Shown here: piece by piece, positions 1-48,817 of the stretch | How positions within the stretch are numbered: position 1 is the stretch's first letter | How the letters are laid out: every line of letters begins with the position of its first letter | Origin: a bacterium | Lineage (GTDB): Bacteria; Patescibacteriota; Microgenomatia; UBA1400; PJMF01 | DNA: 48,817 nt | Direction of reading: 5' to 3' | Assembly: GCA_030539095.1 (NCBI GenBank) | Contig: JAUNST010000002.1 | Location: forward strand, 1 to 48,817 | Notes under the pieces: model-generated | Told to the model about the DNA's origin: nothing | Database searches by the model: none | The model's input: the letters and a program-made list of their open reading frames with translations, nothing else | Made by a program: the position numbers and the translations under genes

Positions 1-177
1 TACTCTGGCTACTCAAATGCTGGTGGAGGGCTCTACCTTCAGGGCAGCAACGGCATCTTTTGGTCTAGTACGAGCAACAGTGCTGTCAGCGCTCGTCGGC
101 TGTACTTCAATTCTACTGCTGCTAGCCCGTCGAGCAACAACGGCAAGTTCTACGGATTCACAGTCCGCTGTCTCTAA
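1..177 (+). CDS. Possible 3' end of a FISUMP-domain protein gene (5' part off-window); module M1
   Basis: Frame 1 is open from the window edge. It reads YSGYSNAGGGLYLQGSNGIFWSSTSNSAVSARRLYFNSTAASPSSNNGKFYGFTVRCL, with stop TAA at 175-177. Confidence 0.5.
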   Translation, partial: YSGYSNAGGGLYLQGSNGIFWSSTSNSAVSARRLYFNSTAASPSSNNGKFYGFTVRCL

Positions 178-209
178 AACTGAAAACACGTTTGCCTGTA
201 AAAGCGTAA

Positions 210-413
210 AACTCTAGCTTCCTGGGTCTCTATTCTGGTGCTTCTCTTTCTTCTGGAGAGCTTATTAATCAGAGTGGCTATGGCGGATCATGGTCCAGCA
301 CAATTAGTAGCGTTGTTGACGCCCACAGATTGGTGTTCAACTCCACTGCTGTTAATCAGCTGGGCAACTATAGCAAATTCTTCGGCTTTCCAGTCCGCTG
401 TCTCCAAAACTGA
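210..413 (+). pseudogene. Start-less FISUMP-like cassette M2
   Basis: Frame 3 is open only between TAA 207-209 and TGA 411-413. No ATG or RBS. Ends ...KFFGFPVRCLQN. Confidence 0.45.
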
Positions 414-441
414 AAATTTTATTTGCTCAAAAGAGCGTTAA

Positions 442-795
442 GCCCTCGGTTTTCTGGGTCTCTACTCTGGTAGTTCCAATGCTGTCGGAGGACTTGGAAA
501 CCAAGGTGATTATGGTCTTTTCTGGTCTAGTACAGACCTTAGTGTTACCAGCGCTCGTAGGCTAAATTTTGGTCCTACTACTGTTAATCCAACAAACTAT
601 AGCAATAAGTTTGGCGGTTTTGTAGTCCGCTGTCTCAAAACTGAAACAACTATTTGCCCGTTAAGGCGTAAAACTCTAGCTTCCTGGGTCTCTACTCTGG
701 TCGTTCCTTTACCACTGGAGATCTTGGCACTCAGGGCGGCGGCGGCTACTTTTGGTCCAGTACGGGCTACAGTGCTGTCTACGCTCGTACTCTGA
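442..795 (+). pseudogene. Start-less FISUMP-like cassette M3 (module ends about 636; reads on out of register into M4)
   Basis: Frame 1 is open after TAA 439-441. A 1-nt deletion (ctc-aaa instead of ctc-c-aaa) removes the module stop, so the frame runs on to TGA 793-795. Confidence 0.45.
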
Positions 796-875
796 ACTTC
801 AATTCTACTGCTGCTAACCCGGCGGGCAACAACAGCAAGTTCTACGGCTTCACAGTCCGCTGTCTCCAAAACTGA
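672..875 (+). pseudogene. Start-less FISUMP-like cassette M4
   Basis: Frame 3 is open between TAA 669-671 and TGA 873-875. No ATG. Ends ...KFYGFTVRCLQN. Aligns without indels to M1. Confidence 0.45.
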
Positions 876-878
876 AAG

Positions 879-2873
879 TTACGAACGCAAAAAAACTTCT
901 AAATCTAAGTCGCCGTTGAGCGCCGCGCTCACGTCTTCGTCTGGAACGAAGCGGCGCTCATGGTTTTCCGGTTCTACGCGCGCGCGAAAATCTTGGCGGC
1001 GCGCGCGCCTCGGTTGCCACGGCGTCACTTGCTCTGGTACATATTCATCTAAACGTTCTATCTCAAGTAACTTGTCATCTAAATCATCTAAAAAACGACT
1101 GCGACAACTCATCGTAGTGACGCCATATTGCCACCGTCGTCTGGCACAAGTGAAATAGAGTTTTTCTTTAGCTCTGGTAATCCCGACGTAACACAAGCGT
1201 CGCTCTTCGCTTAATTGAGCGGCGTCAAAAAGACTTCTCGAGTGAGGTAATAAATTCTCTTCCATGCCCACCATAAATACCGCTTTAAACTCCAAACCTT
1301 TAGCAGAATGTAAACTCATTAGCTGCACTTGATCTTGTTCTTGTTCGGCGCCAGCATCATCCGGCAAATAATCATCTTGAATAAGAGCAATATTCTCCAA
1401 AAAATTAAGCGTCTCATTAAATTGACTACTATGAGCAAGCAGCTCATTAATATTTTCCAATTTCACCGCTTCCTCTGGCTCAGTGGGATCATAAAGTTCG
1501 CGATATTTAGTTGCCTGCATAATTTCTTGCAAAAGTTTGAGCGGCGTTTCTTCTTTTTCTGTTTGTTCTTGATACTTTTCTCGCCAATCAAGATATTGAT
1601 TGTAGCGACGTTTGCCAATTTTCAACACTCGCTTAAGACTAACACTTTCTTTAGGATTGAAATAAAGACGTAAATAAGCAAGTAAATCTTTAATTTCTTT
1701 GCGCTCGTAAAATTTAAAACCGCCGACCAAACGATACGGCAAGCGATGCCTGGTAAGTGCTTCTTCAAAAGCACGCGATTGAGCATTAGTTCGATACAAA
1801 ATGGCGATTTCTTGTAAATTTAAGTTTTCATCATCGCGCAAACGTTTAATTTCACTCGCCACCCAATCAGCCTCTTGATTACCACTTTCCGCTTCCACCA
1901 ATTTAATTTTCATTGGCGTTTTATCGCTGGTCCACAAATTCAAAATTGGATGATCGGTGTTTTTTTGAATAATTTGCGTCGCTGCCGTCAAAATCGCTTG
2001 ATGAGAACGGTAATTTTGATCTAGGTGATAAGTGGTAACTTGTGGAAAATCTTTTTGAAAAGAGAGCATGTTGGTGTAATCGGCGCCGCGCCAAGCGTAA
2101 ATACTCTGACTAAAGTCACCGACGACAAATAAATTATTTTGCGGCGCACTGAGGATTTTACTCAATCGATATTGAACTTTATTTGTATCCTGATATTCAT
2201 CAATTAAAACAAACTGAATTTGCTCTTGATAAAAATTTCGGACATGACTATCTGCCTGCAAAAGCCTGAGCGTTTCGTTGAGCAAATCGTCAAAATCTAA
2301 AGCCGCTTCTCGTTTGAGCGCTCGTTGGTAAACTTCGTAAGCATTAGCCACAAACTCGCCGAAATCGCCGTAAGCCGCCTGGCGATAATCTTCTGGCGTT
2401 TGTAAAAAATTCTTGGCATTACTAATAGCTGCTTTAACCGCTTGCGGCTTATAATCCTTAGGATCCCAGCCATTATCTTTGTAAATTTGTTTCAGGAGTG
2501 CTAATTGATCATCGCTGTCGTAAATAGTGAAGTTGGGGTCGAGTTTGGCCGCCAAAGCATGACGCCGCAAAACGCGCGTGGCAAAACTGTGAAAAGTCCC
2601 AGAAAATGGTAAATCGTAATTAGTTAAATTGCGGACGCGACTTTTCATTTCTAAGGCAGCTTTATTGGTAAAAGTGACAAGCAAAATTTGCTCTGGACGC
2701 AAATTTTGCGTCGCCAGCAAATATGCCACGCGTTGTGTAAGAACTCGCGTTTTGCCAGAGCCGGCGCCAGCTAAAACCAGAGCTGGTCCAGTGGTGTGGA
2801 CGACGGCTTTTTTTTGCTTTTCGTTAAGCTGCTCAAGAAAATCTAAGTTCATACTCGCCTTATTTCTTTTCAC
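879..2873 (-). CDS. uvrD: UvrD/PcrA-family ATP-dependent DNA helicase
   Basis: 664-aa ORF with Walker A AGAGSGKT, DEYQDTN and QNYRS helicase motifs. Confidence 0.9.
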   Translation of the reverse strand: MKRNKASMNLDFLEQLNEKQKKAVVHTTGPALVLAGAGSGKTRVLTQRVAYLLATQNLRPEQILLVTFTNKAALEMKSRVRNLTNYDLPFSGTFHSFATRVLRRHALAAKLDPNFTIYDSDDQLALLKQIYKDNGWDPKDYKPQAVKAAISNAKNFLQTPEDYRQAAYGDFGEFVANAYEVYQRALKREAALDFDDLLNETLRLLQADSHVRNFYQEQIQFVLIDEYQDTNKVQYRLSKILSAPQNNLFVVGDFSQSIYAWRGADYTNMLSFQKDFPQVTTYHLDQNYRSHQAILTAATQIIQKNTDHPILNLWTSDKTPMKIKLVEAESGNQEADWVASEIKRLRDDENLNLQEIAILYRTNAQSRAFEEALTRHRLPYRLVGGFKFYERKEIKDLLAYLRLYFNPKESVSLKRVLKIGKRRYNQYLDWREKYQEQTEKEETPLKLLQEIMQATKYRELYDPTEPEEAVKLENINELLAHSSQFNETLNFLENIALIQDDYLPDDAGAEQEQDQVQLMSLHSAKGLEFKAVFMVGMEENLLPHSRSLFDAAQLSEERRLCYVGITRAKEKLYFTCARRRWQYGVTTMSCRSRFLDDLDDKLLEIERLDEYVPEQVTPWQPRRARRQDFRARVEPENHERRFVPDEDVSAALNGDLDLEVFLRS

Positions 2874-3342
2874 TCACACAAAACAAGCAAAGATCGATGG
2901 CGCGGATGAATTGTTGTACTAAGGCTTCGGCTTCATTTAAACTCAATTTATATTCTTCTCCCGGATATAAATGGAATAAGCGATTACGTTCCAACCAAGT
3001 TTCCCAAACAAAACGAGCTGTATGTTCGCCACAAGTTTGCAAAAGATCATCGTAAAACCAAAATTCGTCGCGCTGTTCCAAACGTACATCTGGATTAAGT
3101 GAACGGCCCATAGAAAACTTTTTGCTTCGATAAACGCGTTCTTCAATTAAATTTTGTTGATAAAGCCAATCTTTCAAAAAAGCTTCAAAAGCCTTGGCTA
3201 GTGGAAAAACGATAAACTGATAATCTTCAAATTCTCCTGGGCGATTTTTTTCACGTTCCAAAAGTTTCATTGTTGTATCCATGAGTGGCTGCAAATTAAG
3301 GCTCAAACCGGTATACCATTTCTCCTGGCTATAATCTGTCAT
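2860..3342 (-). CDS. Hypothetical protein with an R-x4-H (RNRLFH) motif; possible HEPN-like fold
   Basis: 160-aa ORF whose 3' end overlaps the helicase start by 14 nt. Motif ...WLERNRLFHLYPG. Confidence 0.6.
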   Translation of the reverse strand: MTDYSQEKWYTGLSLNLQPLMDTTMKLLEREKNRPGEFEDYQFIVFPLAKAFEAFLKDWLYQQNLIEERVYRSKKFSMGRSLNPDVRLEQRDEFWFYDDLLQTCGEHTARFVWETWLERNRLFHLYPGEEYKLSLNEAEALVQQFIRAIDLCLFCVSEKK

Positions 3343-3500
3343 GCGGTCATTTTACCACGGTTTCGTTGGACATTAAATGGAAATTATAAAAAAGTCCCGT
3401 TTGTTTGATGCAAAGCAATATCGGCTATTGTCATTAACAAAGCAGGGCAACTTCCATGAAAGATATTGCTTTTTTTAAGTTTTTCTTGCCAATTCCAGTT

Positions 3501-3587
3501 TGGTGCCCAAGAGAGGGTTCGAACCTCCACGCTCTTGCGAGCACTGGCTTCTGAGACCAGCTTGTCTACCAATTCCAACACCTGGGC
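3501..3587 (-). tRNA. tRNA-Leu (anticodon CAG), long variable arm, CCA encoded
   Basis: Reverse complement is GCCCAGGTG...CTGGT-CTCAGAA-GCCAG-(15-nt variable arm)-GGAGG-TTCGAAC-CCTCT-CTTGGGC-ACCA. Cloverleaf folded by hand. Confidence 0.9.
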
Positions 3588-3657
3588 CTAATATCTTTAT
3601 TATACAACAGATTGTCTTCTCTATTTTTGCAAAAATATGCTATAATACTGCTTCTTT

Positions 3658-3846
3658 ATGGTGAAAAAGATTAAAACTTACTTGGCCGGTGTAGTGGAAG
3701 AATTAAAAAAAGTTTCTTTCCCTAGCAAGGAAGACACCAAGCAAATGACGATTTTAGTTATTGCTTTGTCGACCATAATGGCGCTTTATGTCGCCGGCGT
3801 AGATTTCGGTTTTAGCAGTTTCACTAAATGGTTAATCAGCAAATAA
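3658..3846 (+). CDS. secE: Preprotein translocase subunit SecE
   Basis: 62 aa with a single C-terminal TM helix, N-terminus ...EELKKVSFPSKED, and a position directly upstream of nusG. Confidence 0.8.
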   Translation: MVKKIKTYLAGVVEELKKVSFPSKEDTKQMTILVIALSTIMALYVAGVDFGFSSFTKWLISK

Positions 3847-3860
3847 AGAGGAATAACTTT

Positions 3861-4493
3861 ATGGCTAGTAAACAAACGGCAAATCAAGAAATTGTGGCTC
3901 CTGAAACTCAGGAAGTACAAGTGATGTCACCTAATGTGGTGGTGATTTCTGATGCCGTTAACGACAAAGCAAAGTGGTATATCGTCCACGTTTATTCTGG
4001 TCACGAAAATAAAGTTTCCGAGGCTTTGCGTCAGCGCACTCAAACTTTGGGTTTGGAAAGCCAGATCTTGCAAACCTTGATTCCAACTCAAGAAAAAATT
4101 CAAATTAAGCGTGGTCAACGCAAAACTGTGAATGAGAAAATTTTCCCTGGTTATATGTTAATCAATATGGAAATGAGCGATGCTAGTTGGATTGCGGTTA
4201 AAACCACTCAAGGTGTAACCGGTTTTGTGGGCACTGGCGGCAACAAGCCTTTGCCTCTTTCCAAGAGCGAAGTAGAAGCAATTCAAAAATATATTAGCCA
4301 AACAGAAACTAAATTTAAGGCTGATTACATTGAAGGCGAAGCGGTTAAAATTATCGATGGACCTTTCAACGATTTCTTGGGTACTGTGAGCAAGATTGAT
4401 GATGATAAAGGCAAGGTGGAAGTCTTAATTAATATTTTTGGTCGAGAAACACCAGTGGAATTAGACTTCTTACAAATTGAAAAAGTGAAATAA
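3861..4493 (+). CDS. nusG: Transcription termination/antitermination factor NusG
   Basis: KWYIVHVYSGHENKV NGN motif and a C-terminal KOW (GEAVKIIDGPFNDFLGTV). ATG at 3861 is preferred over the ORF-track start 3828 because aaagagg lies upstream. Confidence 0.9.
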   Translation: MASKQTANQEIVAPETQEVQVMSPNVVVISDAVNDKAKWYIVHVYSGHENKVSEALRQRTQTLGLESQILQTLIPTQEKIQIKRGQRKTVNEKIFPGYMLINMEMSDASWIAVKTTQGVTGFVGTGGNKPLPLSKSEVEAIQKYISQTETKFKADYIEGEAVKIIDGPFNDFLGTVSKIDDDKGKVEVLINIFGRETPVELDFLQIEKVK

Positions 4494-4512
4494 AAATAAG
4501 GAATTAATTAAT

Positions 4513-4935
4513 ATGGCAAAAAAAATTATTAATACTCTTAAATTAAATTTACCTGCCGGCACGGCTACTCCAGCCCCGCCAGTGGGTCCAATTTTGGGTC
4601 AAGCTGGTATTAACATGATGGATTTCTTGAAGCAATATAATGCTGCTACTCAAGATAAAAAGGGCCAAATCGTGCCAGCGAAAATCACTGTTTATCAAGA
4701 TCGTTCGTTCACTTTTGAGCTTTGTATTGCGCCAGTCTCCGCTTTAATTAAGCAAGCTCTTAAATTGAGCAAAGGCAGCGGTACTGCTGGTCGCGATAGC
4801 GCTGGTACTTTGACTATGGATCAAGCAAAAGCGATTGCAGAAACTAAACTTCCAGATTTAAATACTGGTGATTTAGATGCTGCTATTCAAACCGTGATTG
4901 GTACAGCAAAATCAATGGGTGTAACAGTTAAATAA
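4513..4935 (+). CDS. rplK: 50S ribosomal protein L11
   Basis: 140 aa, motif PAGTATPAPPVGPILGQAGINMMDF. Confidence 0.95.
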   Translation: MAKKIINTLKLNLPAGTATPAPPVGPILGQAGINMMDFLKQYNAATQDKKGQIVPAKITVYQDRSFTFELCIAPVSALIKQALKLSKGSGTAGRDSAGTLTMDQAKAIAETKLPDLNTGDLDAAIQTVIGTAKSMGVTVK

Positions 4936-5009
4936 ATTATCAAAACCGCTTTAATTTCTAGAAAATTTTGGCGGAAGTGAGTTCTTAAATGAACTGACGA
5001 AAGGAAATT

Positions 5010-5744
5010 ATGGGTGCAAAAAAGAACGTCACTGTTGACGCTACTAAAGACGAAGTTAAAATCGTCAAAACTGAAGCCGCCGCAGAAGCTGCCACTGTAG
5101 CCGCTGAAGAAACTTCAGAAAAAACCTCAGCTCAAAAGAAAAGAAAAGTCGCTGGCCGCAGTGAAAAATACGTGCAAGCTCGTTCTCAAGTGGATAAGAG
5201 CAAGTTTTATTCTCCTTTGGAAGCAATTGAGTTGGTGCAAAAAACTTCTTATAGCGGTTTTGTGGGCACTATTTCGGCTGATTTAGTTCTTAAAGAAGTT
5301 GACAATCGTATTAATGTTAGTTTTCCTCATCAAACTGGCAAAACTTTACGGGTGGCGATCGTTAACGATGATTTATTGAAAGATATTGAAGCTGGCAAGC
5401 TGGATTTTGATATTCTTTTGACTACGCCTGCTTTTATGCCGAAATTGGCTAAATTAGCTCGCATTCTTGGTCCGAAAGGTTTAATGCCAAATCCTAAGAA
5501 TGAAACTATTATTGCCGATCCAGAAAAGAAGAAAGCTGAACTTTTGGGCGGCAAAACTGTTTTAAAAACTGAGCGCAAAGCGCCGCTTTTGCACGTTAGT
5601 CTTGGCAAAGCCGATTTAGCTGCTGCTGATCTGGCCGAAAACTTACAAGCAGTTTTAAAAGCTGTCGGTGATAAAGCTTTGAAAGCAACCGTTTGCGCCA
5701 CCATGAGCCCGAGCGTGAAAGTGGCTTTGGAGCGTCACAATTAA
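5010..5744 (+). CDS. rplA: 50S ribosomal protein L1 (with an Ala/Glu/Lys-rich N-terminal extension)
   Basis: 244 aa with ...LGPKGLMPNPK... and a position after rplK. Confidence 0.9.
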   Translation: MGAKKNVTVDATKDEVKIVKTEAAAEAATVAAEETSEKTSAQKKRKVAGRSEKYVQARSQVDKSKFYSPLEAIELVQKTSYSGFVGTISADLVLKEVDNRINVSFPHQTGKTLRVAIVNDDLLKDIEAGKLDFDILLTTPAFMPKLAKLARILGPKGLMPNPKNETIIADPEKKKAELLGGKTVLKTERKAPLLHVSLGKADLAAADLAENLQAVLKAVGDKALKATVCATMSPSVKVALERHN

Positions 5745-5762
5745 TCTTATAAGATATTACTC

Positions 5763-5790
5763 TTGACAAAAAATGCCAGTGTGGTATAAT
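5763..5790 (+). promoter_or_regulatory. Sigma70-like promoter TTGACA-N16-TATAAT
   Basis: TTGACA at 5763-5768 and TATAAT at 5785-5790. It interleaves with the rplA terminator hairpin. Confidence 0.5.
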
Positions 5791-5808
5791 TCCTGCCTGG
5801 CATTTTTT
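5773..5808 (+). terminator. Candidate rho-independent terminator of rplA
   Basis: atgccag (5773-5779) pairs with ctggcat (5797-5803), followed by a T run to 5808. The loop is long (17 nt). Confidence 0.45.
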
Positions 5809-5917
5809 ATTGGGCAAAAAAAAGAAGCATCAGCGCTTTTGCTTTTGCCACAAACAAAATTTGTCCTTGCTTTTTAAAAATTAAATTTTCATTTCTTCTG
5901 AGCTTTACTCTGTTTTA

Positions 5918-5970
5918 GCAGGCAGATTAAGATAAATTAAAATAATGATAATCTATCTTAATCTGCCTGC
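5918..5970 (+). promoter_or_regulatory. Perfect 17-bp inverted repeat (19-nt spacer) in the leader of the 6004 ORF
   Basis: gcaggcagattaagata (5918-5934) is the exact reverse complement of tatcttaatctgcctgc (5954-5970). The right arm can alternatively pair with ggcag just downstream. Confidence 0.5.
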
Positions 5971-6003
5971 AAGGGCAGAAAATAAAACTGAGGAGGAATA
6001 CCC

Positions 6004-6471
6004 ATGAAATTGAACGTCATCGATCGGCACAAAAAGTCGCTGGTGAAACTCTGCAGCCCTAACAACGGCCAGCTCATTCTTACCAGCACGGACTTCGACA
6101 GACGTGAGCTAATGTCTGGAATGATCTGGCAAGCACTGGGCGGCGATATGGTGGAGGTTCTAAGCACCAATGCTTATGGCTTTCTGCTGTTGATCACCCG
6201 CTTTCAGCCGGATGAAGATGACGAGCTGTGCTGGGTTTCTTCGGACTGGAGACCAATTAATCTCTCCATTCTTAAGAGAGAGACTATCAGTCCGAAAAAG
6301 TTAAAGGCGCTCGTAGCCGACGAATCCAGCCTGCTCTTGCAAGAGAGCGATCTTGGCACCCTCGTCTACCGCGTGAATACCAAGCGTCAAGTCAGCGAGC
6401 TTGTCTGGGTGAAACCCCCAGCCGCTCCCGCCAGCAAGTCATTCGCAACTCTACAGGCCGCTTTGGTCTAA
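6004..6471 (+). CDS. Hypothetical protein (GC-rich islet gene 1)
   Basis: 155-aa ORF with strong SD gaggagg 7 nt upstream. GC and codon usage are clearly higher than in neighbouring genes. Confidence 0.6.
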   Translation: MKLNVIDRHKKSLVKLCSPNNGQLILTSTDFDRRELMSGMIWQALGGDMVEVLSTNAYGFLLLITRFQPDEDDELCWVSSDWRPINLSILKRETISPKKLKALVADESSLLLQESDLGTLVYRVNTKRQVSELVWVKPPAAPASKSFATLQAALV

Positions 6472-6508
6472 AAAGGAGCTTTGGCGAAGATGCAAAGGAG
6501 CGAGTTCG

Positions 6509-6730
6509 ATGGCAATTGTGCTAAAAAACGACGATCGCAGCCTAACGCTTCACAAAAAAATGATCGCCGCTGCTCCGGTTGGGACGATGTGGCATACTGG
6601 CGATACTTTGCGATCCGGCGGCGATTATGCGGTCTTACTGCGAAAGTATTGGCTGCACGGCAATCTCGCTGAGATTGTGATTCATCACAGTCAAAGCAAA
6701 GAAAATGAGTATCTCCAAGTGAAAATTTAA
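6509..6730 (+). CDS. Hypothetical protein (GC-rich islet gene 2)
   Basis: 73-aa ORF with SD aaggag upstream, followed by a strong terminator. Confidence 0.5.
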   Translation: MAIVLKNDDRSLTLHKKMIAAAPVGTMWHTGDTLRSGGDYAVLLRKYWLHGNLAEIVIHHSQSKENEYLQVKI

Positions 6731-6747
6731 TTCTAAAAGGTTTTTCA

Positions 6748-6778
6748 GCCCCGCCCGCAAGGGCGGGGCCTTCTCTTA
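6748..6778 (+). terminator. Rho-independent terminator
   Basis: gccccgccc-gcaa-gggcggggc (9-bp GC stem) followed by cttctctt. Confidence 0.75.
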
Positions 6779-6814
6779 ATTTATTTTAATCAAAACAAAA
6801 AAGTAACTTTCCAC

Positions 6815-6843
6815 TTGACAAAAACGACTTTTTATGATATAAT
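6815..6843 (+). promoter_or_regulatory. Consensus extended -10 promoter (TTGACA-N17-TGaTATAAT)
   Basis: TTGACA at 6815-6820, TG at 6835-6836, TATAAT at 6838-6843. Confidence 0.6.
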
Positions 6844-6849
6844 ATGAGA

Positions 6850-6983
6850 TAGTTTTGTTTTCAGCTCATATTTAGTTTTGAGTTATTGGCATTATCGCTG
6901 ATAAATTCGAGACTCGAGCTTGGAAACAGACTTCAAATATGCCGCTTGTGGTTTTCCTCAGTCTTCCACAGGCGGCAATTTTT
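6850..6983 (+). ncRNA. Candidate ~135-nt small RNA or terminated leader upstream of uvrB
   Basis: Lies between the consensus promoter (6815-6843) and the hairpin gccgcttgtgg/ccacaggcggc (6941-6976) plus aattttt. No ORF of meaningful length. A possible long-range helix pairs tgttttcagctc with gagcttggaaaca. Confidence 0.3.
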
Positions 6984-7029
6984 AGCTCTTGAAGCTAATT
7001 AAATTGAAAAATCAGGTATAATTATCTCT

Positions 7030-9225
7030 ATGGCGCAAAAACCGTTTCAACTAGTTTCTCCGTATCAAGCCGCTGGCGACCAACCAGAGGCAATTGCGTC
7101 TTTGGTGAAAAACGTGCAAGCTGGCGCCAAAGCCCAAGTGCTTTTGGGCGTCACCGGCTCTGGCAAAACTTTTACCATGGCGAATTTGATTGAAAAAACT
7201 CAAAAACCAACCTTAGTTTTGGCACATAACAAAACTTTAGCCGGCCAACTCTATCAAGAACTGCGTGATTTCTTTCCCGAAAATGCCGTTTCTTACTTTG
7301 TTTCTTACTACGATTATTATCAGCCAGAGGCTTATATCAGCGCTACTGATACGTATATCGAGAAAGAAGCGACGATTAATGACGAAATCGACCGTTTACG
7401 TTTAAGCGCTACTACTAATTTGCTCACTCGTCAAGATGTGATTGTAGTGGCTTCAGTTTCTTGTATTTATAATTTGGGTTCTCCGGCAGACTACAATGCC
7501 TCGATTTTGGAAATAAAAGAAGGCGAGTTGATTAGCCGAGAAAGTTTGGTGGCGCGCTTGCGAGCGATGCAATATCAAAACTCTCCTTACGATCTCAAGC
7601 GCGCCACTTTCCGTTTGGCTGGTGATACGATTCAAGTTTGGCCAGCCGATCGTGGTCATATCTGGATTATCGATACTTTAACCGATCGCATAAGTAAAAT
7701 TGAAGCCTTAGATCCGCAAAGCGGGCAAGTTATTGAGCCGCCCGAGTTTGCCTATCAGCAACCCGGGCGTCGTTTGATCACGATTAATCCGGCTAAACAC
7801 TATGTGGTAAGCGATAAAAATTCTCAGGAAGCTTCTTTGGCGCAAATTCGCGCCGACCTGAAAACTCGTTTAGAACAATTACGCTTGAGCAACAAAATCA
7901 TCGAGGCTTATCGTTTAGAGCAAAAAGTGAATCACGATTTGGAGCAGATTAAAGAGTTTGGTTTTGTTAATGGAATTGAAAATTATTCTCGTTATTTCGA
8001 TGGCCGTTCCCAGGGAGATCCGCCTTTTACGCTTTTGGATTATTTCCGCGAAAATACTAAGATTTTTAATCAAGATGGTTTTTTAACGATTATGGATGAA
8101 AGTCACATGAGTATCCCCCAAGTACGAGGCATGTATTTTGGTGACTTTTCTCGTAAACAAAATCTGATTAAATACGGTTTCCGTTTACCCAGCGCTTTAG
8201 ATAATAGACCTTTAAAATTTAATGAATTTTTAGAACGTAATGATCAATTCGTTTTTGTGAGCGCCACTCCAGCTGAATGGGAAACGCAGATGGCAAATGG
8301 TAAGATTGTTGAACAATTGATTCGTCCAACTGGTTTAGTTGATCCGGAAACAGAAATTCGCCCAACGCAAAATCAAATTCCAGATTTAATTAAAGAAATT
8401 TGGCAACGCAAGCAGCTTGGCCAAAGAGTTTTAGTGACCGTACTTACTAAAAGAATGGCAGAAACTCTCACCGATTATTTAAATGACGAAGATAAAATGA
8501 AGGCTGTTTTGCGACAATTTGATTTATTGCCAGCAACTTTTCAAGCTGACCAACTGCCAAAGGTGGCTTATTTGCATTCCGACGTGGAAACTTTGGATCG
8601 CAGTGATATTTTAGCCGACTTGCGAAGTGGTAAATATGACGTTTTGATCGGGATTAATCTCTTACGTGAAGGTTTGGATTTACCGGAAGTTTCTTTAGTT
8701 GCAATTTTGGATGCTGATAAAGAGGGTTTTCTGCGAAGTGATACTTCTTTAATTCAGACTATTGGCAGGGCGGCTCGCCATTTAAATGGAAAAGCGATTT
8801 TATACGCAGATCGTTTGACTGGTTCTATGGAGCGCGCTTTGGAAGAAACTGCTCGCCGCCGCACTTTTCAGTTAAATTTTAATCAAAAACATGGTATCAC
8901 GCCCAAAACTGTCACGAAGGAAATTCGAGAAAAGCTACTTGAACGTCCAGATAAAGATTTAACTGAAGCAGAAAAAATGCAAAAGCAGGCGTGGGGGCAA
9001 AATCAGACGCAAACTGGCAAAAAAAAGTCTAAAAAGTCCACTTTAGTTCAATTAGATAAGAAAACGGTCATCGATCTCACTGATTTTGCCGCTGATAATC
9101 TAACTCCTTATGAACGGCGCCAATTACGACCGAAAATTAAGCGGCGCATGACAGAAGCGGTGAAAGTGATGGATTTTGAATTGGCGGCTCTTTTGCGCGA
9201 CTTGCTAAAAACTGTCCAAATTTAA
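7030..9225 (+). CDS. uvrB: Excinuclease ABC subunit B
   Basis: 731 aa with GVTGSGKT, DESH and a C-terminal UVR-like helix. TATAAT at 7017-7022 lies 7 nt before the ATG. Confidence 0.95.
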   Translation: MAQKPFQLVSPYQAAGDQPEAIASLVKNVQAGAKAQVLLGVTGSGKTFTMANLIEKTQKPTLVLAHNKTLAGQLYQELRDFFPENAVSYFVSYYDYYQPEAYISATDTYIEKEATINDEIDRLRLSATTNLLTRQDVIVVASVSCIYNLGSPADYNASILEIKEGELISRESLVARLRAMQYQNSPYDLKRATFRLAGDTIQVWPADRGHIWIIDTLTDRISKIEALDPQSGQVIEPPEFAYQQPGRRLITINPAKHYVVSDKNSQEASLAQIRADLKTRLEQLRLSNKIIEAYRLEQKVNHDLEQIKEFGFVNGIENYSRYFDGRSQGDPPFTLLDYFRENTKIFNQDGFLTIMDESHMSIPQVRGMYFGDFSRKQNLIKYGFRLPSALDNRPLKFNEFLERNDQFVFVSATPAEWETQMANGKIVEQLIRPTGLVDPETEIRPTQNQIPDLIKEIWQRKQLGQRVLVTVLTKRMAETLTDYLNDEDKMKAVLRQFDLLPATFQADQLPKVAYLHSDVETLDRSDILADLRSGKYDVLIGINLLREGLDLPEVSLVAILDADKEGFLRSDTSLIQTIGRAARHLNGKAILYADRLTGSMERALEETARRRTFQLNFNQKHGITPKTVTKEIREKLLERPDKDLTEAEKMQKQAWGQNQTQTGKKKSKKSTLVQLDKKTVIDLTDFAADNLTPYERRQLRPKIKRRMTEAVKVMDFELAALLRDLLKTVQI

Positions 9226-9239
9226 TTAGCAATTAATAC

Positions 9240-9267
9240 TTGACACTGCTAAAAAATCCGCTATAAT
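9240..9267 (+). promoter_or_regulatory. Sigma70-like promoter TTGACA-N16-TATAAT for lon
   Basis: TTGACA at 9240-9245 and TATAAT at 9262-9267. Confidence 0.55.
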
Positions 9268-9269
9268 TG

Positions 9270-11627
9270 ATGCCCAACATGTTAAACAAAACGGATAAAA
9301 ATCAAAACGATCAAATTTTAGTTTTGCCAGTGGCGCCTTTGAAAGAAGGTACTATTTTCCCTGGACTAGAGACAAAAATGCTTTTTTCTCGTCCGCTTTC
9401 GCAGGCAGCTTTGCGCGCCTGCGGCAAAACTAAAAACTTAGTTTTTGTCACTACTCAAAAAGATGGCAAAATCGACGTGCCCACCACTGGTCAACTTTTC
9501 CGTGTCGGCGTCATTATCGAAATTAAAAGTACTGAAGTGGTGCCGGAAGGCATTATGGCCACTTTTCGCGCCGTCAATCGCGGTAAAGTTTTGAGTTGGC
9601 TCAAACGACGCGAAATCATGATTGCTCAAGTAGAAATGCTGCCAGATGTGGAAGATTTACCTAAAGAGCAGCTGAGAGTGATGAGCAATCATTTGCTAGA
9701 AGCTTTTTTGCGTTTGGTTCATTTAGGTAGCGTTAGCAATAGCGAAGAATTTGTAAAATTTTTGCGTCAAGTGCCTCCGAGTGAAGTCGCTGATCACATC
9801 GCCAATGTTCTGACTGCTTCTTTGGAAAGAAAACAAAAAATCCTGGAAACGCTCAATATTGGTGAACGTTTACAATTGGTTTTGGAGCAATTGGAAACAG
9901 AGTTGCAAATTGTTCAGGTGGAAAAACAAGTTATTGCCAAAACAAATGCTAAATTCGAAAAGAATATGAAGGAGAGCATTTTGCGTGAACGTTTGCAAAT
10001 GATTCAAAAAGAATTGGGCGATACGGACGACGAAGAAGAAGTGGCAGACGAATACAATAAACAGCTGGAAAAGTTAAAAACCAGCGATGATAATAAAAAG
10101 AAAATTAATAAAGAGCTCAAACGTTTTCGGCAAACGCCAACTATGAGTCCGGAAAGCGGTTATTTACGCACTTGGTTGGATACGGTTTTTGAATTGCCTT
10201 GGGGCAAATTGAGTCATGACCAATTAGATCTCAAAGAAGCAGCAAAAATTCTTGATCAATCGCATTACGGTTTGACTGAAGTCAAAGATCGTATTCTGGA
10301 ATATATTGCTGTTTTGCAATTGCGTGAAAAACAAAAACAAGCAAAAAAAACGCCGACTATTTTATGTTTTGTTGGTCCGCCAGGAGTAGGCAAAACTAGT
10401 ATCGGCAAGAGTATTGCTCAAGCTCTCGGTCGCCAATTCACCAAAATTTCTTTGGGTGGCGTGCACGACGAAGCGGAAATTCGTGGTCACCGACGTACTT
10501 ATGTTGGCGCCATGGCGGGTAGAATTATTACTGGTTTAAAACAGGCCGGCACGGCCAATCCGGTTTTTATGCTTGATGAGATCGATAAAATGGCTCATGA
10601 TTATAAAGGTGATCCTTCTTCTGCGCTGTTGGAGGTTTTAGATCCTGCTCAAAATCAGAGTTTTGAAGATCATTATTTAGACATGCCTTTTGATCTGTCG
10701 CAAGTGATTTTTATTGCTACAGCCAATACTTTAGATATTCCTTCTCCACTTTTGGATCGGATGGAAATTATCCGTTATAGCGGTTATACCACTGCGGAAA
10801 AGCAAATGATCGCTAAACGTTATCTTCTACCGAATGCGATTGAAGAAAATGGTTTGCAAAAGAAACAAGTGAAAATTAGTGATCGCATTTTGACGAAGAT
10901 TATTGAGACTTACACTCGAGAAGCTGGCGTGCGTGAACTTGATCGTCAATTGAATAAAATCATGCGCAAAATTGCTAAAGATATTTTGGAGAAGCAGCTC
11001 GAAAACGTGACGGTTGACGCAGCTAAATTGCATCAGTATTTAGGCCCAGAAAAATTTGATGTTTCTTTGCGCAATCAAAAAAGCGAAGTTGGCGTGGCCA
11101 CTGGTTTGGCCTGGACTAGCGTTGGCGGCGAAGTTCTTTTTGTGGAAGTAGCAGTCATGCCTGGTAAAGGCGAAATCAAATTGACTGGTCAACTTGGTGA
11201 CGTGATGAAAGAATCAGCGCAAGCAGCTTATACTTTTATTCGTAGTCACGCTCAACAATTAGGAATTGAACAAAAATTAATTGAGAAAAGCGACTTACAT
11301 ATTCATGTGCCAGAGGGAGCTGTACCTAAAGACGGACCTAGCGCCGGCGTAACCATGGTGACAGCTATCGTTTCTGCTTTAACTAAGAAACCAGTTCGCA
11401 AAGACGTAGCGATGACCGGTGAAGTTAATTTACGCGGTCAAGCCTTGCGAATTGGCGGGCTGAAAGAAAAAGCTTTAGCTGCTCATCGTGCCGGTTGTAA
11501 AACTGTTTTAATTCCAGCGGAAAATGAACGCGATTTGGTGGAAATTCCAGAAAAAATTCGCCAAGAAATTAAATTTATTCCGGTGAAAAATGTCACCGAG
11601 AATTTAACTTACGCTTTAGAGAAATAG
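9270..11627 (+). CDS. lon: ATP-dependent Lon protease
   Basis: GPPGVGKTS Walker A, catalytic-Ser motif KDGPSAG, and GGLKEK. The start is ambiguous: ATG 9270 or 9279. The ORF-track TTG at 9267 overlaps the -10 box. Confidence 0.9.
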
Positions 11628-13415
11628 ACGCCGATAAGCGTCGTGCACTTGAGTGGCGGTACTTTCCCAAGTGAAATTCTTTTCCCAAGCCGCCGCCGCT
11701 TTTAGCCAAGCTTGTCGTTTATTGGCACTCCAATCAAGTATTTCTTCGACCTTAGTTGCAAAATCTCTGCCTTGTAAACTAGCTGAATAGAGTGCGTATT
11801 CGCCTGCTACTTCTGGCAGAGAAGAATTTGCTTGGCAAATAACTGGCGTTTGACAACGCATCGCTTCTAGAACGGGTAAGCCAAAGCCTTCATAAGACGA
11901 AGGCTGGATATAAGCAATGGCGCCGGTATACAAAGCACTTAATTCTTGATCGCTACTAACTTTGTTTAAGAAAGTAACTCGACTCTCAACTTCGCTCAAA
12001 TGCAGTTGTTCTTCGATGGCTTGCCATTCCGGGATGGCTTGTGGTTGGAAATTTTTGCCCACCATCACTAAATTAATTTTGTGAGGCAAAAATTTCAGAG
12101 CTTTGATTAGCTGACGTAAATTCTTATTAAAATTAATATCGCCAACATAGAGAATATAATTAGCAGGCAAATGGTATAAATTACGGACAGCTTTAATTTG
12201 TTCAGCAGAAGCTGGTTTCAAAGCCGGATTAGCAGCTAAATAAATTACTTTAATTTTTTTATTAGCAATATTAAATAAGTCATGAATATCTTTTTTGCTA
12301 GCTTGAGAATCCGTAAGAATTAAATTTGCGCGTTGCGCCTGCCATTTTTGCCACCATAAATTAACTTGGCCGCGCTTACCAACCGGAAAATCTTGCGGAA
12401 AACGTAATGGCGTTAAATCATGAATCGTTAAAACCACTTTTTTTTCTTTGGGTAAGTTTTTCAAGCTCCGGGTAAATAAATCAAAAAAAGTGTAATGAAC
12501 CAAATCTGCGTTGCGCGCGCGCTCGACAATCTCTAAGTCAGAAAAATTTTCTAAATAATCTTTAAGCCAAGCCGTATAGCGACCGATACCACGATGGGCC
12601 TGCTCTTTGGCATACGGGCTAGTAGGAAAAAAAACCCTCAGCTTTTTTTTTCCTTCAGCAGCAGCTGTTTCGCAATACTTTAAATAGGCCACGGCGTGAT
12701 GTGCACCACTAAAATAAGCAAAAAGAAAACCCGGCCAACCGTCAACATAGCCGCGATGACGCAAATATAAACTGCAAAAAGTGCTTAATGGCTTATGAAC
12801 TAAGTATTGCCAAGCGCTCCCAAAATTGCGCGGCAATTTACTTTCTGCAAGCTGCATAGCTTTAAAGCTGGTATAGGTATTAAATTTTTGTAAATAGCTG
12901 CTCAAATCCGGGTTGCCGTAGTGCATTAGGTGGCCTTCAGCTTCGCCCAATTTACCTTTCACCGCCATTTGTTCGTGCACATCTTTTTGCGGTAAAAAAG
13001 CTTGCCCGCGCCAGAACAAGCGAATCACTTTATCCGGATATTGACCACCTTTAGTTAGCCAACGGTTGAAAAACAAATTTTTACGAGCAATTTCCCAAGC
13101 AGCAATTTCTTTTGTTTGAGCTTCGTGCGTTTTGATAATAAAATTTCGTAATTGCTCATCAACCACTTCGTCTGCGTCGAGTTGCAAAATCAAATCACCT
13201 TTAGCTGCATCAATCGCCATTTGTTTATTAATATGAAAATTAGCTTTATTAGTTGTCTTGATGATTTTTGCCCCGAACTGTTTAGCGATTTCAGCAGTTT
13301 TATCTGTTGATTCACCGTCAACGATAATAATTTCGTCGGCAAAAGTATCTACGCTCGCCAGAGAGCGAGGCAACATTTTTTCTTCATTGTGGACGGCGTA
13401 AACTACGCTAATCAT
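11616..13415 (-). CDS. Bifunctional glycosyltransferase (N-terminal GT2 fused to C-terminal GT4/group-1)
   Basis: N-terminal half has VVYAVHNEE...DGESTD...LDADE. C-terminal half has ...SSYEGFGLPVLEAM. Confidence 0.8.
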   Translation of the reverse strand: MISVVYAVHNEEKMLPRSLASVDTFADEIIIVDGESTDKTAEIAKQFGAKIIKTTNKANFHINKQMAIDAAKGDLILQLDADEVVDEQLRNFIIKTHEAQTKEIAAWEIARKNLFFNRWLTKGGQYPDKVIRLFWRGQAFLPQKDVHEQMAVKGKLGEAEGHLMHYGNPDLSSYLQKFNTYTSFKAMQLAESKLPRNFGSAWQYLVHKPLSTFCSLYLRHRGYVDGWPGFLFAYFSGAHHAVAYLKYCETAAAEGKKKLRVFFPTSPYAKEQAHRGIGRYTAWLKDYLENFSDLEIVERARNADLVHYTFFDLFTRSLKNLPKEKKVVLTIHDLTPLRFPQDFPVGKRGQVNLWWQKWQAQRANLILTDSQASKKDIHDLFNIANKKIKVIYLAANPALKPASAEQIKAVRNLYHLPANYILYVGDINFNKNLRQLIKALKFLPHKINLVMVGKNFQPQAIPEWQAIEEQLHLSEVESRVTFLNKVSSDQELSALYTGAIAYIQPSSYEGFGLPVLEAMRCQTPVICQANSSLPEVAGEYALYSASLQGRDFATKVEEILDWSANKRQAWLKAAAAWEKNFTWESTATQVHDAYRRLFL

Positions 13416-13423
13416 AGATCTTA

Positions 13424-15889
13424 TTATAACTCACTTTGATAAATCAGTAAATTCGTTTCACCATTGAGATCTGAGTAAGTTTGCGTTGGTTCTAAATTAA
13501 TAAAATTTTCTGGATCACTAATTTTATCTGGACTAACAATAAATAGACTATTAGCATTTTGTTCAAGATCAGCAAAACTAATTTTATCGACAAAAGTATA
13601 TTTTGCGCTCAAACTACCACCCTGGTAAGCAATTGGTTTAGTGCCACGCGCCCAAAGGGCATAGATATATGGTTGCTCAAAATTTGTAGCCACAAAAATT
13701 CGTTCGACATTTTTTTCTTGAGTAGTGGCATAAGCAAAAGCTGTACTTAAATTTTGAGCAAAAAGTTGACTAACAAGATAATGCTCTTGAGTTATTTCAT
13801 CACTTGCGCCAATAGCAAAAGTTTGTTGATAGCGATTAACATAGGTTAAGAAAGAGCAACCAGCTAAAATCAGAATTAAAAATTGAAAACTAGAAACGAT
13901 TTTTACTGGTTGTTTCCACCAGTTCGGCCAAGTTGTATAACCCAAGGTTGCCAGTAATAAAAATCCTGGTAGAGCTAAAATTGCTTGATTACTATGCGGA
14001 ATTTGACTCGTCATCGCAGCTGGCAATAAACCAAATAAAATTAATGCCCAACTCCAAGTGTAAATTTCTTGATTATCTTGACGCACATTTTTATAGCTAA
14101 GCCAACTTGCCAAACTTAATAAAATTAAAAAAACAATTGGTAGACTGAGAACGCCGTTATGATTATCTCCATGCCGCACATTTGGTTGATTGTCTGCGAT
14201 TGTATTTAATTGCCCTGCTAAAAGATATTGGGGCGTGAAATGAGTTATTAGGCCATTACCTAATAACTGAATTTTTTTCAAAGTAGTAATTTTTGAATTC
14301 GTAATAAATGAACTATTGGCTCTAGTTAAACCTTCACCCCAAAAACTATCTTTTAGCAATGGCCAAGCTAAAAGACCGCTAACCGCCAAAGGCAAAATTA
14401 GTAAACGCCAATTTTGTTTTAAGAAACGCCAGTAGTAAATACTTAAAAAAACTAGCCATAGTGGCAAAAAGACTTTGCTACTATGATAGCTATAAAGAGA
14501 AGCTACAAAACAAATACCGCTGATCAAAATTGGTGTGCTGAGCCATTTTTGCCACCAATAAATTTGCGGTTGATCGTCAATTCTTTTAATTTGTTTGAGC
14601 AAAAAATAGCTGCCAGCCAAAATAAAAAATAGAGCAAAATTATTTTCAAAGCATAAACGGCCATAATGAAAACTCCAAGGAACTATAGTGATAAAAAATC
14701 CGGCTACAGCCGCTATTTTTTGATGCTGAGCCGATTTATCTTGAAAAAGAAGATCTGTTAATAGCATCATTAACCAAACGCTCAAAACGCTAGCTAAAGC
14801 AAACGGCAGACGAACAGCAAAATCTTGGTGGCCAAAAATAGCAGTCGCAAAACCGTTTAGATAAATCGCTAAAGGCGCCTTGTAATCACCAAAGGAACGA
14901 AAGGAGACCGGCAGTCGGTTGAGCCACTCATCACGTCTTTGAGAAAAAATACCGTAACCGTTGTAAGCAATAGCCGCTTCGTCAACCGTTAAACCAGCTG
15001 GGATTTGTCCCAAAGCGACAAAACGCGTCAACACTGCCAAAAGCAATACTGCTGCCCAGTAACGGAAAGTCGGATATTGCTTGAGCAACCAATATGGAGC
15101 CAAGAAAAAATGACTCATTTTTTGACCAAAATTGCCATTTTTTCTGGCGAAACGACTACCATTGCGCCAACTCATGCGAGCGATTTTTTCGGCGCCAAAA
15201 ACGTTTTGATTTGTTGTCTCGTGTTCGTGAATAACTTTAGCGGCTGGTTGATAAATAACTTTGTAACCAAGTTTCTGGGCGCGATAAGAAATATCTATGT
15301 CTTCCCAATAAGCTGGATAATAATTTTTTTGATCGAAACCTTTGAGTTGGCGCCAGATTTTTGTTCGGTATAAACTACTGCCGCCGCAAGCCCAAGCTGT
15401 TTCGCCTAGTTCAGTTAAATTTTCATCGCGGCTATGCCAAAAACGACCTTTGCTCCACCAAAGTTTGTTTCTGCCAGCATGTTCTTGCGTTTGCTTATCA
15501 ATTTCTTGAGCAGTTACAGCAAAAACCTTTTTATCTGTCATGGGCGCGAGTAACTGCGCGCGCGCCCCTTTTTCCAAGCGCACGTCATTATTCAACAATA
15601 AGAAAAAATCTGTTTCTACTAATGCTATCGCTTGATTGACGTTGACAGCAAAACGTAAATTTTTTGTTAAAGGTAAAAAAGTAAAATCAATTTTTTTTTC
15701 TTGCAATTTAGTTTTTAATTGAGCAAAAAAATTATCGTGTGCTTGAATGTTCTCTTGGTCAGCTGGGCCATCTTCGCTAATAATAATTCGATCGCCGGCT
15801 TTGGCTTCAGCGATAACACTGGCTAAATTTTTTTGTAATAAATTTAAACCGCGAAAGCTAGGAATTACAAAAGTAATGTTTGCGGTCAT
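13424..15889 (-). CDS. GT2 domain fused to a polytopic ArnT/PMT-like (GT39/83-type) membrane glycosyltransferase domain
   Basis: N-terminal GT2 (FVIPSF...NNDV) plus many hydrophobic helices. ATG at 15889 overlaps the upstream gene's stop as ATGA, so it is preferred to 15916. Confidence 0.7.
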   Translation of the reverse strand: MTANITFVIPSFRGLNLLQKNLASVIAEAKAGDRIIISEDGPADQENIQAHDNFFAQLKTKLQEKKIDFTFLPLTKNLRFAVNVNQAIALVETDFFLLLNNDVRLEKGARAQLLAPMTDKKVFAVTAQEIDKQTQEHAGRNKLWWSKGRFWHSRDENLTELGETAWACGGSSLYRTKIWRQLKGFDQKNYYPAYWEDIDISYRAQKLGYKVIYQPAAKVIHEHETTNQNVFGAEKIARMSWRNGSRFARKNGNFGQKMSHFFLAPYWLLKQYPTFRYWAAVLLLAVLTRFVALGQIPAGLTVDEAAIAYNGYGIFSQRRDEWLNRLPVSFRSFGDYKAPLAIYLNGFATAIFGHQDFAVRLPFALASVLSVWLMMLLTDLLFQDKSAQHQKIAAVAGFFITIVPWSFHYGRLCFENNFALFFILAGSYFLLKQIKRIDDQPQIYWWQKWLSTPILISGICFVASLYSYHSSKVFLPLWLVFLSIYYWRFLKQNWRLLILPLAVSGLLAWPLLKDSFWGEGLTRANSSFITNSKITTLKKIQLLGNGLITHFTPQYLLAGQLNTIADNQPNVRHGDNHNGVLSLPIVFLILLSLASWLSYKNVRQDNQEIYTWSWALILFGLLPAAMTSQIPHSNQAILALPGFLLLATLGYTTWPNWWKQPVKIVSSFQFLILILAGCSFLTYVNRYQQTFAIGASDEITQEHYLVSQLFAQNLSTAFAYATTQEKNVERIFVATNFEQPYIYALWARGTKPIAYQGGSLSAKYTFVDKISFADLEQNANSLFIVSPDKISDPENFINLEPTQTYSDLNGETNLLIYQSEL

Positions 15890-16986
15890 TTTTTCATTTC
15901 TAGTTGCTGCCAACATTTCTTTTCAAAAGCTTTGAGATTAAATTTATCAGCGCGCTTTTGCGCTTGATGACCGATTTCTAGCAAACGTTTAGGATTTTTA
16001 ATCAATTGCAACGTTTTTTTCAAACATTCAGCTTGAGTTATCCAAGATAAATAACTTAAATCGTGACCTAAAATTTCTGTTTGACCGCCTTTACCGATAA
16101 CCACTGGCACGCAACCGGCTGCCATCGCTTCCACAGTGCTAATTCCAAAATGTTCCATCTTTTCCGGATTTTTTAAAGGATCATCATAAAAACCGGTGGC
16201 GTGCCAGTAAATAGCGGCTTTTTGATAATAACGAATTAAATCTTGATGATTAACTTCGGTTAAAATTACAATTGGCAAACCAGCCGCTAGTTTACGCACT
16301 TGGTTAACGTAGGCTTCGCTTTCCACTTTTCCAATTAAGATTAATTTCCAACCTTGCATTTCTTGAGGATATTTTTCCAAAAGTGCCCGGAAAAATTCCA
16401 CCAATACCACTTGATTTTTGCAATGTAATTGATCGAAAAATCTGCCTACATTAAGAATAATTTTTTCTTTTTTCCAAACGGTGGGAGCGAATTGAGCAGT
16501 ATCAATTCCTGGCTGACAAACTAAATTCACTTTCACACCCCAATATTTTTCCACCACTTTTTTAGTAAATTGTGAGTTGGAATTGATGATATTAAAAGTG
16601 CGAAATTTACATTTTTCCCACCAATTTTTGCGTTGCAAAACTAGCGGCACTTGAATGTGCATAATACTGCGGCGCGCTAAAGAAAAAAAGGCACTTCCAT
16701 CTGTGACAAAATAAACGACGTCAAATTTGCTGGTCCAAAAAATTTTTTGTAAGCGCTTACTGTTGGCACCAAACGGGCTAATGATAAAATTAAGAGTGCT
16801 TAAGTCTCTTTGTAAAAAATCTTGATAATCAGATTTTATTTTTTCTAAATCTGTTTTTTTAATATTGGCTGGTAAGGCAATAAAGACTTGGTGCTTTTGA
16901 GCGTAAGTGAGAGCGACATCAAAAAAATATTTCTCTCCCCCGCCAAAATGTTTTGGTAAATATGGGGAGTAAAAAACGATTTTCAT
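15886..16986 (-). CDS. Glycosyltransferase family 4 (group 1)
   Basis: EHFGISTVEAMAAGCVPVV motif. Start 16986 forms an ATGA overlap with the upstream gene. Confidence 0.8.
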   Translation of the reverse strand: MKIVFYSPYLPKHFGGGEKYFFDVALTYAQKHQVFIALPANIKKTDLEKIKSDYQDFLQRDLSTLNFIISPFGANSKRLQKIFWTSKFDVVYFVTDGSAFFSLARRSIMHIQVPLVLQRKNWWEKCKFRTFNIINSNSQFTKKVVEKYWGVKVNLVCQPGIDTAQFAPTVWKKEKIILNVGRFFDQLHCKNQVVLVEFFRALLEKYPQEMQGWKLILIGKVESEAYVNQVRKLAAGLPIVILTEVNHQDLIRYYQKAAIYWHATGFYDDPLKNPEKMEHFGISTVEAMAAGCVPVVIGKGGQTEILGHDLSYLSWITQAECLKKTLQLIKNPKRLLEIGHQAQKRADKFNLKAFEKKCWQQLEMKK

Positions 16987-17804
16987 AATCCGGCTTGCCA
17001 AAGTTTGGCGATTCTTGTTTCCTCTTGAGCATATTTCGACTCAAGCGACGGTTGTTGTTGCAATTCCCAAACTTGAATGTACACCAAACCACGATTAAAA
17101 GCTTGCACAAAACTTTCTACAAAACCGGCCATGCCGTCGCGATAACCTTTTTGCTGCCAATAACGGCGATAAAACTCCATCAATGTTTTACGAATAATAA
17201 TTTTTTTAGTTATTGGTGGTTGCTTGGCAGCGATAAAGAGTTGAGCTTCTTTTAGAGTCCAAGCAGCGCTTTTATGTAAATTATCCGCTGTACAACGGTG
17301 AGTTAAATGAATTAAGGGACTTTTTAGGACTTTTTGGGACCCGCTAAATTGCGGTGACTCATGAATATCTCCTTGCCAACCTTTTAAATCACTTAAACGA
17401 AAAATTCTAGTAACCAAATCGCGTTCCCAACCACCATGTTGTAGATGAAAACCGTAACAAATGTTTTCTCTTTTTAAAGTAAGAGCGCTAATTTGCTCAT
17501 CTTTTATCGCTGTTGCAATTTCATTAGCTAATTCTGGAGTAACGCGTTCGTCAGCATCTAAATAGAAAACCCATTTAGTTTTCACTTCTTTAAGAGCTTG
17601 ATTGCGAATTTGCGCAAAAGAATCAACTTCGCTTGGGCAACAAGTGGCTCCTAAATTCTCAGCTACTTTTTTCGTTTCGTCAGTTGATTGATGGTCAACT
17701 ACAACCACTTTCTCAGAAAAATTTAGCAGCGGCAATAAATTGCTTAAATTTTCTGCTTCATTTTTAGCGATGATAACGATAGTGAGATCAGTAATTTTTT
17801 GCAT
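16983..17804 (-). CDS. Glycosyltransferase family 2
   Basis: IVIIAKNEAENL...DHQSTDET...YLDADE. Confidence 0.8.
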   Translation of the reverse strand: MQKITDLTIVIIAKNEAENLSNLLPLLNFSEKVVVVDHQSTDETKKVAENLGATCCPSEVDSFAQIRNQALKEVKTKWVFYLDADERVTPELANEIATAIKDEQISALTLKRENICYGFHLQHGGWERDLVTRIFRLSDLKGWQGDIHESPQFSGSQKVLKSPLIHLTHRCTADNLHKSAAWTLKEAQLFIAAKQPPITKKIIIRKTLMEFYRRYWQQKGYRDGMAGFVESFVQAFNRGLVYIQVWELQQQPSLESKYAQEETRIAKLWQAGL

Positions 17805-17816
17805 TTTTAAATTTGT

Positions 17817-18725
17817 TTAAACAACTACTTCTTTACCAAAACGTTTCAAGAAAAAATTACGGGCAGCTTTTTTTTCTACTTGATCGCCATGAAAATAAAG
17901 TCTCCTGGCTAAACGATAAGCGCGCAATTTAGTTAGACCTCTTCCATAGCGTGAAAAAAATAATAGCCGGTTGCGAGTTAGATAAAAATTTTGTAGAGGC
18001 GAGCCAGATCCTTGAGTTGAACCGCCATTTTTATGCCAAATAACAGCGCTAGGACAAAATCCTAACTGCCAATTATTAGCGCGTAAACGTAAACTTAAAT
18101 CTGTATCTTCGTAATAAAGGAAATAATCGTCATCGAAAATTCCACTCGCCGCCAAAGCTTCTCTGCGGACCAGCAGACAGCAGCCGCTTGCATAATCAAA
18201 AGTGCTAATTGTTTCGAATTGGCCACGATCAACCTCATCTACACCTAAGTGAAAAGTTTGGAGATTGTCCCAGTCAATGACACCGCCGGCAAACCAAATT
18301 ACCTTACCTAAATTATTTTTGCTGTAACTTTCACGATGAAATTCATCGCCGGCGGCAAAATAAATTTTTGGGCTAACTAAACCCAATTTGGGATTTTCTT
18401 GTAAACATTGATAAAGTTTTTCCAAAAAATCCGCTGCCACTAAAGTATCTGAGTTAAGTAGTAAAAAATAATCCGGATTATAGTGTTGATTAGCGTAACG
18501 GAAACCGAGATTATTGCCGCCGGTGAAACCTAAATTCGTGTCACTGCGAATAAGCTCAGTATTCTTAATTTTTTTTGGCAAAACAAAATTATCTTTAGAA
18601 GCGTTGTCAACTAAAATCACTCGATAATCAAAATTTTCATGTTTGATCTCGTTTAAACTTTCCAAACAAGCTTTTGTTTCTTCGTCGGTATTATAGTGGA
18701 CAATAATAATCGCGATCTTATCCAT
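17817..18725 (-). CDS. Glycosyltransferase family 2 (rhamnosyltransferase-like)
   Basis: IIIVHYNTDEET...VDNASKD...LLNSD. Confidence 0.8.
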   Translation of the reverse strand: MDKIAIIIVHYNTDEETKACLESLNEIKHENFDYRVILVDNASKDNFVLPKKIKNTELIRSDTNLGFTGGNNLGFRYANQHYNPDYFLLLNSDTLVAADFLEKLYQCLQENPKLGLVSPKIYFAAGDEFHRESYSKNNLGKVIWFAGGVIDWDNLQTFHLGVDEVDRGQFETISTFDYASGCCLLVRREALAASGIFDDDYFLYYEDTDLSLRLRANNWQLGFCPSAVIWHKNGGSTQGSGSPLQNFYLTRNRLLFFSRYGRGLTKLRAYRLARRLYFHGDQVEKKAARNFFLKRFGKEVVV

Positions 18726-18741
18726 ACTTTTAATTATACCG

Positions 18742-19677
18742 CTAAACTTTGAGTTTGCGGCGGATTTGCCAATAAAATTTACTTAAGCCCTTGCTTTGGC
18801 CAACGAGCAAATCCGCCCACCAATAGGCGGCTTCTTGCTGGAAGCGGTGACGTAATTTCTTCAAACGTACTAAAGTTAACGGTCGATATGGGAATTTTTG
18901 CGCTTGCCAGACTTTACCTTTGGTAATCATTTCGTTTTGCGCTTGCAAAAAAGACAAAATTAAACCATGATTACCTTCGAGCATACCTTTGTCAGCAAAA
19001 CCCCGGCGCCAAAATTCATCAAAAAAACTTTGCCATAAAATCTCTGGAGTGACATCAGTTTTTTTGCCTAGACTAAATTCGTTTTCCGCTTGAACGCTGC
19101 TATAGCGATTGCTGCGCTCCAAAAATTGTTCTAAAGTTTGATAATTATGATGGACAATGGCTAAATTACGATCTTCGCAAGGGAAATATTCCGCTTTGCC
19201 AATAATTTTTGGTACAGAATGAATAGTCGGCAGCCAACGAATAGCACCTTGGCGCCAAAGCCGTAACTGGTAATCTGGATACCAGCCAGTATCTGTCATC
19301 GCTTGATCGAAAATAATATTGCTGCGAGCAATAAAATAAGCTTCGGCAATCGGGACTGTTGTTTCTTCATTATCAACTACTTGGCGGATTAATTTCGCTA
19401 GTTCTGGCTTGATATCTTCATCACTATCAAGCAAAAAAATCCATTCGCCTTTAGCTTGAGCAAAAGCAAATTCGCGTGCCGGCTCCACAAAACCTAGTTC
19501 CGGATGCGGATATTGAGAAATATTGTCGGTAAATTTCTTAGCAATTTCCAAAGTTTTATCCGTGCTAGCCATATCCACCACTACGATTTCATCGGCAATA
19601 GCCTGGACGCTTTTAAGTGTTTGCTTTAAATATTTTTCGCTATTTTTAGTGTTGACAACAACAGAAAGTTTGATCAT
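18742..19677 (-). CDS. Glycosyltransferase family 2
   Basis: SVVVNTKNSEKYL...VDMASTDKT...LLDSDED. Confidence 0.8.
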   Translation of the reverse strand: MIKLSVVVNTKNSEKYLKQTLKSVQAIADEIVVVDMASTDKTLEIAKKFTDNISQYPHPELGFVEPAREFAFAQAKGEWIFLLDSDEDIKPELAKLIRQVVDNEETTVPIAEAYFIARSNIIFDQAMTDTGWYPDYQLRLWRQGAIRWLPTIHSVPKIIGKAEYFPCEDRNLAIVHHNYQTLEQFLERSNRYSSVQAENEFSLGKKTDVTPEILWQSFFDEFWRRGFADKGMLEGNHGLILSFLQAQNEMITKGKVWQAQKFPYRPLTLVRLKKLRHRFQQEAAYWWADLLVGQSKGLSKFYWQIRRKLKV

Positions 19678-19683
19678 GAATGA

Positions 19684-20145
19684 TTATTTTTTTGCTTTCA
19701 CACGAGCTTTAATATTAAATTCCCATTGATCACCATCGGAAGTATCAAAACTGGTACTGCCCGTGAGTTGATGATAATTGACTAAGTGTTCCGAAAGCGC
19801 TTCTTCAATTTCCTTTTTATTTTGCGAAATTTCTGCAATTTCCAATTTTAAAGCCACGCTCGCCGGATCAGCAGCCACTTTGGCTTTTTTCTGTTTCAGC
19901 TCGTCATTCATGGCTTTAGCTTTCACTTCTGCTTCGCTGATTTCTGTGTTGTTATCCAACATATTTTTGAGCATTTCGCGTTTTTCATGCAGAGTTCTGT
20001 CTACGTTTTGCAATTCGTGCGCATTACGCTCAATTACTCCTTGCAAAGCATTAAGAGTTTCCGCAATTTTATCGGAAGCAGCCACTTCGTCGGCTTCGCT
20101 TTTTTCCAAAGCTTGTTTAGCTAAAGTTTCACTTGCGTCTGTCAT
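19684..20145 (-). CDS. Hypothetical coiled-coil protein
   Basis: 153-aa ORF with Glu/Lys/Ala-rich heptad-like sequence. No motif recognised. Confidence 0.6.
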   Translation of the reverse strand: MTDASETLAKQALEKSEADEVAASDKIAETLNALQGVIERNAHELQNVDRTLHEKREMLKNMLDNNTEISEAEVKAKAMNDELKQKKAKVAADPASVALKLEIAEISQNKKEIEEALSEHLVNYHQLTGSTSFDTSDGDQWEFNIKARVKAKK

Positions 20146-20154
20146 TTTAACTTT

Positions 20155-21198
20155 CTAAATATTTTTAATTGCTTGCTCCACTAACCGGTTGCAGTAGCCC
20201 CATTCATTATCGTACCAAGCGACTACTCGCACTAGATTACCTTCAATAACATTAGTTAAACCTAAATCGACAATTGAAGATTCGTCGCGACCAACGATAT
20301 CGCTGCTCACAATCGGTTCACTGGTAGTAGCTAGAATGCCTGCAAATTCAGCTTTTTGACTAGCGTCAAAGAGCACTTGATTGACTTCTTCTTTTGTAGT
20401 TGGTCGGCTACTCACAAAAACAATATCCGCCAAGCTGCCAGTTTTCACCGGTACGCGAATGGCGACGCCATCAAATTTACCTTTGACACTAGGATAAATT
20501 TCGCCCACGGCTTTGGCGGCACCGGTGCTAGTGGGCACAATATTGAGAGCCGCCGCGCGCGCGCGGCGTAAATCTTTGTGCGAATTATCCTGCAAATTTT
20601 GATCGTCGGTGTAAGCGTGAATTGTATTCAAAAGGGCTTTTTCAATGCCAAAATTTTCACTCAAAACTTTAATCACTGGGGCGACACAATTAGTGGTGCA
20701 AGAAGCGTTAGAAATAATCGGATTGCTGCCGTCAAAATCTTTGACGCTAATCACCGACATTTGCACACCTTCGCCTTTTGGCGGCGCAGTGATAATCACT
20801 CTTTTTGCCCCAGCTTGTAAATGCAAACCAGCTTTTTCTGCCGTGGTGAAAACGCCAGTTGATTCGATCACCGTTTCCACGCCATATTGAGCCCAAGGAA
20901 TTAAAGTTGGATCGCGTTGCGCTGTGACCGGAATTTTCTGGTCGTTGATGATCAAAAAGCCAATGAGAGGATTTTCGGTGGTAGCACTTTTAGCGTCTTG
21001 AATTTTTTCCCAAGCAATGGCTGTTTCTAAACGGCCATAATTGCTATCGTATTTAAGCAAATGTGCCCAACCCTCCACGTCCATCGAACCAGAAGTATTG
21101 ATCAAGCCCATTTTGGCTTTATCACTGGCTTTTTTCAGCCAAACTTTGAAAGCAGTGCGACCGATGCGGCCAAAACCGTTAATTCCAATTGTTGTCAT
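20155..21198 (-). CDS. gap: Glyceraldehyde-3-phosphate dehydrogenase
   Basis: INGFGRIGR and active-site SNASCTTNC. Confidence 0.95.
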   Translation of the reverse strand: MTTIGINGFGRIGRTAFKVWLKKASDKAKMGLINTSGSMDVEGWAHLLKYDSNYGRLETAIAWEKIQDAKSATTENPLIGFLIINDQKIPVTAQRDPTLIPWAQYGVETVIESTGVFTTAEKAGLHLQAGAKRVIITAPPKGEGVQMSVISVKDFDGSNPIISNASCTTNCVAPVIKVLSENFGIEKALLNTIHAYTDDQNLQDNSHKDLRRARAAALNIVPTSTGAAKAVGEIYPSVKGKFDGVAIRVPVKTGSLADIVFVSSRPTTKEEVNQVLFDASQKAEFAGILATTSEPIVSSDIVGRDESSIVDLGLTNVIEGNLVRVVAWYDNEWGYCNRLVEQAIKNI

Positions 21199-21213
21199 AA
21201 TTCCCCTTCTTCC

Positions 21214-21948
21214 TTAAGCTAAAACCGTTTTCACTTTATTGCTAATAATCGTGCCAATGTCGTCACCTTGAACGGCTTTAAGCAAATTATCGTCACTGAA
21301 TAAATCGAAAACGTGAATAATTAAGTCATTTTCCATGGCCATAGACATAGCGGCGCTATCCATCACTTCCAGGCGATCATGCAGAGCGTCTTCAAAGTTG
21401 AGCGTGCGATATAATTTAGCGTCAGAATTTTTGGTTGGATCTTTGTCGTAGACGCCGTCTACTTTAGTGGCTTTCATTAAAACTTCGCAATGCAATTCCA
21501 AAGCGTGTAAAGAAGCGCCTGTATCTGTGGTCACGTAGGGATTACCGGTGCCAGCGGCTAAAATTACCACTCGACCTTTTTCTAAATGATGAATGGCGCG
21601 CTTGCGAATAAATCTTTCCGCCACACTCGGCATCGACAGAGCTGATTGGAGGCGGGTTTGCACACCAATTTTATTTAGAGCATCTTCCAAAGCCATACCA
21701 TTCATAACGGTGGCTAGCATGCCCATATAGTCACCAGTGGAACGGTCGATGCCGAACTTCGCGGCGCTGGCGCCGCGATAAATATTGCCGCCGCCAATAA
21801 CGATGGCAATTTCTACACCAGTTTCTTTGATCTTTTTAATTTTCTCTGCCAGAGCCAAAACTGCTTCAAAATCAATGCCGAACTCTCTTTTTCCTAGTAA
21901 AGACTCGCCGGTGACCTTGAGCATAATGCGTTTATACTTAGCAGTCAT
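21214..21948 (-). CDS. pyrH: UMP kinase
   Basis: 244 aa with ...KVTGESL...VIGGGNIYRG... amino-acid-kinase fold motifs. Confidence 0.9.
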   Translation of the reverse strand: MTAKYKRIMLKVTGESLLGKREFGIDFEAVLALAEKIKKIKETGVEIAIVIGGGNIYRGASAAKFGIDRSTGDYMGMLATVMNGMALEDALNKIGVQTRLQSALSMPSVAERFIRKRAIHHLEKGRVVILAAGTGNPYVTTDTGASLHALELHCEVLMKATKVDGVYDKDPTKNSDAKLYRTLNFEDALHDRLEVMDSAAMSMAMENDLIIHVFDLFSDDNLLKAVQGDDIGTIISNKVKTVLA

Positions 21949-21968
21949 AAAAAGACCTTTCTAAATTT

Positions 21969-23000
21969 TTAAATGCCAAACATTTTTTTCACTCGTAGAC
22001 CAGCCCAACGAACTTTGTCGGCGGCATTGAAAAGTTTATAAAATGTTTGATTGTAAACTAAATCGTAACTGTCGAAGTTTTCCATCAGAGTGCCGCCGTA
22101 ACCTTCTTTAAAACGATGAAAGCCATACCAAGGATCTTTTTGATCTGGCTCCGGTCCCAAAGCACCCCACATATCAAAACTTTTAAGTTTATTTTGTTGC
22201 CCGTATTTAATTACTTCCCACATCATTAAGTTAGATGCCATCACTTCTCGGTATAAACTGGAAGAAGCGCCGTAGGGATAATATAATTTACCGTTAAAAT
22301 TGAAAATAATCCAAGAAACAAGCACTGTTTCATTGTAAACAGCGTGGAAAATCCGCATAATGCCGCTTTTACCCAAAGCTTTCCAAAGACCACGATAATA
22401 ATCATCATCATGAGCGTAAAAGCTCTGCCGAGTTGTAGTTTCGCGCAAAAGACGTAAAAAAGTTTCTAAACCGCCCTCGCTGGTATCATCGATAATTTGG
22501 ACACCTTTTTTGATAGCCAGACGAATATTGTAGCGAGTTTTACTGTGCAGTTGAGCAAAAAGCTCATCTTGAGTTTTTTCTAGATCAAGTACAAAAGTAT
22601 ATTTTGTAAAAAGAGCGTGACCTTTTTGCCCGCCGCGGTCTCTAATAAATTTATCAATCGTGGCGAAACCAGAATTTTTACTGCCGGCTTTGATCATCAC
22701 GTTTGGCTCAATTTTAACAAAAATAGCTTTATGTTTCGCTGCTAATTGTTGCAGAGACTTTAGCTGTTCTTCGTCTGGCATAGGACCTTTAGGTAAATAG
22801 CCAACCGTATTGCCACCTGGAACTTGATGAAAGGAAACCTGAAAGGCGTTCATTAATTTGCCGCCTTCAAAAAAGCCGACTCGCTCGATTTGTTGACCGT
22901 TCAGTTTTTTAAATTCTCCCCATTCCCATGATTGGAGCGGATGAGTCACCATCCGGTTATATAAATCCTTTTCCTCAAGAGTAATCGCACGAATTAGCAT
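21969..23000 (-). CDS. FemAB-family peptidoglycan interpeptide-bridge aminoacyltransferase
   Basis: 343 aa; HSKTRYNIRLAIKKG and overall FemX-like organisation. Confidence 0.7.
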   Translation of the reverse strand: MLIRAITLEEKDLYNRMVTHPLQSWEWGEFKKLNGQQIERVGFFEGGKLMNAFQVSFHQVPGGNTVGYLPKGPMPDEEQLKSLQQLAAKHKAIFVKIEPNVMIKAGSKNSGFATIDKFIRDRGGQKGHALFTKYTFVLDLEKTQDELFAQLHSKTRYNIRLAIKKGVQIIDDTSEGGLETFLRLLRETTTRQSFYAHDDDYYRGLWKALGKSGIMRIFHAVYNETVLVSWIIFNFNGKLYYPYGASSSLYREVMASNLMMWEVIKYGQQNKLKSFDMWGALGPEPDQKDPWYGFHRFKEGYGGTLMENFDSYDLVYNQTFYKLFNAADKVRWAGLRVKKMFGI

Positions 23001-23032
23001 AAAGGTTATTATAGCTGATTTTTTGATCTTGT

Positions 23033-23656
23033 CTAGTTAAAAGCCTTACGAATCACGCCCATCACTTTGCCAACCAAAGTGACTTTGCCAGCGTAAATCG
23101 GCATGGCTTCTTGATCGTAAACCGGCTCTAAGCGAAGCCTAGTGGCTTCGCGAAAATAACGCCGCATAACCGTTAAACCGTTGTCCAAAGTGGCAACAAC
23201 AATATTGCCTGGTTGTATTTCTTTATCTTCTTCCAAAACAATATAATCACCATCAGCCAAAAGTTCTTCTTTCAGTTCTTCCCCTTGCACTTGCAGTAAA
23301 AAAGCGCGTTTTTTGCCAGTAATTAGTTCTGGAGAAACGCGAAAGGTTTGATCGGTGCGTACATTGGGAGTAAGAGGCGCATTGGCGCTTAAAAAACCAG
23401 TAATTGGCAAATCAACACCTTCAGTTAGGCGGACAAAAGTGCGATTCATCAATTCGATTGAGCGATTTTTACCTTTGTTTCGTTTAATCAGGTTTTTTTC
23501 TTCCAAAGCGCGTAAATGTTCGTGAATAGTGGCCACCGAACTAACGTTCATGGCGTCAGCGATTTCTTTGAGCGTGGGTGCAAATTCATTGCGCTGAATA
23601 TACTGGCAAATATAGTCGTAAATTTGTTTCTGTTTTTTATAAAGAGTGATTGCCAC
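23033..23656 (-). CDS. lexA: LexA-like repressor with a degenerate S24 domain
   Basis: N-terminal wHTH (PTLKEIADAMNVSSVATIHEHLRALEEKNLI) and a C-terminal LexA-like beta domain. GTG start. Confidence 0.8.
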   Translation of the reverse strand: MAITLYKKQKQIYDYICQYIQRNEFAPTLKEIADAMNVSSVATIHEHLRALEEKNLIKRNKGKNRSIELMNRTFVRLTEGVDLPITGFLSANAPLTPNVRTDQTFRVSPELITGKKRAFLLQVQGEELKEELLADGDYIVLEEDKEIQPGNIVVATLDNGLTVMRRYFREATRLRLEPVYDQEAMPIYAGKVTLVGKVMGVIRKAFN

Positions 23657-23686
23657 GCATACCTTTCTTCATTAACCCTTAAAATT

Positions 23687-23728
23687 TATCTTAACAAAAG
23701 ATATAGACTACTTTCGTTTCTTTGTCAA
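23687..23728 (-). promoter_or_regulatory. Putative lexA promoter (TTGACA-N17-TATATC) with an overlapping palindrome TATCTT-N5-AAGATA
   Basis: On the minus strand, TTGACA is at 23728-23723 and TATATC at 23705-23700. The inverted repeat spans 23687-23703. Confidence 0.35.
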
Positions 23729-23753
23729 GAAGTAATTTTGGGAAAATTTAGGT

Positions 23754-25628
23754 TCAATTTTCGGGCGTTATCGGCGCTTGTTTTAACAACCATTTAGCGC
23801 AAAAAGTTTGATCATCCAAGGTTTCTACTTGATAATCATCATTTTGATGATTATAAATATAATCGCTAGTGGCGTAATTCTGGCAAAGCAAATTATTATT
23901 TTTCTCTATTGCCACATACCAAGCGCCACTGTCTACAGGCGAACTTAAAATTTCTTGAGTATAATTTTCCAAAGGGAAATGACAGTTGTCCACTTTGTCC
24001 GTTTTAATGATTAAGCGCGCGCCTTGTTCAAAAAGTTGCCAAGCTTCGGTGCAATCTGCAGTAAAAGTCAAATTTTGCCAAGATAAGCTAGCATTTTGGT
24101 TAACTTTATTCATCTCTGGCGCCAGTTGCTCAATCATTTCTAAGTCAACTTGTTTACCTTGCTGATAAAAAATACTTGCCCGCAGAAGCGCATAAGCCTG
24201 ATTGCCTTCCGCCACCACCACCGTGGGTACGTTTTGCCGCGCAATATAGTCGCTCACCAAACGTTCATGAAAAACGCTTGTTCCAATCTTTAAAAACGGA
24301 TAACGTTGGTGACTATACCATTGCCAATAGGCAAAACTAACTATGTAAAACAAAATGAGTAAGGTGGTGGCGAGCCAGCGCCAGTTTTTTGGCGTCCAGC
24401 TGAAAATTTGTTCAATGCCTAAAGCAATTAAAAAACAGATGATAGGAATCAAAAAACTGGCGCGGAAAACTAAATTAAGTTTGGTCGCTGTAATCAGCGC
24501 GGGTATCATTGCCGCTAAAGTGCAGCCCGCAATTAGCCAACGTAAATTTTTATCAGTACTTTTTTGAGTCAGGGAAAAAATACCAAAAATAAGCAAGAAA
24601 AATTCGCCAGCATAAAACCAGCCGTGATCAGCCAAACCCAGAACCGGCGCGCTAACGCTGTCCCAAAACCAATAATTAGGATCAAAAACAGCCAGGAAAT
24701 TTTCCATTAGCTTTGAGCCGCCAGCCACGAATTTATTGCTAAAAATTTTGTTCAAACGATTGTCTAGAAGAGTAAACCGTTCCTCGTTCACCATTTCTGT
24801 TAACGGCTCTTGATTTAAGAAAATAATTTCGCTTGCGCGAGTGCTTAAAGCGGCGCGGTTGATAAAAGAAAAACCGTAAAGGCAAATAACGCCGGCCAAA
24901 ACAATTAAGCCAGCAAGGCGGACCCCCCCCGGTTTTTCTTTTTGACTGGAAGACCATTTTTGTTTCCATAACCAAAATAACTGCACGAATACAAACGGCC
25001 AAAGCAAAAAATTATTGCCGTGATAAGTGAAATAACAAAAGGCAAAAGCTATTAAAGCTGCCACTACTAAAATTAGGCGTTTTTGTTTGGGACGAATTTG
25101 AAATTGATGAAAAATTTTTGCTAACAAGGTTAAACCAACAAGCAAAAATAAAAGCGACAACGGTCCTTCGTATAATTGGTGGCTAAAATTTAGATTCCAC
25201 GGATTGAGAGTGAAAATTAAGCCGCTCAAAAGGGCGGTTTTACGATCGACTTTTAGATTGAGCAGCCACCAAACAAGAGCCAAAGGTAAAAGGGCGCCGA
25301 TTAAACTACTGATTAAACGGACACCGGATAAATCAAAAGAGATTAAAGGCATTAGCCAGCTGTAAACTACCGGTGTCAGTTCTGCAGTGAGAGTTTCGGT
25401 GACAATTGGTTGTAATTTCCAGGGTGACCAAGTTTGTGTGAGATCGCTACCGCTTAGACTGAGCCACTTAGCGTTAAGAACGTAATCCAGTTCATCGTGG
25501 GTAATGCCAAAGGGGATATTTAAATTGAAAAGTCTAATACTTAAGCCAAAGACGAAAAGACAAATTAGCCAAAAGCTTAATGAGTTTGCTAAATTTGTCC
25601 AGATTTTTTTTAATTTAGTTGTCTGCAT
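23754..25628 (-). CDS. Polytopic membrane protein, ArnT/PMT-like glycosyltransferase-like
   Basis: Many TM helices. ATG at 25628 is used because the ORF-track N-terminus (to 25730) is simply the tRNA-Ser gene read as protein. Confidence 0.6.
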   Translation of the reverse strand: MQTTKLKKIWTNLANSLSFWLICLFVFGLSIRLFNLNIPFGITHDELDYVLNAKWLSLSGSDLTQTWSPWKLQPIVTETLTAELTPVVYSWLMPLISFDLSGVRLISSLIGALLPLALVWWLLNLKVDRKTALLSGLIFTLNPWNLNFSHQLYEGPLSLLFLLVGLTLLAKIFHQFQIRPKQKRLILVVAALIAFAFCYFTYHGNNFLLWPFVFVQLFWLWKQKWSSSQKEKPGGVRLAGLIVLAGVICLYGFSFINRAALSTRASEIIFLNQEPLTEMVNEERFTLLDNRLNKIFSNKFVAGGSKLMENFLAVFDPNYWFWDSVSAPVLGLADHGWFYAGEFFLLIFGIFSLTQKSTDKNLRWLIAGCTLAAMIPALITATKLNLVFRASFLIPIICFLIALGIEQIFSWTPKNWRWLATTLLILFYIVSFAYWQWYSHQRYPFLKIGTSVFHERLVSDYIARQNVPTVVVAEGNQAYALLRASIFYQQGKQVDLEMIEQLAPEMNKVNQNASLSWQNLTFTADCTEAWQLFEQGARLIIKTDKVDNCHFPLENYTQEILSSPVDSGAWYVAIEKNNNLLCQNYATSDYIYNHQNDDYQVETLDDQTFCAKWLLKQAPITPEN

Positions 25629-25634
25629 TTTGAG

Positions 25635-25716
25635 CGGAAGTGACAGGACTCGAACCTGCGATGGGTTGCCCCGACGGTTTTCGAAACCGTTGCCATAGCC
25701 GCTAGGCGACACTTCC
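25635..25716 (-). tRNA. tRNA-Ser (anticodon CGA), CCA not encoded
   Basis: GGAAGTG-TC-GCC..GGC-A-ACGGT-TTCGAAA-ACCGT-(14-nt variable arm)-GCAGG-TTCGAGT-CCTGT-CACTTCC-G. Confidence 0.85.
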
Positions 25717-25790
25717 TTTATGTTGCGCATTCTACTTTATTTTTCCTTAACTTTCTATTTGTTTGCTTTTTTATTAAGTTTTCACTTAGT

Positions 25791-25907
25791 CTTACTCCCG
25801 CCCCGCCAACGGCGGGGTGCCATAGCCGTCCACGACTTCGACTTTATTCATAGCCGCCCACGACTTCAGGAGCGGTCCCGCCAAACGGCGGTGGTAGCGA
25901 CACTTCC
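25791..25907 (-). repeat. tRNA-Ser 5'-fragment-like repeats flanked by GC-rich hairpins
   Basis: On the minus strand, GGAAGTGTCGC (identical to the first 11 nt of tRNA-Ser-CGA) ends at 25907. Two 19-nt copies of GAAGTCGTGG(G/A)CGGCTATG lie at 25849-25867 and 25821-25839. Hairpins lie at 25878-25891 and 25801-25817. Confidence 0.7.
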
Positions 25908-25921
25908 AAATGACTTAAATA

Positions 25922-26010
25922 TGGCGGAGATGAGGGGAGTCGAACCCCTGAAGCTCTTGCGAGACTCACGCTTTCCAAGCGTGTGCAATTGACCACTATG
26001 CGACATCTCC
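25922..26010 (-). tRNA. tRNA-Ser (anticodon GGA), CCA encoded
   Basis: GGAGATG...CACGC-TTGGAAA-GCGTG-(long variable arm)-AGGGG-TTCGACT-CCCCT-CATCTCC-GCCA. Confidence 0.9.
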
Positions 26011-26096
26011 ACTCGGATTTTTTATTATAACAGAAATCGTCACAGAAGCAGTGGCGATTTCTTTTTTTCCTCTAGTAAGTTTTTTTCGTTGCCGTT

Positions 26097-26113
26097 CGCA
26101 GACCGCTGAGGTC
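26097..26113 (+). repeat. attL core (cgcagaccgctgaggtc)
   Basis: Exact 17-nt match to 36220-36236. Confidence 0.7.
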
Positions 26114-26134
26114 GTCGCCCACGGAAAGGAACCT

Positions 26135-26377
26135 ATGTTCTCCACTCGTTTTCGCTCTTGCCCAATTGAGCTCAAAGAAAGCGTGCCCAATTATAATCAG
26201 GCACTTATTTATTTAAGTGCGGAAATTCAAAAAGCTTATGGCTTTTTTCTCTACCAAAGTATTTACAATCTGCAAAGAGATCATGGGCTCACTAATCAAG
26301 ATATTATTAAAGCTTTTGGTTTTACGCGTCAGAACTTGAGTAAATTGGCTAAAAAGTACCGGCACTATTTTGTTTAA
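26135..26377 (+). CDS. Small HTH protein (regulator or excisionase candidate)
   Basis: 80 aa from ATG 26135 (aaagga SD). The ORF-track start 26051 would span attL. C-terminal HTH-like LTNQDIIKAFGFTRQNLSKLAKK. Confidence 0.55.
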   Translation: MFSTRFRSCPIELKESVPNYNQALIYLSAEIQKAYGFFLYQSIYNLQRDHGLTNQDIIKAFGFTRQNLSKLAKKYRHYFV

Positions 26378-26380
26378 TTT

Positions 26381-26557
26381 ATGCCAGCAGTTTTACCGCT
26401 TTTGCGGGCTTTATGCCGGAAGATTGAACGTTCACAAAGAAAACAGTTGAAACGAATTAATCGCGCGCGCGAGCGCGCGCAACAGCCGCTTTTTCCTACT
26501 TGGCAAGATTATCAATTGTGGACGCAAATACGCTTGTATAAAGAAAAACAGCGTTAA
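26381..26557 (+). CDS. Small basic hypothetical protein (58 aa; below the ORF-track cutoff)
   Basis: ATG lies 3 nt after the previous stop, and its own stop lies 3 nt before the next ATG. Both junctions share the same ttaatttatg sequence. Confidence 0.4.
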   Translation: MPAVLPLLRALCRKIERSQRKQLKRINRARERAQQPLFPTWQDYQLWTQIRLYKEKQR

Positions 26558-26560
26558 TTT

Positions 26561-26995
26561 ATGCGTGTGAATAAAAGCGGCTGGATCAAGCTTTACCGGC
26601 AATTGCTTCTAAGTGACCTTTGGCAAGATAAACCTTTTGCTCGCGGTCAAGCTTGGGTCGATTTACTTTTACTCTACGACAAAAACGCTAACCGTTTACA
26701 AATTAGCCAGCGAGAATTAAGTCGTCGGTGGGGCTGGAGCCTAACTAAAGTGCGAAATTTTTTGGCAGAATTGCAAGAGCATCAAGATTTAGAACTCATG
26801 CAAGAACAAAAAAAGACCACTCTTTTGCTGGCTAAATACCGCTTTTTTCAAGAAATTGCTTACACAAAAAAATCATTAGCGAGCGCAGTTAACTGGCAAA
26901 AACCAGAGGCATTAAAGAATAAGCAAGAAAAAGAAAAAAACAGCGCTTTGATTAGTAATCAAGCGCTGCTAGACTTTTGGGAAAAACAACGATGA
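26561..26995 (+). CDS. Winged-helix DNA-binding protein, replisome-organiser/replication-initiator-like
   Basis: N-terminus GWIKLYRQLLLSDLWQDKPFARGQAWVDLLLL...ISQRELSRRWGWSLTKVRNFLAELQ resembles phage replication-organiser N-termini. This is my recollection of that family, not a search result. Confidence 0.4.
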   Translation: MRVNKSGWIKLYRQLLLSDLWQDKPFARGQAWVDLLLLYDKNANRLQISQRELSRRWGWSLTKVRNFLAELQEHQDLELMQEQKKTTLLLAKYRFFQEIAYTKKSLASAVNWQKPEALKNKQEKEKNSALISNQALLDFWEKQR

Positions 26996-27309
26996 CCAGT
27001 GCTTGTTTAACTTGGGAAAAAACCAAAAAATTTTACTTGGAGGCTTGGCAAGCTGGTCAATTGGAAACCGTAATTTTGCAACAAGCGCAAACTTATTACG
27101 GTAGTCTGGCTAAAATGACTGCTAGTGGGCAATTGCATCAAGCTGGAAACTTTTTAGTCATGCAATTGCCCACTGCGAACCCAGATTTTAGTTTAACTCT
27201 ATTTGTCCATCGTTACCGATCAGAGTTATCTTATTTAAATTTGTTAAATCGTTCGCAAAATCTGATTTTTCGTTTACCACCTCTTAAGTCAAAAACCACT
27301 ACTGGTTGA
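26992..27309 (+). CDS. Hypothetical protein
   Basis: 105 aa; ATGA overlap with the upstream gene. Confidence 0.5.
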   Translation: MTSACLTWEKTKKFYLEAWQAGQLETVILQQAQTYYGSLAKMTASGQLHQAGNFLVMQLPTANPDFSLTLFVHRYRSELSYLNLLNRSQNLIFRLPPLKSKTTTG

Positions 27310-27310
27310 C

Positions 27311-27655
27311 CTAACTAAAAAAGACGTCTTGAATTAATTTGCTAGTTTTATTATCAAAATGATCCAAGCAACGAGTGGCGTGAATAATTTTTTGCAAAGC
27401 ACGCTTTTTGATTCTTTGTACGGTCGCCCGCGAAACAGCTATTTCATCAGCGATTTGTCCTTCAGTGTGGTCAAGGTAATAATTTTTACTAATCACTTCA
27501 GATTCTTCTTGAGACATCTGAAGAGCGGCACATAACTGACCAGTGATGCCTGGATTGCAAAGACGCAAACGCTCTTTGACAATTTTTTCTTCTAACATAT
27601 ACAAAATTAAAGAATGAACACATTTTAGAACGGTTTTTTCAAGATTTTGCTTCAA
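27311..27655 (-). CDS. Sigma-70 region-4-like HTH protein
   Basis: ...SEVISKNYYLDHTEGQIADEIAVSRATVQRIKKRALQKI matches the region-4 pattern. Confidence 0.55.
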   Translation of the reverse strand: MKQNLEKTVLKCVHSLILYMLEEKIVKERLRLCNPGITGQLCAALQMSQEESEVISKNYYLDHTEGQIADEIAVSRATVQRIKKRALQKIIHATRCLDHFDNKTSKLIQDVFFS

Positions 27656-27728
27656 TAAAGGCTCACCTTTTACCAGAGGAAAGGCTCTTTTTTTACATTG
27701 GCTGATAATTTTTACTCAAGAAAAAAGC

Positions 27729-27917
27729 TTATGGCTTTTCCAGACTGTTTTTGCTGCCTAGATTAATCGAAAAGTAGGCACTAGCCATGGAGATAGTGAA
27801 CATCCACCAGTCATCTGCGGTTAAAAAACCGCGCAAAACTAAGATAAAACCTAGAATTACTGGAATCAGCCACGCCAAAAATTTGCGGCTTAATAATTTA
27901 TGACCGATTTCGAGCAT
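27729..27917 (-). CDS. Small two-TM membrane protein (holin-like)
   Basis: 62 aa with two hydrophobic helices, directly downstream of the fibre gene. Confidence 0.4.
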   Translation of the reverse strand: MLEIGHKLLSRKFLAWLIPVILGFILVLRGFLTADDWWMFTISMASAYFSINLGSKNSLEKP

Positions 27918-27938
27918 CTGTTGAGACTTTCTAGCGCC

Positions 27939-28775
27939 TTATTCCTGGCGACCACCGAGATAAAGCCGAAAACCAGCGTTGCACTTTTCAATCATGTAGG
28001 TGGTCGCCTTGTTGGGCAAATTATTAGGCTCTAAATCGCTATTCATGCTCAGAAAACTGCTATTAAAAGTTAAATTGCGGTTGCCGACATTGTCTTGAAC
28101 AAAAATAAACGCTAGCCAATCCCCGATTTCCATATTAGTTGGTAGATTAAGGGTGAAATCTTGATTAGCTGTCACTTCTAGTTGATCGCTTAAACTTCCG
28201 TCTGGCGTCGTGCTGGCGCTATCGGTGATAATTGTGACTGCTCTGGGCGTTTTTAAGTAGGCGCGCCGGCGTTTATCAGTAATTTTCTCATTCAGAATCG
28301 CCGTGGCTCCAGCAGCAACTTCGATGACCGCTAATTTTTCAAAAGGGAAAAGCGTGCCTAAGGCCGTTTGAATTTCCGCGTCGGTGAGCTCCACTGGCGA
28401 AGCCGCTGGTGTACCAGCTAAAATCGCTAACTTAGCTACGTCTTTGCCTTCATTATCTTCGTCTGGCTGAGCATTTAAATCTAGATAAAGCACCACTGTA
28501 TCCAGGCGTGGATTAGAAGTGGCATTACTGCTAACGGTTAAAGTTTCCACGGCATCGCTGATAACCGGATAAGCATTGCCGCCGGTACTGTTTTTAAGAT
28601 AAGCGCGACCAGCTTGGACACTCACGCCCAAACTGCTAGGATTATTTTCTTCCACGGCAAAGTTGCTGCCGCTAAGTTTAATCATTCCGCCAGAGCGGAC
28701 TGCGTCGGTGAGTTGTGCGAGAACGGTTTTTTCTGGATGATTAGCGACTCCGGTGCGCATGGTATAAATTGACAT
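27939..28775 (-). CDS. Tail fibre / receptor-binding protein candidate
   Basis: 278 aa, the last large gene of the tail module. N-terminal part (...GRAYLKN...NPRLDTVVLYLD) resembles phage minor structural proteins. Confidence 0.5.
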   Translation of the reverse strand: MSIYTMRTGVANHPEKTVLAQLTDAVRSGGMIKLSGSNFAVEENNPSSLGVSVQAGRAYLKNSTGGNAYPVISDAVETLTVSSNATSNPRLDTVVLYLDLNAQPDEDNEGKDVAKLAILAGTPAASPVELTDAEIQTALGTLFPFEKLAVIEVAAGATAILNEKITDKRRRAYLKTPRAVTIITDSASTTPDGSLSDQLEVTANQDFTLNLPTNMEIGDWLAFIFVQDNVGNRNLTFNSSFLSMNSDLEPNNLPNKATTYMIEKCNAGFRLYLGGRQE

Positions 28776-28787
28776 AAAAACTTTCTT

Positions 28788-29885
28788 TTAATTATTTTCT
28801 AATCTTTCCAAACGTCGTAAAATTTCGCGGTAGTCTTGCAAGAAATCCTCGCTCGCTTGTTGCGGATTGAGAGTGAGATCAAGTAAGCAAGTTCCGTCTT
28901 TGTAAGTAAGCGTGCGCTTGCTTAGGCGCAACATTTGATCGAGATCAAGTTCGCGCAAGCGCAAGCGCACGCGATCGCCCACCTCATAACTTTGCCAGTC
29001 TGGCGCATTACCGAGCACGCTCAAAGTAATTTGATTATTACTGAGCGGAAAAGCGTTTTCCGCTAAATAAGTGGCTGCTCGTTCTGCCAAGCTGGCTTCG
29101 GTAGTTAAATCAGTGGCACTTAAATAACTTTCTTGTTTTCCCCAAGCCGTAATAGCATTTTGATCGGCAAAAGTATAACTGGCATTATTGCCTTTACCTT
29201 TAATTCGCACTTGATTCACTAAGTTGCCTAAAAGTCCTAGGCGACTTTGAAAACTCAAAATGTTTTGTTCGTCAAAAATAATGCCTGGTTGATCACTGCC
29301 AAGACGCGGATAAGCTAAATTTAATTGCCAATTCGCATTAAATTGCCAATCAAAACCATTGGCAATTTTATTAGCACTTAAACCGACTAAAGCGTCTAGG
29401 ACGCGCGCATTTTTAAAAGCGCGCGTCACTGTTACAGCGGTCTGACTAACTTCGCCCATGGTTAAACCTAAATCGGCACCGGCTTGGGCTTGAGTTAATA
29501 AATCCTCTGCCACCGTCATTAAATTAACATCGGTGTAATTTTGGCTGACGCCAGTTAAGCGCTTGCTAAGCAAGCTGCTCGCATCCGCAAAACTCAAGTC
29601 TAAACTTACGTCGTTTTGATCGCCATTCAAATTGGCGCTCGTCAACACACCTTTAAACAAAATGGTTTCTTTTACTTCATCATAAATGATAATTTTGCGC
29701 CAATTATCAAAAAGTAGTTGCCGCACCGTCTGCTGATTATTCTTTGCCACTTCGCGCAATAATACATACGGCACGCTTATTTGTCCCGATTCACCAAGGT
29801 TTAATGTCGTAGTCCAGCTAAACTGACTAAAAGGTAACCACCATTTTTGCGTTTCTTGCTTGTTGAGTAAATAAAGACTGAGCAT
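28788..29885 (-). CDS. Tail-associated hub protein (Tal / Sipho_Gp37-like)
   Basis: 365 aa, positioned after Dit. Pattern ...NGFDWQF...IIFDEQNI...VRIKGKG...GDRVRLRL typical of siphovirus Gp37-like proteins (from memory). Confidence 0.55.
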   Translation of the reverse strand: MLSLYLLNKQETQKWWLPFSQFSWTTTLNLGESGQISVPYVLLREVAKNNQQTVRQLLFDNWRKIIIYDEVKETILFKGVLTSANLNGDQNDVSLDLSFADASSLLSKRLTGVSQNYTDVNLMTVAEDLLTQAQAGADLGLTMGEVSQTAVTVTRAFKNARVLDALVGLSANKIANGFDWQFNANWQLNLAYPRLGSDQPGIIFDEQNILSFQSRLGLLGNLVNQVRIKGKGNNASYTFADQNAITAWGKQESYLSATDLTTEASLAERAATYLAENAFPLSNNQITLSVLGNAPDWQSYEVGDRVRLRLRELDLDQMLRLSKRTLTYKDGTCLLDLTLNPQQASEDFLQDYREILRRLERLENN

Positions 29886-29886
29886 T

Positions 29887-30729
29887 TTAAATTCCTAAAT
29901 AAGCGTCGTTATAGGCTAAAGTGGCGCTGCTAGCGGTAGTGGTGTCGTTGGCAGCAAAAAGAACATTGTTGCTGCCAGGAGCCACCGTCCACCATTGGCC
30001 AGAAATCGTCGGTAAAATATTGGTATTTTGTTTTAAAATAGCTGTCCGTTGATAAAAATCCAACACCAAAGTGTCGCCAGCACTTAAAGCCTGGCTACAT
30101 TGCAAACGTTGCGTTCTAGTTTGGTTAAGTAAAATAAATCCGTTCACCGGGCCAACGATGGTCGCCTGTAAATGGCTATAAGCATTGCCGGAGTTGGTTA
30201 ATTGAGTATACATTTCGCTGCTGGCGTTTAAATTCATGGCAGCCGGAACACTCATGGGAATTTGCAAACCGCCTAAATTAGCGATGCTGAGAGTGGCGCT
30301 TTTACTAGCGCCGAGTAAATACGATTTTTCCGTTTGAATTTGGATAAGAAACTCGCTTTTATTGACGTCGGCGGCGGCCATGGAATTTTGAATTGCCAAC
30401 ACTGCCGCCTTGCAAGTTAATTGCTGATTGTTATTGAGAACAAAAGTAAAAGTTTTCTGATCACTTTCGCTGCTGCCTGGATCAATGCTAAGTAAACTCA
30501 GAAAACGCTGTTTCTCAGCGGCGTTATTATCACCATTGGCAGTGATAATAACGCCAAAACTAATTACTAGGCTGCGGTAGCAAGCTTTGCCTAAAGCCAC
30601 GCCTTCGCCGCCGGCGCGGGCGTAACTGGCCACTTCAATCGTCGGACTGCCGGCGCCGTCGAGACTACTAATAAAACGGGTGCCGCTAATATTGACGCTG
30701 GTACCGTTAATGAGAATATTGCTGATCAT
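29887..30729 (-). CDS. Distal tail protein (Dit, Sipho_tail-like)
   Basis: ...LTNSGNAYSHLQATIVGPVNGFILLNQT...LSAGDTLVLDF is typical of Dit. ATG 30729 has an aaagga SD, so it is preferred to 30771. Confidence 0.6.
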   Translation of the reverse strand: MISNILINGTSVNISGTRFISSLDGAGSPTIEVASYARAGGEGVALGKACYRSLVISFGVIITANGDNNAAEKQRFLSLLSIDPGSSESDQKTFTFVLNNNQQLTCKAAVLAIQNSMAAADVNKSEFLIQIQTEKSYLLGASKSATLSIANLGGLQIPMSVPAAMNLNASSEMYTQLTNSGNAYSHLQATIVGPVNGFILLNQTRTQRLQCSQALSAGDTLVLDFYQRTAILKQNTNILPTISGQWWTVAPGSNNVLFAANDTTTASSATLAYNDAYLGI

Positions 30730-30743
30730 AATTCTGTTTTCCT

Positions 30744-31703
30744 TTAATAGCTCGGACTGCCGGCGAGCCAACCTAAACGTTGGATTAATGCTTCTAGTTG
30801 CTCGCTGCGATTAACAGTGGCGTTAACAGTAATCTGTGCCTGATTATTGCGATTTACAATTGTATTTGGCACAGCTTGCTGACCGCTAAGCATAGCCTTG
30901 GAAAGAACAAACTCGCCGGCGTGCACCAAAGCTAAACCAGTTTTCGGCACGTAACCGCCATTTTGAAATTTGGGAATTTGCCAATTGAGATCGAGACCAA
31001 TTTTGCCACCAACTTCGTTGACAAAAGCCAAGAGGCTATTAATTTTATCTATGACTCCGTTTACCAAGCCACTCACATAATTAATAATGTTGGCTGCCCC
31101 AGACTGGCAAACGCTACTTAAACCTTGCCAAAGTCCTCGCCAGAGTGCCGTGGCCAAATTGCCAAAAACAGTTAAACTATTGCCCAGAATGGTTAAAAGT
31201 TCACTCACGGCGGCGATCATCGTGGTGGCGGAAAAATCGCAATCAGCGATTAAAATTTCCCATTGACTATTGATAAAAGCCAAAAGCTGCGGCAATATTT
31301 CTTGTAAACTGAGGAGCAAATTGCCTACACCACCGGTGAAACTAACAAAAAGCGCATCTAAAGTTTGGGTAAAATGAGCACAAGTTTCGTCGAGTTGTTG
31401 CAAATATGGCGTAGCTACTTGAGTTGCCACTGGCAAATCTTCTTGTAAAAATTTCAAGAAGATTTGCGTGTTCCCTTGAAAATTTTCATCAGCAAAAACG
31501 TTTTGCAAGCCAACAAACGGACCTTTTAGATCTAAATCGGCTACTACTTGGCTTAAATTTTCTAATTTTTTTTGATATAAACCAACTGCTTGTGTCAAAT
31601 TAGTAATTTCTTTTTGATCAAGCGCCAGAAGTTGGTTATATTCTGCTTCGTCAGCAGTTAAATAACGTTCACCATAGCGTAATTCATTCGCAGTCATTGA
31701 CAT
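30744..31703 (-). CDS. Short tape measure protein
   Basis: 319 aa, helical N-terminal half, Gly/Leu-rich hydrophobic middle, C-terminal ...GGYVPKTGLALVHAGEFVLSKAM. Sits immediately upstream of Dit, with the chaperone gene further upstream across the 31704-32446 interruption. Confidence 0.6.
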   Translation of the reverse strand: MSMTANELRYGERYLTADEAEYNQLLALDQKEITNLTQAVGLYQKKLENLSQVVADLDLKGPFVGLQNVFADENFQGNTQIFLKFLQEDLPVATQVATPYLQQLDETCAHFTQTLDALFVSFTGGVGNLLLSLQEILPQLLAFINSQWEILIADCDFSATTMIAAVSELLTILGNSLTVFGNLATALWRGLWQGLSSVCQSGAANIINYVSGLVNGVIDKINSLLAFVNEVGGKIGLDLNWQIPKFQNGGYVPKTGLALVHAGEFVLSKAMLSGQQAVPNTIVNRNNQAQITVNATVNRSEQLEALIQRLGWLAGSPSY

Positions 31704-31828
31704 AAATACCTTTACCTATTTCAGATGATTTATTTTCTATTTTTATTGATCGGTTTTTATACATTGCTGCTTTTTTGCGGCTATCTTTATGCTAAAATGA
31801 ATTTTGGATTTATCTGTACTCGAGAGCA

Positions 31829-32158
31829 ATGGAAAAAACTAAGCGCAAATTAAGACGCCGTTTTTCGCAATTATCATTAGCTCAAGCGGCTAGAGTTTGT
31901 GAAAAACTTGGTTCACCAAAATTAGAAAAGGCAATCGTTTTAGACACTTATTGCCGATCTTTGGGCGAACAAAATTTAATTGAAAAACATCAAATCTCGC
32001 GGGCGACGCTCACTAGAGAAAGACAAACTTTCTGGCGCCGTGTGGACGCAGCCTTATTCGTACAAGATATTTTGCCGCCAGATGTTTACGATATCTTAAT
32101 TAAGGTTTTCTTAATTTTGATGACGATGTTTATGTGTAAATTGTCGGTTGCTATGTAG
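31829..32158 (+). CDS. HTH (sigma region-4-like) protein encoded antisense to the tail genes
   Basis: 109 aa; ...AIVLDTYCRSLGEQNLIEKHQISRATLTRERQTFWRRV. Confidence 0.5.
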   Translation: MEKTKRKLRRRFSQLSLAQAARVCEKLGSPKLEKAIVLDTYCRSLGEQNLIEKHQISRATLTRERQTFWRRVDAALFVQDILPPDVYDILIKVFLILMTMFMCKLSVAM

Positions 32159-32160
32159 TT

Positions 32161-32192
32161 GCATTTTTTCAACCGGGAAAACTTGAGCCTTT
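32161..32192. repeat. Motif copy c1 (TTTTTC-N6-GAAAACTTGAGCCTTT)
   Basis: gcattttttcaaccgggaaaacttgagccttt. 25 of 32 nt identical to c2. Confidence 0.7.
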
Positions 32193-32267
32193 AAACTTAA
32201 AAAGGTAGTTTACATCTGGAAAAAGCAAAAATAAATTAATTTTAGATTGATTGAAAGCACATAAAAT

Positions 32268-32299
32268 GCACTTTTTCGAGTGAGAAAACTTGAGCCTTT
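32268..32299. repeat. Motif copy c2
   Basis: gcactttttcgagtgagaaaacttgagccttt. Confidence 0.7.
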
Positions 32300-32392
32300 G
32301 TGCGGCTAAAACTTTTCTAATTAGGTTGATAATATTAAAGCTGTTCAACTAAGTACTGATAAATGGCTAAAGTGGCTTGGACAGTCGGAAAG

Positions 32393-32426
32393 GAGACCTG
32401 CCAAACATAGGCGGCGGGTCTCTTTT
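32393..32426. terminator. Hairpin terminator (possibly bidirectional) after the G/GT gene
   Basis: gagacctgcc (32393-32402) pairs with ggcgggtctc (32413-32422) with one G-U pair. tttt follows on the + strand and ctttcc on the - strand. Confidence 0.5.
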
Positions 32427-32446
32427 CAGTTAGCGCCGATTTAGGT

Positions 32447-32988
32447 TCATTTTTTCTGACGTTGGCAATCTCGCTCGGCTTTGTTTTTAATGCGTCGATA
32501 AAAAAGCATTTGTTGAATCCAGGCTTCTGGCTGAGCTAGGAGTTCCCAATAAGTGAGATGAAAAGTGTCGCATAAAAAACAAATTTCCAGATCTGGAGGT
32601 AAAGACGAGTCACTTTCACCGCGCAAAAAGCGGTAAAGTGGCTCTTCTAAACTTTTGGGACACTACTGCTGGCGGCTAAAAGCTGATTAACTGCGGCGAA
32701 AATTTTTTCGCCGTCTTGAGCGGGCAAATCAAAAATCTGTTCCAAAATTTCTTCTGGTTGAGTGTAACTTTGCCCGCCTATTTGTAGTTCTTGAATTAGG
32801 CTTTTAGCCGCCAGGTCTTGCGCCTCAAGCACCACGGTGCCAGGCACGCCAACCGTGGTTGGCGTGCCATTGGCGTTAATTTCGCTGCCGCTCAAGTAGA
32901 GTTTTTGTAACTCATGCTTGAGGCGCATGGAAACGAAATCCTTCAACAGTGCCTTATTGCCGGAATTTAGATCAACCGTGATACTCAT
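32447..32988 (-). CDS. Tail assembly chaperone G-T fusion made by -1 programmed frameshift
   Basis: Slippery heptamer C-CCA-AAA (plus-strand coordinates 32653-32659) lies 1 codon before the TAG. The -1 frame stays open for about 69 more codons, to TGA at 32449-32447. Confidence 0.6.
32647..32988 (-). CDS. Tail assembly chaperone (gpG-like)
   Basis: 113 aa, acidic, between the tube gene and the tape measure gene. Carries the slippery site at its 3' end. Confidence 0.65.
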   Translation of the reverse strand: MSITVDLNSGNKALLKDFVSMRLKHELQKLYLSGSEINANGTPTTVGVPGTVVLEAQDLAAKSLIQELQIGGQSYTQPEEILEQIFDLPAQDGEKIFAAVNQLLAASSSVPKV

Positions 32989-32989
32989 T

Positions 32990-33949
32990 TTAGCTAGCGT
33001 AACTACTAATTTGATTAATTAAGGTCAATTCGAAAAGAGTTTGCGTACTAGCATCCAAAGTGGCCACAAATTCCACTTCTAAACGAGCCGCTTCAGCGTT
33101 AATCGGATTGAGCAAAGCACTAAAATAGGCCTTTGGAAGGCTCAATTTCAGGCTTTCTTTGTTCACGTTGGTTCCGGAGAGACTGTCACCGTTAAAGGTG
33201 ATTTCTAAGGCTTTAGCGGCCTTGTCTAAATAGGCTTCGTAAAAACTTATCTGGTTGCTATCATTCAAATAGAGCACAAATTTGCCTTTTACCTCATAAC
33301 GACCGCTAGCAAAGCCTTGTGGATTCACATTGCCCAAACCGTATTGAGCTTGTTTATTGCTGATAATCTCCACTTCAAAGTTGGAAACCAGCGGTAAACT
33401 GGTATTATCAACTTTGAGACCAGCTGCCACGTCGGCATGAGTAAAAGTGTGTCCTAGATTGTAAGTGACAGTGGCAGCGCTGTTTACGTCTTCTACCACG
33501 CTCCTGCCGAGCAGACCATAAGTGGCTAAGATACTTCCTCCTGGCTCGGCAGTGATTTTCGCCGAGTTCACTAAAACACCGGCGTAACGCACCGGAAAAG
33601 TATCATTGTATTGCTCGATGGTGAAACTGGCTTTATTGCCTGTGGGCAAAAACTGATGTTCATAAATGCCAGTTTCGCCAGTGACAGCGGTGGTGGTAAC
33701 CGTACCACACAAACTGCGCCAGAAGTAACCAGCCGCCTGACTATCTAAGTCGGTCTCAATTTCGCCTTCATGCGTCACTAAACCTTGGTAATAGTCGCTG
33801 TAAGCGCTTAAACTGCCGTCAAAAACTTCTTGACCGCGCAAATCGACCAAAGTTTTCATGCCTTCGCCAGCTCGAATTGGCAAACCCTTTGTCGGCGCCA
33901 CCGCTGTACCAAGTGTGCTTTCTAAACCAAAACTAAAATGTTTACTCAT
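32990..33949 (-). CDS. Major tail (tube) protein
   Basis: 319 aa. The assignment is mainly by synteny: it lies immediately upstream of the frameshifting chaperone gene. Confidence 0.55.
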   Translation of the reverse strand: MSKHFSFGLESTLGTAVAPTKGLPIRAGEGMKTLVDLRGQEVFDGSLSAYSDYYQGLVTHEGEIETDLDSQAAGYFWRSLCGTVTTTAVTGETGIYEHQFLPTGNKASFTIEQYNDTFPVRYAGVLVNSAKITAEPGGSILATYGLLGRSVVEDVNSAATVTYNLGHTFTHADVAAGLKVDNTSLPLVSNFEVEIISNKQAQYGLGNVNPQGFASGRYEVKGKFVLYLNDSNQISFYEAYLDKAAKALEITFNGDSLSGTNVNKESLKLSLPKAYFSALLNPINAEAARLEVEFVATLDASTQTLFELTLINQISSYAS

Positions 33950-34091
33950 TTTGTCCTTTCACCTTAATAATTAATGGATGTTCCAACTCGAGGCTACAAA
34001 AGAATTCTTGGCCATAACGCAAAAAATAACTTTGACCGGTTTCTGTCCGCAAAACTAAGGGAAAAGATCCTATGTATCGGTATTTATTCAT
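33942..34091 (-). CDS. Small hypothetical protein (49 aa; below the ORF-track cutoff)
   Basis: ATG lies 1 nt after the upstream stop, and its own stop overlaps the tube-gene ATG. Confidence 0.4.
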   Translation of the reverse strand: MNKYRYIGSFPLVLRTETGQSYFLRYGQEFFCSLELEHPLIIKVKGQNE

Positions 34092-34092
34092 A

Positions 34093-34524
34093 TTAGCTCC
34101 GGACATTTTGATTAATTAAAAAAGTTAATTCCAATTTATAAACAGGAATAGGATTGTCTGAGCTATACTCGAGAGATGCTTCGCTAGTACTGCTCTGAGC
34201 CGCCCAACTGACGCCACTGCCCAAAGTAGTAGCTCCCTCAAGAGTATTGAGAATCGTCCAAACAGTGCTGCGGCAATTAGTTTCCCAGGCGCTCAAATCA
34301 GTAGCAGAATTAAAATAACAAACTTCAAAAGTGATGGCACGTTGATTACGGGCTAAATCCAGATAATAACTTTGATGCTTAGCCAGATTAATGGTCACTG
34401 TGGGGCCGCTCAGAGCGCTTAAATCCACTCTGGAGCCGCTGACGGTGACGCCGCTTAAGGCGTTTGTAAGTAAATTAACTAAAATAGTGACTAAGTCATT
34501 AAGCATAATTTTGATTGTAGGCAT
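34093..34524 (-). CDS. Tail terminator / tail completion-like protein
   Basis: 143 aa from ATG 34524. It is the first gene of the tail operon, upstream of the tube gene. The call is positional only. Confidence 0.4.
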   Translation of the reverse strand: MPTIKIMLNDLVTILVNLLTNALSGVTVSGSRVDLSALSGPTVTINLAKHQSYYLDLARNQRAITFEVCYFNSATDLSAWETNCRSTVWTILNTLEGATTLGSGVSWAAQSSTSEASLEYSSDNPIPVYKLELTFLINQNVRS

Positions 34525-34548
34525 TTTTTGCTCTTGTTTTATATATTT

Positions 34549-34586
34549 TAGCAATACTTGCAAATTATTGCTAAGAGTGCTAAAAT
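34549..34586 (+). promoter_or_regulatory. Promoter TTGCAA-N17-(TGc)TAAAAT overlapped by the inverted repeat TAGCAATA-N9-TATTGCTA
   Basis: -35 at 34558-34563, -10 at 34581-34586, inverted-repeat arms at 34549-34556 and 34566-34573. Lies in the divergent region between the tail operon and the 34594 gene. Confidence 0.5.
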
Positions 34587-34593
34587 TAGGCTT

Positions 34594-35253
34594 ATGTTTG
34601 TGCGCACTCCAGATAATCGCCTACTTTTTCAAAATGGCAGATTGGAGTGCGAAATTCTACCCTATTTTAGCCAAAGCCGGCTTTTTCAACTTAAAAAAGA
34701 ACTCCTTTTACTGGAACAAGTTTATTTTTGTGAAGTTTTTGGTAATTGCCCTTTTATTTTTTTATCGCCAGAGGAATATCGTGTTTTAAGTTTGAAAAAG
34801 CGCTATTTTTCTCACGCTGCTATTGCCAAAACTTTGCGTTTATCGCTCACACAGGTGGAAAAATTAGTCCAGATTTTGCAACAAAAGTATCAACTCTGGG
34901 CGCATGACGAAAATTTTAAATTACATCCAGATCTGGATTTAGTAAAAATACGAGTGACGGAAATGAATTTTTCCGATTTGTTAACTGGCGAGCAGCTGGA
35001 AGAACTTAACGAAATCTTGCCTGGAGATAACGGTCAAGAGAGTAAAAACCAGTGGAGCAAAATCGCTACTGCCGATATTCTCAATCTTTTAACCAGTGTT
35101 CAGAAACAGACGGCGATTTTGCTTGAACAAGGTTATTCTCCAGAGGAAATTGGCGCGCGCCTGGGCGTCAGCACACAAGAAGTTTATCAGAAAATTGCTA
35201 GAATGCGCGCGCGCCTGCAAAAAGCCGGTTACGGCCCAAAAGCTAAGCAGTAA
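34594..35253 (+). CDS. Protein with two sigma-region-4/LuxR-like HTH modules
   Basis: LSPEEYRVLSLKKRYFSHAAIAKTLRLSLTQVEKLV and LTSVQKQTAILLEQGYSPEEIGARLGVSTQEVYQKIARMRARL. ATG 34594 is preferred to TTG 34558. Confidence 0.6.
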   Translation: MFVRTPDNRLLFQNGRLECEILPYFSQSRLFQLKKELLLLEQVYFCEVFGNCPFIFLSPEEYRVLSLKKRYFSHAAIAKTLRLSLTQVEKLVQILQQKYQLWAHDENFKLHPDLDLVKIRVTEMNFSDLLTGEQLEELNEILPGDNGQESKNQWSKIATADILNLLTSVQKQTAILLEQGYSPEEIGARLGVSTQEVYQKIARMRARLQKAGYGPKAKQ

Positions 35254-36058
35254 AATGGTGATAAGGATGTACGGCTGCCGCTTCTCGCATAAAATCCACT
35301 GATTGATCAAGATAATGCATGGTCGTGGTAATTCTAGAATGTCGCAGCAACCTTTGCATGTATTGAATCGGAACCTTGCCAGAAGCAATCCCAATCGTAG
35401 CAAAAGTATGACGAAAACTATGCGGAGTAATGTGTTTATCACAATGCATTAAACGTAGGCGAAGTTGGCAATCTTTTTCGACTGTTCTCAAGGAAAGCGG
35501 TCGCGGGCCACCATTAAAAGAAAACGCAAACGGGCCATTTTGGGCACGCAGATACGGCAAAATTTCTTCCTTTACCCAGGCAAAAAGAATAATTGGCTTG
35601 CCGTCGTTAGTTTTGGTATTTTGCGGATAAAAACAATTATTGTCTAGATCAAAATCGTTAAGTTGCAGCCTGGCTACTTCTGACGGTCGTGTGCCAGAGA
35701 AACAATGAAGCAACCAAAAGGCGTCTAACACCGGATTAGTTTTTAAATTCACAAATTCTTTAAGCTCGTTTTCGTTTAGAGTTGGTTTATGTTTGGGAAA
35801 ACAACGAAATTTCTTTAGATCATGATACCAATTCTCTTGAGTAAAAAGACACCACCAACGAGCAACTTTTAAATATTTATTCAATGTTTCCGCCTGGGTG
35901 CCGCTTCTTTGTTTGCTTAAACAAAACTTTTTTAAGGCGAGAGCCGATTCTAGATTATTCCCTAAATATTTCGCTAACCGCGCATACTCTAAACAAGTGT
36001 TTTCTTTGAGGCAATTTTGCGTTCGCAGGAAAAACAAGAAATCCAAACTTGTTTTCAT
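35243..36058 (-). CDS. int: Tyrosine recombinase / phage integrase
   Basis: SGTRPSEVARL (Arg I), HSFRHTFAT (H-x-x-R) and LLRHSRITTTMHYL (catalytic Tyr). Confidence 0.9.
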   Translation of the reverse strand: MKTSLDFLFFLRTQNCLKENTCLEYARLAKYLGNNLESALALKKFCLSKQRSGTQAETLNKYLKVARWWCLFTQENWYHDLKKFRCFPKHKPTLNENELKEFVNLKTNPVLDAFWLLHCFSGTRPSEVARLQLNDFDLDNNCFYPQNTKTNDGKPIILFAWVKEEILPYLRAQNGPFAFSFNGGPRPLSLRTVEKDCQLRLRLMHCDKHITPHSFRHTFATIGIASGKVPIQYMQRLLRHSRITTTMHYLDQSVDFMREAAAVHPYHHFTA

Positions 36059-36138
36059 ACTTCTGTTCTTACCAGCCGCTTTTTAGCCTATTCTGATATG
36101 ATATGTTATATTTAGTAAAAAAGTTATTTAACAAAAAT

Positions 36139-36160
36139 CAAGTTTTCTCGAGTGAAAAAC
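36139..36160. repeat. Motif copy c3 (inverted relative to c1/c2)
   Basis: The reverse complement of caagttttctcgagtgaaaaac is gtttttcactcgagaaaacttg, which matches TTTTTC-N6-GAAAACTTG. Confidence 0.6.
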
Positions 36161-36166
36161 TGCTGC

Positions 36167-36195
36167 TTGACAACTAATACAAAATATGTTAAAAA
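36167..36195 (+). promoter_or_regulatory. Outward-facing promoter-like element TTGACA-N17-(TGt)TAAAAA pointing across attR
   Basis: TTGACA at 36167-36172 and TAAAAA at 36190-36195, with TG at 36187-36188. Confidence 0.35.
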
Positions 36196-36214
36196 TAGGT
36201 ATAACTATTAAAAA

Positions 36215-37912
36215 CTACGCGCAGACCGCTGAGGTCTGCGAACGTATAATTTTTTCCAGACTTTCTTGATCGAGTCCAAGCGTTTTTAGCTGTTCGCTGC
36301 GCGAAGCCTGAGCAATAAATTCGTCTGGAATAGCCTGAATCAGTAATTGCGGTCGATTTTTCGCTGGTCGGTTGGCTAAAAGCGTGGCAATTTGTTGCCC
36401 GACGCCGCCAATTAAGGCATTTTCTTCCACTACTAAAACTTTTTTATAGTTAGCAAAAATTTGCTCGAGAAATTTTTCTGGCAACGGTTTAACAATTGGC
36501 AAATGAAAGTGGGCAAAATCCAAATCTGGATTTTCTATCGCTTCGACAGTACCTTTGCAAAAACCAGTCGTAATAACTGCCAATTGTTGGCTTTGACTAT
36601 AGCGGAATTGCCGAGGTGTTAATTTTCCACCTGGTAGCGGCAAAGCAAATTTTTCTCCTGGCGGGAAGCAAAGTTTGGGATAGCAAATTGCCACTGGTTT
36701 TTTCGCCACGCGGGCCAGCTCTAAACTTTGCTGCAATTCTGGCAAATCGCCAGGCATCAAAATTTGCAAATTAGGAATTAGATTGAGAAAAGAAAAAGCT
36801 AGCGTGCCTTGATGAGTGGCGCCATCTTCGCCAACTAAGCCAGCTCGATCAACTAAGAGCGCCACTGGCACTTCGCCAATCGCTACATCGTGAATAATTT
36901 GGTCAAAAGCTCTTTGCAAAAAACTCGCATAAAAATGACAAAACGGTTTTTTGCCCGCCAAAGCTAAGCCGGCACTCAAGCCAAGAGCATGACTTTCAGC
37001 GATGCCAACGTCAAAAAATCTCTCTGGAAATTTTTGCACAAAAGGCATTAAGCCAGCACTTTGCTGCATCGCCGCGCTAATCACTTGCACTCGTTCGTCT
37101 TTTTCGCCCAAACTAACCAAAGCTTGACCGACGAAATCGTGCAATTTAGCTCGATTTTGTTGGCGCGATTTGGCAGCTGGATAAAAGTGACTAGCAACTG
37201 GGTTTTGACTCGCCAAATCGCAACCATGACCTTTTTGCGTTTTAATATGCAGCACTCGCGGGCCACTCTGTGACTGCAATTTTTGCAAAGTTTCAATTAA
37301 CAATGGTAAATTATGCCCGTCTATCGGCCCTGTATACGGCAAGCCGAAACTTTGCAAAAATTGCTGGTAGCGCTGGCCGTCGGCAATTGCGCCGGCGCAT
37401 TTATCAATTGAATATTGATTATCATTCACAATTACCAAAATGTTTTGCTTGGTAGTCGCTAAATGATTAAGCGCCTCCACTGCCATGCCGTTTAAAAGCG
37501 ATCCATCGCCAATTATAGCGATACAGCAATGTTTTTTATCTTTATAGCTCAAACCCAAAGCCAAAGAAATCGAATTACCGGCATGGCCAGTTACACACGG
37601 ATCACATTTGCTTTCGCCAGGATTCATAAAACCGCTTAAACCGTTTTTTTGTCTTAAAGTGGCGAAAGCAGCCGGTCTATCCGTCAAAAGCTTATGAGTA
37701 TAACTTTGATGACCGACGTCAAAAATAAAGCGATCTTTTTCCGGTTCAAAAACTTGGTGCAAAGCCAAAGTCAGCTCCACTGTACCTAAACTGCCGCTTA
37801 AATGACCGCCGTTTCTTTCGCAAGTGGCTAAAATTTCTTGACGTAAATTTGTTGCTAAAGTTTGTAATTGTGCCAAAGTCAACTGTTTAAACATTTTTTG
37901 CTTCATGTTCAA
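36215..37912 (-). CDS. dxs: 1-deoxy-D-xylulose-5-phosphate synthase (short form)
   Basis: GGHLSGSLGTVELTLALH...DVGHQSYTHKLLT, a TPP-binding GDG...N motif and transketolase-like C-terminal domains. Confidence 0.8.
   Translation of the reverse strand: MNMKQKMFKQLTLAQLQTLATNLRQEILATCERNGGHLSGSLGTVELTLALHQVFEPEKDRFIFDVGHQSYTHKLLTDRPAAFATLRQKNGLSGFMNPGESKCDPCVTGHAGNSISLALGLSYKDKKHCCIAIIGDGSLLNGMAVEALNHLATTKQNILVIVNDNQYSIDKCAGAIADGQRYQQFLQSFGLPYTGPIDGHNLPLLIETLQKLQSQSGPRVLHIKTQKGHGCDLASQNPVASHFYPAAKSRQQNRAKLHDFVGQALVSLGEKDERVQVISAAMQQSAGLMPFVQKFPERFFDVGIAESHALGLSAGLALAGKKPFCHFYASFLQRAFDQIIHDVAIGEVPVALLVDRAGLVGEDGATHQGTLAFSFLNLIPNLQILMPGDLPELQQSLELARVAKKPVAICYPKLCFPPGEKFALPLPGGKLTPRQFRYSQSQQLAVITTGFCKGTVEAIENPDLDFAHFHLPIVKPLPEKFLEQIFANYKKVLVVEENALIGGVGQQIATLLANRPAKNRPQLLIQAIPDEFIAQASRSEQLKTLGLDQESLEKIIRSQTSAVCA
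36220..36236 (+). repeat. attR core (cgcagaccgctgaggtc)
   Basis: Exact match to 26097-26113. Embedded in the palindrome cgcagacc-gctga-ggtctgcg inside the last codons of dxs. Confidence 0.7.
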
Positions 37913-37992
37913 TTAGTCGGAAAAAAAAGATAGAATCACGCATAATAAAATTAACTTTATCTTTAAGAGAAGATGTGTTAGAATGGGCGTCT

Positions 37993-38886
37993 ATGAAGAA
38001 AAAGCAGCAAAAAAAACTCCTGGTAATTATTGGAATTGCTTTGGTTCTTTTGATAGCAGCCATTGTAATTGTGAAGATTAAAGGGCAAAAAACTGAGGAA
38101 GAAGTGGCCACGACGGCTACTGCTAAAAAACGTTTAAATGCGCCAATTAATGTTTTGGCTTTGGATAAACGTCCGGTGGTAGCTTTGCAACCATATAGTA
38201 AAAATGGTGGCCGTTTTGTGAGCATTGTTGTTAGTCAATTACGCGAAGCTGCTTATGAAGCGGAATACGAAATTTCTTATGACGTTATCGGCGCTAGCGC
38301 TGTCAGCGCTTCTGGCGCCAAAATTGCTGTGCCAGACAGTGAAAGTCAAGAAGGCACGCAAGGTTTTATGGGTACATTAGATATTAGCAATTTGCCTACT
38401 AGCACTAGCGACAATCGTTTTGGAACTTGCAGCGCTGGCGGTGCTTGTATTAATAATAATGTTTCCGGCGGTACTTTAACTCTTAATTTCTCTGGCGAAC
38501 AAAAGTTTGCCGTGATGAGTAACTGGACTTACTTCGAGACTGGGAGCGCCGAAAGCAAAACTAATGATGAAGTTTTCACTTTGCAAGCTGATGGTTTAGC
38601 TAAAGCTAAAGACTATTTAATCATGGAAGCTATGGGTGTGCCGGATGGCGTGCCTGGCACTATTGCCACCAAACCAGATGGCGGCAAAGATAATGGCACT
38701 AAACCAGTGGCTTATCAAATTAATTTCACCACTGCCCCAAGCGTAGATGAAGCCAAAGTTAGCTTTGCTGGTTACGAAGGCAAAACGGTGGCCGTGTGGA
38801 ACGGCAAAACTTGGAGCACTGGCACTCAAGATGAAAGTTTACCTTTGGGCAATGGTTACTATTATCTGATTTTGGAAAACGTTTAA
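37993..38886 (+). CDS. Membrane-anchored/secreted hypothetical protein
   Basis: MKKKQQKKLLVIIGIALVLLIAAIVIV signal-anchor sequence. ATG 37993 is preferred to GTG 37975. Confidence 0.6.
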   Translation: MKKKQQKKLLVIIGIALVLLIAAIVIVKIKGQKTEEEVATTATAKKRLNAPINVLALDKRPVVALQPYSKNGGRFVSIVVSQLREAAYEAEYEISYDVIGASAVSASGAKIAVPDSESQEGTQGFMGTLDISNLPTSTSDNRFGTCSAGGACINNNVSGGTLTLNFSGEQKFAVMSNWTYFETGSAESKTNDEVFTLQADGLAKAKDYLIMEAMGVPDGVPGTIATKPDGGKDNGTKPVAYQINFTTAPSVDEAKVSFAGYEGKTVAVWNGKTWSTGTQDESLPLGNGYYYLILENV

Positions 38887-38889
38887 GTT

Positions 38890-40314
38890 TTATTCGTAAA
38901 CTTGGTAGATATCGCCGGCACCTACAGTTACAAAAACGGTGCCGGCTTTTTGTTGTTGCAAAAATTTTCGCAAAGCGGCGATCGTTTTTAAGTTATCAGC
39001 TTGATGATCTGGAAATTTTTGCTTAATTGCTTGGCACAACATATCTGAGGTAACGCTTGGATCAAAAGCTTCGCGGGCTGAAGGAAAAATATCAATCATG
39101 ACCACTTTTTGCGCTGGCGCAAAAGCGTCAACAAACTGAGTGAAAAGTTGTTTCGTACGAGAATAAGTGTGCGATTGAAAGGCAATTACGATCGGTCGAT
39201 CGGGATACCAAGCGTAAATGGCGGCAATAGCGGCGCGCACTTCGTCTGGATGGTGAGCGTAATCATCGTAACACAGAACACCGTTTCTTTCGCCCATAAA
39301 TTCGAAACGACGTTTGACGGAATGATAGTCTTTGAGCGTGTCCGCCGCCAGTTTTAAGTCGAATTTCATCGCCGCTAGCGCGGCGAGGGCGGCGGTGGCA
39401 TTAGCAGCATTAAATTCTCCCGGCAAATTTAATTGAACCGGTAAAATTTCTGTTGTGGGTGTTCTGATTTTAAAAGTTGAAGTGCCTTGGCTACTTTGAT
39501 AATCGGTCAAGCGAAAATCGCAACCGATACCAGTACCAAAACTAATTAAGTGTAAACGGCGATTTTCGCCACACAAAATATCCGCTAATTCCAGCAAATT
39601 TTCATCATCACCATTGTAAATAAGCGTGCCGCTAGTTTTAATTTGGCGGAAAAAATCTAAGTAAACTTGTTTAGTGTGCGCCAAATCGCGATAAACATCT
39701 GGATGATCGAAATGTAAATTGCTGCAAATGGTGATTTGTGGCTCTAAATAACTGAAACGTGGCGTAATCGGTTCGCCTTTGGCAATTGCGGCTTGCGCCG
39801 CCACCGGATCGGCCACGTATTCATCGGCTTCAGCAATAAAGTAATCGCTTGCAGGCAAAAATTGGCCAATTTTCTCCATGCCGATAATCTCACCAACACC
39901 CACCGCAAAAGATTGCGGCACCAATTTTTGCGTCACAAAAGCCAACATGGCCGAAATTGTTGATTTACCACCGACGCCACAAACAGCTACACCTTTTTGC
40001 AAATTGAAAAATTCGCTCAAAGCTTGAGCGTGGCTCAAAACTAATAAATGGCGTTTTTGCGCTTCTAAAACTTGCGGGTTTTTTGAGCCACCATTGGCAC
40101 CAGAAAAAATTACTACTTGTGTTTTTTGCGGCAGCGGTTTATCGAAGTCAATGTCCACTTTTACTGCTAATTTTTTAAGCGAATTTTTAGTGGGAAAATC
40201 TTCTGCCACATCGCTGCCGCGCACTTGCTTGCCCGCATCCAGTAAGCACGAAGCTAAAGCTGTCATAGCTACACCTTTAATTCCAACTAAATAAAAATTA
40301 TTTAGTTCAAGCAT
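38890..40314 (-). CDS. murC: UDP-N-acetylmuramate--L-alanine ligase
   Basis: N-terminal GIKGVAMTALASCLLDAGKQVRGSD and Mur-ligase P-loop GVGGKST. Confidence 0.7.
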   Translation of the reverse strand: MLELNNFYLVGIKGVAMTALASCLLDAGKQVRGSDVAEDFPTKNSLKKLAVKVDIDFDKPLPQKTQVVIFSGANGGSKNPQVLEAQKRHLLVLSHAQALSEFFNLQKGVAVCGVGGKSTISAMLAFVTQKLVPQSFAVGVGEIIGMEKIGQFLPASDYFIAEADEYVADPVAAQAAIAKGEPITPRFSYLEPQITICSNLHFDHPDVYRDLAHTKQVYLDFFRQIKTSGTLIYNGDDENLLELADILCGENRRLHLISFGTGIGCDFRLTDYQSSQGTSTFKIRTPTTEILPVQLNLPGEFNAANATAALAALAAMKFDLKLAADTLKDYHSVKRRFEFMGERNGVLCYDDYAHHPDEVRAAIAAIYAWYPDRPIVIAFQSHTYSRTKQLFTQFVDAFAPAQKVVMIDIFPSAREAFDPSVTSDMLCQAIKQKFPDHQADNLKTIAALRKFLQQQKAGTVFVTVGAGDIYQVYE

Positions 40315-41536
40315 GCGGCAATTTTTCTAATTTGGCTAGAATTTTTTTGGCGCCAGTAATATCGTTCCAAAGAATTTCAGTTTTACCGTCGTAGTTCATA
40401 CTTTGTTCGTGACCTTTACCAAAAATTGCGATCACGTTATCGTCCTTACCAAAATTTTCTAAAGCAAATTGCAACGCTTGTTCGCGATTGGGAATAGAAA
40501 TAACTTTACCGTAATTATCACCGAGATCGCTTTTCATTTGATTAATAATTGACCAAACATTCTCGCTTCGCGGATCTTCGGCCGTAAAAATGGCTAAATC
40601 GCAATACTGAGCCATGATTTTGCCCATCTTCGGTCTCTTAAGCCGATCGCGTAAACCAGCGCAGCCCACAATGCCAATTAATTTACCCTTTTTCACAAAA
40701 TTACGACGAATATTTGGTAGCGCGCCGCTGAGAGCCTGTGGCGTGTGGGCAAAATCAACAATCATTGTCAGCGGTAAAGTCGTCGGCAAAATTTCCATTC
40801 TGCCTTCCGGCAATTGAAAATTTTCCAGCGCTGCCGCCAAATCTTTATCGGCAACGCCGACTTGCTTAGCAATCGTGAGAGCTAAAATGCCGTTGAGACG
40901 ATTGTAATCTTCGCTAAAAGCAGCTCGCAAAGCTTTTTCCACATTGGCGCCAAAACGAGTGGTCTTACTAAAAGTAATCAATTTGATATTTTTGTGTAAG
41001 GATTTTTTAACTTGATTAAAAATTTCTTGATCTTGATTAATCACCACTTTTTTAGCGCTATTAAGCACCAACATTTTTGCTTGTAAATAATTTTCTTGCG
41101 TGAGATGATAATCTAAATGTTCATAATCAATATTGGTTAAGCCGGCAATGGCCGCTTTAATGCCCCAAGTTCTATATTGATAAGCGCCTTGCGAAGTGAC
41201 TTCCAAAACTAGATACTCAATTCCTTCTTTCACCATTTGGCGCATCAGACGATAAAGTTGGCTCGGATGCGGTGAAGTCACATGAAAACCAGTGTCAATT
41301 TTTTTGTGACCGATATAAGCGGCCACTGTGGAAATCAAGCCCACTTTATAACCGCCACTTCGTAACATTTGATAAATCAAAGTGGCAGTGGTGGTTTTGC
41401 CATCAGTGCCGGTAACCGTAATTATTTTTAATTTTTTTTGCGGGAAGCGATAACGCATTTCCGCACGCCAACCACCAAGAAGTCCTGTTTTAAAAAAATG
41501 ATAAGGTCGTTTTAGTTTATAAACCAAGTTTTTCAT
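40307..41536 (-). CDS. Mur ligase family protein (MurE/MurT-like; short N-terminus)
   Basis: VTGTDGKTTT P-loop with central and C-terminal Mur ligase domains. Substrate is not assignable by eye. Confidence 0.6.
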   Translation of the reverse strand: MKNLVYKLKRPYHFFKTGLLGGWRAEMRYRFPQKKLKIITVTGTDGKTTTATLIYQMLRSGGYKVGLISTVAAYIGHKKIDTGFHVTSPHPSQLYRLMRQMVKEGIEYLVLEVTSQGAYQYRTWGIKAAIAGLTNIDYEHLDYHLTQENYLQAKMLVLNSAKKVVINQDQEIFNQVKKSLHKNIKLITFSKTTRFGANVEKALRAAFSEDYNRLNGILALTIAKQVGVADKDLAAALENFQLPEGRMEILPTTLPLTMIVDFAHTPQALSGALPNIRRNFVKKGKLIGIVGCAGLRDRLKRPKMGKIMAQYCDLAIFTAEDPRSENVWSIINQMKSDLGDNYGKVISIPNREQALQFALENFGKDDNVIAIFGKGHEQSMNYDGKTEILWNDITGAKKILAKLEKLPHA

Positions 41537-42914
41537 GTAAATATTCTTCCAGTTTTGCCAACGAAACTCTCGTTTGTTGCATGCTATCGCGCTCGCGCAC
41601 CGTCACGTCTTGGTTGGTGAGTGAATCAAAATCAACGGTGATCGTGAGTGGTGTACCAATCTCGTCTTGTCGGCGATAACGTTTACCGATATTACCGTGA
41701 TCATCAAATTCTAATTGGTAGTGCGGACGCAAACGTTTGGCTACATCTTGCGCTAAAGCTACTAATTCTGGTTTATTGCGCAAAAGTGGGAAAACTGCCA
41801 CTTTGATTGGGCTCAAACGCGGATCCAATTTAAGAACCAAACGTTCGCCATCGTTCACGCTTTCCTTAGTGTAAGCTTGATCTAAAAACATTAAAAATAA
41901 ACGACCTAAGCCAACCGAAGTTTCCATAATGTGCGGAATAAATTTTTCGTTAGTGTAAGGATCGGTGTAACTTAAATCGCAACCAGAAAATTTACCGTGT
42001 TGCGATAAATCCCAGTCACCGCGCGCGTGAATACCTTCTATTTCTTTAAAGCCGCCTAAAAACTGGAAATCGTATTCAATATCGTAAGCGTCGCTAGCAT
42101 AATGCGCTAATTTTTCGTGTTTATACCAACGAATTTTTTCGGCTTGAATGCCAAAATTCAAATACCATTGCCAACGATCAGCTTTCCAAGCGGCAAACTT
42201 TTCTACCATTTGTTCGGGACGTAAAAAATATTGCATTTCCATTTGTTCGAATTCGCGGGTGCGGAAAATAAATTGGCGGGCGATAATTTCATTGCGGAAA
42301 GCCTTACCCACTTGCGCCACGCCAAAAGGTAATTTTGGGTGCAAACTATCAATGATATTTTTGTAATTTAAATAAATACCGCCGCAAGTTTCTGGACGCA
42401 GATAGACTACGTTTTCGTCGGTGAGCTCATCTGTGGGCGCGCCGATATTCGATTTTACCATCAAAGAAAAACGTTTGGCTGGAGTTAAATCGCAACCGCC
42501 GCAAACCGGACATTTAAGCTTATTTTCTTTTTTTAATTTATCTAATTCTTGATTGATAAAATCGAGCGGTTGTTTATCGGCGCTAATGCCAAATTCCTCT
42601 AGTAAATGATCGGCGCGCAGGCGTGCTTTACAAGTTTTACAGTCCACTTGGGGATCATCAAAATTATCTAAGTGACCAGAAGCTTTCCAAGCTAAAGGTG
42701 CCATAAAAATGGCACTGTCCAAAGCCAAAACTTCCGCGTGTTCTTGCACCATATTTTTCCACCACGCGTCACGAATATTATTTTTTAGCAGAGTGCCGTA
42801 ATGACCGTAATCGTAAATAGCACTCATTCCGCCATAAATTTCACTGGATTGATAAGCAAAACCGCGCGATTTACAAAAGGCAACAAGTTCGGACATTTCT
42901 GGTTTTTTTGACAT
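41517..42914 (-). CDS. glyQS: Glycine--tRNA ligase (class II, GlyQS type)
   Basis: 465 aa; ...FRNEIIARQFIFRTREFEQMEMQYF... and a C-terminal anticodon-binding domain. Confidence 0.9.
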   Translation of the reverse strand: MSKKPEMSELVAFCKSRGFAYQSSEIYGGMSAIYDYGHYGTLLKNNIRDAWWKNMVQEHAEVLALDSAIFMAPLAWKASGHLDNFDDPQVDCKTCKARLRADHLLEEFGISADKQPLDFINQELDKLKKENKLKCPVCGGCDLTPAKRFSLMVKSNIGAPTDELTDENVVYLRPETCGGIYLNYKNIIDSLHPKLPFGVAQVGKAFRNEIIARQFIFRTREFEQMEMQYFLRPEQMVEKFAAWKADRWQWYLNFGIQAEKIRWYKHEKLAHYASDAYDIEYDFQFLGGFKEIEGIHARGDWDLSQHGKFSGCDLSYTDPYTNEKFIPHIMETSVGLGRLFLMFLDQAYTKESVNDGERLVLKLDPRLSPIKVAVFPLLRNKPELVALAQDVAKRLRPHYQLEFDDHGNIGKRYRRQDEIGTPLTITVDFDSLTNQDVTVRERDSMQQTRVSLAKLEEYLHEKLGL

Positions 42915-42965
42915 GGCGTTATTATACTACAAATTTTGCCGAGGTCATATTGTCCAGACAAAAAA

Positions 42966-44213
42966 TTATTTTTTTAATTCGGCAAATTTAGCAGCCATCG
43001 TGGGATTGCCACGAGTGAGACGTTTAATCGTTAAATCAGTCGCTTTGTCATTAGCTAAACGTAAATTATTATTGGAAGACAAAAGCGCTTCCTTAATTTT
43101 TTTCAAGTGATCGATAGTTTTATCAATTTCTTCGATAGCAGTTTGAAACTTTTGGCTAGCCAAATTATAATTGCGAGCAAAACCGTCTTTGAATTTTTCA
43201 ATATTTTCTTCAAAATTAGTGATATCAATATTTTGATTGCGTACCATGGCTAATTCTTTTTTGTAAGTAAGCGAGTTGAAAGCGGCATTGCGCAAAAGCG
43301 TAATTATAGGAATAAAAAATTGTGGCCGGACGATATACATTTTGGGAAATTTATGTGAAACGTCAACAATGCCAGTGTTGTAAAGTTCGTTGTCCGCTTC
43401 CAAAAGAGTAACTAAGACGGCATATTCACAATGTTTTTCGCGCCGATCTTTATCCAGCTCGCGCAAGAAATCTTCATTTTTATGTTTGGTAGCTGTTTGA
43501 TCATTTTCATTTTTCATCTCAAACATAATAGAAACGATTTCATTGCCCTCGCCGTCATTTTCGCGAAAAATGTAATCGCCTTTACTACCGCTGCGGGCGT
43601 CATTATCTTTTTCAAAATAAGCATTTTGAAAGCCAGTTGCCCGCAGCTTGTTAAACTCAATTTCGCAATGTTGCTCTAAACTTTCGCCAATCATTTTGGT
43701 AGAAAGTTTCACTTTCATGTCTTTAAGACGCTCAATTTCTTCGCTGCGAAATTGCAGTTCGTGCTCGTATTTATCTTTGAGATTGGCGACGACAATTTTA
43801 CTATTGTATTCCTTCGCCCGTAATTCGTTAGCAATGTCGTCGCGCTCTTTAGTCACTTTGTTCACCGCTTGCGTAATAGCTAAATCTTTTTCCGTGGCAG
43901 CTTTATCAATTTGCGCTTTTAGTTTTGCCAGTTCAGCATCTTTTTGCGCTTTCAATTCCAGTAAAGCGTTTTCTTTATCAGCGCGCAATTTAGCGATCTG
44001 CGTTTCTTTGTCGGAAAGTTCTTTTTGTAGGGCAGTTTTAGTATTCACGGTGGCTAATTCAACCGCGCTCGCTTTTTCTTTTTCTAATAATTGCAATCGT
44101 TCGTGAAGATCTTTTTCAAATTCGTGATCGCGAACTTGTTTTAAAATTCCGGCATAACCAGCTTCGTCAACTTTAAAAGTTTTTCCGCAATGAGGACATT
44201 TAATATCGTTCAT
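42966..44213 (-). CDS. DUF2130-like protein: N-terminal zinc ribbon, long coiled coil, C-terminal PD-(D/E)xK-like motif
   Basis: CPHCGKTF at the N-terminus and ...[25 protein letters not shown] (D...E-x-K). Confidence 0.6.
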
Positions 44214-44238
44214 GCCAACCTTTTCTTAATTTTAAATT

Positions 44239-45183
44239 TTATAAACTTTTCTTTTTCCACAAAAAGCCGACCGTCAGTAAGGTGCAAAAAAGGGCAATGA
44301 TAACCGGAATGACCCAAGTTAGAACATCGGCTTCTATTTGATCAAAAGGCAGATTAACGTTCATACCGTAGAATGAAAAAATCAAAGTTGGAATAGAAAT
44401 GACTACCGTTACCACTGTCAAAGTTTTCATCACTAAATTTTGATTATTACTAATAATGGAAGCAAAAGCATCCATGACACCGCTAAGAGTATTGCTGTAA
44501 ATATTCGCCATTTCTAAAGCCTGATGACTTTCGACCAGAACGTCTTCGAACAAATCTTGATTATCTTCGTCTTTCGTGATCATAGATAAACGCGAAAATT
44601 TATTGAGCATACTTTCGGTGGATTGCAAAGAAGTGGTGAAATAGACGAGCGATTTTTGCAGTTCCAACATTTTAATTAATTCGCTATTTTGCAAAGATTC
44701 GTAAAGAGCGGTTTCCACTTGGCGCGAGCGGCTATCAATTTTTTTAAGATATTCTAAATAGACTCGCATGCTGCGGAAAATAATTTGCAAAGCAAAACGA
44801 GAACATTTTTGATTAAGAATATTTTTCGGTGGTTGTTTAAGAAGAGATTTAATAACCGCATTATTTTCCAAAGTTACCGTAACCACCGCCTCTTTAGTGA
44901 TAATGATAGCCAAAGGCAAAGTTTCAAAAGTGTAATTGATGTCCTGTTTTTTAGTCATGGGCACGTCAAAAATAATTAAAGTTTGACCGTCTTCAGTTTC
45001 ACAACGCGCACCTTCATCGCGATCGAGAGCGGCCCGCAAATAATCTTTTTCAATTTTGAGTTCTTGTGCCACCAATTCTACTTCTTCGTCGCTCGGATCA
45101 ACCAAGCTCAGCCAATTAGCGGCAGCCACTTTTTTCGTCTCTCGGAATTCTTTTTGATTGGCCAGTTGGTATAAATTAAGCAT
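44239..45183 (-). CDS. corA: CorA-family magnesium/cobalt transporter
   Basis: YGMNV (GMN) signature before the last TM helix. ATG 45183 lies 7 nt after TGcTATAAT, so it is preferred to 45249. Confidence 0.85.
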   Translation of the reverse strand: MLNLYQLANQKEFRETKKVAAANWLSLVDPSDEEVELVAQELKIEKDYLRAALDRDEGARCETEDGQTLIIFDVPMTKKQDINYTFETLPLAIIITKEAVVTVTLENNAVIKSLLKQPPKNILNQKCSRFALQIIFRSMRVYLEYLKKIDSRSRQVETALYESLQNSELIKMLELQKSLVYFTTSLQSTESMLNKFSRLSMITKDEDNQDLFEDVLVESHQALEMANIYSNTLSGVMDAFASIISNNQNLVMKTLTVVTVVISIPTLIFSFYGMNVNLPFDQIEADVLTWVIPVIIALFCTLLTVGFLWKKKSL

Positions 45184-45247
45184 GAGGCGTATTATAGCAT
45201 TTTTTGCTTGCAAATTCGTCAAAAAATGGGCTATAATGTTCTTTCGC

Positions 45248-46966
45248 ATGTTTAAGACTTTTTGGCATTACTCTGGAAAAAAGAGATGGCTTCTATTCGT
45301 GGCTCCTTTAGCCGTTTTAGGAGAAGTAATTGCGGAATTGCAGCAACCGAATTTACTCGCCGAGATTGTCAACACTTATCAAACCGGCGGCTCAGCAGCT
45401 ATTGTTTGGCAAGTTGGTTTGAAAATGGTTGCCTATTTAATTTTAAGTGTCGCCTGCTCTCTTGTTTCTATTTATACCGCTAATTTAGTGGCAGCTTTTT
45501 TTGGTCGCAATTTGCGCCAAGATTTGTTTACCAAAATACAGAATTTATCCTTGGCGCAAGTGGAAAGTTTAACTCCTGGTTCCTTACTCACTCGCTTAAC
45601 GAATGACGTCAATCAGGCGCAAAATTTGTTAATCCAAATTTTGCGCCTAGCTGCCCGCGCTCCTTTAATGCTTTTGGGCAGCTTATTTTTCTTAGCCAAA
45701 ATTAATTTTAGCTTGTTGCGTATCGTCTTGATTTTGTCGCCTTTTATTTTGTTAACAGTTTTTGTCGTCGCTAAACTAGCTTTGCCGCTTTTCCGCAAAT
45801 TACAAGCTGCGCTCGACCGCTTAAATAATCAGATGTCGGAAAGTTTGAGCAACATTCGCACAATTAAAAGTTTTAATCGAGAAAAATTAGAGATTGATAA
45901 ATTTAGCGAAGACAATCAAGCTTTAGCTCGTTTCGAAAAACAAGGTGGACAAATTATGGCGGCCGCCATGCCGATTATGATGTTTATTTTTAATTTAGCG
46001 ATTGCTTTTGTGCTTTACCAAGGAGCGACGCTTTTCGGTCATGGCAGTTTAGAAATTGGCAGTTTAATCGCAGCTATTGGTTATTTATCGCAATTGCTTT
46101 TCTCTTTTATGATGGTCTCTTTTGTTTTCTTAAGTATTATGCGCACCAAAGTAAGCGTGGAACGGATTAATAAAGTGATGCATTTGCAGCCAAGTTTAAC
46201 GGAAAAAGCTCACCCGACCGCGCAAAAAATTGAGCAGGGCGCGATTAAATTTGACAATGTTAGTTTTGCTTATAAAAAAGCCGCCGGCCCTGTTCTTTGT
46301 GATTTGAGTTTGAGTATTCCGGCCGGCGAAACAGTCGGTTTTATCGGTATCACTGGTTCCGGCAAAACCACGCTGGCGCTTTTGCTCAATCGTTTATACG
46401 ATCCCACCACTGGGGCAATTTTCATTGATGGCCAAGATCTGCGCGATTATCCGTTGAGTGAAGTAAAAAATAAAATTGTTTTGGTTTTGCAAGAGGCAAT
46501 TTTGCTTTCTGGCACGATTGAAGAAAACTTAACCTGGGGTGATAGAGTGACGGAAGACAAAATTGAGCAAGCTTTAGATATTTCCCAAGCAGAAACTTTT
46601 GTTTCGCAAAAGCCAGAAAAAATTCGCAGTGACGTGGCTCGCCGAGGTAATAATTTTTCTGGCGGCCAAAAGCAGCGCCTAAGCTTAGCTCGTGCTTTAA
46701 CGCGCGACTTCAAAATTTTGGTTTTGGATGATACCACTAGTGCTTTAGATTTAAAAACAGCGGCGGCAGTGCAAAAAGCTTTGAAGGAAAAAGTGGACCA
46801 AGCCACCAAAATTATGATTAGCCAACGAATTGCCACCGTGCGTGAGTGCGATAGAATCGTGGTGATGAATGAAGGCAAAATCCATGGTGTAGGCACTCAC
46901 GAACAACTTTTGAAAACGGATGAAATTTATCAAGAAATTAATAAAATTCAAGAGGAGGAGCAATAA
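45248..46966 (+). CDS. ABC exporter, fused permease/ATPase, subunit 1
   Basis: Six-TM domain followed by GITGSGKTT, FSGGQKQRLSLAR and LVLDD. ATG 45248 lies 10 nt after TATAAT (45232-45237). Confidence 0.85.
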   Translation: MFKTFWHYSGKKRWLLFVAPLAVLGEVIAELQQPNLLAEIVNTYQTGGSAAIVWQVGLKMVAYLILSVACSLVSIYTANLVAAFFGRNLRQDLFTKIQNLSLAQVESLTPGSLLTRLTNDVNQAQNLLIQILRLAARAPLMLLGSLFFLAKINFSLLRIVLILSPFILLTVFVVAKLALPLFRKLQAALDRLNNQMSESLSNIRTIKSFNREKLEIDKFSEDNQALARFEKQGGQIMAAAMPIMMFIFNLAIAFVLYQGATLFGHGSLEIGSLIAAIGYLSQLLFSFMMVSFVFLSIMRTKVSVERINKVMHLQPSLTEKAHPTAQKIEQGAIKFDNVSFAYKKAAGPVLCDLSLSIPAGETVGFIGITGSGKTTLALLLNRLYDPTTGAIFIDGQDLRDYPLSEVKNKIVLVLQEAILLSGTIEENLTWGDRVTEDKIEQALDISQAETFVSQKPEKIRSDVARRGNNFSGGQKQRLSLARALTRDFKILVLDDTTSALDLKTAAAVQKALKEKVDQATKIMISQRIATVRECDRIVVMNEGKIHGVGTHEQLLKTDEIYQEINKIQEEEQ

Positions 46967-48793
46967 ATGCCCGGCGGCTTCGGCGGACCACCAGCGGGAA
47001 AAATTGATGCGAAGGAAAAAGTGGACTTGGCGAAATTGAAAAAATTTTGGCAAGCTTTGTGGCCGTATTTGCGTAAACAAAAATGGAGCTTCATCGCGAT
47101 TATCTTTTCAGTCATAGTAGCAACTATTTTCCAGCTTTGGGGTCCATTTTTAGTTAGTCAAATTATTGATGAATATATTTTGACACAGCGTTTTGGCGAA
47201 TTGCTAAAAATGTTGATTTTGTTGGGAGTAGTTTACTTAAACGCCAGTATCTTTATGTGGCTGGAAGATTTTTTGTTAGCGCGCTTGGTACCCAAAATTA
47301 CCAGCAAAATCCGCGCCGACGCTTATGTGAAATTGCAAAGTTTGCCGATTAGTTTTTATGACCGAGAACCGTTTGGCAATATCATGAGCCGTTTGACTAA
47401 TGATTTAGATAATTTAGACAACGCCCTTAATACCACCACTACCCAAATTTTATCTGGGCTGCTAACGATTGTAGGTGCTTTAGCAATGATGTTTTACCAA
47501 AGCGCTTGGCTGGCAGCAGCTACTATTATCACCGTCCCTCTCACTCTCATTGCGACGAAAAAAATTGCCGCCAAAGCTAGTAAATATTTTGCTCAGCAGC
47601 AAACTGATCTAGCGGAAATCAATGGCTTTGCCGAAGAAACACTCCATGCGACTATTCTGATTAAAGCTTACGGCACTGAAAGTAAAATTACGGATAAATT
47701 TAACCAATTAACGCAAAAATATTATCAAAGTAATTTTAAAGCTAATTTTTTCTCTGGTTTAATGATGACGGCGGTTTTGATTCTTAATAATTTAAATGTC
47801 GTTATCTTGGGAATTTTGGGCGGTTATTTAGCTTTTAGCGGTTGGCTGCAAGTGGGTATTTTTGCTAGTTTCTTGCAATATCAGCGGCAATTTACCAGGC
47901 CTCTGGGCACTTTAGCTAATCAGTTTGTAACGTTGCAATTAGCCGTTATTAGCGGACAGCGAGTTTTCGATTTATTTGCTTATCAAAGTGAAACCAATCC
48001 GGCCGAGCCAGTTTCAGCAATTACTTTATGCCGCGATCTAAAGATTGAAAACGTTGATTTTGCTTACGTTACAGATAAACCAGTTTTGAAGAAAATCAAT
48101 CTTCAGGCAAAAGCTGGCGAGATGTTGGCTCTAGTTGGCCCCACTGGCTCTGGTAAAACCACGCTTTCGAGCTTACTTTTGCGTTTTTACGATCCGCAGC
48201 AAGGAGAAATTCTTTTTGACGGAACTAATATTGCCGCTGCCACGCGCGCCCAAGTGCGCGAGTTGATCGGCGTGGTTTTGCAAGACGTACACCTTTTTAG
48301 CGGTACTATTGCAGATAACATTCGCTTTAGCAGATTAACTGCCACCGACGACGAAGTAATCGAAGCGGCAAAAAAAGCTCATGCTCACGACTTTATTATG
48401 CATCTGGAGAATGGTTATCAAACACGAATTAATGGTAACGCGGTAGTTTTGAGCCAAGGTCAAAGACAGCTTTTAGCTATTGCCCGAGCCTTTTTAATGA
48501 ATCCACCGATTTTAATTCTGGACGAAGCTACAAGCAATGTTGATACGCTCACTGAGCAAGCTATTCAGCAGGCGATGAGCAGGCTTTTGCAAGGCAGATT
48601 GAGTTTAGTAATTGCTCATCGCCTCTCCACAGTGAAAAACGCTGATCAAATTTTAGTCATGCGCGACGGAGAAATTGTCGAGCGTGGCACGCATAAAAAA
48701 TTACTGGCGGAAAACGGTTTTTACGCCCAAATTTATCATAGTCAAGACGCTGATTTATTAGTCCCTCACTTCGCAAACGAAATCCTCCACTAA
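46967..48793 (+). CDS. ABC exporter, fused permease/ATPase, subunit 2
   Basis: GPTGSGKTT, LSQGQRQLLAIAR and LILDEATS. Its start abuts the stop of subunit 1. Confidence 0.85.
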   Translation: MPGGFGGPPAGKIDAKEKVDLAKLKKFWQALWPYLRKQKWSFIAIIFSVIVATIFQLWGPFLVSQIIDEYILTQRFGELLKMLILLGVVYLNASIFMWLEDFLLARLVPKITSKIRADAYVKLQSLPISFYDREPFGNIMSRLTNDLDNLDNALNTTTTQILSGLLTIVGALAMMFYQSAWLAAATIITVPLTLIATKKIAAKASKYFAQQQTDLAEINGFAEETLHATILIKAYGTESKITDKFNQLTQKYYQSNFKANFFSGLMMTAVLILNNLNVVILGILGGYLAFSGWLQVGIFASFLQYQRQFTRPLGTLANQFVTLQLAVISGQRVFDLFAYQSETNPAEPVSAITLCRDLKIENVDFAYVTDKPVLKKINLQAKAGEMLALVGPTGSGKTTLSSLLLRFYDPQQGEILFDGTNIAAATRAQVRELIGVVLQDVHLFSGTIADNIRFSRLTATDDEVIEAAKKAHAHDFIMHLENGYQTRINGNAVVLSQGQRQLLAIARAFLMNPPILILDEATSNVDTLTEQAIQQAMSRLLQGRLSLVIAHRLSTVKNADQILVMRDGEIVERGTHKKLLAENGFYAQIYHSQDADLLVPHFANEILH

Positions 48794-48817
48794 GTAAGTA
48801 AAATATACTTGCTTAGA

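Follow-up and report, generated by a model that had tools for sequence, protein, structure and literature searches.

Start-less FISUMP cassettes in dispersed rows of a Patescibacteriota genome as probable template-type units of a DGR

The window (the whole stretch of DNA that was analysed, 48,817 nt in length) is contig C17 in the assembly of a gut bacterium (G000; 800 kb, 59 contigs, 96% complete), and its position 1 is a contig end. Tandem Repeats Finder, run on the window, returned a tandem array at 39-877 with a period of 230, 3.6 copies and 63% matches. An earlier note on this DNA had described four 230-bp units there, with the marker AGTCCGCTGTCTC at 162, 392, 624 and 854, and we found the marker at precisely these positions. 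The array and its flank comprise the following features, for which the E-values refer to a 15-cassette profile.

1..180, plus strand: cassette M1, 5′-cut by the contig start; about 60 last FISUMP residues; 3′ block CAGTCCGCTGTCTCTAAAACTGAAA; profile E 1.5e-27.
175..218, plus strand: spacer 1; stops in 3/3 frames; weak hairpin at ~188-207, then TAAAAC and the lead-in to TTCCTGG.
219..410, plus strand: cassette M2; 64 codons in frame 3, start-less, with the TAA at 207-209 three codons 5′; profile E 9e-31.
405..450, plus strand: spacer 2; hairpin TGCTC-AAAA-GAGCG at 424-437.
451..642, plus strand: cassette M3; 64 codons in frame 1, a frame that enters M4 out of register and runs to 795; profile E 4e-32.
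637..680, plus strand: spacer 3; short hairpin TGCC-CGTTAA-GGCG at 655-668.
681..872, plus strand: cassette M4, which closes the array; 64 codons in frame 3; profile E 1.6e-32.
853..878, plus strand: 3′ block of M4, of the template type, CAGTCCGCTGTCTCCAAAACTGAAAG; same sequence as in the cassette next to the RT gene on contig C11.
879..2873, minus strand: UvrD/PcrA-like helicase gene (664 aa), a flank outside the system.

Because the window begins at a contig end, M1 is truncated by the assembly. It may or may not be the 3′ end of a real gene, as the earlier note suggested; its 3′ flank is of the cassette (template) type, unlike the real gene end on contig C47 described below. The translation of each unit is intact over 64-65 codons and follows the pattern FLGLYSG...FWSST...KF.GF.VRCL, and a spacer of about 50 nt shifts the following unit to another frame. 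The layout reported in the earlier note was largely reproduced: the frames of M1-M4 alternate (1, 3, 1, 3), in-frame stops lie at 207-209, 439-441 and 669-671, and the frame of M3 continues to a TGA at 793-795. Likewise, neither M3 nor M4 contains an in-frame ATG, GTG or TTG and in M2 the only candidates, TTG/GTG at 330/333, are far inside the unit, while the absence of an RBS agrees with the positions of the only GGAGG words in the array (25 and 487), both within cassette bodies. The description of spacers with stops in all frames applies to spacer 1 and had to be corrected for spacers 2 and 3, which have stops in two of the three frames. Only 3 nt separate the end of the array from the stop codon of the helicase gene, which is convergent; we found no cassettes at this site in relatives.

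The units had been assigned to the C-terminal part of the FISUMP (C-type-lectin-like) domain; HMM searches agree with this assignment, which full-length relatives support. All four translations match TIGR02145 at positions 110-176 only, i.e. in its C-terminal third, and three of the four match PF09603 (M2 has no match). Against the FISUMP models the window cassettes gave E-values from 4e-4 to 1.5e-2, below the curated cut-offs, with 16-21 bits for TIGR02145 (cut-off 41.65); such scores, confined to positions 110-176, mean that a cassette is a piece of the domain and not a domain. The assignment is firm because relatives of the same genus (G002 and G003) end a full-length domain in the same 65 residues, within secreted proteins of 330-1400 aa (330-780 aa in G003). 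A whole G003 target scores 70.9 bits with TIGR02145 (cut-off 41.65) over positions 1-176, and the same 65 residues form its end. Judged by its sequence, the cassette coincides exactly with the template/variable-repeat part of the FISUMP surface proteins diversified by the relatives, i.e. with their last 65 residues. Diversity-generating retroelements (DGRs) are reverse-transcriptase (RT) systems by which surface proteins have their tips rewritten. Fib_succ_major/DUF1566-type C-terminal repeats are a recognised class of DGR targets (PMC5758913). The AlphaFold model of the G003 target had a mean pLDDT of 55.8, too low to serve for a fold search, and a sequence search of the PDB gave no relevant match.

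The window array belongs to a family of at least 16 full cassettes in the genome, with additional fragments at contig ends, and a single RT gene is present:

C5: six cassettes in a row.
C20: four cassettes in a row.
C17 (the window): four cassettes.
C50: one cassette, flanked by a penicillin-binding-protein gene and secD.
C11: one cassette, at 158-352.
C15, C59 and C47: cassette fragments at contig ends.
C11:1207-2292: RT gene (L054); PF00078 E 1.6e-14 in the genome scan and 1.2e-13 with the protein; YVDD present.

On C11 the solitary cassette lies 100 nt 5′ of an Avd-like gene, whose 3′ end overlaps the start of the RT gene, so that the order is template, avd, RT. This is the sole RT of the genome, none being present within the 48-kb window; a classical DGR of G003 has an RT with 58% identity to it. 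In the Avd-like protein (240 aa), residues 128-228 cover positions 1-98 of the 104 in NF033474 (36.8 bits against a cut-off of 80; E 3.7e-9), and they also match PF22296 bAvd with 3e-4. The best NCBIfam match of the RT, in a collection that holds no DGR-RT model, was a group II intron RT, under its cut-off. The C11 cassette, the Avd-like gene and the RT gene are predicted to be the core of a DGR; since the latter two follow a cassette of the same kind as those in the window, we considered the system as a DGR rather than a pilS/vls recombination locus. The RT carries the motif VGNLTSH where 16 of 16 related DGR RTs carry IGNxxSQ, with the hallmark Gln changed to His in G000 alone, and the enzyme may be altered or inactive. 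The genome with the SH-motif RT is also the one with eroded, dispersed cassettes.

The order of elements within a unit is a short hairpin, about 20 nt leading into TTCCTGGGTCTCTACTCTGG, a body of 192-195 nt and a 3′ block CAGTCCGCTGTCTC(C)AAAACTGAAA. All cassettes share with the C11 cassette the 5′ hairpin flank (about 20 nt ahead of the body) and the 3′ block ending in CGCTGTCTC(C)AAAACTGAAA. The sole real gene end that was assembled, C47:1-106, also encodes RCLQN and its 3′ sequence is instead TGCTTGCAGAATCAGTAG, with six synonymous or nearby differences from the cassette 3′ block. In the Bordetella phage system, the target-side end differs from the template-side end in a comparable way.

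MAFFT alignments left the hairpin stems out of register and the pairs were therefore counted by a script, on nine hairpins picked for a 5+4+5 form at a fixed place, a selection that favours pairing. With this selection, 40/40 stem positions were paired in eight distinct spacers, five pairs were each changed on both sides, pairing was kept across five different stem sequences, and 0/5000 column shuffles matched the observed pairing; taken singly, the hairpins were not better than shuffles (combined p 0.03). Their stems are of 4-6 bp with mixed loops, and they are present 5′ of the first cassettes of the arrays and absent 3′ of the last ones. In phage DGRs, a GC-rich hairpin or cruciform with a GRNA loop is found 4-34 bp downstream of the variable repeat (PMC3240598, which describes the target-side requirements of the Bordetella phage DGR). 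No GC-rich hairpin with a GRNA loop downstream of the repeat was found in the cassette spacers, and the spacer hairpin is not this phage-type downstream target hairpin, because it stands 5′ of the first cassette and is missing after the last. Its position fits template-type units and not target-type units.

None of the three multi-cassette arrays is next to the RT gene. On C5 and on C20 the array opens with a non-coding leader and not with a gene, and there is no reading frame or start upstream of it; at C5 the junction between cassettes d and e is still in frame. Promoter and terminator scans of the arrays gave nothing above shuffles, and Rfam gave no match for four cassette loci. We also observed a convergent gene behind each array, with its stop codon 3-27 nt from the array end: the helicase gene in the window (873-881), a His-tailed cation-efflux-type gene beside a ribosomal protein operon (C20:~977-1006) and an unassigned ORF (C5:~12701-12729). 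Three cases are too few for proof, but they could point to insertion of the arrays at gene 3′ ends.

For the analysis of variation we built a codon alignment of 16 cassettes, with the templates of G003 and of G020 (another genus of the same family) as outsiders. Codons with AAY in the template of G003 or of G020 have a mean entropy of 1.37 bits at positions 1-2, vs 0.45 elsewhere (Mann-Whitney p 3e-7); in the cassettes, most of these codons end in C or T. The alignment marks the units as cassettes of a predicted DGR, with DGR-type variation at template-adenine codons. Over the 21 codons without template A we obtained pN 0.10 and pS 0.47 (pN/pS 0.22), so that the codons outside the mutagenised positions are evidently under purifying selection. 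No stop and no frameshift occurs in 16 cassettes that have diverged to a pS of about 0.5; the body lengths between fixed codons are 178 or 181 nt, i.e. they differ by 0 or 3 nt, while the spacers are of 50-65 nt and in any frame. What is left is selection on the coding content of each cassette, which untranslated DNA would experience only through transfer of that content into an expressed gene.

There are 34 sites that are A in the relatives' templates (0.88-1.00). At these sites the A is kept in 0.38-0.53 per cassette, with 0.44 for the C11 cassette; each cassette thus resembles a once-mutagenised copy, and the assembly is without a pristine template. At codons outside the mutagenised positions, identity to the C11 cassette is 0.94 for M4, 0.92 for M1 and 0.92 for C20a (a cassette of the C20 row), and the variable codons are widely different, from which it follows that the DGR or its ancestor once wrote these cassettes. 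A direct template-to-variable-region relation between the C11 cassette and those of the window was considered and dropped on the mismatch pattern. An age gradient along the arrays was likewise dropped after comparison of the cassettes with C11. No adenine-only pair was found among the G000 sequences, the best pairs having 40-45% of their mismatches at A, and the variable-region fragment on C47 has at least 11 non-A mismatches to every cassette. The missing template/variable-repeat pair may be a failure of the data, as the variable regions of G000 are largely unassembled.

Several searches were aimed at completing the locus and its targets. For a leftward extension of the window, no gene with exactly the same helicase product was on record and no metagenome matched the exact 23-nt junction word; the 18-nt conserved block matched, by chance, only three unrelated high-GC contigs. 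No contig end of the assembly overlaps with the window. Two nearly identical 5′ gene ends (C50:4213-4616 and C41:5330-5612) run off contig ends, and they encode a signal peptide and an N-terminal domain homologous to that of the G003 DGR targets; their central part, with the expected N-terminal half of the FISUMP domain, is found nowhere in the assembly. A target probe was made by joining the G000 N-terminal fragment, the middle of a G003 protein and M4. In the search for conspecific full-length targets, 40 FISUMP proteins were found, none with the G000 cassette type, and no conspecific contigs were found.

The cassette profile was used to search 40 relatives. G003 has a classical DGR with one Asn-rich template 5′ of avd-RT, and three gene ends compared with this single template differ at 22 template A and 1 other position, at 18 and 4, and at 19 and 8, respectively. 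In G020, contig C15 carries five tandem start-less cassettes directly 5′ of avd-RT. Between cassette 2 of this row and a gene end that is also on G020:C15 there are 10 mismatches at template A and 0 elsewhere over 181 nt, and between cassette 4 and a gene on G020:C4 there are 7 at template A and 0 elsewhere over 171 nt, while the cross pairings give 11-27 non-A mismatches. These adenine-only matches to two different genes mean that the cassettes of the row are alternative templates in G020. A second DGR of that genome (L026, G020:C7, 1695-2870) has one in-frame TAG in its RT frame; nevertheless, two variable regions match its template with differences of the adenine type.

A search for further loci related to the C11 RT returned one locus (L050; JAIRUA010000013.1, 700-3330, from a Dysgonamonadaceae MAG). 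Its RT shows 47% identity to that of C11, and three tandem cassettes lie between avd and this RT. One of its cassettes is pristine; the two others differ from it by 23 and 25 positions at A vs 11 and 9 elsewhere, and have lost nearly all their Asn codons. The contig is binned to Bacteroidota, which reflects either transfer between phyla or misbinning. We inspected 25 related DGR loci in total (22 in genomes of this order other than G000, the C11 locus and the MAG). In 16/25 one template stands beside one gene-borne variable repeat in a long frame, in 6/25 no repeat was found by the motif used, and 3/25 (G000, G020:C15 and L050) depart in cassette number; rows of at least three cassettes are therefore exceptional.

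Taking these data together, we consider it very probable that the units belong to a DGR and are not read in place. That they serve as donors through the RT is a narrower claim, for which we see the chances as even. For the window cassettes we infer transcription, use by the G000 RT and writing into G000 target genes. The most likely route would be copying of the cassette RNA by the RT with errors at adenines, followed by retrohoming. Cassettes that are never read in place would not need a start codon, and their frames would stay open and length-locked because the content is copied into expressed targets, where a stop or a frameshift is selected against. The arrays would then represent a dispersed library of alternative binding-tip scaffolds, each further mutable. 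The silent-donor logic of pilS/vls, one of two readings offered in the earlier note, is favoured as far as donation is concerned, by the coincidence of the variable codons with the relatives' AAY codons and by the templates of G020 for two genes; its mechanism has to be replaced by that of a DGR, and donor use of the genome's own cassettes is what we infer. A more elaborate form of this reading, which we think rather unlikely, is a two-tier system in a reduced genome, in which the DGR would write mutagenised copies into silent cassettes spread to several sites and later read from them, providing a heritable and selectable scaffold library, like germline V segments, atop point hypermutation.

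The cassettes could also be mere by-products of the DGR, an explanation that we regard as unlikely while giving it serious weight. Precisely, the template unit would have been duplicated and dispersed, its copies would have been overwritten, or created, by adenine-mutagenised cDNA, and the cassettes would be unexpressed recipients and never donors. Every cassette does look like the one-round product of a pristine template (A kept 0.38-0.53), and M4, M1 and C20a are close to C11 at other codons yet far apart at the variable ones; however, regular overwriting from one template would give identical non-A sites, at which the cassettes differ, and repeated overwriting was rejected because it would erase the synonymous differences. 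The two altered cassettes of L050, being nearly Asn-less, would be poor templates, and the assembly of G000 holds no cognate variable region, both of which agree with a recipient role. For unselected DNA, in contrast, a pS of about 0.5 with no stop or frameshift in 16 cassettes and a pN/pS of 0.22 are not expected. Furthermore, the cassettes carry a 3′ block of the kind that belongs to templates, and in the Bordetella phage such a block shields a repeat from the recipient role; about 4 kb of an 800-kb genome are kept in this form.

An RT-independent donor role, through RecA-type gene conversion or deletion into an expression locus according to the pilS/vls logic, appears improbable to us. In this case, in-frame exchange would occur via the conserved 5′ block (17-20 nt) and 3′ block (~25-35 nt). 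Promoter-less and start-less cassettes with conserved ends and intact frames, in arrays distant from the RT, are what such a route would need, and with the altered hallmark motif of the RT it could have replaced the enzymatic one; but these homology blocks are short, and no expression locus with matching flanks is assembled. Moreover, the variable codons show the NNY signature of adenine mutagenesis and not mosaic segments, a cassette of the same kind occupies the template position of an intact avd-RT pair, and the transfers from the G020 row are adenine-mutagenic, hence RT-made.

Decay of tandem duplicates, the other reading of the earlier note, would make the cassettes dead remains of a multi-repeat gene, and we judge it very improbable. 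The stops and frame changes in the spacers and the in-frame d-e junction of C5 would suit it, but unselected DNA so diverged would be full of stops, while the frames here are intact and length-locked despite high synonymous divergence (16 cassettes at a pS of about 0.5 with no stop or frameshift, lengths differing by 0 or 3 nt, pN/pS 0.22); in addition, the C5 and C20 arrays start with non-coding leaders and no gene, and the unit is the template/variable-repeat part, less than half a FISUMP domain and unable to fold alone. Hardly credible is one continuous protein, broken up by assembly errors or recoded by a ribosome hop from the cassette-end CTC to the CTC in the next GGT-CTC-TAC, since stops bound the units in the same way at each of 11 junctions, independently of one another, on three contigs (spacers of 50-65 nt), the C5 and C20 arrays have no upstream frame or start for translational entry, and the codon CTC at both edges of every spacer is explained by the conserved residues C-L and G-L. 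Ribosome hopping was dropped as a candidate on this lack of translational entry, and an alternative genetic code was dropped because the flanking helicase frame is intact under table 11.

The general DGR mechanism was worked out in the Bordetella phage BPP-1 (mtd-avd-TR-brt), and the Legionella LdtA system is a canonical DGR with a target of the FISUMP/DUF1566 type (CLec2, 'category d'). As in canonical DGRs, in G000 an Avd-like gene and then the RT gene follow a template-type repeat placed just 5′, the repeat codes for the variable tip at the C-terminus of a Fib_succ_major-type domain, and the variable codons are the AAY of related templates, with adenine-only differences in the relatives. 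Unlike canonical DGRs, which have one template, G000 has 16 or more template-type cassettes, and their rows of four to six are scattered through the chromosome at a distance from the RT; a pristine Asn-rich template is absent among them, the assembly contains no cognate variable region, and the RT motif is SH and not SQ.

DGRs with two or more templates have been counted in surveys (PMC6642488, PMC11661182), which give counts and not anatomy or use. G000 is like these in having several template-like repeats per RT, and in G020 two members of the row template two different genes. The G020 row lies inside the DGR locus and is Asn-rich with matched variable regions, whereas the G000 rows are dispersed, adenine-eroded and without a matching variable region, and next to the end of each row is the stop codon of a convergently transcribed neighbour. 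In the literature that we consulted we found no description of dispersed, adenine-eroded cassette rows away from the RT.

In the silent-cassette systems (Neisseria pilS/pilE, Borrelia vls and the chicken pseudo-V arrays), homologous recombination or gene conversion moves the sequence. The cassettes resemble them, as an analogy of logic only, in being promoter-less, start-less partial gene copies in tandem that are kept open via transfer, and differ from them in that G000 has an RT with an Avd partner and the signature of adenine mutagenesis.

In the textbook picture, a DGR has one template, one enzyme and one or few targets, and the template is protected and unchanging. Here, an 800-kb bacterium devotes about 4 kb to at least 16 template-type cassettes that are held open by selection, adenine-marked and far from the enzyme. 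If the cassettes are used, the choice of template would be a second heritable layer over hypermutation, with a bearing on surface-adhesin variation in episymbiotic bacteria and on engineered DGR mutagenesis, which could then sample several scaffolds in parallel. Unused cassettes, on the other hand, would document, as few cases do, that a DGR has written into its own templates, an event against which the canonical system is built. In practical terms, repeats of this kind break short-read assemblies, and repeat finders that require adenine-only differences overlook such cassettes.

Two minor observations concern the assembly itself. The search for overlaps between contig ends returned one pair only, C24 and C27, which overlap by exactly 55 nt and are probably joinable. 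A second small repeat family, formed by nested inverted repeats (GTCATCCTGAAC ... CCAGCAGATTTATAATTGTTTAAAATCTTGCTGG ... GATTTCAGGAC) and without a match in Rfam, occurs at the following sites:

C11:1-80.
C49:20920-20993.
C25:316-257.
C31:~233-258.
C43:~23600-23690.
C59:~60-130.

These copies are mostly near contig ends, and on C11 and C59 they lie directly 5′ of a cassette.

Follow-up and report, generated by a model that had tools for sequence, protein, structure and literature searches.

A probable tandem array of untranslated, template-length variable-repeat copies of a diversity-generating retroelement at a contig end in a Patescibacteriota genome

Diversity-generating retroelements (DGRs) are systems that rewrite the binding surface of a protein via error-prone reverse transcription, and to our knowledge they are the only prokaryotic systems for targeted protein hypermutation. 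CPR bacteria, which have tiny genomes, carry them in abundance. The left end of a 48,817-nucleotide contig from the Patescibacteriota (GenBank JAUNST010000002.1; the whole contig is called the window below) carries four cassettes, M1 to M4, that raise the question of how sequences resembling the variable repeats (VRs) of a DGR come to stand head to tail outside of any gene. Our analysis indicates that positions 1-878 probably form the downstream end of an array in which template-length copies of a DGR VR stand in tandem, and that M1 and M4 are likely to have been written by a DGR.

The positions of the cassettes, their boundary elements, and the neighboring gene end are given in Table 1. The cassettes recur with a period of 230, 232, and 230 nucleotides and occupy frames 1, 3, 1, and 3, respectively. 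Each repeated unit consists of a template-length segment of about 190 nucleotides plus a linker of about 40 nucleotides. The four cassettes (696 nucleotides) are free of stop codons and indels, whereas frame changes and stops are present in all three linkers (about 170 nucleotides). None of the four cassettes has a start codon or lies within an intact target ORF, and stop codons bound the cassettes. M2, which is 65% identical to M1, lacks a start codon and has a TAA upstream and a TGA downstream, and the frame of M3 is open through the following linker but is not in frame with M4. The array is untranslatable because of its 230/232/230 period, the alternating frames, the linker stops, and the missing start codons. 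Read-through of the array as a single protein is ruled out by the stops and the frame change in every linker, and an alternative genetic code is ruled out by the other genes of the window, which are long ORFs under translation table 11. Linkers L1 to L3 differ from each other in sequence and length, with L1 resembling L3. A promoter and terminator scan of positions 1-1200 gave results at chance level, and the upstream context of M1 is missing because it is cut off by the contig end. Between cassettes, the scaffold codons have pS values of 0.5-0.77 and pN values of 0.15-0.21, and for M2 the pS range is 0.5-0.76.

Table 1. Coordinates of the cassettes and associated elements at the left end of the window.
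Feature	Positions	Strand	Description
Cassette M1, VR-like copy	1..174	+	5' end cut by contig start within conserved 5' block; frame-1 translation YSGYSNAGGGLYLQGSNGIFWSSTSNSAVSARRLYFNSTAASPSSNNGKFYGFTVRCL, then TAA
M1 3' boundary element	162..186	+	AGTCCGCTGTCTC-T-AAAACTGAAAA; IMH-like candidate anchor for cDNA integration
Linker L1, variable part	187..218	+	Stops in M1 and M2 frames; net -1 frame change
Cassette M2	219..404	+	5' block 219-238, body 231-404, frame 3; old diverged paralogue
M2 3' boundary element	392..416	+	AGTCCGCTGTCTC-C-AAAACTGAAAA
Cassette M3	451..636	+	5' block 451-470, body 463-636, frame 1; old diverged paralogue
M3 3' boundary element	624..646	+	AGTCCGCTGTCTC-AAAACTGAAA, without extra base
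Cassette M4, VR-like copy	681..866	+	5' block 681-700, body 693-866, frame 3
M4 3' boundary element	854..877	+	AGTCCGCTGTCTC-C-AAAACTGAAA; closes the last unit of the array
Stop codon of convergent uvrD/pcrA	879..881		Directly after the M4 3' element

A preliminary description of this DNA had noted a concentration of NNC codon changes between M1 and M4, and its counts are reproduced in our alignment. The 58 codons of M1 (1-174, frame 1) and M4 (693-866, frame 3) align without an indel, and 24 of them differ, with 14 of the differences falling within the last 45 codons. Ten of these 14 are NNC-to-NNC changes at codon positions 1 and 2 only (codons 16, 17, 19, 25, 26, 30, 35, 42, 45, and 48), and the residues exchanged are S, N, G, Y, and I alone. 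The 14 include two synonymous differences (TCT/TCC and GGA/GGC), and the last six codons are the same in both cassettes. The ten NNC codons contain 13 nucleotide changes, and each of these has an adenine in either M1 or M4. The C-ending codons at the variable positions oppose the bias of the genome, because Asn is encoded by AAC 102 times versus AAT 332 times in the long genes of the window (23% AAC). Changes between M1 and M4 go both ways, which rules out either cassette as the template of the other.

From these two variable copies alone, the preliminary description had proposed adenine mutagenesis by a DGR. This proposal is now supported by an AAC-rich template beside a reverse transcriptase (RT) gene on L089, a 1271-nucleotide Logan contig from another sample that is related to the array of the window. 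L089 carries two AAC-rich cassettes, A and B, which stand in tandem directly upstream of a DGR-type RT and have diverged from each other (pS 0.48, pN 0.10). Cassette A has 12 AAC and four AAT codons, such that Asn occupies 16 of its 58 codons and covers essentially all variable positions, and cassette B has 14 AAC and four AAT codons. No ORF was found upstream of cassette A, and a strong structure is predicted after it (z -6.0). Rfam gave no match in positions 1-1000 of the window or in L089. The RT is an N-terminal fragment of 117 residues, whose sole PDB match is 8ub7_A ('Reverse transcriptase', a 328-aa chain; E 8e-15). Relatives of this fragment reach 62% identity at most. It is 57% identical to the RVT_1 RT of L094, a locus that also encodes bAvd, and homologues with about 56% identity adjoin bAvd in L092 and L093. 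Cassettes of the window's family were not found in the RT-relative loci L090-L093. Overall, L089 resembles the template module of a DGR, here from a very close relative. Because this contig comes from a different sample, we can only infer that a template and an RT exist in the genome of the window.

Comparison with cassette A reveals an adenine-specific and directional pattern of mismatches. M1 differs from cassette A at 15 of 49 template adenines and at four of 125 other positions, and M4 has 22 mismatches at adenines and 11 elsewhere. Fisher tests place the significance of this bias at p values of about 1e-6 to 3e-7 (1.5e-6 for M1 and 2.7e-7 for M4). The search for a template with mismatches at adenines, which had been suggested as a check, therefore gave a positive answer on the related contig, where mismatches fall mainly on template adenines (15/19 or 79% for M1, 22/33 or 67% for M4). 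In the last 135 nucleotides, the adenine and other mismatches number 11 and one for M1 (92%) and 15 and three for M4 (83%). DGR surveys require that at least 75% of the mismatches between template and VR lie on template adenines. When template adenines are left out of this 135-nucleotide part, M1 and cassette A are identical at 95 of 96 positions, M4 and cassette A at 93 of 96, and M1 and M4 at 94 of 96. In other words, the two cassettes are 97-99% identical to cassette A off adenines and changed at 31-45% of its adenines. No adenine bias was found in the reversed direction, when cassette A was scored against M1 and M4 (one mismatch at adenines and 18 elsewhere for M1, four and 29 for M4). With one non-adenine difference in 96 positions, M1 appears to have been written very recently. 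Cassette B is ruled out as the template of M1 and M4 by 23-25 non-adenine mismatches.

M2 and M3 are old paralogues without clear adenine bias. Relative to cassette A, M2 has 23 mismatches at adenines and 37 elsewhere (p 0.02), and M3 has 21 and 37 (p 0.07), and thus the shares of 23/60 and 21/58 do not reach the 75% level. Outside adenines, about 30% of their positions depart from M1 and M4, with saturated synonymous sites, and no template was found for either of them.

Both cassette ends are kept at the nucleotide level, including those of M2 and M3. The 3' element AGTCCGCTGTCTC(N)AAAACTGAAA is invariant across M1 to M4, and the 3' 13-mer is identical in these four cassettes and in cassette A. 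All four VRCL codons are the same in every cassette, against two of 17 at interior positions where the amino acid is conserved, even though synonymous sites elsewhere are saturated. No A-to-N changes are present in the last six codons of M1 and M4. We infer that the 3' element functions as an IMH that marks the boundary of mutagenesis. A distinction between IMH and IMH* is not evident, because cassette A has the same 3' 13-mer as the window's cassettes; the sole consistent 3' difference is CTGAGAA in L089 versus CTGAAA in the window. In Bordetella phage BPP-1, a GC-rich hairpin or cruciform is located just 3' of the IMH. No hairpin was found 3' of the IMH-like element in the window, where the linkers and the region after M4 fold like shuffled sequences (z -0.8, -0.3, +1.0, and +0.3), and the variable part of L1 has no significant secondary structure (z -0.8).

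The 5' ends of M1 and M4 carry additional information. The two cassettes differ at non-adenine positions in their 5' 39 nucleotides, and eight of the 11 non-adenine mismatches between M4 and cassette A fall in nucleotides 1-39. The first 39 nucleotides of M4 are unlike both M1 and cassette A, and its last 135 nucleotides resemble cassette A, which suggests that M4 may be an older cassette that was overwritten from its 3' end. The clustering of the non-adenine mismatches fits 3'-anchored homing with a variable 5' crossover, as is known for DGRs (PMC5758913). The linker pattern AGTCCGCTGTCTC(N)AAAACTGAAA was absent from the genome-contig and metagenome-contig collections searched, and the 5' block pattern gave three chance matches in metagenomes only and none in viral contigs. 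No protein in a word-indexed database had enough 5-mers in common with the M4 peptide to count as a match, and exact look-ups with the helicase and the adjacent 160-aa ORF gave no match, owing to start codons that differ from those of the called genes.

What the cassettes encode also agrees with a DGR target. The cassettes match the C-terminal third (model positions about 110-187) of Fib_succ_major (PF09603) or TIGR02145, and M1 matches positions 130-186 of 187 in the Fib_succ_major model (E 0.004). M2 matched TIGR02145 only and had no Pfam model match. The scores of 16-21 bits are below the cut-offs of 33.9 (PF09603) and 41.65 (TIGR02145), and these sub-threshold scores over the end of the models indicate that the cassettes are fragments of FISUMP domains rather than domains. 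The C-terminal FISUMP signature is present (aromatic-W-S-S-T ... G-F-x-V-R-C-[LV]), and the invariant columns of M1 to M4 are W, S, S, T, A, L, F, T, K, F, G, F, V, R, C, and L. A profile built from the four cassettes matched 4493 proteins at E values up to 1e-3, including multi-domain proteins with a full-domain spacing of 200-340 aa that end in the cassette unit, and it has no sequence relative in the PDB. Thus, as the preliminary description had anticipated for a C-terminal lectin-fold VR, the cassette repeat probably encodes the C-terminal third of a FISUMP or C-type-lectin-like domain, which would be its ligand-binding part. VRs that overlap the Fib_succ_major motif are a recognized class of DGR targets (PMC5758913).

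The remaining parts of such a system are missing from the 48.8-kb contig, as had been noted from the outset for the template repeat and RT. No RT was detected by a motif scan or by phmmer with two DGR RTs, no template repeat was found, and phmmer searches with three bAvd sequences against the 254 stop-to-stop ORFs of at least 50 aa in the window gave no match at E values up to 10. The rest of the genome, whether past the contig end or in another region, must contain the template, the RT, and the target gene that is expressed. Neighboring genes do not help to extend the array. No cassettes are present at the best 80 helicase loci in species-representative genomes, among which the best named relatives are MAGs of the Patescibacteria or Microgenomates group with about 50% identity or less. 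The array is also missing in the helicase relatives with 89%, 78%, 76%, and 73% identity. The array cannot be extended by synteny because these closest relatives carry nrdD or its NrdR-box upstream region downstream of uvrD.

Sequence comparisons support the view that M1 and M4 are VR copies made by adenine-mutagenic retrohoming, and the following series of events would account for them. An AAC-rich template repeat that is nearly identical to cassette A would be transcribed, and a DGR RT would copy it while misincorporating nucleotides opposite adenines. The cDNA would then replace a resident cassette, with the 3' element serving as the anchor and with a crossover near codons 9-14. The same template and RT module would be present and active in the genome of the window. 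The array copies would be non-expressed duplicates of the VR unit that retain the cis elements for targeting, and M1 and M4 would have been rewritten recently. M2 and M3 might depend on other templates, given that L089 has two diverged ones, or might have gone for a long time without rewriting. Several observations count against the DGR reading. All four cassettes stand outside intact ORFs, a placement that is unusual for the VR of a DGR, the contig has no RT, Avd, or template, and no hairpin follows the 3' element. In addition, M2 and M3 share the boundary elements yet are not similar to template A, and one-third of the mismatches between M4 and cassette A are at non-adenines.

Arrays of cassettes are present at other loci as well. 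In L094, about 33 cassettes extend from the end of the target gene, past bAvd, to the RT. An AAC-rich unit embedded in this locus differs from one cassette at 20 of 50 adenines and at five of 142 other positions. The last 185 nucleotides of the expressed target gene for a 1263-aa protein (5913-6097) are 100% identical to an array cassette (9756-9940), and the flanks are unrelated. This exact copy cannot have come from independent mutagenesis, because random adenine mutagenesis cannot yield the same sequence twice. Nearly all spacings in L094 are multiples of three, and in-frame cassette arrays are found in L094, P0124, and P0127. L095 combines a template-like cassette and an RT with an array of six to seven cassettes. 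The arrays at L094 and L095, which are unrelated DGR loci, may be bystander targets or a store of variants. Among the best 150 representative proteins, 24 are cassette-only arrays, which belong to several visibly different sequence families, and gene callers had rendered several cassette arrays as artificial 'proteins' of 200-976 residues. L099 consists of an array only, and P0139 forms a singleton cluster. No description of cassette-only arrays was found in the DGR literature that we compared.

Several explanations other than DGR writing deserve consideration. The cassettes could be ordinary tandem paralogues that arose without any retroelement, wherein selection for N, S, G, and Y diversified the loops and the NNC codons are a by-product of codon choice. 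When these four amino acids are encoded as NNC, nearly every interchange involves adenine by construction, and the same loop positions are variable in M2 and M3, where non-NNC codons are used. However, this model leaves unexplained why a homologous cassette with Asn at 16 of 58 codons lies beside an RT gene, why the mismatches have a direction, why 97-99% identity off adenines accompanies 31-45% change at adenines, and why C-ending codons are used against the AAT/TAT bias of the genome, and therefore we strongly disfavor it. It is likewise very improbable that the assembly unrolled population variants of one hypervariable VR and its template into a false array. The hypervariability of VRs does disturb assemblies, and the first base of the contig lies within the conserved 5' block of M1, which shows that assembly broke off on this repeat. 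Yet M2 and M3 are too far from M1 and M4 (about 30% of non-adenine positions, synonymous sites saturated), the three linkers are unlike in sequence and length, and the off-adenine differences in the 5' 39 nucleotides of M1 and M4 are not expected for variants of one locus.

The array might instead be the decayed pseudogene of a protein with tandem FISUMP C-terminal mini-repeats, or of tandem target genes, in which case the DGR footprints would be historical. The period of 231 +/- 1 nucleotides is like that of a 77-codon unit with a single-base indel per linker, in-frame arrays exist in L094, P0124, and P0127, and both the absence of the array from relatives with 89%, 78%, 76%, and 73% helicase identity and the absence of an RT from the contig are consistent with decay. 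Nevertheless, we consider this rather unlikely, given that all indels and stops lie in linkers (the chance of three indels falling within 171 of 867 nucleotides is about 0.008), that the single difference at 96 non-adenine positions between M1 and the L089 template (last 135 nucleotides) speaks for very recent writing, and that the VRCLQN-stop ends of the cassettes resemble natural gene ends rather than internal repeats. A more doubtful proposal, which would add to the DGR reading, is that the array is a silent store of promoter-less, DGR-written VR cassettes. Recombination between homologous sequences, or gene conversion, would act at the conserved ends to move these variants into the VR of an expressed FISUMP-type target or to copy them from it, and DGR mutagenesis would thereby be combined with a cassette system of the vls/pilS kind. 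Such a store would agree with cassettes that stay intact, with neither stops nor indels, although they are untranslatable and all three linkers are broken, with the protein-level constraint on the scaffold (pS 0.5-0.77 versus pN 0.15-0.21), and with cassette ends that are conserved at the nucleotide level even in M2 and M3. The mosaic nature of M4, whose 5' and 3' parts have different affinities, the resemblance of L1 to L3, the exact 185-nucleotide match between the target gene end and an array cassette in L094, and the recurrence of cassette-only arrays (24 of the best 150 representative proteins) point in the same direction. However, no expression site is visible for the array in the window, and constraint and intactness could be inherited by an unselected array from selected templates (pS 0.48 and pN 0.10 in L089). 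The exact match in L094 was seen once, on a metagenome scaffold of an unrelated lineage, and might be an assembly duplication, the spacings in that locus are mostly multiples of three and so the arrays there may simply be translated, and no published description of such a mechanism was found in a limited literature search.

If the array consists of DGR-written VR copies, as we favor, the recipients of a DGR need not be parts of genes, and a segment of template length seems to suffice if its ends are right. This bears on the minimal requirements for target recognition by DGRs. Surveys that demand a VR within a called CDS may miss or misannotate such loci. The footprint was recognizable from two variable copies and was then confirmed by a template from another sample. 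The arrays of L094 (about 33 units) and L095 pose the question of whether they are junk, multivalent lectins, or variant stores. We also entertain, tentatively and with considerable doubt, the idea that FISUMP-type DGRs might keep untranslated VR cassettes as a heritable library, wherein retrohoming would write variants and homologous recombination would move them into and out of an expressed target. If so, one system would both generate and record binding-site variants, and the window's array would be the clearest case because its translation is excluded.

Among known systems, the closest are the 'category d' DGRs, whose VRs overlap DUF1566, DUF823, or Fib_succ_major, all of which are CLec2, and which are exemplified by the Legionella LdtA DGR (Wu et al. 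2018, PMC5758913). As in these DGRs, the VR in the window specifies the C-terminal portion of a lectin fold of the FISUMP/DUF1566 type, and the AAC-rich template, the A-to-N changes, the conserved 3' element at which mutagenesis stops, and the variable 5' boundary are shared features. However, in the category d DGRs described, the VR forms the 3' terminus of an intact target gene, in many cases one for a surface lipoprotein, whereas the VR-like units in the window are free-standing and form a head-to-tail series with shifting frames and intervening stops, and the related locus L089 carries a tandem pair of diverged AAC-rich templates. DGRs of the Patescibacteria or CPR have been reported (Paul et al. 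2017, as cited in PMC5758913) and are assigned to DGR clade 2 (Roux et al. 2021, PMC8144416). The host lineage of the window agrees with these, and the element is likewise cellular rather than phage-borne, but the cassette-only array is unlike the DGRs described in these two sources (PMC5758913, PMC8144416).

Among DGRs with multiple VRs or targets, Stenotrophomonas has eight target genes in tandem, Pelodictyon phaeoclathratiforme has a VR lying outside of any ORF, and Marichromatium has three tandem FGE-sulfatase VRs in a single ORF (PMC5758913, PMC3521204, PMC6642488). The parallels with the window are that one element can serve several VRs, that an occasional VR cannot be assigned to an ORF, and that tandem order occurs. 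However, multi-VR DGRs repeat whole paralogous genes or domains, whereas only a template-length segment plus a linker is repeated here. The array also resembles the Borrelia vls, Neisseria pilS, and Mycoplasma vlhA systems, whose tandem cassettes lack promoters and start codons yet are protein-like and open and have conserved ends, though an expression site for the window's array would have to lie off the contig, and the evidence for transfer consists of the mosaic M4 and the 185-nucleotide exact copy in the unrelated locus L094. Unlike in those systems, the variation in M1 and M4 is demonstrably adenine-templated and not only recombinational.

The window is a complete contig, since no contig recorded for its helicase exceeds 48817 nt. 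It begins within a conserved block of a tandem array of four directly oriented cassettes (M1 to M4) that recur with periods of 230, 232 and 230 nt. Each unit consists of a 20-nt 5' block (TTCCTGGGTCTCTACTCTGG), a body of 174 nt, a 3' element (AGTCCGCTGTCTC(N)AAAACTGAAA) and a variable linker of ~35 nt. M1 and M4 are 83% identical, and M2 and M3 share 60-65% identity with M1. In each cassette, similarity to the FISUMP domain is confined to the C-terminal third of that domain (~model positions 110-187 of PF09603 and TIGR02145, E values 4e-4 to 0.015), with scores that fall under the threshold for both models. The 696 nt of cassette include no stops and no indels; the frame changes in all three linkers, stops flank each cassette, and a start codon is present in none of the four. 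The array cannot be translated, though its cassettes are intact. The G+C content is 48% in the array (window 1-877) and 41% contig-wide.

Features of the window and of the related contig L089
Contig	Feature	Position	Strand	Remarks
Window	M1	1-174		frame 1
Window	M2	219-404		frame 3
Window	M3	451-636		frame 1
Window	M4	681-866 (body 693-866)		frame 3
Window	uvrD/pcrA	879-2852	minus	convergent; stop codon directly after M4
Window	tRNA-Ser	25634-25716	minus	precedes phage-like block (region 25634-34000)
Window	tRNA-Ser	25922-26010	minus	precedes phage-like block
Window	DnaD-like loader	26561-26995		
Window	sigma-like regulator	27311-27655		
Window	virion structural/tail-fibre-like protein	27939-28775	minus	siphovirus-type tail module
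Window	minor tail protein	28788-29885	minus	tail module; Prophage_tail match
Window	Dit	29887-30771	minus	tail module
Window	tape-measure fragment	30744-31703	minus	tail module
Window	minor tail protein	32990-33949	minus	tail module
L089	5' part	first 375 nt		no ORF
L089	cassette A	after 5' part		FGFLGLYSGNSNASGGLNNQGSNGNFWSSTSNSAVNARQLNFNSTAANPTNNNNKFNGFTVRCLQN-stop
L089	A-B linker	70 nt		strongly structured (z -6.0); two strong hairpins
L089	cassette B	after linker		Asn-rich to same degree as A
L089	spacer	~95 nt		between cassette B and RT ORF
L089	RT ORF	after spacer		truncated by contig end; MNDLYLELVQAYYDARTHKRNT...REIFAATFRDRVIHHLVFNQ...DSYSCRLGKGTH

The preliminary description attributed the differences between M1 and M4 to a diversity-generating retroelement (DGR), and the codon pattern on which it relied was reproduced on recounting. 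The two cassettes align over 58 codons without a gap, and 24 codons differ, 14 of them within the last 45. Ten of these 14 are NNC-to-NNC changes that affect codon positions 1-2, with S, N, G, Y and I as the only residues exchanged. Two are synonymous, and the final six codons are the same in both copies. All 13 base changes within the ten NNC codons have adenine in one copy. The long genes of the window favour AAT over AAC (332 vs 102) and TAT over TAC (198 vs 105), and thus the C-ending codons of M1 and M4 are not a genome habit.

As had also been stated, the window carries neither a reverse transcriptase (RT) nor a template: a search of the whole contig recovered no RT, no further cassette copy and no Avd. 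DNA-pattern searches and a word-indexed protein search gave no match for the cassettes, and no array adjoins the helicase gene in its closest relatives (89%, 78%, 76% and 73% identity), where nrdD or NrdR boxes occupy that position. Because the array adjoins the uvrD stop (window 867-900) where these relatives carry nrdD or its upstream region, it marks a lineage-specific rearrangement. NrdR-box-like palindromes (ACCACAATATATTGTGGT) lie upstream of nrdD, after uvrD, in the 73-89% relatives (L081 5752-5954; L082 4590-4842).

A profile of the four cassettes, run against 1.84 billion representative proteins (E up to 1e-3), gave 4493 matches. The top single-stretch match, P0139, is encoded on L089, a Logan contig of 1271 nt (sample SRR24915786) on which two cassettes precede an RT ORF. 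The sole PDB match of this ORF is 8ub7_A (E 8e-15), a chain named 'Reverse transcriptase' whose 328 residues equal bRT, the DGR enzyme of Bordetella phage, in length. The ORF shares 57% identity with the RVT_1 RT encoded at L094, an unrelated DGR locus that also encodes the accessory protein bAvd, and homologues with ~56% identity adjoin bAvd on contigs L092 and L093. Judged by these similarities, the ORF is a DGR-type RT. The AAC-rich tandem cassettes A and B (376-835) upstream of this one RT gene differ at five adenine and 26 non-adenine positions. Thus, both keep their adenines, and L089 appears to carry two templates. A diverged 3' 13-mer (GTGCGTTGCCTC) is found in cassette B only.

Mismatches of the window cassettes to L089 cassette A (49 adenines, 125 other positions; Fisher test)
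Cassette	Adenine	Other	p	Last 135 nt (adenine/other)
M1	15	4	1.5e-6	11/1
M4	22	11	2.7e-7	15/3
M2	23	37	0.02	18/29
M3	21	37	0.07	18/28

With cassette A as the reference template, the mismatches of M1 and M4 are concentrated at template adenines, of which 31% in M1 and 45% in M4 are altered (to G, T or C). The bias is gone when the roles are swapped (M1, 1 adenine and 18 other; M4, 4 and 29). Outside template-adenine positions, identity in the last 135 nt reaches 95/96 for M1 and A, 93/96 for M4 and A, and 94/96 for M1 and M4. Since M1 is nearly identical to cassette A off the adenines, we infer that L089 and the window come from one population or from two that are very closely related. Cassette B was ruled out as the template of M1 and M4 by 23-25 non-adenine mismatches. 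These data support the DGR proposal, and M1 and M4 are very likely variable repeat (VR) copies written by such an element.

The expectation that mismatches would fall only at template adenines holds as a strong bias, and 4 (M1) and 11 (M4) lie elsewhere. The first 39 nt hold 3 of these 4 and 8 of these 11, respectively, which is why the signature had been seen in the 3' 45 codons only. This distribution is consistent with a 3'-anchored replacement that would have a variable 5' crossover, as is known of DGRs (PMC5758913).

Both cassette ends are conserved. The last four codons (VRCL) are codon-identical across M1-M4 at all four positions, whereas of the 17 interior codons that encode an amino acid conserved in all cassettes, only two are likewise invariant (hypergeometric p ~0.0025). 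Nucleotide identity runs on into AAAACTGAAA, and the 5' block is close to invariant. These ends would be where DGR cDNA is anchored (IMH-like) and resolved. A hairpin 3' of the 3' element was not found in the window. Scaffold codons compared between M2, M3, M1/M4 and the two L089 templates give pS 0.5-0.77 and pN 0.15-0.21 (A vs B: pS 0.48, pN 0.10). The cassettes may inherit this constraint from templates that are themselves constrained, or it may stem from exchange with an expressed gene.

Among the best 150 of the 4493 matches, 24 are cassette-only arrays (spacing <=90 aa) from several visibly different sequence families, and giant proteins show full-domain spacing of 200-340 aa. Several database array 'proteins' (P0131, P0133, P0135, P0147, P0175 and P0139) are gene-caller read-throughs of cassette arrays. 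On L094, a 1263-aa target gene with a complete FISUMP-like domain at its end is followed by bAvd, then by ~33 cassettes over 11.7 kb with spacings that are nearly all multiples of 3, and finally by the RT. An embedded AAC-rich unit mismatches one cassette at 20 of 50 adenines and 5 of 142 other positions. The target gene shares its 3'-terminal 185 nt (5913-6097) at 100% identity with an array cassette (9756-9940), with unrelated flanks, reflecting either non-mutagenic cassette transfer or assembly duplication. The called 543-aa RT ORF (17849-19480) joins long-linker sequence and a FISUMP-type cassette in frame ahead of the RT proper, which begins near residue 143. L095, another unrelated locus, combines a template-like cassette with an oppositely oriented RT and an array in which six to seven cassettes lie in frame.

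Matches to the L089 RT fragment are mostly 100-205-aa pieces. On L091, two 157-aa ORFs (2281-2754, 3594-4067) lie within 1.3 kb, one being an RT N-terminal fragment; L092 and L093 look similar and have bAvd nearby. The RT genes of these three contigs look split or duplicated. On an unrelated contig (L090, 7695-10492), a DGR-type RT fragment lies directly downstream of a UvrD-family helicase gene. TonB_C and sigma-70 family domains in the genes nearby make L090 look Bacteroidota-like, and the uvrD adjacency that this contig shares with the window array may be a coincidence. Elsewhere on the window contig, the phage-like block appears to be the remnant of a prophage, here in a CPR-type genome.

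DGRs are already on record in CPR, and the VR class of M1 and M4 corresponds to 'category d' (CLec2), which overlaps DUF1566 and Fib_succ_major motifs (PMC5758913). Both the DGR chemistry and the fold class have precedents. DGR surveys and reviews report elements with several targets or several VRs, as well as rare cases of a VR that lies outside ORFs; in a limited search of this literature, no description of template-length cassette arrays was found. What is unusual is the out-of-frame tandem array of bare VR units without a target ORF, as is the apparent two-template module in its relative L089.

Follow-up and report, generated by a model that had tools for sequence, protein, structure and literature searches.

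Candidate attachment sites of a tail-encoding integrative element at the 3' end of dxs in a bacterium with a 0.8-Mb genome

Core sites of tyrosine recombinases include those of lambda attB (C-O-C', or B-O-B'), Xer/dif (11-6-11) and Cre/loxP (13-8-13). In these, two inverted arms that bind the recombinase enclose a short asymmetric centre, which must be the same in both recombining partners; the hybrid junctions share this centre, and the enzyme has an R-K-HxxR-H-Y active site. Two further systems are of interest for the locus described here. Phage 21 and e14 integrate into the 3' end of the E. coli icd gene and supply a substitute end, and in the excised, circular form of Tn916 transcription from promoters crosses the joint.

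Our window, i.e., the whole stretch of 48,817 nt that was analysed, belongs to a genome of 800,313 bases in 59 contigs (96% complete; G000 in the comparisons below). The 17-mer CGCAGACCGCTGAGGTC occurs in it at 26097-26113 and 36220-36236, both times on the + strand and so in direct orientation. We consider it very probable that these copies mark the attL and attR sites of a 10.1-kb integrative element (26105-36232, core to core), which would have been inserted by its own Xer-like tyrosine recombinase into the last codons of dxs. The putative target is a dif-like palindrome of roughly 29 bp in those codons. The direct repeats bracket a block that encodes a recombinase, the boundaries that could be compared among relatives coincide with the repeats, and the centre is identical in both junctions and covaries between elements. 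The locus is thus like the classical core sites in its inverted arms, its short asymmetric centre shared by the hybrid junctions, and the active site of its enzyme. An att pair is in itself textbook biology, and the tail-only cargo in a small-genome lineage is the more unusual object. With these sites, the limits of a compact, integrase-bearing, tail-encoding and head-less element in a poorly studied lineage with 0.8-Mb genomes are precisely defined.

The initial annotation had stated that the 17-mer is found exactly twice in the window and had put the chance of such an exact pair below about 0.1, and both statements hold. There is no further copy in the window even when two mismatches are allowed, the whole genome contains the same two copies only (at up to two mismatches), and two matches to CGCAGACCGCTGAGGTC were obtained in 0/100 dinucleotide shuffles. 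Analytically, ~0.07 exact direct pairs of a 17-mer are expected. Shuffling the window by a first-order Markov model yields 0.3 exact direct repeats of at least 17 nt, of any composition, and the length of the repeat alone is therefore only mildly improbable; the case for att sites is carried by placement and comparative data, and not by repeat length. This Markov value would leave room for the repeat to be a chance or structural duplicate of a GC-rich terminator-hairpin word that has nothing to do with element boundaries, the more so as the word is one half of a hairpin that resembles a dxs terminator. We regard such an origin as extremely improbable, because there are only two copies in 0.8 Mb, these bracket the integrase block exactly, five independent relatives are bracketed likewise by repeats of their own, and an element-free congener (G071) has no similar hairpin after dxs.

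The attL site (B-O-P'; 26093-26120, + strand) reads cgttcgcagacc-gctga-ggtcgtcgccc, and is composed of an outer, chromosomal arm CGTTCGCAGACC (26093-26104), the centre GCTGA (26105-26109) and an inner, element arm GGTCGTCGCCC (26110-26120). In attR (P-O-B'; 36217-36244, + strand; acgcgcagacc-gctga-ggtctgcgaacg) the order is reversed, with the inner arm ACGCGCAGACC (36217-36227) followed by the centre GCTGA (36228-36232) and the outer arm GGTCTGCGAACG (36233-36244), and the site falls within the last 9 codons of dxs. As had been noticed at first reading, the outer flanks join into a perfect palindrome, CGTTCGCAGACC GCTGA GGTCTGCGAACG, in which the reverse complement of the first 12 nt equals the last 12. 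This is a 12-5-12 arrangement around a non-palindromic centre (equivalently 11-7-11). The reciprocal product of the inner halves is, again as described, an imperfect version, with arms that match at 7 of 11 positions. The reconstructed empty attB, with the tRNA-Ser side joined to dxs, is CGTTCGCAGACCGCTGAGGTCTGCGAACG, and the reconstructed circular attP junction, with 36219 joined to 26114, is ACGCGCAGACCGCTGAGGTCGTCGCCC. Neither an empty site nor a circle was seen in the searches described below, and the palindromic attB is therefore a reconstruction. All four arms of attB and attP are near-identical over 9-12 bp (consensus TTCGCAGACC), as in Xer/dif or loxP and unlike the core-plus-arm-site organisation of lambda; no arm-binding domain and no arm-type sites were identified in the window's element. 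In form, the architecture is closest to Xer/dif or Cre/loxP.

The minimal core, defined as the stretch common to the direct repeats of six elements, is the 9-nt CCGCTGAGG (26103-26111 in attL and 36226-36234 in attR, + strand). It is common to both sites of the window's element, and it is asymmetric, i.e., it differs from its own reverse complement. With an asymmetric centre in direct orientation, recombination would therefore excise a circle and not invert the segment. The two sites also form a 26-nt inverted pair (81% complementarity), so that the quasi-palindromic ends might be taken for terminal inverted repeats that serve in transposition or DNA inversion. We find this very unlikely, given that the predicted outcome is deletion, that no transposase or invertase was recognised in the element, where the tyrosine integrase is the sole recombinase, and that the block faces the same way with respect to dxs in all carriers.

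For the att sites as we understand them, recombinase dimers would bind the TTCGCAGACC-like arms that flank the centre of attB and of attP, and strand exchange would take place within CCGCTGAGG. This would leave hybrid sites that contain the centre together with the arm bases that attP and attB had in common, and the reverse reaction would release a circle. The 5-nt centre need not be the overlap region; the comparison of relatives only confines strand exchange to the 9 nt of CCGCTGAGG. With an intact enzyme, matched sites and matched centres, excision may plausibly still occur today. Excision and integration themselves, the precise points of cleavage and the way in which direction is controlled are points that we infer; no excisionase was identified in the element.

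The integrase gene (35243-36058, - strand) encodes a Xer-like tyrosine recombinase of 271 aa (PF00589) without an arm-binding domain. The initial annotation had placed it about 160 bp inside attR, and the measured distance between the start of the reading frame and the attR core is 161 bp. The protein matches Pfam PF00589 over residues 97-252 with 55.2 bits (cut-off 27.1; 9.6e-15). Its best NCBIfam match is XerA (92 bits, against a cut-off of 220), followed here by XerC (56 bits; cut-off 335) and XerD (39 bits; cut-off 330). Because these scores lie below the equivalog cut-offs, the element-encoded recombinase is Xer-like in architecture and not an orthologue of XerA, XerC or XerD. The genome also holds separate recombinase frames of 295 and 315 aa, which are 26-27% identical to the integrase. 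The closest solved structure is a XerC-like protein (PDB 4a8e; 6.8e-12). Residues R124, K149, H213, R216, H240 and Y249, which make up the R-K-HxxR-H-Y set, are invariant in eight homologues of 37-80% identity and align with the matching motifs of 4a8e. A short recombinase without an extra N-terminal arm-binding domain fits a simple target of two inverted arms, and so small an integrase of the Xer-like type, with a palindrome of 29 bp as its target, could be of use as a simple tool for recombination.

Homologous elements are present in eight other lineages, seven of them in the same 3' end of dxs and one beside a toxin-antitoxin pair, and the gene order of the element is kept in at least eight lineages (L130, L131, L150, L152, L162/L180, L163, L182 and L189). 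The sister species G069 and G070 have a homologous block between tRNA-Ser and dxs (63-77% nucleotide identity), with tail tubes 68-76% identical to that of the window. On metagenome contigs, the integrase homologues at 80, 72, 69 and 61% identity all lie directly after dxs. A homologue at 58% identity, that of the P0010-type element, is not at dxs and stands beside a HigBA-like pair. The P0010-type element (L162/L180) is the most distant member of the family and comes from a Logan contig of 12412 nt (ERR13731071), in which the HigB/HigA-like pair of the right flank is preceded by a terminator-like hairpin.

The left ends of the relatives were recovered via the DnaD-like protein, and the junctions were then aligned in register. 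Relatives without repeats would speak against the boundaries proposed initially; direct repeats of 9-25 nt flank the element in all five relatives for which both ends were recovered. In G000, attL cgttCGCAGACCGCTGAGGTCgtcg and attR tacgCGCAGACCGCTGAGGTCtgcgaacg share 17 nt (in capitals), and in G070, attL cgttcgcagaCCGCTGAGGTCTGCGAAtaaag and attR gtcgcggtCCGCTGAGGTCTGCGAAcgg also share 17 nt, shifted to the right. The shared stretch is 25 nt in the P0007-type (TCGCAGACCGCTGAGGTCTGCGAAC), 17 nt in the P0008-type (GACCGCTGGGGTCTGCG) and at least 19 nt in G069, where the attL side is badly assembled. In the P0010-type it is 9 nt only, CCGCTGGGG, and sequence similar to TTCGCrGyC is seen in all four arms. 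In the assembly of G069 (contig G069:C2, L130), the attL side has an N gap as well as stretches of G and of C, and the G069 copy of the integrase has one in-frame TAG, which could reflect a pseudogene or an assembly error.

The repeats of the family slide to the left or right, yet always contain CCGCTG(A/G)GG, and strand exchange must therefore occur within those 9 nt. Position 7 of the core is A in four elements (CCGCTGAGG) and G in two (CCGCTGGGG), and attL equals attR in every element. In attR the central A to G change converts a Ser codon of dxs to Pro, and in attL it is non-coding. The outer arms CGTTCGCAGACC and GGTCTGCGAACG rebuild the same palindrome in G000, G070 and the P0007-type, with inner arms that are element-specific. 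Constant outer arms and element-specific inner arms are the pattern that would be expected of B-O-P' and P-O-B' hybrids, and with the matched centres they support the attL/attR reading that had been suggested from the window, of which every prediction that could be put to the test was borne out. The relatives also offer naturally occurring variants of arms and centre with which the specificity of the recombinase could be probed.

The surroundings of the element differ among its carriers. The attR site is conserved at the 3' end of dxs in seven relatives, and the tRNA-Ser gene beside the element is kept in G069, G070 and the P0007-type. The left neighbour of the P0008-type is instead a LemA gene with an M48 peptidase gene, and in the P0010-type both flanking neighbours differ from those of the window. 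Similarity of the P0008- and P0010-type elements to the window starts and ends at the cores; since homology ends there in other contexts as well, the element boundaries do not lie elsewhere.

The closest relative found, L192 (a Logan contig of 6488 nt from SRR8986148), has a dxs gene 88% identical to the window's and carries a remnant of the element. Just 1.2 kb separate tRNA-Ser and dxs, corresponding to 26077-36199 of the window. This remnant is homologous to 27308-27692 and 31764-32426, and homology resumes at 36200. It retains the sigma-region-4 gene (27311-27655 in the window) and an HTH gene with a duplicated motif (31764-32426), and is without the integrase, the tail genes, the replication genes and the outward promoter described below. 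Its core agrees with the window at 10 of 17 positions and the palindrome is gone, at 73-79% identity in the adjacent dxs. This decay, seen in one lineage and over 17 positions, would fit relaxed constraint after loss of the recombinase.

Identity to the window ranks alike for integrase (80, 72, 69%) and dxs (77, 60, 55%). This agreement would fit long vertical residence, and taken together the data suggest that the element has long resided in the lineage and is normally integrated. They might also suggest that the sites are fossils of one ancestral integration that was domesticated and no longer recombines, attR being kept as the C-terminus and terminator of dxs and attL surviving by accident or in another role. 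Such an origin would agree with the parallel ranks of element and host divergence, the single locus shared by all carriers but one, the failure to find an empty site or circle in the searched assemblies, the lengthening of dxs that an empty site would bring, the in-frame TAG in the G069 integrase, and the decay in place in one lineage. We nevertheless judge it unlikely. The outer arm and core of attL are conserved within a spacer that is unalignable between species, and the arm is identical in G070 and the P0007-type although the spacer around it cannot be aligned. The A/G centre is matched between attL and attR in each element, a match that purely vertical, non-recombining copies would not maintain. 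Moreover, the catalytic residues of the integrase are invariant across 37-80% identity, the P0010-type element is at a different locus, and the core decays where the integrase is lost.

The two junctions by which the initial annotation proposed to check these sites, the dxs-to-tRNA-Ser empty site and the circle with 36219 joined to 26114, did not turn up in related genomes and assembled data. An unoccupied attB was absent from 140 family genomes, one metagenome scan and the Logan contigs around the flanking genes, and a circular attP junction was absent from the same sets and from IMG/VR. The missing attB reflects a lack of data rather than proven absence, because the species is a singleton in the protein collection: by exact-protein look-up, the window's proteins are singletons among 15 billion proteins, with no strain-level variation there. 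A scan of a genome collection with the bare CGCAGACCGCTGAGGTC gave at least 119 chance matches in unrelated GC-rich genomes, and the metagenome scan with GACCGCTGAGGTCTGCGAA gave four unrelated matches and no empty site. BLAST of the joined flanks against the 140 family genomes returned tRNA matches only, outside the window's genome and the attR of G069. IMG/VR, searched with the tail-tube protein and with a promoter-plus-core pattern, yielded no relatives. Every genome with a palindrome-type dxs tail carries the element or a remnant, so that we can only infer attB.

Two candidates were set aside in the course of these searches. The congener G071, which is without the element, does not represent an empty site, as the 3' end of its dxs differs, another gene follows and synteny differs; its tRNA-Ser stands at a contig end. 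The 12.4-kb contig of the P0010-type was rejected as a circle, having no terminal overlap. The M48-peptidase contigs of the P0008-type all run into the element or break in a GC-rich stretch before attL, and one of them ends inside the core, before any branch point. Several of the contigs L197-L201 (P0008-type, Logan, different samples) break within the GC-rich 60 nt to the left of attL, and one ends in poly-G. These breaks are most likely coverage drop-out, and not a population branch point.

On the left, the chromosomal neighbour of attL is tRNA-Ser(GGA) (25922-26010, - strand; ARAGORN). A terminator-like hairpin with a T-run lies between the two (26032-26062, + strand; from a consensus scan only) and could insulate the left-end genes of the element from read-in transcription. 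On the right, dxs (36215-37912, - strand; Pfam DXP_synthase_N, Transket_pyr and Transketolase_C), the gene for 1-deoxy-D-xylulose-5-phosphate synthase, runs through attR. The core encodes ...SQTSAV, and the stop codon TAG (36215-36217) is inside the bracketed block. In all relatives the stop codon comes 1-9 codons past the core. The element thus carries replacement codons and a stop codon, and dxs therefore stays intact. This is the arrangement of phage 21 and e14 in icd, where the crossover also lies in the coding 3' end and the target remains functional. Unlike in those phages, the replacement amounts to 1-9 codons only and varies between relatives, the target is dxs, the host has a 0.8-Mb genome, and the inserted element has tail genes only. 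At the reconstructed empty sites, dxs would gain a read-through tail of 35-45 residues in 4/4 lineages, and it therefore seems that integration is the normal condition over the long term. Read as a dxs terminator, the attR hairpin with its U-run has a fold of -18.4 kcal/mol (z -3.4), and the U-run comes from the element in this genome. By this prediction, the hairpin followed by UAGUUUUU can also serve as the terminator of dxs.

Within the element, the left-end genes (26135-27309, + strand) code for an 80-aa HTH-like protein (26135-26377), a 58-aa ORF, a DnaD-like replication protein (26561-26995; PHROG 186, 1.6e-11) and a 110-aa ORF. A distance of 22 nt separates the core from the first ATG, which has the RBS GGAAAGG, and there is no room for a promoter of their own between the attL core and this ATG. 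The RBS and ATG directly 3' of attL are kept in five relatives. The cargo (27311-34563, - strand; Pfam and PHROGs) consists of sigma-70 region-4, RBP-like, Tal, Dit, short tape-measure and tail tube genes and small ORFs. Several sigma-70 region-4 or HTH proteins are encoded in the element. The tail module is a full, non-contractile one of the siphovirus type, and no capsid, portal, terminase or lysis genes were recognised with Pfam and PHROGs. The tail tube protein has at most a 26%-identity match among 50,697 phage records and none in IMG/VR. Such a head-less, tail-encoding element could be tailocin-like or satellite-like. Reading TGA as Gly was also considered, and lengthens no identified element gene beyond a few codons. 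An exact direct 18-mer repeat, AAAAAGCTTATGGCTTTT, occurs within the element at 26229-26246 and 27722-27739; one copy is in the first left-end gene and the other is intergenic, upstream of the sigma-region-4 gene.

An outward sigma-70-type promoter (36167-36195, + strand; TTGACA, 17-nt spacer, TAAAAA, with a TG upstream) is directed across the core from a position ~30 nt inward of attR. No other promoter match in the region is better, and GCTTGACAA and the -10 box are conserved in 8/8 relatives that keep the right end, despite ~65% overall nucleotide identity. Its predicted transcript through attR forms a hairpin (-17.9 kcal/mol, z -4.4) followed by the U-run. The corresponding transcript through the reconstructed attP folds without a strong hairpin (-13.6 kcal/mol, z -0.7), and the next feature beyond attP is the RBS and ATG of the left-end genes. 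We give roughly even chances to the proposal that the promoter would be blocked by the attR hairpin and U-run when the element is integrated, and that after circularisation it would read across attP into the left-end replication genes. As in Tn916, a putative promoter faces outward at one end, promoter-less genes begin ~22 nt from the other, and only the circle brings the two together. Unlike in Tn916, the genes served would be those for replication and an HTH protein, and not those for conjugation, and in the off state transcription would be terminated by the attR hairpin and U-run.

An operator-like near-palindrome, TCAAGTTTTCTCGAGTGAAAAA (36138-36163, strand not assigned; from a repeat search), abuts the -35 box. 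Copies of it are also found at 32160-32192 and 32267-32299, and it is present in L150 too; a regulatory role may be presumed. Separately, the region 36059-36166, like its counterpart in relatives, contains a conserved ATCATAnnATATCA box ~30 nt upstream of the integrase start and divergent from the outward promoter. The operator-like palindrome sits between this box and the promoter, in a layout that resembles a small genetic switch.

More tentatively, and at less than even odds, the att system may be an excision-coupled genetic switch in a domesticated, tail-only, tailocin- or satellite-like element that has co-diverged with its small-genome clade. In the integrated state, the attR hairpin would terminate the transcripts of both dxs and the outward promoter; on excision, this promoter would be brought, across attP, in front of the promoter-less replication genes. 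If this were so, selection for the switch, and not horizontal mobility, would explain why the cores are intact wherever the integrase survives, as well as the decay of the core on loss of the integrase and the fact that no empty site was seen.

At the left end of the window (positions 1-900), a unit of ~230 nt is repeated four times in tandem, at 60-83% identity between copies, and this array probably encodes a repetitive protein.

Follow-up and report, generated by a model that had tools for sequence, protein, structure and literature searches.

What does an integrated element that carries a siphophage tail gene set and no recognizable head genes make? The question is raised by a metagenome-assembled contig, of which we analyzed a stretch of 48,817 nucleotides (the window). 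The element occupies 10,140 bp (26097-36236) and is bounded by an exact 17-bp direct repeat, CGCAGACCGCTGAGGTC, with identical copies at 26097-26113 and 36220-36236. When the two 500-bp flanks were shuffled 2000 times, the longest chance repeat was at most 13 nt. The element is inserted in the hairpin of the dxs terminator, at the gene's 3' end, and the right repeat copy codes for the final dxs residues (...SQTSAVCA). Homologous bounding repeats measure 19 bp in the related element L002 and 17 bp in L003, the att core adjoins dxs in L001, L002, L003, and L011, and the insertion site is identical wherever it can be read (five copies, all beside dxs). Host housekeeping genes lie on both flanks, coding density within the element is 91%, and its GC content and tetranucleotide usage are those of the host. 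The exact repeat and the PF00589 match confirmed the preliminary description of a roughly 10-kb integrative element with att sites and a tyrosine integrase. The host, an uncultivated organism described earlier as CPR-like, is only probably a Microgenomates-type CPR bacterium, an assignment based on UvrB, whose nearest named homologs belong to Microgenomates, Woesebacteria, and Pacebacteria at 60-63% identity.

Table 1. Features of the element, in window coordinates, with the basis for each assignment.
Feature	Coordinates	Strand	Basis
attL core, 17-bp direct repeat	26097-26113		exact match to 36220-36236
Small HTH protein, first left-arm gene (ORF open from 26051)	26136-26377	+	weak MarR/Tfx-type HTH match
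58-aa basic protein	26381-26557	+	homologs in L003, L004; no family match
DnaD-like helicase loader/replication organizer	26561-26995	+	phrog_186 1.6e-11; phrog_2514 4.2e-10
~105-aa protein, final left-arm gene	26977-27309	+	37-40% identity in L003, L004; no family match
95-aa sigma-70 region-4 regulator (ORF open to 27655)	27311-27598	-	PF04545 3.9e-8; phrog_351, phrog_3512 "sigma factor"
62-aa membrane protein, holin position	27729-27917	-	kept in L002, L003, L004; no family match
Fiber/receptor-binding protein	27939-28775	-	phrog_3398 5.9e-14; phrog_4549 "tail fiber" 5.5e-7
Tal/baseplate hub	28788-29885	-	PF06605 2.8e-8; PF24032 4.3e-7; phrog_1885 1.3e-19
Distal tail protein (Dit)	29887-30771	-	PF22768 SPP1_Dit 1.8e-8; phrog_33 2.1e-14
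Short tape measure protein, 319 aa	30744-31703	-	14 TMP PHROGs, best 1.7e-10
109-aa reverse-oriented protein, presumed regulator	31829-32158	+	sits between chaperone and TMP genes
Palindromic motif, two copies (32160-32192, 32267-32299), candidate operator	32160-32299		33-nt repeat D3
T extension via -1 frameshift	32447-32659	-	heptamer and -1 ORF verified; phrog_9001 "tail assembly chaperone" 1.5e-3
Tail assembly chaperone G	32647-32988	-	position, frameshift partner, 32% identity to L020 gene following tube
Tail tube protein, 319 aa	32990-33949	-	PF18906 2.2e-22; phrog_290 7e-30
49-54-aa protein	33942-34106	-	38-76% identity in L002, L003, L004, L011; no family match
143-aa protein, tail-terminator position	34093-34524	-	position and weak profile match
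219-231-aa regulator, C-terminal sigma-r4/HTH domain (ORF open from 34558)	34594-35253	+	PF08281 2.5e-6; phrog_323, phrog_1740
Tyrosine integrase	35243-36058	-	PF00589 9.6e-15; phrog_1 2.4e-30
Third palindromic motif copy, between int and attR, upstream of int	36133-36160		motif match
attR core (36220-36236) within dxs terminator hairpin	36220-36240	-	direct repeat; 8-pair hairpin and T-run

The minus-strand genes had been read as a complete non-contractile tail module, and the profile matches for tube, tape measure, Dit, Tal, and fiber, together with the recoding site, bore this out (Table 1). The product of 32990-33949 was checked for a tube versus an HK97 capsid fold. In addition to its family matches it hit the PDB profile 8xan (major tail protein) at 4.8e-10, and nearly all of its best Foldseek matches had the tube/Hcp fold, with no HK97 capsid among the 50 matches listed; the protein is a tube. 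On the minus strand, a slippery heptamer, CCCAAAA (C_CCA_AAA), occupies 32659-32653. It precedes the stop codon of G by three codons, T is read in the -1 frame, and the predicted G-T fusion has 180 aa. The heptamer has the same position in L002, L003, and L004, and the slip site and T extension are kept in all four elements examined, consistent with the G/GT chaperone and intact -1 slippery site first described. The tape measure aligns with the C-terminal portion of its 770-aa counterpart in the phage contig L020; relatives of the element have tape measures of 313-350 aa.

Two tail assignments stood in part. The 143-aa protein, previously called terminator-like, is encoded in the right position, two genes upstream of the tube gene with only a 49-aa ORF in between; in L020, the 140-aa gene that directly precedes the tube gene gives a weak profile match to it (hhalign E 7.8e-4, probability 25%). 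A low-confidence single-sequence model predicts two helices packed with beta strands. The 62-aa protein, previously called a two-TM holin-like protein, has one strong hydrophobic segment (residues 8-35); the second is weaker, and the protein matches no family.

No family match to a capsid, portal, protease, or terminase was found in any ORF with Pfam, PHROGs, NCBIfam, or PADLOC, and no small terminase, cos/pac determinant, or capsid-size or capsid-remodeling factor was recognized among the element ORFs. The ORFs without assignment encode 54-143 aa (about 1.7 kb in total) and are therefore too small for a capsid, portal, protease, or terminase. No endolysin was recognizable in any member of the element group; some relatives add a TM and coiled-coil protein or a Cys/His protein, neither with family matches. 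With these searches empty and every unassigned ORF at 143 aa or less, the reported lack of head, packaging, and lysin genes held.

The nearest complete relatives of the element, uncultivated siphophages from IMG/VR, have full head modules and tape measures of about 500-770 aa. In complete phages (L005/L007 and L020), the homologous tail modules follow terminase candidate, portal, protease, and HK97-type capsid genes. L020, L021, and L026 share the tail order of the element, with identities of 31-32% for the tube, 35-37% for T, 25-30% for Tal, and 35-43% for the fiber (the gene downstream of Tal), and in L020, too, a slot between the chaperone and tape measure genes holds a gene in reverse orientation. 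Unlike the element, these three encode a portal, S78 protease, HK97-type capsid, and HK97-gp10-like protein upstream of the tail genes; the place of this head module is taken in the element by an integrase and a regulator. These comparisons show that the element descended from siphophages with heads.

Outside the tail module, three sigma-region-4-like proteins had been proposed. The ORFs at 27311 and 34558 were borne out, whereas the product of 31829-32158 had no significant family match. The 95-aa regulator gene is the most conserved of the element (74-95% identity; dN/dS 0.016 versus L012). Homologs of the small HTH protein in L002, L003, and L004 are 83-84 aa long with 58-68% identity. The left-arm protein described as replication-organizer-like is a DnaD-like loader by its phrog_186 match, with 51-65% identity in relatives. 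Compared with that of L011, the integrase has a pN of 0.13 with saturated synonymous sites. The palindromic motif is also present in L011 and L012.

The head-less gene order is collinear in four further assemblies from different projects, with tube identities of 57-80% including a fifth contig. The layout of about 18 genes was found in L002, L003, and L004; L011 shares it up to the end of its contig, and a further contig (P0003/P0021, 7,114 bp each) probably carries one more copy. Comparison of the window with L011 gave dN/dS values of 0.09-0.15 at dS of 1.2-1.4, and synonymous sites were mostly saturated versus L003. These dN/dS and dS values are similar to those of the flanking host genes, none of the targets compared has stops, and the divergence of the element roughly parallels that of host dxs. 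The L002 integrase has an in-frame stop, and in L012, L013, L015, and L016 only the 95-aa sigma-r4 and 109-aa genes are left at the same locus, the rest of the element being gone; we take both as signs of drift toward fixation in relatives. The four additional intact copies, dN/dS near 0.1 with saturated synonymous sites, and the retained slip site agree with the earlier argument against simple decay. The shared dxs site, parallel divergence, host-like composition, and two-regulator loci point to a long-resident, selected element; with the L002 integrase stop and the lack of a recognized packaging determinant, the comparative data lean toward this view and away from an actively spreading satellite.

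Because the head-less design is under selection in related genomes, a tailocin-like particle factory is the most likely function, not a dying prophage. We give a probability of roughly 0.5 to an excisable element of the F-type tailocin kind, with monocin and rhizoviticin as its nearest known counterparts. The best explanation of its structure is a phage-derived, site-specifically integrated element that lost its whole head and packaging module and kept a full gene set for a short non-contractile tail. In such a system, a signal would lift repression at the HTH/operator sites, and the element's sigma-region-4 activators would then turn on the two tail operons. The integrase may cut the element out of the dxs terminator, and the DnaD-like module may amplify it, raising gene dosage during production. 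The tail parts would comprise the terminator-position cap, tube, G/GT chaperones, tape measure, Dit, Tal hub, and one fiber. Release of the assembled tails would depend on the small membrane protein acting together with autolysins of the host or with unrecognized lysis genes, and free tails could act on neighboring cells as F-type tailocins do, the fiber and Tal binding and the tape measure entering the membrane.

Monocin is a structurally defined F-type tailocin with 18 genes, including a terminator cap, tube, two chaperones, tape measure, Dit, hub, fibers, regulators, and a lysis cassette (PMC11830787). It and the element have about 18 genes, no head genes, and a siphophage-tail origin (PMC11830787), and the likeness is one of parts list and gene order. 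Monocin has a holin-lysin cassette, a 622-aa tape measure that gives a 103-nm particle, and three fiber proteins, whereas the element has a 319-aa tape measure, one fiber, no recognizable lysin, an intact integrase, att sites, and a DnaD-like gene. To our knowledge, monocin lacks an integrase, att sites, and a replication gene. Rhizoviticin of Allorhizobium vitis is an experimentally proven F-type tailocin whose production requires early and replication genes and whose locus has been viewed as a transition from prophage to tailocin (PMC10811719). Like the element, it is a head-less flexible-tail locus with an early region, replication genes, and integrase sequence (PMC10811719). The claim that nothing of the kind had been described was thus only partly true, since rhizoviticin is published as an F-type tailocin with an integrase remnant (PMC10811719). 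Its locus, a 22.7-kb chimera of two prophages, has obvious lysis genes but only a truncated integrase, and attL/attR could not be detected; the 10.1-kb element has exact att repeats and an integrase of full length, and its design is kept across deeply diverged hosts. The F-type pyocins of Pseudomonas aeruginosa are likewise chromosomal, head-less, and non-contractile with lambda-like tails; they differ in a fixed non-mobile locus, dedicated regulators, a lysis cassette, a Gram-negative host, and much longer particles.

The next reading, which we consider less likely, is a tail-donating satellite. A helper would trigger excision and replication, the DNA would be packaged, probably as multimers, in helper capsids, and these would be joined to the element's short tails, redirecting host range and hindering the helper, the converse of capsid-forming PICIs. 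The size of 10-12 kb, the intact integrase, the att sites, and a replication-loader module under selection suit this reading, cross-wiring of the late-type activators to a helper is conceivable, and the terminator-position protein would permit head docking. The cf-PICIs, which make capsids and steal tails, also offer a precedent for such a division of labor. PICI, cf-PICI, P4-like, PLE, and EPIP satellites are integrative elements of about 10-15 kb with an integrase, regulators, replication genes, and a partial virion set, as here (PMC12822802). However, the known satellites carry capsid/packaging functions or none and take tails from the helper (EPIPs have tape measure and capsid genes), and the element has no recognizable terS, cos/pac, or capsid-remodeling gene. 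Our literature search found no satellite with a complete tail and no capsid or head. IMG/VR queried with the tube, Tal, and sigma-r4 proteins returned no copy of the element, though related complete phages were present, and neither the 48.8-kb window nor any other locus examined contained a helper prophage. The roughly parallel element and host divergence and the fully ameliorated composition also argue against a satellite.

More doubtful still is a split domesticated phage system (GTA-like, with any head genes elsewhere) or a non-killing tail, for example for adhesion or partner contact by an episymbiotic CPR bacterium. Long vertical retention under strong purifying selection, the probable Microgenomates-type host, and the missing lysis enzyme, which fits non-lytic use, are consistent with this, but it leaves the integrase, att sites, and replication module unexplained, and the element has no secretion or anchoring component.

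A functionless, defective prophage with erosion still to come is strongly disfavored. The deleted head module, the integrase stop in L002, and the four genomes reduced to two regulators would accord with it, but the same intact tail genes occur in four independent assemblies besides the window (a fifth is probable), dN/dS is about 0.1 despite saturated synonymous sites, the programmed frameshift is conserved, and the uniformly short tape measures indicate a selected design. Least probable of all is an assembly artifact, a piece of a larger prophage, or a tiny but complete virus whose head genes have diverged beyond recognition: the source is a metagenome-assembled contig with several small unannotated ORFs, but host genes lie at both ends on one contig, the same repeat-bounded structure occurs in assemblies from different projects, the unassigned 1.7 kb is insufficient for capsid, portal, and terminase, and the 319-aa candidate for a capsid is the tube.

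Some observations bear on the excisable tailocin-like element itself. The absence of a recognizable endolysin counts against it, as does purifying selection on the integrase and att sites in most members, for which a pure bacteriocin has no obvious need; we know of no tailocin with a working integrase and att sites. The fiber, at 57-67% identity among relatives, varies no more than the rest of the tail proteins and thus gives no hint of the specificity diversification that tailocins typically show. Scaled from monocin, the 319-aa tape measure should specify a tube of about 50 nm, a predicted tail shorter than any characterized F-type tailocin known to us.

We assigned the genes of the 10,140-bp element by profile searches against Pfam and PHROGs, and also used NCBIfam and PADLOC. 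The Pfam and PHROG matches, together with the frameshift, give a full non-contractile tail set of tube, chaperones (G/T), tape measure protein (TMP), Dit, hub, and fiber, and no sheath family was matched in these two collections. Across Pfam, PHROGs, NCBIfam, and PADLOC, the families of capsid, portal, protease, terminase, and endolysin proteins went unmatched by every element ORF. Coding sequence takes up 91% of the element, and none of its unassigned ORFs, at 54 to 143 aa, is long enough to encode a capsid, portal, or large terminase; PADLOC and NCBIfam returned nothing useful for them. A preliminary description had proposed a 10-kb element with a complete non-contractile tail and no head, packaging, or lysin genes, and the profile searches and ORF sizes bear this out. 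The intact -1 slippery site and att sites that it reported were likewise confirmed by the heptamer, the -1 ORF, and an exact 17-bp repeat. The G ORF stops three codons after the canonical heptamer, and the ORF downstream is open in the -1 frame, which predicts a G-T fusion of 180 aa.

We used several comparisons to distinguish a tube from an HK97 capsid fold, the check that the preliminary description had singled out, and the profiles, a solved structure, and Foldseek all supported a tube. In a PDB profile search, the tube-family profile matched 8xan, a "major tail structural protein" of solved structure, at 4.8e-10. A tube model built from a nine-sequence alignment reached a pLDDT of 49, and its Foldseek matches (best E value, 1.7e-3) were almost all of tube/Hcp fold, with no HK97 capsid among the 50 matches listed. 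Because the model is of low confidence and the Foldseek signal is weak but coherent, we counted them as supporting evidence only. Some PHROG matches of the fiber are labeled "head protein," and we considered that it might be a hidden capsid protein. We rejected this candidate because the gene follows Tal and its homologs in complete phages also follow Tal, with a separate HK97-type capsid gene upstream.

Several of the smaller proteins were named more firmly in the preliminary description than our searches support. Sigma-70 region 4 (sigma-r4) was upheld for the 95-aa protein and the 219- to 231-aa regulator, and the 109-aa protein, also called sigma-like, has no significant sigma or HTH family match. 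The name "terminator" for the 143-aa protein is consistent with its position and with one weak hhalign match (E value, 7.8e-4; probability, 25%), found with the corresponding gene in a complete phage. BLASTP and hhalign gave no match between this protein and those upstream of the tube gene in the phage contigs L005 and L007, its single-sequence AlphaFold model had a pLDDT of 47, and PDB profile searches with it and with the fiber were empty. The 62-aa "holin" is a small membrane protein that is conserved but matches no family, and no lysin family was matched in the window or its relatives. For replication, a DnaD-like loader domain alone was detected, and no primase, helicase, or ori was identified. 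No packaging determinant (terS, cos/pac) or capsid-redirecting gene was matched by family in the element; the sole packaging trace is a marginal match of a sigma-r4 protein to a terS PHROG (E value, 3.2e-3).

Features of the element, its insertion site, and related loci (window positions unless a locus is named)
Feature	Location	Strand	Match or remark
dxs	36215-37912	minus	PF13292 at 4.5e-77
att core palindrome	26093-26117; 36220-36240
Tyrosine integrase			profile match
219- to 231-aa regulator			sigma-70 region-4 domain
143-aa protein	34093-34524
Tail tube protein			PF18906 at 2.2e-22; phrog_290 at 7e-30
G/T slippery heptamer	32659-32653	minus	C_CCA_AAA
109-aa reverse-oriented protein	31829-32158
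Tape measure protein			14 TMP PHROGs
Dit			PF22768, phrog_33
Tal			PF06605, PF24032, phrog_1885
Fiber			phrog_3398, phrog_4549
62-aa membrane protein	27729-27917
95-aa sigma-region-4 protein	27311-27598		PF04545 at 3.9e-8
DnaD-like helicase loader			phrog_186 at 1.6e-11
Palindromic motif, three copies	32160-32192; 32267-32299; 36133-36160
Palindromic motif in relatives	L011 near 11760; L012 near 5337
18-nt repeat	26229-26246; 27722-27739
19-nt repeat	25821-25867
Element copy L002	52-kb NCBI MAG contig		same ~18-gene order
Element copy L003	12.7 kb		same ~18-gene order
Element copy L004	12.4 kb		same ~18-gene order
Element copy L011	17-kb ENA contig, ends within tube gene		same order as far as contig goes
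L002 integrase	L002:7767-8615
Extra genes in relatives	L004:10052-10534; L002:16296-16589; L003:10368-10673		no Pfam match
Toxin-antitoxin-like pair	L004:132-750
Reverse-oriented Ltp gene of L020	L020:11531-12073		PF07553 at 3e-48
Two-gene pair loci	L012:5387-6188; L013:4692-5627; L015:4172-5158; L016:1937-2871		directly after dxs

The element (26097-36236) is flanked by the exact 17-bp direct repeat CGCAGACCGCTGAGGTC, and when the two 500-bp boundary zones were shuffled 2000 times, no repeat exceeded 13 nt. The right att copy lies within the terminator-like end of dxs, a hairpin of 8 pairs with a T-run behind it, and the att copy and hairpin encode the last dxs residues (...SQTSAVCA). The att core is itself palindromic (CGCAGACC-N5-GGTCTGCG) and forms the dxs intrinsic terminator. 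The dxs of the related loci L013, L015, L016, and L017 lacks the SQTSAVCA tail that att encodes. Since the dxs of relatives lacking the full element finishes differently (...KKIISD*), the element provides a new dxs C terminus and terminator. About 90 bp beyond attL there is a tRNA-Ser(gga) gene. Every ORF tested outside the element is cellular (PcrA, NusG, L1, UvrB, Lon, glycosyltransferases, GAPDH, FemAB, MurC, MurE, GlyRS, CorA, and ABC transporters), and therefore the element is a discrete insertion and not the rim of a bigger prophage.

Five close homologs of the tube (62 to 76% identity) were found among about 5.8 billion clustered proteins, a sixth match being a 209-aa fragment. An exhaustive HMMER scan of 1.84 billion representatives placed the tube family in one 50%-identity cluster, with the next relatives at no more than 33% identity. 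Related genomes, where the preliminary description had suggested looking, carry the same head-less design in L002, L003, L004, and L011, and head genes are absent from all four (L011 being partial). The common order is integrase, divergent regulator, 137-aa protein, ~50-aa protein, tube, G, T, reverse-oriented small gene(s), TMP of 313 to 350 aa, Dit, Tal, fiber, small membrane protein, and 95-aa sigma-r4 protein, followed by a reverse four-gene arm ending in an HTH protein. A 7,114-bp contig with the protein records P0003 and P0021 (the latter a dxs product) probably carries another copy. The element adjoins dxs in the window, L001, L002, L003, and L011, and probably also on the P0003 contig, and the direct repeats bounding L002 (19 bp) and L003 (17 bp) overlap the same palindromic core. 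The L003 and L004 contigs have no terminal overlap and thus do not point to a circular form.

A CCCAAAA heptamer precedes the G stop by three codons in each of the four elements examined, and the -1 extension is conserved. For the window against L011, dN/dS was 0.09 to 0.15 in element genes (dS, 1.2 to 1.4) and 0.03 to 0.12 in flanking host genes (dS, 1.4 to 2.1), with no in-frame stop in any target of this comparison. The recurrent collinear layout and the selection values rule out simple decay and misassembly, and with collinear copies, dN/dS near 0.1, and a conserved slip site, the earlier argument against decay stands. Signs of decay (relaxed selection, pseudogenes, variable content) were absent from the copies examined, except for regulator-only remnants and one stop in the L002 integrase. 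That stop is a single in-frame one at codon 55 of an element otherwise intact, and it could be the beginning of immobilization or a sequencing error.

The relatives also have extra genes beside the small membrane protein that the window lacks. The one in L004 encodes a 160-aa protein with a Cys...His pattern that could be a cysteine-peptidase lysin, and those in L002 and L003 encode 97- to 101-aa proteins with an N-terminal transmembrane segment and a coiled coil, which are spanin- or lysis-regulator-like. In L004, a toxin-antitoxin-like pair (an HI1420-downstream-type antitoxin and a 119-aa partner) adjoins the integrase where dxs would be and is either cargo within the element or a different insertion context.

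More distant homologs of the tail genes lie in complete siphophages. The tubes of L005 and L007 (25 to 27% identity) sit inside complete siphophage modules ordered as terminase, portal, SU10-type capsid genes, head-closure protein, tube, G, T, and a TMP of 1248 to 1292 aa. The closest complete relatives are the IMG/VR contigs L020, L021, and L026, with identities of 31 to 32% for tube, 35 to 37% for T, 25 to 30% for Tal, and 35 to 43% for fiber. By Pfam, L020 has portal plus Mu-F, S78 protease, HK97-type capsid, an HK97-gp10-like protein, a 140-aa protein, tube, and G/T, then an Ltp lipoprotein gene in reverse orientation, and after it a TMP of 770 aa, Dit, Tal, and fiber. These homologous modules show that the element is a siphophage tail module minus the head and packaging block, with the TMP cut to about 40% of the phage length. 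Among GenBank phages, the tube reached only ~26% identity, to Pseudomonas phage tube proteins, and Tal had no match. Both the element (the 109-aa gene) and L020 (the Ltp-type surface lipoprotein gene) have a reverse-oriented gene between chaperone and TMP, a position that appears to be a conserved "moron" slot of the phage lineage. The viromes to which the preliminary description had looked for further copies yielded none: scans of IMG/VR (tube alignment, Tal, and sigma-r4 alignment) found no element copy, nor did scans of JGI metagenomes (tube and sigma-r4 alignments); the sampling of the host clade is itself sparse.

The host is probably a member of the CPR/Patescibacteria, deep branching and Microgenomates-like by its sequences. 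The earlier CPR assignment thus remains probable, on the basis of UvrB, whose closest named homologs are in the Microgenomates group, Woesebacteria, and Pacebacteria (60 to 63% identity), and of dxs, whose clade is isolated at no more than 43% identity to everything outside. GlyRS is of the dimeric type, and a FemAB homolog is present. Some MAGs of the clade (L009/L010; protein records P0027 and P0140) are labeled "Pseudomonadales bacterium"; given the dxs isolation, UvrB, the dimeric GlyRS, and FemAB, these labels are probably unreliable and wrong.

We favor, at a probability of about 0.5, the reading that the element is an excisable F-type tailocin-like tail factory, because its parts list matches that of the monocin and because it resembles rhizoviticin. 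The monocin, as structurally defined, has a cap, tube, chaperones, TMP, Dit, hub, fibers, regulators, and lysis genes; in the element, the 143-aa protein is the putative cap, and the one lysis candidate is the 62-aa membrane protein. Scaled from the monocin, which has a 622-aa TMP and a 103-nm particle with 22 tube rings (PMC11830787), the 319-aa TMP of the element predicts a tube of ~50 nm with roughly 11 rings. Rhizoviticin, a proven F-type tailocin, is the closest published analog; its locus keeps replication genes needed for production, has a truncated integrase and no att sites, and has been interpreted as a prophage-to-tailocin intermediate (PMC10811719). In contrast, the element is far smaller, its integrase is full length and its att repeats are exact, it has a replication protein, and its design is kept across deep host divergence. 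We infer every step beyond gene content: upon induction, the element's own sigma-r4 activators would turn on the tail operons, excision and replication would raise gene dosage, and particles would be released by the small membrane protein with host autolysins or unrecognized lysis genes. The tailocin reading is weakened by the lack of an endolysin among our matches, by the absence of an obvious need for an integrase in a bacteriocin, and by a fiber without hypervariability.

Phage-derived, head-less flexible-tail elements are already known as a kind, and what is new here is a variant that is probably excisable and carries a DnaD-like replication gene. To our knowledge, F-type tailocins are known in only a handful of bacteria (Pseudomonas, Listeria, and Allorhizobium), none with a working integration system. 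In the literature, we found no excisable, replication-equipped, tail-only element described and no paper linking tailocins with Patescibacteria. The element is a minimal 10-kb, 18-gene version with integrase, att sites, replication gene, and sigma-like activators, under selection across deeply diverged members of a probably CPR-type, uncultivated lineage. If particles are made, no earlier report of a tail-like weapon or tool would exist for such bacteria, as far as we searched the literature, and the element would offer a near-minimal flexible-tail blueprint and a living prophage-tailocin intermediate.

An unlikely alternative that we nevertheless take seriously is a tail-forming satellite, which would use helper capsids and add its own short tails and receptor-binding fiber, the reverse of what capsid-forming PICIs do. 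The element's size, its integrase, its att sites, and its replication module fit such a satellite, and the long conservation of the last three would then serve real horizontal transfer; if packaged by a helper, the element would define a new satellite class. However, our searches identified no helper phage, packaging determinant, or virome copy, and we found no tail-only satellite in the literature. A split GTA-like system, or a non-lethal use of tails, is more doubtful again. We consider an inert remnant very improbable, as the selection data contradict it, and we give next to no credence to an artefact or a cryptic complete virus, in view of the same element in independent assemblies and the ORF sizes.

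The GC content of the element (41.4%) and its tetranucleotide correlation with the flanks (r = 0.975) are both within the host's own range. The L011 host has a dxs 77% identical to that of the window, against ~50 to 65% in the hosts of L002, L003, and the P0003 contig. Identities of the element proteins are 76 to 82% in L011 and 30 to 76% in the others, except for the sigma-r4 regulator (74 to 91%). Host and element identities thus fall together, so that element divergence roughly scales with that of the host. The tube is somewhat more conserved than dxs or expectation, and the other element genes follow the host. With thin sampling, these identities are ambiguous and give no clear sign of recent horizontal transfer. 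With its intact integrase and att sites, the element may still be mobile, despite the common dxs site and the roughly parallel divergence.

In four related genomes (L012, L013, L015, and L016), homologs of the 109-aa protein and the 95-aa sigma-r4 protein, divergently oriented, are the only element genes kept at the dxs locus. The dxs identity to the window is 88% for L012 and 57 to 58% for the other three, and in L012 and L013 the pair sits between dxs and tRNA-Ser. By nucleotide alignment, L012 corresponds to the window with three blocks removed (from integrase through T, from TMP through membrane protein, and the left arm), and the att core is absent from it. The pair is strongly constrained between the window and L012, with dN/dS values of 0.016 (95-aa sigma-r4) and 0.078 (109-aa). 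L017 (dxs identity, 46%) is empty at the dxs site. The simplest reading of these sequences is an old element at the dxs site that would have shrunk to its regulators in some lineages; the pair may be a remnant that has been co-opted, a module of the addiction type, or the ancestral state.

The element contains three copies of a palindromic motif, GTTTTTCA-N4-GAGAAAACTTGA, two just 3' of the 109-aa gene and one upstream of the integrase, and the motif recurs in L011 and L012. We regard it as a candidate operator for a putative element repressor. The exact 18-nt repeat AAAAAGCTTATGGCTTTT occurs inside the first left-arm gene and at the junction of the membrane-protein and sigma-r4 genes. Outside the element, the spacer between two tRNA-Ser genes contains the 19-nt direct repeat CATAGCCGYCCACGACTTC, its copies 28 bp apart and with tRNA-end-like sequence close by, which may be a relic of an earlier integration or of tRNA duplication.
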